A DNA stretch of 58,272 nt, filler included, from Dirinaria sp. TL-2023a (lineage: Eukaryota), in NCBI GenBank assembly GCA_051941275.1. It is 5 parts of 5 records of this genome, joined end to end, with 100 filler letters (N's around TTAATTAATTAA, not from the genome) between each part and the next. Parts side by side here need not be neighbours in the genome. Positions count along the whole stretch, not along the records: positions 46,722 to 58,272 come from JAVEBF010000836.1; 4 more parts are not named here. One strand, given 5' to 3'. The position numbers and the translations under genes were made by a program. The notes below the pieces were generated by a model, which worked only from the letters and a program-made list of their open reading frames with translations, did not search any database and was not told the origin of the DNA. Below are positions 1-58,272 of the stretch, piece after piece (position 1 is the stretch's first letter; each line of letters starts with the position of its first letter).

Positions 1-1098
1 TCCCTGTATTCCGTCTCCAGAATCATATCCTCACAGTCACAATAGCCGCCCAGAGCAAAAGTTCTATAGCGAAAGAAAGACGGGGTTGGAAACGTTTGTT
101 TGAGGAGAGCAATTTAAGGTACGATTCCTTTCTCGATACACACAGACGGGGCTCCAATAGTTTTCATCCTAGCTGGAACTTCTGAGACGAAGTACGGTTA
201 CACCCTGAGATCTTGTACTTCGAAGATGAAACATGGTTTTTTGAAGTGAGGTTTCGGCGGCCGCTGCCTGGTTGTTGGATTTTGGATTGATCGGCTTTGG
301 ACGGAGTTTGGTTTTTTTTTTTTTCTCTTTTTTTTGTGGTTGGTTCTTGTAATGTCCTTTCCGTCTAGGACTGTGTTTTTCAAAGGTGGTTTTTTTTTTT
401 TTTTGACAATGTTTTCAGCCTCGTGCAAGAGAATTAGCACTCAGCGTCGTCAGCGCATGGGATACAATCAGTTGTACAGTAAATAGCTGTCGGGCGGGGG
501 GATCTATCTCGAGTCCGTGACACAAGTCGGTCTTCGGCGTTGCTTTGCCGCTCGTCTTTCGATATACCGACCGACCGATTGATGCCTCCTCGAATTCAGG
601 CAACAGACTTTGCCATCGGGATATCCATCGAGGCTGTACATCAATGGGCGATCTATCAACCCTTGGTCGCGATGCAGGGAGCTCGACACCACATGCATAC
701 TTACCTGTTTCAATGCTCGGCTATTGTAGCAAATGATGAACAGATGACGGAAGCCATTGGCTCGCCGGGCAAGATTTTGGTGTGGCGAGGCTGCGAACCC
801 TTGGGCATATCACAATCAGCCACCATGCAGCAGTTGCCAAAATGGGCAGGTATCAATTGTTCCTTCGGGCTCTTGAAAGGAAGATTGGGATTGGTCCATT
901 GCGCGCTCTGAAACGCCGCGGGGACGGGTTGCCCAACCCTGCCGATCGGGTACCTGCGGAGTATAAGGAACCAGGCGCTTACTGTTACAGAGCAGCAATA
1001 CGGTAGAATTGTGCACATTCTGGAGCGATGATATATGTTGCCTTCTCGCCAATAATGCCAGGAGGGAAAAGATGTTGGAAACACAAAGCTAGGTAACG

Positions 1099-3910
1099 AT
1101 GACATTTGCATACAGCATCCCACTGCCACCCAAGATTCCTGATATGGAATCGGAATCTGATCTCGCAGGAGAAGGCAGTAGCTTTTTGACAGAGGATGCC
1201 TTCTCCAGCGAGCGCAGCCAAAAGCTCTTTGAAGCGATTGACGAACTCCAGAGTTGCGGCGCAAACCGTGACATTGACCTGCCAGAAGTAAGCACGCCTG
1301 GCCTCCGTCCAAGAACACGTGCTGCGACTAAGAATACTAGCTCGTCATAGTCGGTGATCAGTCGGCTGGAAAGTCATCGCTACTGCAGAGTTTGACAGAC
1401 ATTCCCTTTCCTGTGGCCGGCCGGCTTTGCACGAGGTTTCCAACACGCATTGTTTCGAGGCGGACACCTGGTGGCAGCGAGATCACCAGAATATCGATCG
1501 AAGCCACTTTCTCCGGTTCTTTCAGTCACTCTCCGTTGGAGGAACGTCAACTAGAATATGCCAAATTCGAGCACAGTAGCTCGAATTTCACCGCCACCGA
1601 ATTCCTGTCGGTAGTCGAAAAGGTATACAGTTCCTCGATTCTTGGTGTTCTCATGCTTAGCAGTGGATCAGGCAACCAGCCTTATGGGCATCGCTGAAGG
1701 CCCAGCATCCGAGCTCGGCAACGGCTCGCTCCACAAAAGCGACGAAGCGAAACACTTCTCAAGCGACGTACTTCGAGTAGAAATTTCCGGCCCGAATCGA
1801 TCCTATTTTAGTATAATTGACCTACCAGGGGTCTTCCAATCGTTGACGAAAAATCTGACAGTGAAGGAGAAAAGGGTGTGCGAGATCTTGTATCAAGCCA
1901 CATGATACCTAAGCAGAGTGTGTAAGGCGTCTTTCGATTGACTGTAGTGAAATATTGACTGTGGTAGTTGCGTCGCCAGTGGCACTAATGATTTGGCTAA
2001 TCAAGCAATATTCGACATGGCTTCCCAGTATGATCCCCAAGGGGAACGAACAGTGGGCTAATAACCAAATGCGATGCTACGCAGCATCCAAACGAGGTAT
2101 GTGTATATGTCGTAAAGCTAGGATATAGACACTGCGCTTACTGTTTGCAGGTTATGCGGCTCGCCCAGAACCAAGAGAAGCATTTCAATCATGGCTGGTT
2201 TGTCGTACGAAACCGCACCCCGGCTGAAGCTGAAGCCAACATCGAGGGGCATGATCGGGATAAGCGGGAAGAGGACTTCTTTGGCAAGTTGCCCTGGAAC
2301 ACACTACCCAAATCTCGTCGAGGTGTCCAAGCTTTGAAGAAATATCTGACAGATCTTCTGTGTACTCGCATTCAAATGGGCTTTCCTTTGATGCGCCAAA
2401 CTATCCAGGCCCGGCGGCTCTCGGCGGCATCGCAACTCGAAGCCCTAGGGGAATCAAGGGAGAGCATTGAGCAGAAAAGAGCTTACCTGTCCAGAATAGC
2501 CCAGTCGTTTCACTCCCAAGCCTCAGCGGCTCTCCATGGTCGTTATGGGGCAATCAAATCCGAGAGCATGAAGTTGCGGAAGGTAATAAGAGATGCGAAC
2601 GATGGATTCATGCAAGATATTAAGAAAAACGGCCACATGGTGCCGTTCGCGGATCTCCCACATATCCCAGATACGGCCGAAGCGAACGAATCCGATGAGG
2701 AGAACTTCGAGAGATGGAATGCTGAAATGGAGGCCACTGCTGCTGCTCCAATGCCGGGGGAATCTGACACAGATTCTGAGCCCGAGCCTATGCGGTCAAA
2801 GGTAAGATCACAGACTGGGCCCCGATTTGAAGAAAACGTAACTGAACAGATATTCAGGGAGCATTCAAACAGCATGGCGGTACCCTTTTTGGAGGACCAG
2901 TGCACGACGGCAACACTTTTGGAGGATCTCAGCAATCCGGTGGCTTTTTGGCACCCAAGTCTAGTACTTTTGGGCGGAATAGTCGCTCGCCATCTCGCTG
3001 GAGCCAAGCATCGACTCCCAGCAAGAGTAAAGCCACCCCTCAAACTAGCCAAGGAAAGCGTGCAACGAAGTCGCAGCCGGCACAGAGCCCCTCAACTAGT
3101 GAAGTTGATCTTAGTAGAAGCTCCGATGACGTCTACCTTTGGATTCGCAGGGAGGTAGATGCCTGCAGAGGTACCGAGCTCCAGGGGACTCTGAACCCAG
3201 ATGTCTTGGCTATCTTGTTCCACGATCAAGCAAGCAAGTGGCGCAACATTGCAATCTCGCATTTTCAAGTCATCCTAAGGTCTACAAGCGACGTGTTGAA
3301 AACAATTCTGGAAGACACCGCACGCGAACGCATTACGCGAGAACGAATATGGCCGAAGATCCTTGAAGCCGGTCAAGCGAAAGAGGCAGAAAAGACTGCT
3401 CTTCTCAACGATCGCATGGACGACCTTACCACGAAACACCTGCAAACCAACAATTCAGCATTCCTAGAGAAAGTCGCCAAAGCGAGACTCCTTCGCTTTC
3501 AAGCGGCACTGTACAGATATCAGCAGGCAGGTATATCACAGCAGAAGCCGGCCCTAAGCGACAATCAGCTACTTATCGATCTGCGAGATACGTCAGCACT
3601 CTTTTCGGAGCTCCACATGAGCAATTCGAGGAATCTGGAGAACGAGATCCACGACACCCTGAAGGCTTATTACGAGATTGCAAGGTATGAATTCGTGGAA
3701 TTCATAACACAGCTGGTCGTTGAAAAGTTCTTGGATTGTCAGCAAGGGCCTGTGCTCCTCTTTTCACCAATGTATGTAGCGGGGCTGTCGGACGAAGCGA
3801 TTTCGGAGCTTGCAGGGGAAGACGAGGCTTTGGTGAGGGAAAGACAGGAGAAGGAGGCGACTTTGGCTCGATTGAGGCGGGCAGAGAAGATTGCCTTGAG
3901 CTATTCGTGA
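1099..3910 (+). pseudogene. Dynamin-family (Mx/Vps1-like) large GTPase with two apparent 1-nt deletions; pseudogene or assembly indels
   Basis: The spliced translation gives LPE|LVIVGDQSAGKSS (G1), LCTRF (G2), DLPG (G3), TKCD (G4), GWFVVRNR and a C-terminal GED-like region (LKAYYEIAR...FV). Predicted introns: 1288-1340, 1623-1671, 1922-1967, 2097-2150 and ~2802-2857. Frameshifts at ~1873 and ~2059 are needed to recover GVRDLVSSHM and ITKCD. Confidence 0.85.
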
Positions 3911-6356
3911 CTGGTTGGGATGCCGCATGGCATAATGTGGGTGGGCGCACACTATATTTTTGCTTTGGGCGCTTTCAAATATTGTTGGAAAATCTTTCAA
4001 GTCAGGTCACATGGAAGTCTCTTGACTGCGACTGCGACTGCGACCATAAGCATTATACCACCAGCTTTAAGATACTTGGCGTCTATGACTGTTACAGCCC
4101 CCACACCCTCAATAATGTTCAATGTTGTCCTATGGCCGATCAGGAAGTCGGGCCATGCTAGACTCTCAGCAGGCAGTCCACTCTCGTTGATAGTGGTTGT
4201 TGCCGAAAAGACAGAGCTGCAGGGAAGTCCGAAGCAGACGACGTAGAGTATTCCTGTTGACCTTGGGAATGATCAGCGTTTATTCAGGGTCGACTGCCTC
4301 CCCACGAAAGATCTCCGAAGAATAGGTAGGTCTCGACCGAATGTGGACAGTCCCTCCAATACATCCAGTAATTACAGTATCTGGAAGCCCATAGACGCAT
4401 CCAAGATGGCAATGGCATCAGTGACCTGCATGGCATCACCTGATAGATGCAGCGACGATGAAAGACCCTTCCTGTTGGTTCCGAGAAACACTATTGTGTT
4501 GCATTTCACCTTTGATGCTCTACCTACCTAGGTACGAGTACTTAGTAAACGGTGTGGAAGCAGGGGCGCCTATCTCGCAGTGCCGAGCGACCGATAATCG
4601 TATCATCTTGGCAAGATAAGTTCTCTTCCCCTGAATCGCACCTATACCCTCCAATTCCCGACGCAGGATGCATGAGCGCCGGCATAAAGCAGGACTCAAC
4701 CATAAATTCAAACACGTAGATCCGCGTGGATGTCAGGTTAGTGAGGCTATTCTTCTTGTAGCGCAACCTCTAAAATCTCCTTCTTCTCCCCCAGCATTAA
4801 GTAAGCATTTCTTCAACGGAGTAGCATAAGTCAGGTATGATCGACGTTTAGCATGCTGAGATCGGAAAGATTCCTGCCGAGGAGAGTGTGGGCCACCTTG
4901 ACCTTAGTCATCAAGAATCTTGAGTGTGTTGTAAGATTTATGCGGTAATTAGTCCGGAGTATGAGTGCATGTGGTTAGACAGCAAAGTCATCGACGGCTA
5001 TAAAAGCACTAAAAGGGAAGGAGTCGGGGACTCGGGGCGCACGAAAAGACAATCTGCCGAGAGTTCTGAGGGAAGCCTAGAGCTAAACCGATTGTAGAGT
5101 AGCGTGCCTGTAAACGGATCGGTCCGTCGGATAAATTGGAACCTCGGAACGGCTCACCACAACCTCTACATCAACTTCCCCAAGTACCCTCGTACCTTAA
5201 CGACCTTCGGTACTCTTAGCTTTCTGTGGTTACGTTAATTGAGGCACTGTACAGTACGGAGTATAGCTACTATTGTAGTAGCTGCACTTACTGTACCGTG
5301 GACCTGACATCGCACGAGTCAAGAGCTATACCCAAAGCTCTTGACTTGTGCCGCGTTAGAATCAGATAATGCGTTAGCGCCGGCAGAGGGCCTCTGGCGA
5401 ACCGGGGACGTTATGCAGCAAGTTACAGAAGCGAAAGGGTGAGGCCCGAATCATGCAGACACACCACAGCGGCTGATCCCTCAACAACAAGCTACGTGCA
5501 CTTTCTATGTGACAGTTTGCTTCTATGTACATTAGCCCCTCATGTGACACTGACTCATTTCGAGCCGATTCTGATCCGAATCTCGAGAGGAGATTCCAGA
5601 AATGTTGAAAAATGGTGTTCCTGATTTTTGCGCAAGTGAAGAAGTCGATCTCTTTTTTTTTTGTTTCCCCTCCCCACACCTCCACAGCCTCAGGTCTGTC
5701 GATCTAAGCTGACAAATGCGCCCGATCCGATCGAACGTGCTGATCATATTCGCTTACGTGTTGGAATAAGGTGGGGGAAGGTGTCGGATGAGCAGAACGT
5801 AAGGCCATGAAAAAAAAAAAAAAAAAAAAAAGCAAAATGGGGGAACGTTTTTAAGACCCAATAAAACACCGCGGGTTCTAAGCTACTTTATCATTTACGC
5901 GCTCCGAGAGCCTAGCCTAAGCTTCTCCAACTGAAGAATGCATGCCTTCCAGTGTCGGCATCATCCCTTCATTTCTTCACGATTTTCATGATTTATATAG
6001 AGGCGTGATCCGAGGAACATTGTACCTGGCTCTAGTCAATTTCGAGTGAAGAGTCAGCGTCAACAGGCCTCTCTACCCTGAGCTTGGTGTGTTGCACACG
6101 ATGCCTGCAATTACCTTCTAGGGCAAGGTGATAAGTGAGCCCAATGTAACGCTAATGTGGACCTTTTCGTGCCGACGATCACTTCGGAGCCAATGGTAGA
6201 TGGCTTCTCTGCGACAGCTGCCACACTCGGCAGTCCTATAAATTAACCATCTCTCTTCTTCTTGAAACTAAACTGCTATAAGTCAGTAGGCCACTAGAAG
6301 GAGATAGCGGTGGCTATCGTGATATAGGCTGCTTGGGTCGACGACGCGACTTAGCC

Positions 6357-8189
6357 ATGATTTATCATGGACTTGAGTACTACTGGCCATCGATGCCTAC
6401 AGATCACAATGCTTCGGCGACCTTCTGGATCGCTGGACTAAGCATCATCTATCTTGGCTGGTATCTTTCGACCTTCAAGCTCGGCCTCTTTTCGAGACCT
6501 CAAGAGCCAAAACCTCTGCCATACTTAATTCCATGTGAGTAGATCATAATTCGTACGGGTATCAGACCCATTAACGACTGCAGTCATTGGTAATCTCTCT
6601 CTTGTCTATGGTGTGCTCTGGGCCAATGTGTTCAATCAGGGCATGCGATATTCTTTTTCAAGGAAAGAGAGGCACTCTTTACACACGCAAGGTATTCTAC
6701 TTTATGAAAATACTCTGGCTTCTAGATCCGTGCGTAGCACATTAAAGCAAGCAGCTAACGGAAATTGTACTGGTCAGAAAGTTTTTCAACTGTGAACCTT
6801 GTACACTCACAATCGCTGGAAACAAGCTGTACTTAGTCACGTTGCCACAACAGATATCCGAGATCTACAGGAAAGCGGTAAAATTATCATTTGATCCTTT
6901 CATACGAGATTTCCAGCTAGCTTCTGGCCTGTCCGCAATGGGCTTGGAAAGAACGTGGGAGGTGCCAATGGCGCATGAGAAGCACAATCAAAGGGACAGT
7001 AAAAATCTAGTGCAACGCACAGAGGGTTTCATCCGATTTCACTTCATTCCTGGAACCCCTTTGGACAAGCTCAGCGAGAAGATCTGTGCAAGGATTGAAC
7101 AGAGGACACAATGGAGCACTCTTCCCACGTCGAGCATTCTGTCATTTAGGTCGGAAGAGCGGGTTATTTCACTCTACAAGTGGTTAGGAGAGGTCTTCGT
7201 AGATGCCTCAACGCGTGCTTTCTGTGGCGACGCACTTGTTGACACTGAACCCATGGTGGTTCACGATTTTCTCGAATATGACGAGCATTCGTGGATGCTT
7301 CTTTATCAATATCCTTCTTTCCTTGCGAAAAAAATGTCCTCTCCGCGAGAGAGGTTTCTGCAATCGATCATTCGTTACCTGTCATTGCCTTCGCAGAGAA
7401 GACAAGACTCACCAGCCCAAGATCTGAACGCGCAGCTCGTCCAGGCCGGTCTGTCCACTCGAGACCGAGCTATTTATCTTCAGATGATTCACTTTGCGTA
7501 AGCCTGATCTCACCACCATTCCTGTCGATCCAGCATCAATGTCTGCTGACATTGCAGAGTCTAGCATGAACACCAATGTCTATAAGTCGTGCTTCTGGTT
7601 ACTCGCCCACATACTTTTTGAACCCTCGTCTCTCTCAGCTATTCGCGCAGAAATCAGTCCAGCCATTCAGGGAGAAAAGATGGACATCTATTATCTCATA
7701 GACGAACAAAAATGTCCAATACTTAACGCGGCCTTCAATGAAACCTTACGGCTCACCGCCGGGGCCTCGACAGCCCGCACTGTCCTTTCCCCCACCGATA
7801 TTGGAGGCAAAACCCTTTACCCGGGTGCTAGAGTCCTAGTGCCTTACCGGCCAAGCCTTTTCAGCGACGTCTTCGGTCCAAACGTGCTCGACTTTGACCC
7901 ACACCGCTTCATCCGGGATCCAGAACTAGCGAAGAATCCAGCGTACCGCCCTTACGGAGGGGGTTCGCAGCACTGTCCTGGAAGGTTCCTGGCGCGAAGG
8001 GAGGTGGTTGCATTCGTGGCTCTCGCCTTGGACCGGTTTGATTTTGATCTGAACACGCACATGGAAGCAAAAGCGCAGCCGCACTTTCCCCGACTGGCTG
8101 AAAACAAGCCGAGCGCTGGAGTCATAGCTCCGGTGCCCGGGGACGACGTTGTAGTGTCAATTAGGCGTAGAAAGGCGGATGCTACATAA
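6357..8189 (+). CDS. Cytochrome P450 (CYP7/CYP8-like fungal clade, no canonical I-helix AGxxT)
   Basis: N-terminal TM helix, PYLIPFIGHA Pro-rich motif after splicing, ExxR (NETLR), PERF-like DPHRF and heme motif YGGGSQHCPGR. Introns 6535-6583, 6590-6639, 6692-6777 and 7498-7564 are all GT-AG and give one continuous frame. Confidence 0.92.
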
Positions 8190-9727
8190 GGACGTACCAC
8201 TTCAAGGACCCTCGTTTAGCCATAGAGGGTTTAGTGAACGGAACATGCTTCGCGTCGCTAGAATAAAAACGTACGAGTACACGCTGCGTAAGCGGAGATA
8301 TAAGAGAAGAAGATGACGCTTTTCTCATCACGTGTGTTCCTCTCCTCGACTCGGGTCACAGGCGTAGATCGCTGTCATCGAGACTTTGAATGCGTTGGCT
8401 GAAACTGATTTTGAACCTCATCATTGAATGCAGTCTTGAACAGTACCTTGAGAAACTTCCTGGCAAGCGAGCCACTTCGATTTCACACTGAACTACGGTA
8501 CGAGAAAACAGGTGTACTTTAGTACTTATAAGATTGCATTGCTCTGAGACCCCTCTCCACTATGTTCCAAATCAAATCATGAGACATCATGGCCATAATG
8601 GGAATATATTGCGAGTAACACAAGACCAGCCTCCTTCAGGAAAAGATTGGAAAACATTGAGGATAGATAATAAGCAGGAGTTTCGGTACTCTAAACGAGA
8701 TCGATAAGATACAAAAAGAGCAGGGAATTGCCACATTGTTGGCCAGAAGTGCTGACTTCTTTCTAGACTGACGGTCAGTCCCCTTTTCGCTGTCGAGCTG
8801 TCTATGCCGGCACCTAGGCTTCCCTGGGTAAAAGGTAAGCAAGCGTTGCTGAACTGGGGATCTACTGCGCGTTGTCTTTTGTCCTACAAACGTAGGTAAG
8901 ATAAGGGATGTTGGCCGTCACGAGACGAGGAAGATTCCGCACTCTGGCCGCACCCCAGGTCCTGTTCATGTTTGAAATCCGTTGTGGCTCTGAAAGTGTG
9001 GATTGTTCTGCCCTGGTGATTAGAGCGCCTATTATGGACTTAGTGCGAGTACCAAGACGCTAGGAACAAGCGAGATTTCCATTCCACACTAAGATATTAA
9101 GTACTAATCAGGTAGTAGGTACAAGTCCAAGCAGCTTCCAAGATTCTTTCTGACAGCTGAGAGCCAATTGAAGCAGAAATCAACGCTTACCTCCATGATT
9201 AATAACGATTATCAATGGGAACAAAGGTAAATCCGTATCATACCGTTATTGTGTACTTGTACCGAGCTCGATTGACCAACGAAATGGTGACACGCATTGT
9301 TACATGCATGCTGACGCAAACGCAACTATCCGAAGATCACGTCGGAAGCAACCATTTCGCTAGAACCATTGTCAAGAACCCTTGCTGCTCATCTGCTCAT
9401 GTCGCACCTCACTCAAAAGCCGAGTCCATTGTGTATCAGCCCTTCTCATGCAAGCTATGCCGTTCGTTCCCCAGGTTTCTCGGTTTCATGCTGGAAGCCG
9501 ACCTCCAGGAACCGATCCCGTGACGTTATCGTCGGATGAGGGCAATAATATTAATGCATCCGACCCAAAGTACTTTCGTAGAGACTAATGGCGATGGAAG
9601 GGCATGATATATAGAGGATGTGCCCCAACCTGACAATTACTCTCCTGCTTCTCTTCTCCGATCACCCAGCCAGCTACACTTGACTTCCACCGTGAGCGAC
9701 CGAAGCATACCAGAAAACGTGCGCATT

Positions 9728-11316
9728 ATGGGCTACCTCCCCGAGATCGCGTTGAGCGCCAGATACACGCCTGGAATGACCCATGCCGAAACCCTTACCC
9801 AGGAGAGCGCCGACATGTGCTCGAGACTTCTACAAGAGAACCATTATGACTATCACATTTTCACTCACGAGGAGGAAGATAAAGGTGTAAGTCCACTCAG
9901 ATAGGAGCTACCGTTTGCTCACTATAAAGCCCAGGTTCATCTCCACAACCACCTTGTCCACCACGATACTACACTCTATGCGCTGGGAGCTACGCCGGCA
10001 CAGCTAGAGGCACATCACCGGCGCAACACCCTCTATCAGCGACTGCCACCAAAGCGTGAGGAAAGTAGCGTTGTGAGTGAAATGGCTGATTACGCGAGGT
10101 ATAAGTCATTCTTGGGTGATGAGTCGCATTATCTCGACTTCGTCCATTTTTTTGAGAAAGAAATACACGATCTGGGATACCAAGCCGTGCTGCAGAAATA
10201 TCTGGTGAGTGAGGACGAGGTTGGCATGGACATGTTACCACGCATCTACATGGGTACGTCTGATCGGATAGGGAAGTTTCCTTAAATAACTATATCTGAG
10301 TTGAATAGGCTATGTGCATTCGATGATGCACATCGGCATTGCTCTGGAATTCAATCAAATGGCCATCATGGCGGAAGGCTTAGCTCAGGCAGCCGTGCAT
10401 CATGATTACTGGTATACGGATTGGATGAACAAGGTAGACAAGGACGCCAAGCGCGCTGAGGAGTCCGCGCTTCCACTCAGTGACTGCCTTGACCTCTGTC
10501 GTGCCGACGACATTATTCGCAACTCATCCAGTATTGATTTTCAGCGGCAGTTCGAAGGCGACAAATTTGTGATGCGAAAAGAAATGGTCCGTGATGGCGT
10601 TTGTGCAAATGCCGGCAAAGCGATCGGTTGCGTGGCAGCACGATATCGTGTTGATCCAAACGATCTCGATCGAGCGACAGCCGAGCTCATCAATTCTGCC
10701 GGTAAGGCTTTCATTATTATCCTTTTGCGACTGGAACAGCCCGACCGCGCTTGGTTTGGAGCACCCGTAGATCGACATACTGACTCCAGATCCCCCCTTA
10801 GTCTACGCATCGGCTGGCGCACAGAAGCCACCCCACGAATGCCGCTACGACTTCTTCCTCATCCACGGCACCAACGCATCGATATGGCACTCCGCCTTCC
10901 TCGCCGAACCCTCGCTATCTGCGCGTCAGAAGGCGCGGCTGCTCGAATACACAGGGCGCTGCATCCTGCTTTTGTACGCGAGCATGGGATGCCCGGAGCC
11001 ACGACTGGACTGGATCCTGACGCACCGGCCACGGTTTCCGCGCAACGACTGGGCCAGCGTTTTCCAGCGCGTGTGCATGCACGAGGACGACGGACACATG
11101 TCGAAGCTCGTCCGCGCCATCGCCCACGCCCGGAAGGTCTCCGAACCGTACGACTCCCGGCCGGAGTTTCGGGTCAAGCAACACGTGTTTTTGCCTGCGG
11201 CCGTCGCGGCTGTTGATGGAGGCAGCAAGAAACCGATGGATGGGACTATCCATTTCGATCTGGTGCGCGGTGCGGCGTGGCCGGAAGCGTGGTCTCGGGT
11301 GCCGGTGCGCGCTTGA
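9728..11316 (+). CDS. AflY/HypA (questin oxidase-like, Baeyer-Villiger-type) oxidoreductase
   Basis: Family motifs HNHLVH..LYALGA, YLDFVHFF.KEI, GYVHSMMHIGIALEF, DFFLIH and DDGHMSKLVRA. Introns 9887-9934, 10254-10308 and 10702-10801 join the frames. Confidence 0.85.
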
Positions 11317-11621
11317 TGTTTGAGGGCGAACTTTAGTCGAGGGCGGAGCGCCGGTGATTTTCTATTGATAGCATCCAAAAAGATCAAATGTTCTGATTGA
11401 TCTCAAATTTGCGCCGACCACCTACCTTACCTTGATCACCATCCTATCATGGTTTTCTGAGGACATGCACTGTGCCAAGTAACCCATCTATTCGTGATAG
11501 ATAGCTAGGACATTTGAACCACAACTCCGACAGCGATGGTCTCCACGACATGTATGCTCTTTATACAGTACCACTGTGTGGGGTAAGAAATACAATATCC
11601 GTGCAATAGTAACTCCCAATC

Positions 11622-11721
11622 NNNNNNNNNNNNNNNNNNNNNNNNNNNNNNNNNNNNNNNNNNNNTTAATTAATTAANNNNNNNNNNNNNNNNNNNNNNN
11701 NNNNNNNNNNNNNNNNNNNNN
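11622..11721. other. Artificial contig spacer
   Basis: 44 N + TTAATTAATTAA (stop in all six frames) + 44 N. Confidence 0.98.
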
Positions 11722-12291
11722 GCGGGATTGTCGGGATCGATGATGGGCCGGTAGAAGGGGGGGAGAAGAGCTGGAAGAATTAGATTTTTTTTTTTTTAAT
11801 TTCAGTTTAGGAAGGGTTTTTGGAGGACAGGGTTGATGGAGGAGGTGTTGAGTGTGTCTGGATAATGGGAGGTTCCAAAGAATGAATAATGAATGGTGAA
11901 ATGGTAAGCGCAAAGGGAGGAAGGAGGAGGGGAGGGAATGCAGGGACTCCCGCAAGGCGACCAGTCAAATCGGAAAAAGACTGGACCGCAGGATTTAACA
12001 AGCGTAACTTGGAGGAACATTTAAACGTCCAACCGAGCGTGTCCAGGGTATGAGCGTGTTCAGGGTATTCTATGGAGGTGATGTGAAGATGAAAGCAGCT
12101 GGTGCAAAGCAAAAGAAGTAGGGTGCGGAGCTTCGCTTGCATTGAATGCCTACATTAAGCACGCAAATCTTCAAAGCCCTCCCTGCATCCCCTTTGTTGC
12201 TTCTTGCACCCACTGTGCTTGTGCTTGTTCATGATCGATGTGTACGACAAGGTTCACATGTATGCAAATATGAATCACCCAATGCAAGTCG

Positions 12292-15200
12292 TTATGCATC
12301 TTTCATCTCAACATCATCGAAAGAAAAATGACCCACATTGTCAGATCCACCGGTTCCTGCACCATCCCCTTCCTCAACGTCCTCCATCTCCTCGTCTTCC
12401 TCATCGCTTGAACTCCCAAAACCGCTCAGCAGAGAGCCACCGCTACTGATGCCGAATGCGCTTGACGTTGCTGAGCCATTGGTGGCCAGGTCCATCGAGT
12501 CAAGCCCAGCGTTGCCGTTCAGGCCTGCTTGGGCGAGCGCATTGGACGCGCCCGTATTGAAGCCGTTGGCAGCGTTGACCGCGTTGAGGACTGCTTGCCG
12601 TGGACCGACCGACATGTCAGGCCTCACCCCGCCGAGAATGGCATTGTCCCGCTCCCTTGTCTCCGAGAGGGTATTCTCAACGTAGTCACCCCATTGGCTG
12701 CTGGTGACTTTGTCAAGCACAGACTGTGATAGCAACTCCGGTGGATGTCGATCGCTGAATTTGACCACTTCCTCTGCGATGAGCGTAAGGTGGCCCATGT
12801 AGCCAAGCCTCATGTTGTTTTTCTCCTGTGCTTCGTCACTGCATCGTTGGCCTTCGACAATCCGCTCTGTGATTCTTCCCGTTTGGAAGAGGTCAATGGC
12901 GAGATTGCCGTTGAAGCCTCGGTCCATATGCCCGTTAAAAACCTGTTGCACAACATCATATACTACATTATGAAGGAAATTATTCCAGGGAAAGCGAAAG
13001 AAGAAGTCCTTGAACAGTCAGTTCTTCTGCGTGCAGTATCGTCTCAATCCGCCTAACTCACAAGGATCGTTGGCACCACTTTGTGCTCTACAAACATCAT
13101 CTTCAAATAGTCGCCAACGATGGGTTGGCCGTCCACGTCCTCCTCGATATGGGGTATGTAGCCTTGTTCGCTGGCGCTGATAAGTGCTGATCTGTTGCTG
13201 TCACCTTCTTCACCTAGCGTAGTATCGATGGTTTCTTGGCTGTTGTCAGCTGCAGGCTCCGTACTGGGCCTTGAAGACTGTTCTTGATCCTTCTGTGCGG
13301 TTTTCCCTGGACGGCTGGCGAATAGCGGTGCTGGCTTATCGTCTGCATGTGGCGATAATGGTTGTGACTCTTCGGGCGCTGTGATGCTTGTTTCAGGGAT
13401 CGGGTTCCTCCGAGGTAACGGTGGCGCTATAGGACTTGCATTGTGTTGCCGTGGCTCTTCCGTATGAGTTTCCGTGCTCTGAGGCTTCACAGGCTCAGAA
13501 CCCTCATGCTCTACTCTTTTTGATTCTGTATCAATATTCAAGTCCTTAACCTGTGAAGCTAGACTAGATGTTGGCGATTGCGGGCCAGACTCAGGTTTTG
13601 TCGGCTGCTCTGTTTCTTCCTCGAGAGCGCCAGGAGCCCCCAAGTCCTCTAGGAGCTCTTCCTCTTTTTCATCAAGGGCTTCTAGTCGCGGTGAAGTTAA
13701 TGGCTCGTCGACGAAATCTTCATCCAGATCCAGCCGCGGCTTAGCTTGTTTAGGCACACTCGATATCGGCGCGGGCTTGGAGTCTAACTCGAAGCGCGAC
13801 CGCCCTTCGAAGTCGTCTTTGATGTCTTCTGCAAGCTCCGCAGAGGTGCCGACGTCTTCGAAGCCATCATCTTCCGCATTATTGGCTATTTCCAGGTTTC
13901 GGATCTCTTCTGGCGACCCCGACCCCAATCCCGTAGTGGAATTACCGTTGGTAAAGTCCTCGGCGCCTTCTGAGAAATCTGTCACGGCCGAGGGTGGAGG
14001 TCGTGAGGCGGCAAGAGCGCCCTCTGCCTTGAGCCGTTCTCTCTCGGCGTCCCGCTCCTTGATGTACGCTTCACTACCTCGTTCGTTCAGCAAACCCATG
14101 TTGCTGCAGTGAAGAAGCTCGGCCATCAATTCACAAGTCTTGAAACGATCAAACCCCAAAGGCTCAATTCTTGATCCGAAGGCTACTGAAAGTTCCTTCC
14201 GCTTGATGGTCATGGTGCGGTCTCCGTTCGGGACTGTGTGGGTAGGGCTAAGAATCAACTCCATGAACTTAGGTATATTTCGGGCAAAGTGACGGAGTAG
14301 GGTTCCGAGGTAGATAGGGTCACTGCTCGTCGGTGGAGTGTCCGGTCCAGCACTGACATCCGGATCATAGTCCGAATTGTTCTTTCGAATGACTTCAATG
14401 ATTGTGCCGACACCAACAGTCAATGGATTGCCGCCCCGTAGCATTTCATTGATCAAGGTCTGAACACATGATTCCGAGACAAGCTGCCTGGTGAGATTGT
14501 TAGGACCGATGCATGACTGCTCGTTTTGAGATGCGTTGGCTGAAATAGTGATGATTGCTTTTATGAAATCGCCGGCGGAAGTCTGGGTTGCTGGAGGGTA
14601 TTGCTCGGAGAGATAGCCCAGCAAAAGGGGTATAAGGTCCTGACTTTGTAGCCACTACAGCACTTTATTAGCATACTACTCGACAGAGCTTTGGCAGGCC
14701 TTCAGATCGAGCGCCGTACATCTACAATGCCAACACCTCCCTCACTCTTCTCCATGCTTATTATTTTTAGCAATAAATCCATTACCATGGGGCAGTCCAC
14801 ATGTTTGAGCAGCGCCGGTATTATGCCATCTATTGACCTGATGAATGTCAAAGTGTCCTCGGTCTTCTTGTCCAGCAAAGTATCGTTGACCTTGGTGAAA
14901 TAGCCTGCTTCCGTGGCGTCCAATGGTGGCTCGCGCCTCAAAAACGTCCAAAACTCGTGCAGATGTTGTTGGTTCTCCATCAAAGCCTCGAGAATTGACC
15001 ATGTTTCCGATGACAGGATCTCGCACGCTACGTATGCGTACTTCAGCCGCGCCTTATCAGCCTTGTCCCAGGCCTCACGCTCTTCTTGCCTTTTCGATTT
15101 CTCCTTGTCCCTCTTTCTCCCGAACGGGCTCAACGAGGTGCCCCGGCTGGTTTCCTCTTCTTCGCTTTCCTCCCCGTCATCTTGCGGCTTGGGAGCCTGT

Positions 15201-15394
15201 GGGGTGATGACGTATTCCAACAGCCGCCGAAGGACATTTTCGTCTCGAAGGTATTCTATCAGTTTCGTATTATGCTGTTTGAGCTCCTGGATGAGGTCCG
15301 ACTCGTCCAGGAGCTCTTCGAGAGTGACGTCGGATTTGTCAAGGATCGTGTCAATCGAGGATATGCTGGCATATCCGCCAAAACGCCAAAACAT
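12292..15394 (-). CDS. SAP190: SIT4 phosphatase-associated protein (SAPS domain, SAP185/SAP190 family)
   Basis: Starts MFWRFGGYAS. Contains EPLGFDRFKTCELMAELLHCSNM, FFRFPWNNFLHNVVYD and RLGYMGHLTLIAEEV. Introns 14655-14719 and 13009-13061. Confidence 0.93.
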
Positions 15395-16651
15395 GGTGTA
15401 AATATCTTACAGGGTATCTCAAGAATTGTAAAGCTGAAATGCACTGAGCCGGGTATCCGCAAAATCAGGAGGTCGTTTCAACGGGTCATGCGAGTAGCTG
15501 AAGGGGAGGGGGCAACGACGCTATGCTGTGTAAAGAGGACGCCGACAAGCTCTCTTTAGCATCGTGCACGTATCTGGTACATTGATCTGCGAAGTGGAAG
15601 TGGCGTGGCTGGCTGTGAGGTTTTCGAGATGAGAGCCGGCAACTTGAAGTGTCCCAGTTGTGTTGGCCACCGAGCTTGGTGGAGGGAGACCAATAGGAGT
15701 TCGCCTGTGCTTTTTCCGGGTCCAACGTGCAAGTACTCGGACACAACAGTCAACGTGGAGATTGGCGGTGGGAAGCGGATGATGCACAGTGCTGACGGCA
15801 GATTGCTATCTGCAGAAGGCTTGGAGCTCAATTGGACGCAGTTTGATGATCGGGGGCTGCTGGTTGCTGCCGGCGTTTAGGCGCGTTTAATCCCAGACGG
15901 CCGCCCGCAAAAACTGAGTGACAGGAGGTGCCCTTGGAAGGCTGGGATTTCCAGGTTCGATGATGTACGAGGACTCGTACTGTATGTACCGTTAAAGTAA
16001 ATGATCTATGTAGATACAGCCTCGGTCGTCGAAATAATGCCTTTCACATTTATTATTTGAATGTCTACGCCGAAGGATCTCTACTTGCGAGGTGACATGC
16101 AACAACTCATCCGGACTCTGAGGACCGGTAGGGGTAAAATGATACACTACTACTACCTTATTGCGCTGTCGTCGCTGGCATGTTTGAAGCTACTTGACTA
16201 TGCCCCTTTCTGTTTCTGCGACCAAACCCCCGAAGCCCCCCCTGCTTTCCGCTCCGGTTAATCTCCCGTCTCCATGCCACGAGGCCGAGCTAACGGATCG
16301 GCGAATGACATTGTCCCCGTGCATAATCCTGAGATTGTTGCCAAGGCCTTATGAAGGCTCAAGCACGCTATTACATCGGAGAATATCATAAGGTACAGTG
16401 GTTTCTATGGAGTTGAGGGCAGTGGTGGCATGAAGCGTAGGCCGCCCAAGAGCAAGGCCCAATGTTCCCTTAGCCGCTTAAGGCCGCTTCCAGGCGAGCC
16501 TCGGGTACCGAAGTGGAAGCCAAGCGGAGGGGCCTTGGCATGAGAGTCCGACATACGACACACCTGGGCGAAAGAATAGGAGTTGTATCTCGATCCGGAT
16601 CAGAGCCTTCACAGTGATACCAGAGGCGTCAAACCAGCGCAGCGTGCAACC

Positions 16652-17299
16652 ATGAACCGCCTGTTCGGCGCCAAATCCACCGCCCCGAAACCCACCCTCA
16701 GCAGTGCCATCTCCAACACCGACACCCACATCGACTCCCTGGACGTCAAGCTCGCGAAGCTCAATGCCGAACTGTCCACGTACCAGACACGAATGGCGAA
16801 GATGCGCGACGGGCCGGGCAAGACAGCGCTGAAGCAAAAAGCGCTGAAGATCCTGCAGCGCCGCAAGATGTACGAGTCGCAGCGCGACCAGCTGCAGCAG
16901 CAGAGCTGGAACATGGAGCAGGCGAGCATGATGACCGACAATCTCAAGAACACGATGACCACGGTCGACGCCATGAAGAGCACCAACAAGGCCCTGAAGC
17001 AGCAGTACGGGAAGATAGACATTGACAAGATCGAGAGGATGCAGGACGAGATGCAGGATTTGATCGAGGCCGGAAACGATATCCAAGAGGCCATGGGCCG
17101 GAGCTACGATGTGCCGGAAGATGTCGATGAGGCCGAGCTGGATGCCGAGCTGGAGGCGTTGGGGGAAGAGGCCCAATTGGAGACTGGGCAGGGCTTGGGC
17201 CAAGGGGTCGGAGAGTCGCTGGGGTACCTGCATGACGAGGTTCCACAATTCGTCGATGAACCTCCAGAGCAGGGGAAGGTCAAGGAAGCAGCTGGCTGA
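16652..17299 (+). CDS. VPS60: ESCRT-III-associated Snf7-family protein Vps60/CHMP5
   Basis: MNRLFGAK start, KQKALKILQRRKMYE, QSWNMEQA and SYDVPEDVDEAELDAEL; no introns. Confidence 0.95.
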   Translation: MNRLFGAKSTAPKPTLSSAISNTDTHIDSLDVKLAKLNAELSTYQTRMAKMRDGPGKTALKQKALKILQRRKMYESQRDQLQQQSWNMEQASMMTDNLKNTMTTVDAMKSTNKALKQQYGKIDIDKIERMQDEMQDLIEAGNDIQEAMGRSYDVPEDVDEAELDAELEALGEEAQLETGQGLGQGVGESLGYLHDEVPQFVDEPPEQGKVKEAAG

Positions 17300-17683
17300 C
17301 TCTGGGGCATTGGGTGGATAATTCTGATACCTCTGATTTGCAGCATTGGTGGTAAGGCGTTTCAAGCGTTAATACGGCGAAGCATGCGTAGCCTAGTCTA
17401 TACCATGCATATTGACACCATCATGGGCGGGAAGGGATACAAATACTTTGATTGTTCAGGCAGCTCGAAATTGTCTCGGAACAGCCCAAAGGCCTTTCGT
17501 GAATTGATAGCGATTTTGCTCCACATACATGACATGTGGAGGCTGAAAACTGCTGCCAGAGGTGAAGGCAGGGATTCGGAGAGGAACAATCACATTGCAA
17601 AACTCCTACTTTGGCCCAAACGCCTCGCTAAAGTAATCTCCAAACCCAATTGTACCATGCAGGGTAGCTTGTACCTTAGATCT

Positions 17684-19474
17684 TTACGTTTTTCCTAGCC
17701 CAACCAGAACCAATAACGCCACGTTCATGACAGCGATAACCAGCCATACAAGCACCGCAAACACCGAGACCAGCCAGTGATTCCTCATCTTTACCATGTC
17801 AACCACCCGGTCAGGTTCTCCATCAATTCTGGCTTCAGGACCACCAACAATCATGTACTTGTTGCGGCAAGTGAAGTAGATCAGCGGAGCGGAGACGAAA
17901 GGTAGTACAACACTGAGAGCGACTTGCGTCCCATTCAAAGCTGCAGAAAGGCCCTTTTTGCCCACGGCCGCAGCGATGATAATGCTAGGAGTGATGCTGA
18001 TTGACCGAGTGAGCAATCTCCGCATCCAGGGTGCAATGGTCCAATTCAGAGCACCCTCGCTGAGCATCTGACCGGCGATCGTGCAGACGATGCCTGCCGA
18101 GGTACCTGATAGAAAAAGAGCTAACGCAAAAATAGTGCCAGCAACGGGGGCGATCGTCTTCGAAAGGAGGTCGTGGATGCTGAAGAGATCCGCGCTTTGA
18201 GCGGAATTGACCGAGGATAGGGACGCACCGGCTACAATGAGTATGGCACTGTTGACAAAAAGAGCAAAAGTGAAGAGCGATATGCTAACCTCTGCGATCG
18301 AGTACGTTAAGCATGACCGTATCGCTGCCGAAGACGGACGGTACAGAACCTTCTCAGAGGTGGTGTTGGTGTCTTCATTCGGCACCCAAGTACCAGCCTT
18401 TGTATCAAATTCTCGTAGTCGGGACTGTACCATCCCACTACCGAGGTAGAGACTGTGAGGCATGACTGTAGCACCTAGTATACCGCAGCTGAGGTAGAGG
18501 CCTTGACCACGTACTACCTCCGAAGAGGGCAGGTAGCCTCGAAAGACTTCGCCTGCCGATGTGCCGCTAATGAGCGAAAGCTGGATACAGAAGCAAATCA
18601 CCACGCCAAGGACTAAAGCCATGACGAAGAACTCAAAGGCACGAAGACGACGCATGGAGCCATCACGGCTATAGAATATAAGAATTACAAGGACGTCGAT
18701 CAATGTTATAGCGCATCCTGCCACCAAAGGCACATGTATCAGGAGGTTCAGAGCGATCGCTGAACCAATAACCTTCGCAAACGGTCAGCATCTATACAGT
18801 CTGATTCCACAGCAGCGACAAACCTCGGCTATATCCGTCGCAATAATGGCCGCTTCCCCGAGGATGTACAAGAAGAAGTTGAGCCACCTCGGGAGGTGAG
18901 CTCTGCAGTGTTCCGCCAAGTTGAGACCCGTAACGGTCCCCAAGCGGACAGCAAGGGATTGCAAAAGGATGGCAAAAACGTTTGACATCAGTACGATGAA
19001 TAGTAGTCGAAACCTCGTGGCTGCTCCAGCTGCTACGTCTGTAGAATAATTGCCTGGGTCTATATACGCCACTGAAACCATGAAACCAGGGCCAATGAAT
19101 CTGCCAAATTTGACGAGTATCCTTACCATCACCTTAAAAGAGACTGGGCCTTGAGGATCTGTCGGTCCGGGGGAATCGATCGATCGTCTCCTTGGACTTG
19201 CGATCCTTTCACTGTGGGTCGGTGACGAGTTGACACAGCAAGGGCTACTTGATGGAAGCAAAGACGGCGGTCGATGGCTAGCATGGCCTTCGTCTACCAC
19301 GTCTGCTTTGTCGCAATCTGTGGCGCATTGCCCATTCTGCGGGTTTTGCTGCTCGCGCAAGTTTACAAGGCCATTGAAATCTTGTCTCGTCGTCAGGTCG
19401 GCGGAAAAGTCTGGCGGGCTTTGGTTCCATCCGTCGCTTTTTGGAGGCTCATCCGTCCGGGACGGACAATTCAT
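17684..19474 (-). CDS. NRAMP-family divalent metal (Mn/Fe) transporter, SMF1/SMF2-like
   Basis: MNCPSRTD N-terminus, AYIDPGN and GATVMPHSL signature motifs, many TM helices. Intron 18773-18823. Confidence 0.95.
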
Positions 19475-20174
19475 CTTTGCTTCGAGTGATCAGATCAGAA
19501 AGTGAAGCTACGATCTGGACGGAAAACTAAGGTAAAGTAATTGAGGAGGTTGTACGCGTAAGGTAAGAAGCCAGAGGACACTTTACTTGCTTACCTAGGC
19601 CGAATTTCATGGTGTCATGTTTAGCATCGCGACTTTTTCCGACCCGACTTTCCCCCCGAGCCTGCCAAGTGCGGGCAGCAGGAACAGGAACGTCGCGATG
19701 TGGAAAGAGCAGTCCGATGAGGCAATAATATAATAGCAAAAGAAGGAGAGAAATGCATGGTTCGCGCGAAGAAATCAATATGCGACGCGAAAATCAACGC
19801 AGGGACAAAGAAGGAGAATTCGAAAGAAAGACAAACATCAAGCGCGCAGAAACTGGCGCTTGATCGCGAGACACGTAGGATGGATGGACTGCGGTTTTCT
19901 AACCATAAAATCAATTTGTGGTGAATGCTTGTCATTCAATCAGTAGGGTGTAGAAGAAGTACATGATCCAGGATCGATGACTTCCGTGAAGTGTAGTCTT
20001 TCTATGAATGTGCTACTACTTACTCTACCTACCTACCTATCACGCCTTCTCTCCGGTTGCCCCACGCTGACACGCTCGCCATCAAAACTCTTCCCATATC
20101 TTGGCACCTCCTCGAACCCCAACCCTCGAACCCTCAATTGCAGCGATTAAAGGTACAGTAGGTAAGACATCTGC

Positions 20175-20975
20175 ATGTCCTCGCCCACCCCTTCAGTCGA
20201 AGCCCCCCCAGCGCCTCGCACGCACCGCTCGCGTCGCCACGGTACACGCAGTCGGGCTTATTCTTTACCTCGAGGCGACAAGTCTCCGCGACGACGGTCA
20301 GAAGTGCGACTCCTCCTGTGCCTCTTCCACAGCACCTCCCACAAATGGTCTACCGAGCCCGTACACTTCAACCCACACCGCATCAATGATCGCGAATTAT
20401 GGACAGACATCAGAGACATCTTCCGCCAGGACGTGCAGAGGCCGTGGAGGAGGCTGCTGGGGTTGAAGAAGGTTAAAAACATAGTGCCAATCAGTGTATG
20501 TTTGTTTACCCATGAATCGACAGGCTGGACTGACAATAGTCCCAACTGCAGATGACCCCGAATGGTGTGCCAGTCCGCGTTGATCCCAAAGACTACCCCG
20601 ATTCGAAGCAATTCCTCCATGCTTACCATCATCCGGAACACGTCCGACCGGAGCATAATTGGGTGGACTGGTTTGTAGCATTCGATGAGGGCGATCAACG
20701 CACCAACGGACTGGAGTTCGTAGAGGGTATCTGGGCGGAGAAGCTCGCATTCATAGCCATCCTGGCCACCGTTGCCATCGTCGTTGTGTCGATCGTGTGG
20801 TGTGTCCTTGGCGGCAATTTGCAAACCGTCTTCACGGTCATGAGCTTTGTCTTGGGCCTGGTGACTGGTGGGTCCCGCTCTGCTAGGACCTTAAAATGCA
20901 GCGTTACGCTAACATTGACATACAGCGGAAATTGCGTTGGCAGCCTTGTACTATCAACTCACCCTGCCAGGATGA
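20175..20975 (+). CDS. Hypothetical membrane protein with C-terminal TM helices
   Basis: Three exons joined by GT-AG introns 20496-20551 and 20868-20925, each with a branch-like site. C-terminus GLEFVEG...IVWCVLGGNLQTVFTVMSFVL. Confidence 0.7.
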
Positions 20976-22125
20976 AAGATATCAAAACCCCGTGGCTCTA
21001 AGCCTTGCAAAATCTCGACTCGAGCAAGACTTTCAGATGAAACCCTCCACACCAAATGACGCCGACATTCTCAGCTTTGACAGCGACCTCTCACGCTCCC
21101 TGCCGTTTGAAGAGAACTAGATGGAGCAGCTTCTCTATCGTTACTTCGGTCATACTTGGCAGATTGAAGTGCGCAATGGGAAGATAACGCGAAGCAGGAT
21201 AAGGATGCAATGAGACACTGAGTGTTTGAGGAAGGGCTGGGTCTGTGATGAGAGCGTCATCTTGTCGGCTTGGTCTGTCGAAAAATTTGACTTCATATTA
21301 ACACCCGGCTCCTACTTCAAGAGATGTCGTAAAGATCGGCCTGCTCAGCCTTTCCTCGACCTGCGTCATGTTTTTGATGATCACGAAATGGTTCAGTATG
21401 CTACGATCTCTGCTCCTGCAACACAAGTGTCTCGAATGCAGCGAGCCAGTCCTCGCTAATTTCGTCTGAAGAGTCAATTGATGGCGACAATCTTTACATC
21501 GCAAAAACCTACGCTGAATCAAACCGACAAGGTTCTGATTTCAGGCTTTTAAAAAGAATTTTGTTCAAGTCAACCTTCACCTAGATGGCTTAGAGAAACC
21601 CCCTTGTGGTTTCGCTGGATCATTGATCCTTCTACATACAGAAGATTCTGTAATGCGATTGACTAAAGCCTTCAAGTGTTTAGCAAGGCCTTTGCCTATC
21701 GCTACGACCCACTAACAGAATCCAGGCTCGCGGGAACCTACTAGCTTTACTCCGACTGTCATCCTTCGGGTGCGGGGGATTCTCTTTTATCTGTGGCTCA
21801 GGAATAACGTACCATGTTAATAAATTCGGTCTATGACTGCCCTCCGATTGATTTTAAGCAAACCGAGGTACCTGGTAAACGTCCATTTTTGAAGTTTTTC
21901 AAGTATCTCGCATGACTCACTCGCAACCTCGTGGTTGGTTAGAACCCAAGTTCATTTTTTGATGCAATTCATTGCTCTCCATTCTGTGATCGTGCATCGT
22001 AAGCTGGTGCTCTTGTCTAATCGTTGCATCTCTTCTTGTCCCGTCTCAATCAGTCTTCTGGACATTCTCACTGTTTCCATCTTCGATGCTTTATCCCAGT
22101 CGTCAAGACTATTGAATTTCTCACG

Positions 22126-23302
22126 ATGCTCTCCAAGCTCTACTCACTCGCCTACTTACTCGCGGTCCTATCATCCATTCAAGCAATACCAGCACCATGG
22201 CACACAGACAGCGACTCCGCCATCCACAACCATCACCCGCACTGCAGGAACCTGACGTACCACGTGCGCGCCAGCGCAGTGAACAAAGCAATCCCATCGC
22301 CCGCCGCCTCCTCCCTCAGCACCATGGCCGGCGTCAACACCTTCTACGCCGGTCTCAGCGCCCAACTAGCAACAGCCAGCAACCGCACCGTGAGCGGCGT
22401 GTACGCGCTCTCAGCAACGTACTGCTCGCCACCAGGCGGCACACAAAGGCACACCCCGCTCCAGATCCTCGTGCACGGAAGCACGTACACGAAGGAATAC
22501 TGGGACCGCGGAGCATGGGGCACAGGCCCACCCTCGTACAGCTGGCGCCAGGCCATGAACCGCGCCGGGTACGCGACACTGGCGATCGACAAACTCGGCA
22601 ACGGGGGCTCCTCGCACCCGGACCCGATCCTAGACGTGCAACTCCCCCTCCAACTGCAAACAATCTACACGCTACTCCTGCGTATCAAAGCCGGGAAGGC
22701 GAACATCGGCCCCCGGGCCCCCCCGAAAATCATCTTCGTCGCCCATTCCTCAGGCTGCCTCATCGGCGCCACCATCGCGCAGCAATACCCCACCGCCCTG
22801 GACGCCCTCGTCCTGACCGGCTTCCCCGCCGCAAAAGCAAATAACCCAGGCGGGATCCCCAGCTACAAGTACCTGCCCGCGGCGCTGTCCGCGCCGACCC
22901 GCTTTCCCCCCCATCTGAACCCGGGCTACCTCCTCATGAACAGCGAACTCAACCGCACCGCCGCCTTCTACTGGCACGGCCACTACGCGCCCTCGATCCC
23001 CCACCTCGACTACCGTACCCAAGGCCCCCAGCCTATCGGCGAAGCTTTTAGCCTCGGTGCCTCGAGCAGTCCTGCCTTTAAGGGAAAGGTGTTGGTTGTG
23101 ACGGGCCAGAAGGATCCGGCTGTTTGTGGTTTTACGCCTGTTGATGAGTGTGTTTTTAATGGGTCTGAGGTGAGGAGGTGTGTGAAGAAGTTGTTTGAGG
23201 GGGTTGAGGAGGGGGGGTTTGAGTTTTATGCTCCGCCGACGGGGCATGATGTTAATTGGCATCTGAGTGCGTCTGAGACTTATGAGGTTGTGGTTAGGAT
23301 GT
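22126..23302 (+). CDS. Secreted alpha/beta-hydrolase, 3' end cut by contig end
   Basis: Signal peptide MLSKLYSLAYLLAVLSSIQA, LVHGSTY, DKLGNGGS, nucleophile elbow AHSSG, Asp in GQKD and His in TGHDVN. Confidence 0.85.
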
Positions 23303-23402
23303 NNNNNNNNNNNNNNNNNNNNNNNNNNNNNNNNNNNNNNNNNNNNTTAATTAATTAANNNNNNNNNNNNNNNNNNNNNNNNNNNNNNNNNNNNNNNNNN
23401 NN
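23303..23402. other. Artificial contig spacer
   Basis: N44-TTAATTAATTAA-N44. Confidence 0.98.
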
Positions 23403-25661
23403 GGCGAGGGTGGGGGGAGAAGAGGAGTACTTACTCATTCTGCGATGGCATTCGCGGCAGAAGGCGACTGCCGCGGAGCCTTGAACGGAGACGACGCCTG
23501 GGGCAGGGTGGGCAGTGGAGCATTCCAAGCAGGTGGGGATGAAGGTACTGTGCCGGATGTTTAGCATTGTTTCTGGTAGAGGATGACCTTTTTTTTCAAA
23601 AGCTTTATACCTAGGTAGCATGTCGAGAACCGTACAGCCATCCAGATCCAAATATCCAGCGCGAGCTGCATTGGCGTGCATGAACTCTCGTCGAAATTGC
23701 AGGCTGAACGCGCTCGCGCATTTTTTGCACGATGCGGAACGTGGAGAAGATTCGCTGCTGAGATTGTGGATATCCAGCATGTCTTTACATCGCTCGCACT
23801 TCACTGTGATGCTCAGTGACACCAACTCCAGAAGCTGGATCCCATACAGCTCCAGGTTAGGGAAAGAGAGTGATATGCCACGCTCTGGGCCCGGATCGGA
23901 GGAGATTTCTGGTGCGGCTCCAGCAGCGTGGTATTCACTCTCCTCTTGGTTGGACGTATCACCACTGCCATCAGTATCTGAGAACTCACTCTCTCCAGAA
24001 GCCTCTTCGTCGCTTTGGGCTGTCCATTCAGGCGGCCTTGGAATGACTTTGATGTGGCTTCGGCTATCTTCGCCTTCAAATGTTATTGATTCTTTACTTT
24101 CGGACGTTGGATCCTCCACAGACAGATGCCCAACCTGGAGCAAGGTATCCTTCGTTTTGGGTGTCTGCTCGATATGGTCCTGGTCTGGCTCCGTTGCCAA
24201 AACTTGCATATGTTGTGCTAGATAATTCATGTGTCCCATTAGAGTTGTATCTGGGTTCTCGATGGCTCTGCGTTCGAAAGCTCTTTCGGTCTTTGTCCCA
24301 GCTGCTTTACTCACCACTGGGATTTCGATTTGGCAGTGCTGCAGCGGATAGAGTAACGGGACGAGAAGCTTGACTGCTCTGACAGCCTGAAGCGGAACTG
24401 GCAAGTCCTCGGGCCGCCTGGGCTCGATCGGTACATTATAGATTGTGCCATCTGATGACTTGGAGAACAGTTGGAAGCGGCCAAGGCGTGCTTCGAGCTG
24501 GCGTGTCTCTAGTTCTCGCCTGGCTCGCGCCGCTTGTAGCTGCTCCGTTGTATAGCTAGGTGCAGAGTCCTTTGGTGCTGACAGCTTTGCTGGTCGAATA
24601 TCAATTGCAGCATGCACAGCCTTCGATCCGGTACTATCTTTGGGTCCTGCGTTGGGTACGAAGGTTATCGTTTGGGCCTTTTGCTCCGTGAGCAGCGATT
24701 CAAGCTGCTTGTCGAGGGCATTCATCAAACCCAACAATGTAGTCTGAGGTGATCGCCGGACAAGTACATCAAAGCCACGCTCAACGTTGACTTGGAATCC
24801 CCTACTCATCTCTTTGTTACGTACTCTGAGCGATGGTACACCTCCTTTGGGGTACGCTGATGGTATATGGAGGACACATTCTAGACCTTCTAATTCGAAT
24901 GGGAAATCGGGATCGGACGGCACTAGTTGAAAATTCAAAGTGGTGCCACGCTCGTCTGTCGCCTCTACTGGTGAGAATCGACGTTTTAACTGCTGTATCT
25001 GGAACGTTCTTGGATCTTCTGCCTGAGCACGAGGAGTTGGCCTTTGCACTACCCGATTACGGGTTACAGGCGGAGCGATATAGCGCCGGCCTCCTGAAGA
25101 TGCTGCATGTCCGTCATTGGCCGGGCCTCTTGCTGGGTGGCCTTCCTCGGTCATCTGGTGATTGGCACCAGATTCACTACCAACTTTGTCGAGCCTCGAT
25201 ATATCGTGTTGGAAGGGACAGGCACTTCCAGCTCTACAACCTAAAGAAATATGGCTCAGATGCTCATCCTGAAGCAGGTACAATTTGTGCATCAAAAGAA
25301 TGACTTCCTCTTGAGAGGATCATGGAAAATGGGAGAAACGCATCGTACGACATTTTATACTGAGATAGCGAACTAGGAAAGATATCTCAAACATGTCCAT
25401 GAGCAAGTAATTTGCTACTGAACTTGATTTTCCGGCAAAAATACACTCTTTTGTATTAAGACCAGGATTTGCCACTCTCTGAAGCGGTGTTGTGATCCAA
25501 TGATTCATCATACACAATAATACTCGGATCTTCAGACATGTGTTACATATAGAAGAGAAAGAAATCGTACCTTTTTTGGTAGTAAAGTACCTGCAGTGTC
25601 TGGAACTTGTCTTGGGCGCGTCCGTGATAGTTGGCCCTAAATTAGAGCTTTCTGGTACCAT
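23403..25661 (-). CDS. CCCH zinc finger / RWD-like / C-terminal Cys-rich (CHY-type) protein, 3' truncated
   Basis: Splicing 25241-25570 builds CRYFTTKKGCRAGSACPFQH (CCCH). Also PSDPDFPFEL...PSAYP (RWD-like) and CxxC pairs CERC, CKKC, CLEC, CREC. Further introns at 23548-23610 and from 23434 into the gap. Confidence 0.8.
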
Positions 25662-28626
25662 ATCAGGATGAAAAAATCAAGTCCAGAGAGAACAGTCCTA
25701 CCGCCAGCCGTGATCAGCGACTCTTGAGATGCCATGCTTAAGGGCGCTACTTCAGAGACTAAGCTGTTGATGCCACAAAGAGTACTGTAAGTATTGTAGA
25801 ACCCTCCTACACGAGGACAGGAAGTTTTTTCGCTATGATAGTCGACTTGTTTCGGCACTTAAGTTTATTATCCTTCATTGAAGTGTTGTCCAATTTGTAG
25901 AGTCAGCTGTTTGAGTCATGATAGAACACCGCCAAATACGTGCAGAGATGCTGTGGTGACTCAGGGATGCTTTCTCACAGTTGCATTTCGCTACGACTAC
26001 CTAGATATCGGCTTTCGGCTAAATGTTACGAAAAGATTCTCGTCGCCATCATATTTTGTGCTGATATTCGCTGTACCTACTAGATATGATTGTTTCGGCA
26101 CAGAAGGGTGAGTCATCCCATCCCAGCGAACATGTAACGCACCTCCGCAGCTTAGTAGAAGAAGCCTTCTAACGAGCCAATCAAAGCCAACTCGATTCCG
26201 ATCAAATGAAATCAAGCAGAACGAGAGATGTACTTAAAGCATATACATGGGCTTAGGTGGCGGCTGTTTTCTAGATTGAAGATGCTCACGCACTCGGTTC
26301 AATAACGCAAGCTCCACGACTGGAGTGGTTGTAGATTTGGTCGTAGATGTGGCAGCCCCATAATTCAACACAAGTACTTGCAATAACTGTTATCGATTGA
26401 GGTAATTGGCTAATTGAAGCAACTACTAGAGGGTAAGGTACCCAGCGAAAATGAACTTCAAGCTCTAGGTTGCATTCTCATATATTACTCGAGAGCATTT
26501 TCAGCACAAATTCGACACCTCAACCACTTGGAAAGGACATCCTCAACTATCGTCATTGAATCGAACAAGCTCAGTAGATCGAGCATGTACCAACATGTTA
26601 CAGTTCTGGTTATGTAGCGGCCTGTTGCTCAAATTAATCATTTACAGCAACAGTAATCGGCATTGTGCTGGACTTTTCGGTCCTCGCTGATGCTGGGTCG
26701 AACTACTGCATTCCATAACTTCTAGACAAAGCTAGCCTCTTGCTCGTATACTTGACGGTTGTTCAGAAACTGCAGAGATAACGCGTAATTGACTCGTGAA
26801 TATCATCCCGATTACTGCCCTCAAAATCCCATTCCCATGCAAGATTCTGTTTGAGGAGACCACAAATCTCAGACTGCAGAGAGTTGCGCAATGCAGAAAT
26901 GGAATAAGGTGGTCCGTCTCTCGAAGGACGCTGCTACCACCACCGGCTAAGACTTTTTGCGAATATGGAACGATAGTACTAGTACATGGTGGGAATGGCA
27001 GTGACAGATCCAGCTAGCGAAATTTAGACATGAGGCATTTCCGAGGCTGAATGATTACATCTATCAAGTGAAAATGCCGGCGTTTTATCGAAACAATTCG
27101 TAAAAGCCGTACGAGAATGATGGACTGTTAGCAAGAGCCTATGGGCAGCTGGACTGGTTGCGGGAGAACAATAATGGAGCACAGGAGCAGTGATGTGCAC
27201 GTGGTGGATCGGCCATTGATCTTCGACTGCAGTCAAAGGATTGCCGCTAAAAGCTATCATCTTTATTCGCAAACAGTGTGGCAGCCGGGTTCCCAGCCGA
27301 AATTGAGCTTTCAAATGTGCTTGCTATGGGAAAACACATCTCCGGGTGCGCTTGAAGCTCCTGCACTCAGGCCTGGAGTTGGAGCATGTACGAGCTACCC
27401 GTTCGGGATCATTGGGTGCCGCTGCCGATTGGATTTGGCGATTGCTTCTGGCGGCTCAATTTCCAATTATTATGTGATCTAGATGTGAAATGAAAGAGTA
27501 ATGCCGGTTGGAAAGAGGAACGGTCCGCCTGCAAGCTGTAAGCAGGGGGCCTGTACCTAAGCAGGGGAGGGTGTTGGCAACCTTGGCCAAGGCCCTGAGT
27601 AAGGTACTTTAGGTACATACCTTCAAGGTAGTTCCCCCTGCCGCAGGGTTGGTACTTTGGTGGCTTTCGTCTCCTCCCGGGGAAACAGGAAGCTACATTC
27701 CGAACTGCGATCGACGATCGCTTCACGACTGCCTCTGGAACGCTAACCCCCACGTTTGATCTTGGACAGCTGCAATCATGGGTTTGGGAATCGTGAACTA
27801 CTATCGAAGACTAAGGTGGATTCGTACTAGATACCTTATGATTATAAAATCAACTATAACATCTCTGGGTGAGAGTAATAACATGAAAAAAACAAAAAGA
27901 AATAGAAAATACCTAATGGCCTGGCCGAAAATGTCGTGATCCAGAGCACGGATGTCCTGCTCACTGCGCATCCATCTTGGGATGACTAGGAAAAGGTTAA
28001 TTCTTGGTACTCGTGCTCCGTACTTCCCCTCCCTGGTAGGTTTGAGCTTGAGCTAAAAAGACCAACGCAACAATTATGGCCGAACACTGAACAACGACGG
28101 TCTCTGTTTTCAGCGGTCAGCCTGATGAAAGATTGCGGGCGCACTTCTGACGCATCGCAGCGCAACGCGAGCGGATGCGGATGCGGAGGATCGGTGTAAA
28201 GATCGACAATCACGCGCAATTGCTGAAACTGGGCTTAGAGGGGCGTAACCTGTGCAGTGTTTTCTTCCCTGTGATGTTCACCGCTTCTATGGAAGAGGTT
28301 TCAATATTAAGGTAAATTATTTCGGCGTAAGTTAGGGTATCACAGATCTCTGTACCTTACCAAGCCAATTAGATGGTACCTTGGGTACCTCAAAGTATGT
28401 CTGGAGTGCCAGACCCATGGGTGTGGCCGCTTTGGCCATAAGGTAAAGTAGGTACTTTATGTACATTACCTTAATGCTGTACTCGTACCCTAAAGAAGAT
28501 CTACTGTACCTTACCTTGCGCTAAAGCGTGCTTTTCATTGGACCCGACCGGTTGGCTCGGGGAAATCGGATACTCACGTGAAGCATAAATGACGTACAGC
28601 ATACCGAGCATACTTTGGAGCTAACA

Positions 28627-28642
28627 GGTACCTTAAGGTACC
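28627..28642. repeat. Perfect 16-bp palindrome GGTACCTTAAGGTACC
   Basis: Self-complementary sequence; related versions at 28375-28389 and 28967-28980. Confidence 0.9.
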
Positions 28643-30614
28643 CCAGATTCTCAGCAGCTCCAGTATCATCCTAAAGTACCCGTACAGTACTGCAGACCCT
28701 GTACTCCGTACTGGTGCCACCTCTCCACCCTTACCTTACAAGAAGTTCAACTGAGTGTCAATAATTATAATAATAGGGAAGCCTTACTTCGGACGCATTT
28801 GGATGCAGATATGGCACTCCTTATTGATTACTCTTTGCATCCTTTCCCTTGCGTCTACACCAGAGAATCCAGGCATGCGTTAGCGAGGCTGCGAGACAAG
28901 CAAATTGCGTGCGCCAGCCCCAGATACAGACGCTGCAGGGTCAGCCTACCTAGTGACTCCGGTACAGTACCTTAGGTACCTCACGTCGGATTTCCTATTC
29001 CATCACAAGAACGTTATTTTTGACTGTTGCTGACAGCGCATACATGCTTCGAGCAGCTGATGGCGCAACGTGACAATCCTCCTTGGGTATAGCTTCGGCC
29101 TCTTCTTAAGCTCGGCGCAGCCGATCAAGGCTCCAGTCGACCGACCCACATTGTATGACTTCAATACGTTGTATTACAGCGCACAGCTTCCATGCGAACG
29201 GCGCGTTCTCGTTTCTGGTCAATGAGCGCGAGTCGGACTCGTCACATGAGCACGACTTTACCCGATCGGCCACATTTACTTCATACCCCGAGCGTATCCA
29301 TAAACGTGAGCAAATGGTATTTAAGCAACGGATCATCAAGCTGTCAACGAGCTGTCAAAGCTCAGGATTCTCTCCGAATAACATTCTGGAGTATGGCTTC
29401 GACAGATTACTGGTCTCGCGAGAAAGGCTCTGACTCAACTCGTGCAAACTTTCCATCCCCCCGGCGACAAGTGATTAGATCAACGACCTGTCAGACAGTA
29501 GCCCGATTATACGTACGATGCATGTTTAGTCAAGTTCCACACCACCACCAAGTTTCTTTGATAGTTGCGAGTTCTCAATAATACTCTGTGTTGTGTCAGA
29601 CATTTTCTCTGGACAAAGGGAAAGCCAGGCCAAGAGTGGCCGAACATTACGCCAAGTCCCACGGGTCCACTGTGGTCGAGGAGTTCATTGATTGTTGATG
29701 TACCGGCATGTATGCCACGTTCGTGATACGAACAATGTACATACTATATTCTCAGCAGACTCTGTTCATCGCTATGGTGACAAGCTCATATACACTCTCA
29801 GTGAATCGAGTTGATATGGCTGCTGCGGCTTGAACTAGAGCGCGCAATCCATTATGCAAGTGTTCCAGCTGATTGGATCCATCGTTCAAGCACTCGTGTA
29901 CACGGAGAATCCTTCTTACAGGCGCTCGTAACAGAATGCAGCATGTGATGTGCCACGCATAGACAGGGGCAGCGCCAGCCTCGGAAAGTAGTGACTGCGC
30001 AGGGTCGGTTGGTGGCGCCCGTGTGGCTTATCACAGTGCCGGGTCGCATCGAAAGGGAGGTGAGTTGTCTGGAACACGGGGCTCTAGAAGTAGACGGGTT
30101 GGTTTGATAGGGTCGCGAAGTGGGGGGGACTGGTCGGACCAGGAATTTTCCGGGGGGGGAAGAGGCGAATTTATTGGAAAATTGGGCCCGAATTTCAAGC
30201 CGGTAAGGTAGAGATACCTACCTTACTCTAGGTGGCCCTGATAGCTGAAACGTAATAGCGGGGAAAGGGAAGAGGGAAGGAGCAGGAAGTGTGTGGGAAG
30301 ACGCAATTGACACGTTCACGATCCAAGGGACTGGTAACGTCCGCTACGAATGTCAGCGTCGGGTCGATCTACAGGGGGTTCCGGTTCTTCTTTGAGTAGC
30401 GGTCGAGATATGGTGGGCTGGGAAGAAAGCTGTGTGGGCCTGAACGGGTCTATTCTAGAACGCTTCCGGCAGTTGGGAAACAATACAACAGGTCGTTCTT
30501 TGTGAGATACTGAGATTGGCGGTGGGGAAAAGGCCCATCATGTTCTTGTGATGCTCGAAAGAGCAGCACTTGGGATAAGGTACAGAGATAAGTAATAAAT
30601 ACTTGTAGTTTTAG

Positions 30615-30644
30615 TATTAGTATTGGTATTAGTATTAGTATTAG
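30615..30644. repeat. (TATTAG)n microsatellite
   Basis: Five hexamer units, one of them TATTGG. Confidence 0.85.
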
Positions 30645-31540
30645 TAGTGGTAGTAAGGTCGTGGTATCCCCATCGTCGGCTACTACTTTACTTTTTAGAT
30701 GAGTAGTCCGCGGGTTTCCTTCCGTAGCCCGTCATGCCGTGAAAAGTCCCATCGCCCTATCGCATCAAGATTCGATTCCTCTGGAGAAGCGAGAGTCCCG
30801 CATGCTAGCCACCCCAACGACTGAATAAGTTTGCCGCCGTGCACACCCTTTCCGACTTCCCCGTGACAGGCTAATTGCTCTGTTGGCATCGCACTTGTAC
30901 CTTTTGATAGGGTGCTGAGTGACGCTGGCCAAAGCGTACTAAGAGTAGGGTAGCAAAAGACTGATTTCTTTTTAGCCGGTCGTAAGCGTGTGCGTGAGCG
31001 TGTGCGTGAGGGCGAGAGCCTAGAGGAGTAGAGTTGTGCGCTGTGGTGTGGCATGAGGGACCAGTGCAACTACTACTATTACTACTACTACCAAGGTAAA
31101 GGGTTGGTGGTACAGAAGAAAGAACAAATAATCCCCAAGGGTTTCTTCTGTTTCTCTCCTGCTCCCCCTCGTCCCAATTCCATCCTTGTTCCACGCATGC
31201 ACGGCAAGTTTATTTGCACAACCCGCAATCGGTACCAGGGCAAAGTCTCAAGTCCGGCCCAGAAGGGAGAGAGGGGTGGCAAAGGACAGACCAGATTCGG
31301 TACTACTGACACTGTGCTGTACCTAAGGGAGGTAGTCGTCTATGTACGAGTACATCGACTCTACCAGCTACCTACCTTACCTTACCTGAACCTTGCCTTC
31401 CACTTGACTTTTTCGTCCAAAGGATCGATCGCTCGGCACAGAGTGGAAACGACCTCATATCTCCGTCATCGCCCATTTCCGTTACAATCGGCGGTCGCGG
31501 CAGATTACGGCAAGCCTGCGCCTGCAGCATTACTACCTTA

Positions 31541-31571
31541 CTACCTGACTACCTGACTACCTGACTACCTG
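31541..31571. repeat. (CTACCTGA)n tandem repeat
   Basis: About 3.9 copies of the 8-mer. Confidence 0.85.
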
Positions 31572-32027
31572 GGCTACCTTACCTCACACTACTCCAAAGG
31601 TACCTTAGGACCTGCTGGACAACAAAACCCTACAGCTGAACTACTCATACATTACCTTACATATTACCTTAATAAGGCTGATTCATTGCTACCTTACATT
31701 ATTATTTGCATTACCATCCATTACCCTTACACACTTATTTCTCTCACCTCTTATCATCCACCTCTTCCTCCCTCACAAATCTTCGCCATCCCGACGCTCG
31801 CTACAAGCCATACACACCTTAATCAACTTCAGCCCCGCGAATTAAATTCCTTGAGAGGCCAACACTGGGAAATATCCTGTTCCCGGCAGCATTGGCAGAG
31901 TCTTTCGGTCTCGGCAACTCTGGACCCTTGAACTCAACCTCGGCCACTGGTGTGCCCCAACAAAAACCCAGCATTACTTATATCAGCGACAATCGAGTCG
32001 CAATTGACTGCGAGTACTCACATAATC

Positions 32028-33741
32028 ATGCCTCCCCGATTAGGGACCCCGATGCTTAGCGTCGATGCCGGCAAAATGCGCAGGATAGACACGCGCAATG
32101 TCGAGAATCTATTCGGAATGTGGAGTGGTAAGCAACGACACCGACGAGGTCGCAAGCATGTCTCCGTGGTACTAACGCTATCGCCTCCCTGCAGTCTTTT
32201 CCAAATGTGCGGATTCGATGGAGGATGGGCGGCGGCTTGAGAATCTCAGCTGGCGGGTTTGGAATCGAGAAGTGCTCTGCTGCGAGCCACAACCCCAGCT
32301 CGCCACAACGCCCGCAGTAAATATCACCAGATCAAGACCATCAAAGGCTGATGTGCCGGAGTTGTCTGCCAGCGTTGATTCTGCCCTTTCTGATGCCTCA
32401 GACGACGAAGAAGGGCCTCAGCAGTCCCAGACCGGGCCTGTTGCTGTTCCATCAGATCCAAGCGGGACCGTTCGACCAATTCAGTCAACAAGTCGAGGCA
32501 AGGAGAAACACATCACTTCGGTCCATCTCGAAAAGATGGTATCTGATATACAAGAGCAAGAGGAGCGGCCATGGCCGCTACCGGCATCAATCACCAACGC
32601 AATACCTCCAGTTCGATCTGCTACACGTCTTACGCCACGCCCAACGTCTCCTTCCTTACATGCGTCAATCTATTCTTCCGAGTCATCTGCGTCCACTGCA
32701 CCCCGAAGCAGTCCCGAGAGTGACCGTAGTGCGGTTGGCACCGTCGCGTCTGACACAAGCGCAGAGATCCTCTCATCGTCTCACAGCGTAGTCCGAGGCT
32801 TCTCCCCAAACGTGTCTTCGTCGTACCGATCTAACACGCATCTGGCAGCACCTCAGCCCTCGGCCATGCCTATCCACCATAAAAAGGTCAGCGAAGCTTC
32901 CAAGCTCAATGTGGCTTTCTCACTTGGGGGAGGCAACTCTTCTGGCGATGAAGCCAGCTCTTTCGAAGACCGCATGTCCGGTCAGCAATCAAGACAGAGC
33001 TCGCTGACAGCCGGTCTCCGCCGGCCCCTACATGCCAAGAAGCAGACGTCTTTCAAGGATGAACTGGAATCACGGACGCTGAACCACAAGTCACATCAGG
33101 ATGAAGAAGTCTTCGAAGACTCCGACGAAGAAAGCGAGAGCGCCATTGAGGACGACGATGAGGATGATGATGACGACGGGTCGGATTGGGAAGACGATGG
33201 ATCGGATAGTGGAGAAGGCGCCGATGACACGCCCCTCTTTAAGCGCATCGACTCCAAACCCAATCTAGTGTCCCGCCGCTCGTTGCTTACTACTATGATG
33301 AATGAGAACGACCGAGCCGCTGCTTTTCGAGATATGGCGTCCCAGTCAACGTCTGCGCTACGACGATCAAGGAGATCCAGTCCTAATGGGCCGACGCTGG
33401 GAGACGCAACGGAAGAAGATGTCACATTACCGCCTACTATGACCAAATCGAAACCTATCATCATGACTACATCGAACATACATCCACCAGCCCTCTCTCC
33501 CAGGACCACTCGGCGCAATATGCTAGCAACAGAGATGACCGAATCTTTACGGAAGCATCTTCTTTGGGAGCGTCAACAGATCAGCACGACAGCTAAAGCC
33601 GTTCTCAAACGTCGGCACACCGCATACGATGTCACGAAACTATCAGAATATCCTGGGGAAAAGGAAGGCCAGACGTCGAAGAATAATTCGTGGAATCACT
33701 TCTACGACCAGGGCGGCGAATACAATCATGCTGGCTGGTGA
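32028..33741 (+). CDS. DUF1752/DUF3295 protein (Mks1-like regulator)
   Basis: Exon 1 MPPRLGTPMLSVD...LFGMWS, intron 32128-32194, then VFSKCADSMEDGRRLENLSWR, an acidic tract, LSPRTTRRNMLATEMTESLRKHLLWERQQ and C-terminal YNHAGW. Confidence 0.88.
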
Positions 33742-34966
33742 TTGTCATGCATCACTTCGCTCGCGCACTCATTGCCAGCGCAGCCGGGCACGACTTCATT
33801 TCAGACTACCCTACACATCATTTCAAGCGATCTTGCCTATTAGCGACTTCATTTCATTTTGCACAGAGCGATGATGCATAGCGTGACGGTGGCGCCTTGT
33901 CTCACATACAGTACACAGACGATACCGGCTGGCGCACGGCATGCGATTTTTGCTAGTTTTCAACATGATACCACCTGTGCTTGATAGCACAACGCGCTTG
34001 TTACTACTATTTTACGGACGATGATCAGATCTCGGCCATGTGAAGAGGCCGAGGAGCACATGAGCGTAGCAGGACGAAGGGTTTCACATGTACTGCCGGG
34101 GAATTCCCTGTTCCGCGAAGCAGCCAGGACCGGTTGCAACGCGAGCTCGGAAACCGCTCTGCGATGGGCCTCAAAACTGCTTTTCGACACGTCTTCGCTA
34201 TTCAGCTCTGACGGAGGTGGAGGTGGAGGAGGCTGAGACGGATCAACGGTGCGGCATGGGCCGGCATCCTTTGTAGATGTACCTCTACCTGCTAGAGCCA
34301 CAATAAAAGTACATAAAAACGGAACGGCTTTTTGATCCGATGAACCTATCTCACTCCTGCTATTGCTACTGAAAATGGGTCGTAACCGTTGCATCGCTTA
34401 TTCGCCCTCCGTGGAATCCGCCCGACTCTCCAATTGCAACGAAATGCGCTCGCTGACTGCTTCAGGGTCTCGTACCTATGCACAACAGCATACTCCAGCC
34501 CCATTGCCGCCTCATGGTTACCCCATCCCGTAGTCATCAGCCGTAAGGTAGAGGTCAGGGAATAGTAATCCTCCTTGATCCGGGCCCTTCCCGCTTCTCA
34601 TCCTGCCCCGTTTCTGTGATTCCGTTTGCTCACGCAATCTGACATGCATACGGCTACACTCCTACTTTTACTCACCGCTCCTTTGCTCTTCTTCCTTTAG
34701 CCTCCCCCGGGGGGGGCGGAAACGTTCAGTGGTTAAATCGGCGAAGATGGTGGGGATGACCCATTTTGTTACCCGAAAGGGCTGCCTGATGTTTCCGTAG
34801 GCGCCCAGGGGTAAGTGGTCTCGCTAAGGTAGGTAGCCCTGTTAACGCACGTTACGATGGCTCGGGATGGGACGCAAAATGGTGGTGTGTGACCCTCGTG
34901 CGTGATGGCGGGTGGTATTTCTGTAAGGCGTCGATTGTGCCGGGGGGGGGTTTTGTGGGTGACATG

Positions 34967-35066
34967 NNNNNNNNNNNNNNNNNNNNNNNNNNNNNNNNNN
35001 NNNNNNNNNNTTAATTAATTAANNNNNNNNNNNNNNNNNNNNNNNNNNNNNNNNNNNNNNNNNNNN
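34967..35066. other. Artificial contig spacer
   Basis: N44-TTAATTAATTAA-N44. Confidence 0.98.
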
Positions 35067-36868
35067 CTCGTACAGCTGCCGCTCCACCGCCGTGCCCGCC
35101 ACCAGCACCTCGTCCACGTTCGGCACGGGCCGGGACTGCGCGTCTGTGAGCACGGCGTCGGCGTCGGCCATGGAGCGGTGCAGGATGCGTTCGTTGGAGG
35201 AGAGGAGGTCTTCGAGGGAGCTGAGGGAGGCGGTTTCTTGGTTTAGGTTTGTGAGGGTGTTTGTCAGGGCTAAGGTTTGGGCTTGGAGGGCGGTTAAGGC
35301 GGACGCGTTGGATGCGTGTGTGCTGTGGATGCGGCTGGTGAGGTCGGTGGAGATGGTGGACAGGAGAGCGTCTTTTTGTGGGTTCGGGGGGATGGGTGGT
35401 GCTGGGACGTTCTCGGCTGGTTGGGTGGTCGGTAGGGGCGTGTCGAATGGGGAGGTTAGGAGGTCTGGAGCAGGCGGTTTGGGTTGAGGAGCTGGTTGCA
35501 GTGGCGGTTGGGGATGAGGAGGGTGGTGTTGTTGCTGGGGACCTAGCTGTTGCTGCCGGTAGAGCAGGTTAGGTGTAGATGGTTGAGGGTAATTTGGAGG
35601 AGGCTGTTGGGTTGGAAATTGTTGCTGCTGCTGCTGCTGCCGATACGGAATTTGCTGTTCCCAAGATCCTTGGCTGGCGTTTCTTCCTGGTGGGCCGTGG
35701 GGTACAGGAGGTGCAGCCCGTGCTTGATTGTTGTATTCAGAGGGCAATGCTGCACCCTGCGTCGCCGAGGAGCCGCCCGGATAAGTCTCCTGCGTAACAG
35801 GCGAAACGAGTGAGCCTCTGCTTTGCGCTGCCAAGCCTCTGTGTTCTGGCTGTCCGGCTGATGGCCTTACATCGTGGACAATGTACCTCTGGCTGAGCGT
35901 TCTCTGGGGCTGGCCTTGCGACGGTTGCTGCTCAGATATACCATAACCGCTGCTTTGCCCTGTATTTTCCACCCCGTATCCGCCGCTCGGCTTGGGTGGA
36001 CGAGGCGGAAAACCATGTGGACTGTTCAATTGTGGCCTTGGAGATTCAGACTGTGTGTCGTACGCCTTTGGAGGCGGTGGCGGAGGTCTAGGATTGAACG
36101 GTGCGGCTGTAGGTGGGAATTTATCGAGCTCAGGTGGTAAGGGCGGAACTGGTGGGGGTGTGCCATTTTGTATTGACTGTAGCTGGGCTTGTGGAGGCTG
36201 GCTTTGCTTTGCAATCAATGGAGGCTCCCTAGCGAATATCGCTTGAAGTATTGATACGAGTTGGGTCAGGTTGGATCTCTGTATTTCTTAATATCAGTAT
36301 CACAGCTATTCTCTGAATTGGCGAGTATCCTACTTGGGCTCAGAGTACTCTGTCGTAAGAGGCCGGAGGGCTACTCACATCTTCACGCCATTCCGCAAGA
36401 TAGGGGTGGTACACTCTACCCTCCCCGCTGACATACTGGCCGGGTCTTATCGCCATACCCTTGGTTGGTGTCACAAAAGCCATAGGCACCTCTCGAGGAT
36501 ATTCGTGAGGCATCCATATAGAGATCGGGAACATGTACGTTGTCCCTCGGAACGATACTGGCAGATTGCCGGCTATGTTGAGAAGGAGTGCTGGGTGGCC
36601 ATTTTCGTAGGCTGTACGTTATCAGTAACTGTGTGGCCTTGAGCTTTTGTGCATATGGGATCACGCGAGGGGCGTACTGTAGACGTTGGTTCGGAGAGAA
36701 AACTGAGGGTATTGGGTAAGAGTGTGAGCAACATCCGAATAGGTACGATCAGGGTGCCGGTATTCCTTCAAGCATGTCAATAGTTATTCTATGGTCCCTT
36801 GGGAATTCACCCACTCCTTTAAGAACATTGTACATCCAATTAAGCACTTTCTGTGGGACAGCACCCAT
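35067..36868 (-). CDS. VPS23: ESCRT-I subunit Vps23/Stp22/TSG101, 3' truncated
   Basis: UEV domain (GNLPVSFRGTTY.FPISIW.PHEYPRE.P...GRVYHPYL), Pro/Gln-rich linker, coiled coil and start of the SB box (VDEVLVA..AVERQLYE). Introns 36766-36814, 36612-36677 and 36279-36378. Confidence 0.92.
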
Positions 36869-37088
36869 ACTCTGGGGCAGAAGAAACCTAGGAGCACGAT
36901 CGTGGTGGATGAATGAGCAGATTGTACACGATGAACAAAAGTCCGCGACTTTCAGCAATGTAAATAGTTAAGTACATAGCAATCAAACAACCATGGATTA
37001 TCATTATTGACAAATGACGCATAGTGCAAAAAACCACAGAAAGTTTTAAACACAATATATTTTTAATTAAAAGATCCCTGTCATCTAA

Positions 37089-37170
37089 GCTCAATTAGCT
37101 CAGCGGCAGAGCGAGAGATTGCAGTCATGTCAATATCTCTAGGTCCATCGTTCGAATCGGTGATTGAGCT
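37089..37170 (+). tRNA. tRNA-Cys: tRNA-Cys(GCA) with 10-nt intron
   Basis: Acceptor stem GCTCAAT/ATTGAGC, D arm GCTC/GAGC, anticodon stem AGAGA/TCTCT with GCA at 37121-37123, intron 37125-37134, T arm CATCG-TTCGAAT-CGGTG and discriminator T. Confidence 0.93.
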
Positions 37171-37764
37171 CATAAACAACAAAACATTTTTATTTTATTT
37201 TTGAAGAATCTTTCAGGCTCAGTAATGCTGTCACTAAATGAAGGCTTATTCTAGGCAAGCACCAGGATATAAGCGTCTTCTAGACTGAAAGTGGTACCTA
37301 GAGCTCCACGCTCCGCAAGCTCTGTAGAGAGAAACATATCCAAGTTGCGCTCTCGATTTCAAAGGCTAAAACCCTTTTCACTCACACTGCTCATGCGTTT
37401 CACTACTCTAGGGATTCTCAATTCTCTTCTATCTGCAACGCTTTGTTTTTGACCCTTCAATTTCCGTTTTCGTTTTTTTCATTGCTATATTGGAGATGAG
37501 TGGGCAAATGAAACAAATTCGGTCGAGCATGGGGCCTCACGCCGCAGGTTACACGGCTGTGCGGAGAAGGCTGCGGTGTTACATGCGATGTGGTCGATTC
37601 GAATCGAGTAGCATTCTCCTCCTTCCCCTGAGAGATTCTCGGGTCGGAAACAATGGCCTTCAAAGCGATGAAGCCGCGTACACCCACTGATGCTCACGCT
37701 TGTGCCGAGTCCCTTGTGATGTGCTGATAGGACTGGTCTACTTACCTTGATAGGCACCTGGCCC

Positions 37765-40700
37765 ATGGACGAGGTTTCTATCGAAGACCTACAAAGGGAA
37801 CTCGGTTGCCTCGAGCCAGGACTTCCCAAAGCTGGTGGGTCATTATTCGAGACACGGCGCTATCAGAGACTAATCAATCCCCAGAGCCGAGGCGAGGACA
37901 TGGAAACCTAGAATGGGGTTTCGATGACCCTCCTGGAACCACATCCCGCCTTGAGCCGCCGTCTAAAATAGGATCAGTATATTCTTTTGGAGAAGACGGG
38001 ACACTGGATTGGACTACTCCCGCTGGACAGCTTCTCTCTGTTGCGAGCTCTATTGACAAAGGATTGGTGGGTATTGAATACAAAAAGAGCGTGGAAGAGG
38101 GCCAAGATTACCATCAAAGAGCAAAAACGCTGGCTAGAGCAGTAAAAGCTCCCCAAGGCTCTGAGTACGGTATCGGACTTTCTCTGGATGTGGGAGTCAA
38201 TCCTTCAGAGGTGTTCTGGGTACACAATCGCTGGCCAAGGTACATTTACCAGCGTGATGGATTGGAAATTAGACTTCAATACTACGTCCAGTCTCAATCG
38301 GTGATTCAGCAGTACCAAATTCGCAACAATGGCCAAGAAGACATATCACTCCCTATCTGATTACTTCTGATGTTTGCTTTCGGAAACATCAGTGGCCTGC
38401 TGGGGCAGCACAGCCCGTCCCGTCTGCCAAATGTTCGGAGAGATTACTCGTTAATCAAAATTCAGAAGTTTTGATAAGGAATCCAGCATACGAAGCGCAA
38501 TCAAGAATGGCTTTCTTTCAAAATGGGGAGAGGCAATCGCTTTGGGTCGATGATGCCGATAATCTGTGGAATGTTCATGAAGAAGATGCAATTGACAGCC
38601 CCCATGGGAGGAAAATCGAGAGAGAAATGAAGAGAGCCAAAAAAAGGATTCGGGATCTTATAGAATCCAAGCAATTCTACTCTGAAATTGATGACTCTGA
38701 TTTTGCTCACTTGTACAAGAGGTACTATGACAGAAAATATCTGTCTCAAGCGAAAAAGCAGAGTGATTTCGCAACATATCGAAACCAAATCATCGTGCCC
38801 GGGATATCCACACAAGAACTTTCTACCGTCATTCAGATATCCACTTTCACTGGAAGCGAAGCATTTCTGAGGGACTCTGCGCCAAGTGGCAGCCCAAATA
38901 CCAGGCAATGGTTTAATTCTGATAAAGAAAATCCTGCAGCAACCAGTATTATGGACAGAAAGAACCGGCTAGCAGCAAGGGCTGGCAAAATCTACCTAAA
39001 TAAATCAGACTCGAGAAGCGAGTTCCTAATCTCCGAGGTTGTCAAAGACTATGTTGGAATTGGCGAAGCTTTTTTGAATACTGCGTGGATTGGTGAGGGA
39101 GAGATCGGCGAGGCAAGATATTATTTTGATATGGCTAACATGATTGCGCAAACTTTCAGCAAGAGAGACCAACGTACTTGGAACAACACTCGTTTCGAAT
39201 ACGCCAAATTTCTTGACGATAACGGCTGGCATCGCACGGCCCTAAGTATCGTGAAAGATCTTAATAGTGACCTTTTCAAGAGAGGGTCTAGAGAAGAAGA
39301 TATTACCGGTCTGTGGACAGTAGTCATAGATCGCTTAGCGTCGATATTTCTAAAGAATCGAAGTTTTATCGACGCAGAGGAGTTGTACCAAAAAGGTTTG
39401 AATCATTTCAGCGAAAACAGCACAGAACCGAACATCAGATCCACTCAGTTCTTGGAGAGGTTGGCCTTCGCCCAAGTATCCCAAGGACATCTCAGAGAAG
39501 CTTACGCAAACTACATGCGCTTGTTAGATCAGCAACCTTCCGCTCGTCAGTCTATTCGAAGAAATCTTGGCTTCATCGAACAACGACTTGAACGATTCTC
39601 AGAAGCTGAGCTACACGATGAGCACTCTCTTGAATGGTCAGGAGGCGGGGCGGATGATGTACTTGCACGAAGTGAGCTTTTCACATGCCTGGATAAACTC
39701 GATGCCGGCGGCGAAGAAAATGCTGACTTTTGGGCGTCAGGCGTCTGTTATGTGGATGTCAACTCTGCACTAGCTAGTTCGCCATCGTACAAAGTGCACT
39801 TCGGCACGGAGCCTTTTTCCTTCGCAATGGCAAGGCAATTGGAAACTCTGCTCTCGGTTTGCAATATTCCGCTTACAGATCGTCCAAGCTATTCTGTTAC
39901 TGCCCTCGTGAACGCTGATCCTCTAAATTGCTTGTATGTGGGTAGAGTTGCGTAGTAGGTCATACAAACTTCTCTATAAGCAGACATTCTGATCTAGAAA
40001 AGTTTCCAATTTAGATTCATGATACAATGCCAAAGGCACATTCGGTCAGTGCAAAAAGACGAAGATAAGAGACACCAGATTCAAGATCGCATTCACTCAG
40101 TCTGTGAAAGTCACCTAAATTGGGTGTTCCGTATTGGCGACATCCTGGATTCTACTAAGACATGGAGCCCTTACTACACGGTAGGCGTTAGGGAGACTGA
40201 AGGGGAGTTGAAAGCCTCACCAGTAAAATCATCCATGGCTTGCTCTGCGGAAGGTGCTTTTCAATTCTTGAAGTTGTGTCTTTATTTGAGTACGTGGGAA
40301 GAAGAGTGGCAATTTGTTCTGGAGCTACTCGATTCGACGTTGGACGGTTGGCTATCGTACCTGAAAAGGAATAAGCACATGGGAAATCTGTGGGTTGAAG
40401 ACGAAGATGTTGGATCCTTCAGTCCGTATGATTCTATATCGGAAGACGTTAGCTACGTCCACCGAACCTATCCTCACTATCGCTTATCGGATGCAATTTT
40501 GGTATGGCTAGCCCTGCTATATATCGAGAAGATGATTGGATTCATCGAAGGGAAATTCGACGCGGAAGCTCTGCAGAATGTAGAGTCCATAGAGTGGAAG
40601 GTGAAGAATGTCCGAGATTCTTTCGAGACGTATCAAGATACTCTGAGCCTACAAAAAGTTCGATCCAGTATAATCGAAACGTTCAGGATTCCCAAAGACG

Positions 40701-43667
40701 GACTGTTTTCCAGCACTTCTGCCTTGCCAGGCTCCCAGGGCCCAGAAGCACAATCACTCATCGGGGACCAGACGGCCAAAAAGCCAGACCAGCAAATCAT
40801 CGCATTTCAAAGAACCGTCAATCTATCTATACTTGAAATCGAACCAACCGATTTCCCCACTATTGAAGCATCGACCCTTGGCTTTTTTGAAGGGTCACAC
40901 GATCATGTTGAGTTCGCTTGGAACGAGTCCCTCCGAGTACAGAGAGAAAGAAATATCTCAAAATTTGAAGATCCTCGGCAAATAGCCTTGACGATGTTTG
41001 CCGCTAGATGTAATTGTGGTTTGGCATCTAGCGCGGGGACAATCGAACAAAGATCAATAGATATGCTACAGCGTGCGCTGTACGACTCCGGATCTTTTGC
41101 GCAGACACTCGTGGAAGATGCCATGGAACCAATAAGCTACTTGAAAGCGTTTACATATGAAACAATGTCTCTGCTGGCCGGAAGCTCATTCAAGGAATGC
41201 CGTGAAATCTTGTAAGTTTCAAAATTGTCATTAAGCAGAAGAATTTGTGCTTGACTCTTCGGCTTTGTTCAAGGATTTCTGCTAATGCTCCTTCAGTTTG
41301 TCCCATGGTCGACAAGAACCTGCTCAACCATCTCCCAATGCATTAGCTGTGACGATGAGATCGAGTTGTTCAACGCAGCGCGCCTTGAACCTGTCCTTAA
41401 GGATGAATCTAAAAAACGTTGATATAAAATTCTTGCCGGCTTGGATGTATTATTACCCAGACTTCATTCATAAGGAAGAATTGGAGATGAATGAAGAAGA
41501 CAATCGTGACCAGCTCAATTCAGTCAAGAGCCTCGTTCCTGCAATCATGGAGTGGAGAGATTTCGGAAAGCCCAGCACACTAGGAAACCGGGTGATTCCG
41601 TTTCAACCTTGTGTGGCAGATTCTGGTAAAAAACAGTCCAGCGACCAGGCATCGGCTGGACGCGTCATCAGTATAGATCGCTATAATGATCGAGGAGACT
41701 TTTTAGCGCGATTGTGTCAGGCTCGGTCGCCGGAGGACGCGAAGGAACGATTGGTTGAGCTGTCAGGCCAAGACAAGGAAAGCGTCCTGAATTGCTGGCT
41801 CACAGCTTCAGAAGAAGAGAAACCCTTTTTCCTAGAATATATGTGTCGCCATAAATCATCAAGGAGCTTCTTTGGTGAGCGCGCCGATTGGCGAGCAAAT
41901 GTGTGGGAAACAGAATTTCACCTGGGTTTTCACGAACTGCTTGGCGCTGGAGTTGATGGCGGAAAAACTACATTGGCTGAGACTGTCAGTGAGGGTCCTC
42001 AATATCAGTCGTCAGCTAGGCAAATGCGCAGCCAGCCGGTCTCTCGGGACCATCATGAAATTCTACCTGTTGCCATAAGCTTTCGTTTTATTGGCGACCT
42101 CCGTGATCAATTTTGGACTTGCTATTTCTTCTCTTCGACTCATGATGGATTCATCGGCTTTGTTGACGAACATTATCGATTGCGTTTCTACGACTCTGTT
42201 AACGGGGATTACAAATTCAGGACTATAGAACATAAAATATTTGCAGGATACTCAGGCCAACGAAAAGTCTTGGAACTTGCTTATGTTGAGAAAGCTCTGG
42301 CGGAAATGAGTCGGAGCGTAGACAAGATTTTGACTGCATTCGAGAAGGACCTTAAAGTGACGCAGTTACAGGGTCCAGCGAACGAGAGACTCGGTTTCAT
42401 CCATGACGCCTCAAGCCTCTACCTAGAGATTGAAGGAAAGCTCCGCGGTGTATCGCAACAGTTAGATAATTCACTCAGGACAATTGAACACTGGGAGAAA
42501 AGAGAAGAAGCCAGGGGAATTCGAAGCAGATGGTCTCCTAAGGATGAAGAGCGCCATGGTGAAAAGCTGAGAAACCTTACAAGGAAATGCAAAGTCATTC
42601 TTCAGCAGTTACGTGTGCAGCAAAGCAGCCTTCAAGAGCAAGTGAAAATCGCAGACCAACGACATATGAATTTGGTAAGCTATAAACAGCTTCAAGAGGC
42701 CCGTATGAGCAACCAGTCTGCAGCAGATGTTCGCTTGTTGACGTATGTCACTATTGCATTCTTGCCGCTATCCTTCTCTTCGAGCTTGTTCAGCATGGCG
42801 AATCCGCCTAGTTTTAGAACATTATACTTCATGGTTCCAACAGCCGCCGTTGCCTTAATAGCGACCATCTTAGTTCTTGCAAATCTGAAATTAATGGCTC
42901 GTCACTGGACCTCGTGGCTGGAAAAATTCAGTGCTGGGACCAGAGAGAAAATGAAAGCAAGTGACCAGTCGCTAGAATGGAAAGATATTTCGAGGCAGCT
43001 TGAAGAGACGATTCAGCGTCGACCATTAAAAATAGATCCCAACCAAGGCCTTCCAGCTGAGAGCTACTGGTGGTATGTCAAGTTCTGGATGTCGTACATA
43101 ATTCAAGGGATGAGAATCCATGTACGTAATGGTATGCGCGCATGGAAAGCTAATCATAAACTACTCATCAGCCGTCCTCACAAATTTATAGCAGCTTTAT
43201 TTTGGATAATGGTTTGTGTCATGATACTATTGGTCCATTTTGTGGTTTCGGTGATAGTTGACACCATTCACTTACTGTGGTTTCTGGCCTGTCAATTGGG
43301 GAGCAAGATGCTTAGCCCCCATTCAAATGATCAGCCTCCTAGGTCAGACGCACTTCCTGACGGAGACGATAATGTCGTAAAATCTGTCGTCAACTGGCTT
43401 GAAAGCCTCCCTCGACCAATTAGGGACTGTATCAGGAAAATGGAATCTGCACCAAAAGGACCATCGGAAAACATTGATCCCCTTGTAGAAGACACAGCAA
43501 CTCTGACTGGCGAAGCTACTGGCTCCCAACACAGTCAGCACAGGATCCCATCACTATCTGCAGCCATGAATTTCTTCCTCGTCGATCCTCGCACTCGATG
43601 GAGGACTCTTTCCGGTAGGAAGCATGATGAAAGGCATACTGTTGCAACCACCAATGAGCCTGTCTGA
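37765..43667 (+). CDS. Large (~1,900 aa) hypothetical protein with TPR-like repeats and a C-terminal CorA-like two-TM module; one apparent frameshift
   Basis: Introns 37835-37884, 39955-40002 and 41212-41296 link the ORFs in frame. A 1-nt deletion in CTCCCTAT (~38352) separates SLP from YLITSDVCFR. TPR-like helices (RLASIFLKNRSFIDAEELYQKGL, RLAFAQVSQGHLREAYANY). A coiled coil precedes VRLLTYVTIAFLPLSFSSSLFSM. Confidence 0.7.
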
Positions 43668-45203
43668 AACCTCTATAGCGCACAGAACGAGGCACGGCTA
43701 GAGGAGCCGGAATCCCTTCCCCCACAACCGCCTCATAGAACGAATTTCCTGAGCAGGTCAAGAGCGCTTAGATCTGGAACGGGCGAATCAGGGATGTCCG
43801 TTTGATTTGATGTGATGAATAAATTCTGGTCGGACCAACTTCTATATACTATATACCAAACCCCTATTTCATATCACCAGAGAAAACGACGATCAAAAGG
43901 TCAACTTGTTTGCTTTGTTGTCCTCTTGCTCCGTATATTCTATCAAATGACGGCTGCTTGTTCCGGCCCTCTAACTGATTCATTGAGCTCATCGCTCATA
44001 GTTGCATTTTTGGTGTTATTGATACAGATTTGACGATTTTTGTGATCGAAGATCGATCTTCACTGACCGGCTAGTCCGTCATCATGTGGTTGATACGTTT
44101 CGCTATGAGTCGTGGGTTCGGTTGGCAGACCCCTTTGATGAGCGTTCTGCCAGGGGATGCGATACACAAGACTCCCCCCTTACAAACGTATTAGGCTTTC
44201 TCATTCTTCTCTCTCTACCATTGTTTTCGCACCTTTGGGATGAAAACGGTCTGCCCTTCCAGCAATACCCCTTGTCGCTTGATGCTTTTGTCTCTAGCTT
44301 ATCCTCAGCTCCAAAGATGCTTGCACACATACACGGTCTTGTGTCACACCTATCCCCAGCTATACCAATGTATGAGTCAGGTAGAGAAACAAGTATTGGG
44401 TGCACGCGTGGGCCGCACCTCGGCTATCTTGTGCGGTTCTCCACCCTTTCGCTACCTCATTTGCCTTTCTCTCGGTCCTCTTGATCATCATATTACGAGC
44501 AATGAAAAGGGAATAAGCAGACCAGCAGCATATCCTGGGAAAGGAGGGAGGATCAGCCAGGGTGGGTATATGGGTGAGGCATGAGCTGGGTTTCTTTTGA
44601 TCGCATGGTCTCGCAGAGTGCTGATTTCAAGCACACAAGTAGTACATCATGGCAAAAACTGTGTCAACGAAATGACAATGCACTAGTCCACCCTTTAAAG
44701 CCCCACTGTTAGACAGGTAAATGGTAAGATTGCATCAATACCACAGTAAGAGAATCTACAAAGGGATCATGAGCAAGTAATTGAGATCAAGTAACGCACT
44801 AATGCAATGAAAACCCACCCAAGCCGCGCATGAGACAATTCATGAATAGTCAAAGAAAAAGTGATTTGGAGACGCAATGACAGAATAGGCGCGAATGGAA
44901 TAATGATCAAAGCACTTTTGGCAGAGGGATTGACAGAAGAAATGAAATAAATATCAGAAGGTTGGGTGGTTGTGAATCTTCAGCAGTTGTAGGAAGTGCC
45001 TGTACGAGTACGATACACACTGTTTGATAGCTTGGCAGTGAGAAATTCCTTGGCATACACTTTTGTTCGGTTGATGTGAAAGCGCAGTATCCTTCCAGGC
45101 TCCAGCTTACCACCACCTTTATACTTGCAAAAGGGGTTTAAGGTCGTTTCATGCCAATGCGGTTATTCAATCTCAAAGCAGCCGGTTGAAGTACTCTCGC
45201 AAC

Positions 45204-46621
45204 ATGGTGGAGCCTCCAATAGTCCTCGATGGAGGCACCGGCTTCCTCAAGGTCGGATACGCCGCCCAGAACTTTCCAGAGCACCAATACCCATCTATTG
45301 TAGGGCGACCTATCCTCCGCTCAGAGGAGCGCTCGGGCGACATCGTGGTCAAAGATATCATGTGTGGCGATGAAGCCGCAGCAGCACGGTCAATGCTTCA
45401 AATTACCTACCCGGTACAGCTCTTCCCCCACCAGCAGCTATAGTAGCTGGCAGACTGGCAGATTGGCAGAGATTGGCCGAGCTCACAACTATGGCAGATG
45501 GAGAACGGCATAATCAAACGCTGGGACGATATGGAACACCTGTGGAATTTCACCTTCGCCGAGAAAATGCAAATCGACACCTCGGGCCGCAAGATCCTCC
45601 TCACCGAGCCCCCCATGAACCCGCTGCGCAACCGGGAGCAAATGTGCGAGGTCATGTTCGAGAAATACAATTTCGGCGGCGTCTACGTGGCCATACAGGC
45701 AGTGCTGGCGCTGTACGCGCAGGGACTTAGCAGCGGCGTGGTCGTGGATTCCGGCGACGGCGTCACGCATATTGTGCCTGTCTACGAATCTACCGTCCTC
45801 AACCACCTAACGCGGCGCCTTGATGTCGCTGGCCGAGACGTGACGAGAAACCTGATCGCGCTGCTACTCCGTCGCGGGTACGCCCTGAACCGAACGGCCG
45901 ACTTCGAGACGGTACGCCAGATCAAGGAGAAGCTTTGCTACGTCTCCTATGACCTCGAACTCGATCAACGACTCAGCGAAGATACGACGGTGCTGGTGGA
46001 ATCCTACACCTTACCCGACGGGCGAGTCATCAGGGTCGGCAGCGAGCGATTTGAAGCTCCCGAATGCCTGTTCCAGCCTCATCTGGTCGATGTGGAACAG
46101 CCGGGAATTGCGGAGTTCTTGTTCAATACCATACAAGCGGCCGATGTGGATATCAGGAGCAGTCTCTACAAGGCAATCGTGCTGAGCGGAGGGAGTAGCA
46201 TGTATCCCGGTTTACCGTCACGGATGGAGAAGGAGATCAAACAGCTGTGGTTGACGAAGGTGTTGCAAGGGAATCCGGAGAGGTTAAATGTAAGCATTGC
46301 ATGATGACCATTTCTCCCCCTCCCTCTCCCTTAGAACCTGAAAGACTGAGCTAGTTTACTAAAAAAAAACAATAATCTGCGAGCAGAAATTCAAAGTCAG
46401 GATCGAGGATCCGCCACGGCGGCGGCATATGGTGTTCCTAGGCGGCGCTGTCCTGGCGAATATCGTGAGTATCATTATTCAAAACTGTCTTTAAATCTAC
46501 CGAGAACAGAGCAGCTAGCTGATATGACGGGTACAGATGGCCGATAAAGAGAACATGTGGATCACGAAGCAAGAATGGCAGGAGCAGGGAGCACGGGCTT
46601 TGGAGAAGCTCGGCCGTCGAT
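45204..46621 (+). CDS. ARP2: Actin-related protein 2 (Arp2/3 complex); stop codon cut by contig end
   Basis: [38 protein letters not shown] and [18 protein letters not shown]. Introns 45414-45497, 46290-46386 and 46465-46536. Confidence 0.97.
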
Positions 46622-46721
46622 NNNNNNNNNNNNNNNNNNNNNNNNNNNNNNNNNNNNNNNNNNNNTTAATTAATTAANNNNNNNNNNNNNNNNNNNNNNN
46701 NNNNNNNNNNNNNNNNNNNNN
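46622..46721. other. Artificial contig spacer
   Basis: N44-TTAATTAATTAA-N44. Confidence 0.98.
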
Positions 46722-48054
46722 GCTACTTCATCGTCAGTCTCCGCATCCTGTTTGCCGATGTGATATTTGTAGCCGCGCGTGCGCAAACGATTGAAAAATT
46801 GATCGTTCTTGAACTGAATAACAGCCCTCAGTCTGCGTCTTTTCAAGAAAGATTCTGCTGCGAAGAAACGATCGATGTTATCAGCAAAGTATTCTTCTTC
46901 GTAGTGCCCGTTGACTGCGGCTTTGCAAGTCTCATAGAAATCTAGACTGAGCTGAGTCAAAAATGCTTTACATTCCTACGGCGTAGCTCTTGAGGTACTC
47001 ATCGCCGCTAGAAGAAGCTGTGTCTCCGTGAAAGCTTCTTCGAGATCTTTCCGTAGTTTCGGGAGCTCCTGCTTCACGTGATCGAAGAGCAGCTGACTCA
47101 GACGATTCCTCAGAGACGTAATCCCCACGTATTCTTTGGACAGGGTGAAAAAATTCGATTTTCGGAAGTACATCGTCTCCGAGAAGTTGCGTTGTTCAAA
47201 CGAGTTCGAACCTTCTTCATAACTTCGGTTCTTCAATACATGCCAGTCTAGTTTGAAGAATATATCCTCGTTACGTGCTAGACCGAGAAAGGCTTGTTCG
47301 CTGCCAGAGCCGCGAGGCAATCGATCGGGCTTGATGATGATACCAAGCGTGCGATCTCCTTCGGGATCAACTTTTCTGACCTTCTTCAGGATGCCTTGAT
47401 TAGCATAGTCATTGGTCGCCGAGATCACAGCCAGGCAAATCGTACGAGGTTGAGAAATGTAATGATCGATGATCTCGGTGACTAGCTGGACGTCCTCTTC
47501 GGTCACTCCCTTGATCTCAGTCTGGACCAGACCCGGAAGATCGACCAGCGTCAGTTGAAGTCTAGAACGTTCTCCGATTTCGATACTCAGGACATCTTTG
47601 GCGAAGGCCCTAGACTTGAAAGCAGATGTGTTTTTGAGACCCATAAGAGCCGTTGCCTTGTCTATCAATGAAGGTAGCTCTTCAAAGTCCGAGATGGATT
47701 CTTTGAAATCTTCGATGGGAGCTCGTTCTTCGGCGGGCCTTTCATTGTCCGATATCACTTTGACCGTGATAACGTCGCTCGTCGCACGACGTAAGATGAT
47801 TTCTGTGACGAACCGCGTGTAAGATTATCATTCCTTGGAAATGAGATTTCCGTGAGGGCTTCGAGAACGGAGCTCTTGTCAGCTGATTGATCGCCGCAAA
47901 CGACGAGCTGAAGCAGGGACAGCGTGCTCTCAAGGCCACATTGACGGAGCTGATCGACAATGTTGAGTACGTTTCGTTGTTCGGCGCTTTGAAGGCCTTC
48001 AAGAGACGAGTTTATCTCCAACGATTGAGGCGAATTATCGGTCTCAGGTTTCAT
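46722..48054 (-). pseudogene. Dynamin/Mx-like GTPase pseudogene, 3' truncated by contig end
   Basis: P-loop GDQSADKSS (G>D), frameshift at ~47820 in the CTRF motif, DLPG, IKPD in place of TKPD, DWHV in place of GWHV, and an in-frame TAG at 46976-46978 with homology continuing past it. Confidence 0.9.
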
Positions 48055-50687
48055 GAAGCTGTCAACGTCGGAGAGGTCATCTAATTTGTCCGATATCAGT
48101 AAAGTACAACTGAGGCTAGCGTATACAGGGACGTGGGCACTTACCCGAAGACCTGGCCGAGAAATCTCGATGTGGTGAGTCGGACTCTGAGCACGATGAA
48201 GACATGTTGAATAACCCGGCTGTGTTGATTTGAAACAGTTGCAACAATTGACAATCCTCGGATGCCTACGAAATACTAAATTTCAAGCGTAAGGCACTGA
48301 GATAAGGCACCAGAGGGGCGGTGATATGTGAATAGGCTGTGCTATGAATCACGAATGTAAAAAATCTAATTGAGCAGTATGCATCCGTCTCTGAGCTATG
48401 CGGAAGCCGCTATTCTCTGGTTGGTGGATCTGTCACCGAGAGGTCCTGTCAGTCCACTTCGATCCATATCCGCCTCTTGACAAAAGCTAAATACGAATGA
48501 CTGCTAAGTGGCCCAAAATTTTCAACGGTATTCCCTGGTCGAGTCCAACGGCTAAGAACGCCGCCGGAAATGATGAAACGGATATGCACCGGCGAATTGT
48601 GCTCCACTGTTGTATTTTTGGGTCCTTCAGTGCAGCAGATGACTGGCTGAAATGCGAAGAACAGCAATCGAACCAATGGCTCTCCTATCAACGGCTCCCG
48701 CATAAGTGCCCAAGGTGAGATGCTGCATAGATGGAAGAAGCGATGTGCAGCTCTTTAATGCATAGCCATGTATAAAGCTCCGGCTCACGGAATCCTGCAC
48801 CCGCGGAATAATTGCGTGTAAACTTCAGTCATCATCTCCTCCGCTCTAGATTGTGTCTAGTGAGGCATTGGCTATTGGATAGAATTGGAATTTATTGCAC
48901 ACCATGCTCATGTAGGTCCTGCAAGCTGATGTGCAGAGCAATACGCTTATCATTTTAGCGCGGATCTCAGTCCTCGATCTAGAACAAAAAGTCATCAGAT
49001 TTGCAGTCATCCAATAGATGTTATGTGGTCGATTGTGAGGCTTTGTTTTTGGAAACAAAGGCTTGTGACGATAGACGTTATGCGCGAGTTGCTCATAGAC
49101 TGGTCTTGTAATGTTCTTTCGCCATAAAAGTTGGACGCTGAATTTCCGATATATTAATTATCTCGGCCGCGTCGCCCTTGCATTTCACTGACCTTCTTGC
49201 TCTCGGTTCTCCCGTATTGAAGATCTAAGGAGTGTGGATTTGGGCCACGACAACCAGACGCTCTGGTTCCCTGAAAGTTGCTGCATGTGTTATGGCTCAT
49301 ATACTGGCCTCGACAAGATCAGCGTTCTTCCAACACTACGATTTCCAATCTGGCCCTCATGCCACGCTCCACAAAAAATTTCGTCATTTAGGGAAACATG
49401 GTGGAGAGACATAAGGGGTCGAACAGTAGGGAAAGTCGCCTGGGGCTCAGCATGGCACTGATGATGACGAATTCTCCTCTATGCTATACACAGCCTTTAA
49501 AGCCTCGAGCTTGAAGGAGAACAACGAAGAGAAAAGGAAAAACTCAAAAGCGGCCGAATTTTGCCTCACATTACGGTAGCAATGCCGATATCACAGAGAA
49601 ATGGCAGATGCTTTGCCGGATCGACTCCGCAATCCGGTATCATCATCTATCATTCAACGCAAAAATGTGCAGTCACCCTGTCCTATTCCCAAGCCATTTG
49701 GAGACTAAAATGGTGTAAGGGAGGGAGGTAGGTAAGTAAAGGTACAACGGGTCCATTTCTACCGAGCCCTGTCAGAGCTTAAATCGGCTCGGGACGCTGT
49801 GCCTAGGATCATGTATGGCAAGCCCAGAACGTAGATCCCGAGATAGTGGGCCTGGAAGCGATAGCTTGAGCAGCCTGCGCAAATTATGATGCACAAAATT
49901 CACATATAGTCTAATGAAAAGCTCCTACGGCATCATGGGGTAACCACAAGCTACCGACGAACTGGCATGTCAGAAATTTCGCTCGAGCCGTTATTCGCCT
50001 TCTCAACACTGTCTTGATTGGGCGAGAAAGCACCCTAGTGCAGGAGACCGCGATGTGTCCACACATTATTGATCCATTTTTTGCTCTACCCAAGCTATCA
50101 ACTCAAACTGACTCCATTCTTTCAAGCTAATAACTGGGCTCGATAGAGAACTTAAAATGACGGCAAAAGGCTTAGAAGCCCTTGCCTTTTCTAAAACATT
50201 TGACTTGAATGCATCCTTCATCTTAAATTAAATGGCCATTGAGGTATGTATTGTTTTATCGGCTCTTGCTGAAGCTGCGTAAACTATGTTCCATTCAGTT
50301 ATTAACTACGCCATCAAATCTGTAGACAGAGATACACGGCATTCGGGAAAAGAGGAGTTTCCAATTATGACAACGTGCGTTAGTCCTGTGCGACATTGTC
50401 ACGACATCTGAAGATGCGCCTTCAGAGTAGAGATGATTGAGCTCTCAAATTCCGTTTCGTAAGCCTCAGCCCGTGTCATAGCGGCTACTTCATCATCTTC
50501 GATGTTCGAGATACAAAAAAACAAAACGAAAGAAAGATTATCAATACTATTGATCATCTAGACCTTACCGTCTTCAATTGCACATGTGAGTGTATAATGA
50601 TGAGTTACATACCCCCTTTGTTCAGTATTATGCTTGTAATTTCTTAACCTCCAAATTCAAAAGGGCAGGCCAACTGAGCACATTCTA

Positions 50688-51416
50688 GTGAAATCCGAGG
50701 TTACAGGCCTAGCAATGCAAGCAAAGAATTGTCAGAAGAAGTATTTCGTAACTCTTAGTATTACGAGACTCGAAACTACTTATACAATCATCATTCAGTT
50801 AAGATCGTCATCCAACTGCGCGTCAGCCAAAACAACAGAACGACAAGCAATCGTGACTACAGCTCAGACTCCAGTGTCTGTTGCCAGTCAGACCCCAAGT
50901 TCTAGTAATCATGAAAATAGCTCGGCTTCAACAATTGGAATCACTTTAGGATGCATCATTTTAGCTGTTCTACTTTTGCTTCTCATTTGCTGCATCTCAA
51001 GACAGCAAGAGAAGTGTCCACGGCGGCCAATAGCAGAAGCCCCGGGGCCTCAGGGACCGGCGGGATCGGAAGGCCCACAAGGAGCTCAGGGTCATCCTGA
51101 ACTTCAAGGGGCAGCTGGTCCATCCGGACCTGCTGGAATGCCAGGAGTACCTGAAACGCCAGGGGCAGCTGGTCCACCCGGACCTGCTGGAATACCAGGA
51201 GTACCTGGACCACCAGGGGCAGCTGGTGTCCCGGGGCCAGCTGGGATACCAGGAATACCTGGACACCAAGGACCACAAGGGATTCCTGGGACTGCACGCC
51301 TAGAAATACGTAATCTCCAAGGGCTCCAAGGCCCGCAGGGCGTGCAGGGCGTGCAGGGCGTGCAAGGCGTGCAAGGCGTGCAAGGAGTGCAAGGAGTTCA
51401 GGGACCACAGGAATGA
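50688..51416 (+). CDS. Single-pass membrane protein with Ser/Thr stalk and C-terminal collagen-like Gly-X-Y repeat; start uncertain, possibly degenerate
   Basis: TM segment [21 protein letters not shown] followed by ~40 Gly-X-Y triplets from 51045. Several Gly positions are changed to Glu. Confidence 0.65.
51108..51269 (+). repeat. Three 54-nt tandem repeats within the collagen region
   Basis: Copies start at 51108, 51162 and 51216 with GGGGCAGCTGGT. A (GVQ)n 9-nt array follows at ~51339-51401. Confidence 0.85.
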
Positions 51417-51613
51417 TGATTGTTCCCTCGATCCAATTATGGAGCGATATTATATATTTGACTTTGTTAATTCCGCGATTGAAGTAATATCTTTGCCGTC
51501 TCGCAAGTTTTGAAGGATAAGAGATTCAGTGACTTGAGGCAAGGGCCTCGGAATTCTGCGCCGAATTTAGCTTTCTGGACTTAGCGGTTCCCCTTTTCCA
51601 CATCGCCTGCATT

Positions 51614-52181
51614 TCACCTGTAGAGCCTCGAAAGCTTTATTTGAGCGTAAATGGACTCCATGAATTCCAAAGGTTTCAAGGGCGTAACGCATCGAGAAGA
51701 ATATCTATCCATGGCGACGTCTCTCAAGCCTGGAATATCATAACGATCGCCAAGTGCAAACATCCGGGCGTGGAGCTCAAGTAAAGAATTATGAGATGAA
51801 GCTTCTGGTTCGGCGGCTTTGGGGATGTCGTCGTCATAATTCATACTATACAAGAAAATGAGCATCTTCTTTAGTTCTAGATATGAGAGATCCGCCATTT
51901 CTATGCACCAGCGAAAGTCTCCTGTTTGACAATCTCAGCAATATTTTGGAGGCTTGGAAATTTTTTACATTAAATTCACCTAATCATGCTTTACAGAAAA
52001 ACCTCGATTTGGTGGTCCTTGAAGGGTCCAGCTTCATGACTCGAGGTGAGATCGATAAATTCACCTTCGTCTCGAGATTCGCGCAACGATGAGCTTTCAA
52101 GGAACCCATCACACAAGCTAGATTTTACACTGAGATTGCAGAAAGAAGTTTTGAACTAAAAGAGCCGCCTTTTGATGCCAT
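51614..52181 (-). pseudogene. BTB/POZ-domain pseudogene
   Basis: GEFIDLT..., SRFFCKA*LGEFN, MLIFLYSMNYDD and LHARMFALGDRYDIPGLRD.A...Y. Stops and frameshifts in the 5' half. Confidence 0.75.
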
Positions 52182-52785
52182 GTAAGCCTGTGAGGTTTAG
52201 GCTTATCGCAGCTTGAAGATGACGCTAGAAAGCATTTGCAAAGTAAATCTTCTTGAGAAACCTCATACTAATTAATTGTCTCACATGTGGCGCTTTTGAG
52301 TTGACACGAGAGATCTGAACATCGGCCGGGCGAACAAGAGCGTTAATTCTGAGTACTAGCAATTCTTTAGCAGCACATCAGCCGTATTTTACGAATTGCT
52401 CAATACTCAGCACGTTCGCATACTTTGAACCTGCGTTGAGATTGTTCCCAATGAGGAAAGTAGAGCGTTTAGCTTGATACTGCTTTTCTCGAGCATGGCT
52501 CGAGCCATCAGCTGGCAAGCTTCCTCATATTCATCCGCTGATAATACTAGTAAGAGTACAAGCTTCTGCAGATGAACAATTTAGTATCAATAGAAGGGGT
52601 CTTGTGGGTATCATCCGTTTCCCCAACCCCAACGCCCTTCGCCACCATCCATACCCACTACACCTCCCTAGCCATATTCGCTACAGTTAGCGTACTGATT
52701 ACGTGTCACTCTTTTTTAGATTAGCCAACCGCCCCTCGTAGACTTTCTTTTAGACGGCAACTAGTCCATATTAATTTTCTCCAGT

Positions 52786-54175
52786 ATGACTGCCAGCTCT
52801 ACTAATGACACGCCTGCAACTGGGGCGGCACTTCCATTCCAGCTGAAAGAACTTCAGCTACAAAAATGCCGTCATACCAATGAAATGATGTACCAAGATA
52901 TCTCTTCCGTGTCTACGGCCCGAACACCGCAGATGAAACGACAGATTTCAACATAAGCCCACTAGCGTCGTCCTGTGATCAAGGAAAAAGGCAAGACATA
53001 TTTAGATTGCAGCTCTGAAAGGCGGCAAGGCGTTTGAACGAGCATTTGCGATGATGGCGCTCTCATGAGCCGAAGTGCAATCTGATGAGCTGAACCTGCT
53101 TCTTGATCTTCGCGTTACAACACGGTCTGCGCAGGCATCATACTGATCTCAACAAGCCGGACTTGTCTCAGACGTCTCTCCTTGTAAGAGAGGTGTATAA
53201 CCGAGTGACAAGCACACGTGTGGAGAGGTGGTAGCGATAGGATAATCCTAGGGGGTCTAGGTGCAGTAGAAGATTAAACCGTGAGGACCGAACGTAGGGG
53301 GAGTGCCCCATACATAAGGAAAGCCCTTGCCAAGGCCTTGGCACGGCCTTGGCAAGGGACAGAGCCGCTGTCGGTTGCTAGGGCCAAAAGTAAATAAGGG
53401 TCCCTAGGGATCAGCGCCTATAGGTCACGTGCTACAACTATAACTACCAGGCATTACACTCCTGATCCTCGACACTCGCGATTTTCCAGAAGAGACATTC
53501 GTCAAAGACTTAAAGATCATGAAGGTTTTTGCGTCGCACACGGACTCTTATCAATGTCGAAATCTCGAGAAACTTCTTCAACTTCGAAAGAGCGACATGA
53601 GATACTACTTTGAAGAGCATTTGACGCAAGAAGAGATGAATTTCAAAGATAGATGCATCGCAACAAATATGCAGAGTTTGATAATTATCGATTTATTCGA
53701 GCTCAAATTTGAGTTAGAAGACAAGAGCGAATGAAGTGAGTGAGCTAAGAGAGTCGTCTGTCTTCGCAAATCGTTCGAAGCTTTTCAAGACACTTTTATT
53801 GCAATTCACGTCGAAGTTCGTAAAGCAATCGCTATTGCAAGTGCCTATTTTGAGAATTTTTGAAATTTTTCAATGGCGACTATGTTATTTGCTCTCAAGC
53901 GCCGCAAGAGAAAGAATCGAGTCATCGTTGATGAATTTGTGACTATGTTCTCTGAAAAATGCTCAATTTCTCACTATTAATCTCTCGATCTCTAACGGCG
54001 TTCAGAGAAAAAAATTGAGCATTTTCACTTAAAGCACATAGGTTCGACGCTCACTGATTGTCGAAGATCGAGCAATTTCAGTGCCTCATCGACGGCAATT
54101 TTCGATCGCTTTACTGGGGAGAAGATCAAGACTGTATCAATCGACTTGAATAATGTTACGTTAGGTCAATCTTGA
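52786..54175 (+). pseudogene. DUF7587-like (putative ADP-ribosyltransferase-fold) pseudogene split by a solo LTR; ends approximate
   Basis: After removing the LTR and one TSD, one frame reads DVPRYLFRVY...EHLR*W...NLMS*TCFLIFALQHG...SLLILDTRDFPEETFVKD...EHLTQEEM...LFEL...*AKRVVCLR...F*NFSMATMLFALK. It has six in-frame TGA stops. Confidence 0.72.
53183..53458. mobile_element. 276-bp solo LTR with 5-bp target-site duplication
   Basis: TGTAA...TTACA termini; identical CTCCT at 53178-53182 and 53459-53463. Excision restores the host reading frame. Confidence 0.9.
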
Positions 54176-54443
54176 CATATCTTTCACAATTGCTAGATCC
54201 TTCGTGTTAAGGACCATATATTGGGCCGCGGTATAAGGAAAAATCTATAAAGATTGTATGCCTATAATGTAAATAATAATGGTGATGCCCCGGGAAAACT
54301 GGGTGCAATCGCCTGCTAAATACACCATGGTGGTCCCCTTGCTCCGGGGGCAAGTCTTCAAAGCATGCCGCCACGACCCGGGGTGCATGTGAAAGGGGCA
54401 AATATTGCGATATCCGCCAGGTGCAAGATGCAAAGCATAAATA

Positions 54444-54548
54444 CTAGTCACCAGAATGCTAGTCACCAAAAGGCTAGTCACCAAAATGATAGTCATGTCG
54501 GAAGAATCGAAAGAAGCCCAGGAAAAATCCTACCCAGGAAAAATCCTA
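54444..54548. repeat. 15-nt tandem repeat (3.5 copies) and adjacent perfect 16-nt tandem duplication
   Basis: CTAGTCACCA-based units start at 54444, 54459 and 54474. CCCAGGAAAAATCCTA occurs at 54517-54532 and 54533-54548. Confidence 0.9.
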
Positions 54549-54690
54549 ACACTTCGTCACAGAAGCCCCTCATCTAACACCAGGCAACCACAGTATTTCC
54601 CTGTTCGCTAAGCTATTTAAAGCCACACGTCAACCGACGTTACATACCAGAGTCACCACCAAATCATAGTATTCCGTCCTCGATTTCACG

Positions 54691-56301
54691 TTAAGCGATC
54701 AGTGAGCAAACTCCTGTGCGGTTACACAGCAAAACCTCCGAATTCAAGATATGTGAATTACGCAAGTATTGGAGACATGCACGGAACTGCCGTTCATTGC
54801 CCACCCGAATTCCTTTGTTGATCAACAAGCACTCACAATCCTCCTTGAAAGCCAACCCAAGATCATCATCTGCCTTGAGAATTTCGACCAGATTTGCCCA
54901 AGAAGGCAGGTTCGTGGACGGGTCAGCAATATCGCCTATGCAAACTATGTCTTGCCGGCTAGGAAGCGAAAGGGGGGCTTGTGTTCGTGATTGTAGTCGT
55001 AGAAGCTCACAAGTTGCATTTCAGCATGGACTGTCAGATTGAGCGAGCATGCTTTCTGGAAATAAGTCTCTGAATCCTCGGTATTCCAGATTCTGGCAAG
55101 GCGAGAAAGATATTCCTCTTCATGCCCTCCTACTACTCTCCGTAGAACGCAGGTAAGAGGAATTTTATCTTTCTGAACCGCAAATCGCGTCTTTGCCGAT
55201 GCCGTCACGATTTCAACGATCAAAGGGTTGAATAAAGAAGGAACTTCAGAAGCAAATTGAGCCAAAGCCTTGAAAGCAATGCCGTACCGACCTAATTTGA
55301 ATATTGTGTAAATCCATCGAAGTAGTGTTTGAGCTGTAGTGGAAAATGCAGCTTTCAAGAATTCGACATAATACCGCTTGGCATCCTGAGCCCACTGTAT
55401 GTGACGAACCAGGATCTTGAGGTCTGGATCGAAAGCCAGATTCTTAATTAAGAATACATATTCGTACCATTCCAAGAACTTCCGAAGCGCTGAACTATCA
55501 GCATGCATCGTAGTCGTGAAGGATTGCATCACACGTGATTGCACGGCTGAGATGAACTGCTCGAAGATGCATTTGGTGATGCAGAGATCCTTGAGATAGT
55601 GTCGTATCTTTACCGTGTCGAGCCGTACGATTCTGATTAGAATTTCGATATAAGCTTTCTGTACGTTGAGTACTGTTGAGAAAGGTATCAGTTCAGTATA
55701 CAAGCTTTTCGTAATCACGCAATGCAATAGAGAGTATACCTCCACTTGCAACATCGTTCAGTACATTCACTAGCTCTCGAAGTTGAACTAAAGTATTTTC
55801 ACGTACTCCGGAATTGCTAGCAATCCGAACAACTGTCTCTTGTGATGACCTCTCTTCAAGACATGCTGTCGACACACTATCGCCATCCTTTTTCGTAGCA
55901 CATATAAGGGCAAAAGAGTCGAGAAACTTCCGTTTAAGTAGACGTTCCCTTGATATCTCAATATTATGAGGATCTTGATCAAGATCATATCCAGAAGGTT
56001 CCCCACGTACAGAGTTGAGCGTGTAGAGAAGAACCGCAGCTTGAATGAATCGATCTCGAGCATGACCGATTATTTCGAGAGGACTCATTTCTTTCATGGA
56101 GTTGAGCTACCGCTGAGAAGGCTGCATTTGAAGAATTGTGTGCGTTTCTTCTATTGATTCTATTTCCTTTTCTTTCTTGATCAATGCTTCTCTTTCTTCT
56201 CTCCGCACGCGAGATTCATGCTCCTCGAGTTGGAGAAAGGATGCTATAATAACGTTAGATTTTGGGCATATATAACCAGCAAACCACAGAAGCAGAGCCA
56301 T
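54691..56301 (-). pseudogene. OTT_1508-like nucleic acid/nucleotide deaminase pseudogene with internal deletion
   Basis: N-terminal LKRKFLDSFALICA...VVRIASN, intron 55673-55739 and catalytic VHAEMQL. The expected SKxxCxxC is absent. The frame shifts at ~54960 into an open 89-codon tail ending at 54691. An in-frame TAG at 56107-56109 separates the upstream 64-aa ORF. Confidence 0.75.
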
Positions 56302-56744
56302 TTTAGGATTACTCTACAGCAGAAGTCGGCATTCAATGCGCGCTCATGCTTACAAGCTATCTAGTGAAGTCTGAAAACTGTGAATACTCTTGACACGATC
56401 CAACAGTGCTAAATTAAATTAGCACGCAATCAGACCCGCAGCTAGAATGAGTCATAAGATCCCTTTTCTGCCACAACGGCCGAGAGAACGGAATTCTATC
56501 GGGTACGATTTCCTCTTCATTATAAGCTTGACTTTTCTGCCCATCCACCGACCCGATAGAGACTTAGAGTTACACATCTGAGACACTGCGCAAGATCGTC
56601 CAAACGGCTTGAGCTTGCTGAGATAAGCAATGCTGTTCAAACGCCAGCGGGATTCCTTCAACTCCCGAGACGCCCTTCTGAAAGAAGCATTCGGGTTCGA
56701 CTGCAATTGAAAAAGCACGAATTACGACGTTTGAATATGACGCT

Positions 56745-57440
56745 CACATTGCGCATTTCTGAGCTTCATCATCTGAGAATAAATTGGACACAATCTTCAA
56801 CGATCTTTTGAAGAAGCTAGAAAATGATCGATTCAAGATAAATGTCGTAAGCTTTATGTGTGGTTCGATCATAATCACGCTACATCCAAAATTGAACAGT
56901 TGATGTACATATGACTCGATCGATCATTTAGTTGCGTACAGCCTGAGGTGCTCGTCGCTGGAAATGTATATGTTGAATCAATTCCGATCTGCCGTAACTC
57001 CACTATGTTTTGCTCAACGAAGATGCTCATGCAAAAGAGGATTCGATGAGTTGTGCAACATGATAACAAGGCCAATAGATATGTTCTTCAAGGTCTAGCA
57101 TGTGATGAAACAACTATGAGCAAGTCCTTGATGCATTATCAAGCATAAGTAAGTGTTCTCGAATTTTTATATTCGCGAGACGCATGACGAACAGTCTTCA
57201 GTCGCTCATTTCTTTGACTCTAGAATTACAAGATAAGCGTTGCTATATAGATATTTGCTTTCACACTAATCAGTCGAATTGAATGTCTGAGTCACTCGAA
57301 TCGAAAATACAGATTATGATTTGCACGCAGATGTTTAGTCTTCAATCATCCTTGATGTCGCTGTGCAGCGTGCGGGGCAAGTACAATGTCAATGCTAATA
57401 ATATGAGATATTTCATTGAGAAGTGCTTTCGATACCTCAT
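56745..57440 (-). pseudogene. Heavily mutated gene remnant of unknown family
   Basis: One frame reads protein-like for about 150 codons (VKEMSD*RLFVMRLANIKIREHLL...HVAQLIESSFA*...QKIVEDCVQFILR**) with scattered stops, in CC/GG-depleted DNA. Confidence 0.4.
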
Positions 57441-58272
57441 GGGACTAGCAAATATAGGCACAAACGAGTGAACTGGATTTGGGCCTCGTCGGCGCCAGAG
57501 ACGTCTATCTAGCAAGCAAGCAAACGAAAACACGACCTTAAAACATGCTGCCTCTAGCGCCAACAACTCCCTCTATCTATGCGGCCGATACCTGGAGTGG
57601 GTGGGTGGGAAAGCGCTTTGCGATGCTAAAATCGAGTGCGATTTGATGTTGAAGCAGACGATGGAGCAATGGTGATAACCAATTCAAGGTGAGGCCCATA
57701 GTGACCTAAATACACACTGCCAAGCCAACTGCCAAAACCTCACTGCTCATGCTGCTAACCGAATTGGGATAGGCCTTGACGATATGCGATATGTGCAAGT
57801 TGCTTTGAGAGCATTGCTTTGCAATCATTGCTTGGAAATCCAATACTTGGAAATCAATACTTTGAAATCAACAAAATATTGCTTAAAAATCAACAATACA
57901 TTGACCTAGATGACAATGTCAGCAACGCACCCGGTAGGCATCTAGACACTTCCCCCTAGCCCTGCTTCTCTGGGAACTGTTCGAAAGGTGTGTCCTCTTC
58001 ATCTTAGATTGTTACTACACAAAGGCCTCTCGTCGCTTCAGAAAATCAAGTACACCACCCTGTCTTTCAAGCAAATGAAGAAGTTTGATTCTTCTCGAAT
58101 ACAGTCCTCGTAAGTATAGGGAGTTAAGTTTCACTCAATCTTCTACGCCCGTAGTCTTAACCTCGTTATAAACAGATCAAAGATGATAGTGATATGTCAT
58201 CACATAGCTTTGCAGCGCGCGCACAATCCGCAGCTGATCGAGAATAATAATACAGCTATCGACGATTATCAA

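Follow-up and report, generated by a model that had tools for sequence, protein, structure and literature searches.

A localised, RIP-like signature of C-to-T hypermutation at CpC in a contig of the lichen-forming ascomycete Dirinaria sp. TL-2023a

Canonical RIP of the Neurospora type depends on RID or DIM-2, converts CpA to TpA and acts on duplicated targets of about 0.4–1 kb or longer with about 80% identity or more. An earlier note on DNA from Dirinaria sp. TL-2023a proposed that one contig had instead undergone RIP-like hypermutation at CpC/GpG. Does this contig carry the footprint of a cytosine mutator with a different context preference? We examined a window of 58,272 nt that joins five contigs. 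The proposed target is contig 5 (46722–58272), and contigs 1–4 were used as the control. The analysis covers three genes at the protein level and one, by comparison with a syntenic ortholog, at the DNA level; it draws partly on public reads. Direction, context and localisation each agreed with the proposal: contig 5 has been hit, more than once, by localised C-to-T hypermutation at CpC.

The note had described two stretches as free of CC and GG while CA and TG remain common, and the counts bear this out. Positions 53544–53843 (300 nt) contain no CC and no GG, with 19 CA, 16 TG, 24 TC and 34 GA, and positions 57128–57349 (222 nt) again contain neither, with 17 CA and 13 TG. The corresponding CC/GG-free runs of 302 nt (53543–53843) and 224 nt (57127–57349) are the longest two of the whole window. 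The third-longest measures 104 nt (runs across an N spacer left out), and the longest runs in contigs 1–4 are 57, 53, 63 and 67 nt. Shuffled sequence did not match the depletion: in 10,000 mononucleotide shuffles of each stretch, CC+GG never reached zero (mean 21.5 and minimum 9 for the first; mean 13.7 and minimum 2 for the second), and the longest run in the block-shuffled whole window (n = 300) was 143 nt. The sliding-window dinucleotide ratios that the note had suggested placed low (CC+GG)/(TC+GA) windows exclusively in contig 5 (25 of its 113 windows; none of the 453 in contigs 1–4). Two depleted tracts were delimited by composition, shuffles and RIP indices:

53460..54040, unstranded: saturated CC/GG-depleted tract holding the 302-nt run; it comprises the C-terminal half of a DUF7587-like gene and about 80 nt further.
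56695..57350, unstranded: second depleted tract, holding the 224-nt run.

Both tracts adjoin normal DNA with sharp edges, at approximately these coordinates. Their observed/expected ratios are 0.13–0.23 for CC+GG, 1.4–1.7 for TC+GA, about 1.1 for CT+AG and about 1.0 for CA+TG. Across the low-index segments, all seven trinucleotides that contain CC are reduced to 0.23–0.49 of the contig 1–4 control, whereas every other trinucleotide is at 0.7 or above.

The context of the changes was resolved most finely in a gene at the start of the contig:

46722..48054, minus strand: dynamin-like (Mx-type) GTPase pseudogene, codons 1–445 (Pfam Dynamin_N/Dynamin_M, alignments).

This pseudogene is moderately hypermutated, is truncated by the contig end and has a 1-nt frameshift at about 47819–47820 and a single TAG at 46978. 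It is 92–95% identical to an intact homolog (P0002), against which the lesions named in the note are all present: GGC>GAC in the P-loop (G59D), ACC>ATC in TKPD (T241I), GCC>GTC (A83V) and CCG>TCG (P102S). Single C>T/G>A changes account for 27 of the 37 amino-acid differences, and their inferred contexts are 23 NCC, 2 CCT, 1 CCA and 1 GCA; the CpC share of 23/27 compares with a null of 25.8% (P = 1.6e-10). At 17 of these 27 sites the outgroups (P0003–P0025) agree with P0002 (21–23 of 23), and agreement is lower or nil in a variable stretch at codons ~394–442. Among the ten non-transition differences, six are derived in P0002. The affected CpC sites, polarised against homologs, include 21 synonymous ones.

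At the DNA level, syntenic loci (L001–L003) were aligned and the window was compared with the ortholog L002. Where the ortholog has C/G, the window has T/A at 51/174 CpC sites, as against 14/158 CpA, 15/195 CpG and 14/180 CpT; in the reverse direction the values are 9/102, 8/151, 13/196 and 9/189. The CpC excess is strong (Fisher odds ratio 4.7, P = 3.4e-11), and the other contexts and the reverse direction lie at about 8%. The changes are thus neither spread evenly over contexts nor dominated by CpA. Overall, 59 C>T and 35 G>A stand against 17 T>C and 22 A>G. The base at −1 has no effect (ACC 13/38, CCC 11/35, GCC 15/45, TCC 12/55; 22–34%), and A is favoured at +2 (CCA 25/52, versus 6/35, 10/46 and 10/40 for the other CCN). 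The coding strand bears 35 of the 51 CpC hits and the opposite strand 16; hits on the two strands are interspersed and occur evenly over the length of the gene. In the syntenic non-coding DNA upstream (48438–49672) there is a general C>T excess in which a CpC bias is not clear (21/118, versus 14/120, 18/118 and 17/106 in the other contexts).

The saturated tract leads to a second gene, which is interrupted by an insertion:

52786..53959, plus strand: DUF7587-family pseudogene (tblastn of 15 homologs, alignment and codon analysis).
53178..53463, unstranded: solo-LTR-like 276-bp TG...CA element (element proper 53183–53458; from its sequence and the joint in public run X1).

The pseudogene consists of three frame pieces (52786–52860, 52866–53177 and 53459–53959), with a frameshift at 52861–52865. 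Together they align to residues 1–298 of P0121, one of the 299-aa homologs, at 57–77% identity. The homologs carry PF24494 (DUF7587), for which P0121 reaches 35.4 bits (cutoff 27); the window pieces, with stops read as X, gave no Pfam match above threshold. All seven in-frame stops are TGA (52881, 53016, 53052, 53091, 53732, 53741 and 53861). The note had listed six, placing them mostly at Trp. All six are indeed TGA, and five align with a Trp conserved in 13 homologs (53052, 53091, 53732, 53741, 53861), but 53016 falls in a variable R/S/A/K column and is not at Trp. The seventh, 52881, aligns with R/Q. Tabulated by 3' neighbour, as the note had advised, the 44 base changes inferred for this gene comprise 30 CpC, 9 CpT, 3 CpA and 2 CpG. 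The inserted element is flanked by a 5-bp duplication (CTCCT) and is missing from the X1 contig, where 53177 joins 53459. It looks like a solo LTR from its sequence, and it is CC/GG-rich (O/E 1.21) and not hypermutated.

Further affected features lie towards the contig end:

54709..56097, minus strand: OTT_1508-like deaminase homolog, moderately hypermutated (homolog alignments, codon analysis).
56658..56876, plus strand: fragment of a lipase-like N-terminal domain of SesB-type fungal NLR/death-pathway proteins (homology).
57144..58272, unstranded: multi-copy repeat (public-run contigs and depth).

The deaminase-like product is a 100% match to P0136. It has no Pfam match, whereas homologs (P0137, P0138, P0143, P0146) match PF14441 at 1e-10 to 4e-19. 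The HAE motif is kept, and about 166 codons, the CxxC zinc motif included, are lost at 54960; the deletion rules out a complete HxE...CxxC deaminase core. When compared with the nearest homolog and filtered for polarity by an outgroup, its 27 changes are 20 CpC, 4 CpA, 2 CpT and 1 CpG; scored against a distant consensus, CpC makes up just 9/20. The lipase-like fragment carries W>TGA, G>E and P>S. The terminal repeat is represented by several contigs in each of the public runs X1 and X2, with a summed depth of 16–36 versus about 5–8 elsewhere, and other copies have C/G where the window has T/A.

A related lichen fungus (~83% nucleotide identity) provided a control, as it carries copies of the same dynamin gene mutated purely at CpA. 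From L003 to L004 the counts are CpA 244/593, CpC 0/475, CpG 2/506 and CpT 0/589, and from L003 to L005 they are CpA 167/526 and 0 in the other contexts; in both copies the strands are interspersed too. As these values come from the same script that was used for the window, a pipeline artefact does not explain the CpC result. All 15 stops in the relative's copies are TAA/TAG, whereas the seven of the DUF7587-like gene are all TGA. Standard RIP indices for the contig 5 tracts (TA/AT 0.46–0.62, substrate index 1.4–1.5, composite −0.8 to −1.0) are strongly negative, and the CpC signature is invisible to such CpA-based indices.

The public runs show the same direction of change. At 291 places the window has A/T against G/C in X1, with 71 in the converse direction; for X2 the numbers are 141 and 77. 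Among the 40 of 558 differences listed, 15 of the 27 places of the first kind are CpC. X1 shares the saturated tract (8/338 positions differ), yet at dynamin sites among those listed (47247, 47288, 47469) it has unmutated C/G, as does X2 at listed dynamin sites. This reveals at least two episodes.

How might this pattern have arisen? It was probably produced by a RIP-like process, carried out by a RID/Masc1-type enzyme that reads a C at +1. A localised C-to-T process acting on both DNA strands struck contig 5 of this lichen-forming ascomycete in two or more episodes and converted the 5' C of CpC, most strongly in CCA, turning TGG into TGA and leaving CpA, CpG and CpT at background. Its anatomy resembles that of canonical RIP, with pure C:G>T:A transitions, interspersed strands, discrete sharp-edged segments of 0.6 to >1.3 kb and a graded severity, between about 30% and 100% of the target sites. 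As in canonical RIP, it creates stop codons and dead genes; what it inactivates here belongs to paralog-rich gene families or to a multi-copy repeat. The same dynamin segment is RIP-targeted in the related lichen fungus. Unlike in canonical RIP, the target is C before C, the stops are TGA rather than TAA/TAG, and the TpA/ApT and (CpA+TpG)/(ApC+GpT) indices come out negative. Enzymes of the DNMT type recognise their target C by its 3' neighbours (CpG, CpA, CHG), and deaminases of the AID/APOBEC type by its 5' neighbours. The likeliest agent would be a RID/Masc1-type DNA-methyltransferase-like enzyme, or its partner, that recognises C instead of A at +1. The enzyme, a duplication trigger and premeiotic timing are parts of this explanation that we infer, and the process may serve in genome defence. 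An association with repeated DNA was seen solely for the 57.1–58.3 kb end of contig 5. As the dynamin, DUF7587-like and deaminase-like segments have no second copy within the window, and each is in single contigs at baseline depth in X1, a duplication trigger would draw on this repeat and on analogy. As the ~83%-identity relative is strictly CpA, either the switch in RID specificity would be recent or the CpC system would be separate.

The same observations could point to another enzyme altogether, a RID-independent cytosine deaminase of the OTT_1508-like or another clade that is aimed at loci, not triggered by duplication, and works beside CpA RIP. Its targets would be particular loci, for example mobile, foreign or immune-gene islands. 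We consider this unlikely, although a truncated gene of that family lies within the affected contig, duplicates of most of the affected segments were not found in the window or the X1 contigs, and the strict CpA RIP at the same gene in a near relative suggests that CpC may be the work of another enzyme. According to the available text of Iyer et al. 2011 (PMC3239186), the OTT_1508-like clade has the AID/APOBEC loop that governs mutagenic motif choice and "might all deaminate cytosine". Against this, the local copy has no CxxC motif, and Neurospora OLD proteins of the OTT_1508-like family perform A-to-I mRNA editing, as stated in the available text of a commentary (PMC12754623). The strands are interspersed as in canonical RIP copies, not in strand-coordinated clusters, and specificity lies at +1/+2. 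DddA-type and AID/APOBEC enzymes have theirs at −1. Contig 5 thus lacks the hallmarks of AID/APOBEC-like or toxin-type editing: the −1 base is irrelevant, a +1 C is required and the strands are interspersed. APOBEC3G also couples C>T hypermutation to CC and makes stops at Trp codons; it deaminates the 3' C (GG>AG, TGG>TAG) of single-stranded DNA in strand-coordinated runs, whereas contig 5 shows the change at the 5' C (TGG>TGA), interspersed on both strands.

Slow spontaneous deamination of 5-methylcytosine, in DNA that MIP- or heterochromatin-type silencing methylates preferentially at CpC, is an improbable source. Silencing of the affected segments is conceivable, as they are pseudogenes and repeats. 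CpC-specific methylation is not known from fungi. The amino-acid changes of the window lineage in the dynamin-like gene consist almost entirely of CpC>TpC, with hardly any others, and the unmutated listed sites in X1 and X2 speak for a burst and not slow decay. C>T at methylated C is nevertheless a known route, to which the available text of Amselem et al. 2015 (PMC4352252) attributes CpG signatures in some fungi.

A cause other than a biological mutator (composition by chance, bias in codons or amino acids, an artefact of assembly or sequencing, or UV damage at dipyrimidines) is very improbable, even though TC+GA is also high (1.5–1.7) in the acidic, GA-rich dynamin coding region and lichens are UV-exposed, as shuffles never equalled the depletion, independent X1 contigs share the tract, the changes are polarised and partly synonymous, and the segments are sharp-edged and confined to one contig. 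UV produces C>T at TC/CC/CT dipyrimidines, genome-wide and without saturating segments. Here CpT and non-CC TCN are at background, and ACC and GCC (33–34%) are affected as frequently as CCC and TCC, which is not the pattern of UV.

Returning to the RIP-like process, it joins a set of species-specific C>T biases in fungal repeats, namely CpT (Botrytis, Sclerotinia, Magnaporthe), CpG (Tuber, Microbotryum, rusts) and TCG (Pucciniomycotina), from which contig 5 differs in its CpC context. In the literature searched we found CpA, CpT and CpG signatures and no CpC-dominant RIP-like one. The accessible text of Amselem et al. 2015 (PMC4352252) gives the first three, with the fourth context, CpC, unreported there, and links dinucleotide signatures to Dnmt1-subfamily content; Horns et al. 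2012 (PMC3318451) is related work on non-CpA RIP-like signatures, in the part available. RIP-like defences share a CpA preference in the sections seen of a 2025 kingdom-wide survey (PMC12543289). A tentative extension is that Lecanoromycete fungi have a second DNA mutator, directed by homology or by locus and separate from CpA RIP, that acts at CpC (best at CCA); its enzyme might be a non-DNMT deaminase, or else a RID paralog whose target-recognition domain has been re-wired. In that case, related species, or one species at different times, would aim mutators of different specificity at the same targets, and a whole footprint class of genome defence would have been overlooked, as all genome-wide RIP scans use CpA indices.

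One further feature lies between the dynamin-like and DUF7587-like genes:

50640..51416, plus strand: collagen-like repeat ORF (Pfam Collagen, TRF, copy comparison).

It contains a 3 x 54-nt tandem repeat at 51107–51268 (TRF), is CC/GG-rich (O/E 1.2) and is barely affected. The note had read the differences between repeat copies 1 and 2 as CpC changes; this is true, if weak, for 2 of 5 (51123 and 51154), which fit CpC>TpC / GpG>GpA.

The CpC/GpG hypermutation of contig 5 (46722-58272) is genuine. The 58,272-base window's five contigs (1-11621, 11722-23302, 23403-34966, 35067-46621 and 46722-58272), each about 11.55 kb and separated by N spacers, carry a filamentous-ascomycete gene set (SAPS, Nramp, DUF3295 with an AreA-type GATA domain, dynamin), and the top protein matches were to lichen-forming Lecanoromycetes. 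A sliding-window analysis of dinucleotides across all five contigs confined the low CC/GG index to contig 5, where 25 of 113 windows had a (CC+GG)/(TC+GA) value under 0.35; of the 453 windows on contigs 1-4, none did. The earlier note had named two stretches, 53544-53843 and 57128-57349, as devoid of CC and GG. Both dinucleotides are indeed at zero there, CA, TG, TC and GA being frequent, and the window's two longest CC/GG-free runs (302 and 224 nt) contain the two tracts; the longest such runs on contigs 1-4 span 53-67 nt. Shuffles of the same composition predicted 21.5 and 13.7 CC+GG and never matched the observed depletion (zero was reached in 0/10,000). In 300-nt windows, the observed/expected ratio of the tracts dropped to 0.13-0.23 for CC+GG and rose to 1.4-1.7 for TC+GA, while CT+AG (about 1.1) and CA+TG (about 1.0) held steady. 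As TC+GA increased and CT+AG stayed flat, the loss is of the type CC>TC (GG>GA) and not CC>CT. In the low-index segments, the seven CC-containing trinucleotides were all at 0.23-0.49 of their contig 1-4 frequency, every other trinucleotide was at 0.7 or more, and those containing CpA were unchanged. Classical indices for repeat-induced point mutation (RIP) were negative on the tracts, with TA/AT at 0.46-0.62, (CA+TG)/(AC+GT) at 1.4-1.5 and a composite index of -0.8 to -1.0.

The following features of contig 5 are relevant here.

48054 to 46722, minus strand: dynamin-like GTPase, with an intact 668-aa homolog (P0002) that is 92-95% identical
52786-53959: DUF7587-like gene, with 15 homologs aligned over most of their length
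53178-53463: TG...CA element of 276 bp, with a 5-bp target duplication, CTCCT
56097 to 54709, minus strand: homolog of OTT_1508-like (OLD-type) deaminases, whose homologs carry PF14441
56658-56876, plus strand: SesB-type fragment, the lipase-like N-terminal domain of fungal NLR/death-pathway proteins

The dynamin-like pseudogene provides the clearest view of the changes. Its product differs from P0002 at 37 amino acids, and a single C>T or G>A in the window explains 27 of these, in the contexts NCC (23), CCT (2), CCA (1) and GCA (1). The lesions listed in the earlier note (P-loop G>D, T>I in TKPD, A>V and P>S) are among these changes. At 17 of the 27 sites, the P0002 residue is kept by 21 to 23 of 23 further homologs (P0003-P0025); at the remaining sites, mostly in a variable stretch around codons 394-442, fewer homologs share it, and at E405K none does. 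For six of the other ten differences, the window residue is carried by further homologs, which means that those changes arose in the lineage of P0002. In an approximate ancestor, CpC made up 25.8% of the C/G sites with a possible non-synonymous transition, against which 23 of 27 gives P=1.6e-10.

A metagenome scan yielded three near-identical full-length orthologous loci (L001-L003) with 83-84% DNA identity to the window. They are collinear with it upstream to 49672, which places the dynamin pseudogene at its native locus. Tallied by 3' neighbour, the changes from ortholog to window were neither evenly spread nor led by CpA, but were dominated by CpC in the coding region (odds ratio 4.7 versus other contexts, P=3.4e-11; see table). 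The preceding base was irrelevant (ACC 13/38, CCC 11/35, GCC 15/45, TCC 12/55), and A was favoured as the second base after the C (CCA 25/52, versus 6/35, 10/46 and 10/40). The CpC changes lie on both strands (35 + 16), interspersed and even along the gene, and include synonymous sites (CpC 21, versus 8-11 for each other context). The syntenic upstream non-coding DNA (48438-49672) lacked a clear CpC bias.

Table. C>T-type changes by 3' neighbour at the dynamin locus, as changes/sites.
Comparison; CpC; CpA; CpG; CpT
Ortholog C/G to window T/A, coding; 51/174; 14/158; 15/195; 14/180
Window C/G to ortholog T/A, coding; 9/102; 8/151; 13/196; 9/189
L003 to L004; 0/475; 244/593; 2/506; 0/589
L003 to L005; 0/400; 167/526; 0/429; 0/501

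The DUF7587-like gene tells a similar story. Most of its 15 homologs carry PF24494 (DUF7587), the named ones being from Teloschistaceae lichens; a Pfam search returned no match for the window's own DUF7587-like pieces or for nine other contig 5 frames. Of the codons compared with a 60% consensus built from 13 homologs, 166 agree with it, 41 differ through C>T/G>A only and 19 differ otherwise, and the 44 base changes in those 41 codons fall at CpC (30), CpT (9), CpA (3) and CpG (2). The earlier note had counted six stops in this frame, all TGA and mostly at Trp positions. TGA accounts for all seven in-frame stops and five sit at conserved Trp, but 53016, one of those six, does not; like 52881, it aligns to R or variable columns. 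No Gly, Pro or Trp codon is left in the CC/GG-free run at 53543-53843. Two further breaks in the gene are a frameshift at 52861-52865 and the inserted 276-bp element, which looks like a solo LTR and is absent from a contig of X1, one of the two public runs described below. As the element is rich in CC/GG, either its insertion postdates the hypermutation or the element was exempt. The other run, X2, has a contig that resembles part of it, with numerous transversions, which places the element in a repeat family.

Two further relics carry the same kind of lesion. When the deaminase-like gene was compared with its nearest homologs under an outgroup polarity filter, 27 changes were of C>T type (CpC 20, CpA 4, CpT 2, CpG 1) and 13 were of other kinds; against a distant consensus the signal was weaker (CpC 9/20). 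In the window copy HAE is kept, but a deletion of about 166 codons at 54960 has removed the CxxC motif. Its product matches, at 100% identity, a protein that NCBI annotates as a 361-aa hypothetical protein. A relic of a nucleic-acid deaminase is thus located within the hypermutated contig. The lesions of the SesB-type fragment are W>TGA, G>E and P>S. With Mx-like dynamin, DUF7587, OLD-type and SesB-type relics side by side, contig 5 resembles a graveyard of immunity-type fungal genes.

Contigs from two lichen-metagenome runs (X1 and X2) matched parts of contig 5 at 80% or higher likeness. The window has A/T where X1 has G/C at 291 places, versus 71 in the opposite direction; for X2, these numbers are 141 and 77. 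Among the 40 places listed of the 558 that differ, 27 have T or A in the window (CpC 15, CpA 5, CpT 4, CpG 3). X1 shares the saturated tract with the window (8/338 positions differ). Among the dynamin sites listed, 47247, 47288 and 47469 are unmutated C/G in both runs, and 20/786 letters separate the window from an X1 contig spanning 47525-48309. This indicates at least two episodes, the later one limited to the window's lineage. The hypermutated segments are sharp-edged, 0.6 to more than 1.3 kb long and 30-100% saturated. Region 57144-58272 is multi-copy, with several contigs and a summed depth of 16-36 compared with about 5-8 elsewhere.

The metagenome of L003 contained two further copies of the dynamin segment, L004 and L005, over 4.3 and 3.7 kb (compared as L003:3674-8010 with L004:1-4337 and L005:1-3744). 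These are fresh, textbook canonical RIP in a related lichen metagenome: the changes were nearly all at CpA (see table), 0-1 occurred in the reverse direction, the affected strands were interspersed and TA/AT was as high as 1.65. All 15 new stops (11 and 4) were TAA or TAG, whereas those of the window's DUF7587-like gene are TGA. This reveals that our scripts do report CpA where CpA is the target, that RIP acts on the dynamin segment in a relative, and that CpA is the context used by a fungus with about 83% identity in this gene, while the window's fungus shows CpC.

The changes on contig 5 are polarised C>T on both strands and are restricted to CpC, where the 5' C is converted, CCA being the optimum. 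The proposal of a RIP-like cytosine-mutating process with a non-CpA context is supported by three genes with CpC-rich, polarised C>T changes, and the process is best filed as RIP-like hypermutation. DNA-methyltransferase-type enzymes have their specificity 3' of the target. That the specificity here also lies 3', that the anatomy equals that of the canonical copies, and that the process hit a repeat and members of paralog-rich families (dynamin-like, DUF7587, OLD-type deaminase, SesB-type) together suggest a RIP-like nature, in which duplicated DNA would trigger premeiotic C>T at CpC and a RID/Masc1-type enzyme would perform the conversion. Against this, no duplicates were found within the window, self-comparison among its five contigs revealing no paralogous DNA, and the relative is strictly CpA. 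A second dynamin-family gene on contig 1 (1144-3511) has normal CC/GG content, and its 22-43% protein identity to P0002 makes it excessively diverged as a RIP partner for the pseudogene. The relative's strictness for CpA also leaves room for a separate enzyme that makes the CpC changes. The truncated OTT_1508-like gene on contig 5 cannot itself be that agent. RNA A-to-I editing is reported for fungal members of the family (PMC12754623), and Iyer et al. 2011 predicted cytosine deamination for the deaminase clade (PMC3239186). A-to-I editing as a means of restoring TGA to TGG was set aside: the family's homologs plainly have Trp, the relatives' DNA has a TGG-compatible G, and the same process yields Gly, Pro, Thr and Ser substitutions.

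RIP has so far been regarded as CpA-specific, CpT and CpG being its variants, so a CpC-specific version of RIP would fill the last slot in the CpN context set. In the passages we drew on, a kingdom-wide survey from 2025 says of RIP-like defences that they 'share a preference for CpA' (PMC12543289), Amselem 2015 gives CpA, CpT and CpG signatures only (PMC4352252), and the indices of van Wyk 2021 are CpA-based (PMC7882544). Full-text literature searching, confined to main texts, found no report of CpC-dominant RIP or hypermutation; the same holds for the portions consulted of the RIPCAL (PMC2621366) and rRNA-pseudogene (PMC5555474) papers and of lichen genome papers (PMC12542154, PMC3897900, bioRxiv 10.1101/2025.11.25.690456). 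The CpC process leaves no AT-rich, TpA-rich look typical of classical RIP, and CpA-based detectors such as the RIPCAL index or RIPper would overlook it; RIP activity may therefore be under-counted in lichens and elsewhere. The reading of pseudogenes is altered as well, with TGA at Trp codons, Gly>Asp/Glu, Pro>Ser/Leu, Thr>Ile and Ser>Phe. One dynamin locus that is CpA-mutated in one lichen fungus and CpC-mutated in another, about 83% identical, forms a natural pair in which the sequence specificity of RIP and the identity of the deaminating enzyme, a long-open question, become directly testable.

Elsewhere in the window, contig 3 has a gene-poor region at 28403-31900, upstream of the AreA-like gene, that formally counts as RIP-index-positive yet shows no AT enrichment (TA/AT 1.1-2.4, (CA+TG)/(AC+GT) 0.85-0.95, about 50% GC). 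On contig 5, the earlier note had also drawn on differences between two collagen repeat copies; two of the five fit the CpC pattern, which carries insufficient weight to count. Adjoining this 54-nt collagen repeat, at the end of a collagen-like ORF, a tandem array of a 9-nt unit (CAAGGCGTG) codes for (QGV)n at 51327-51403.
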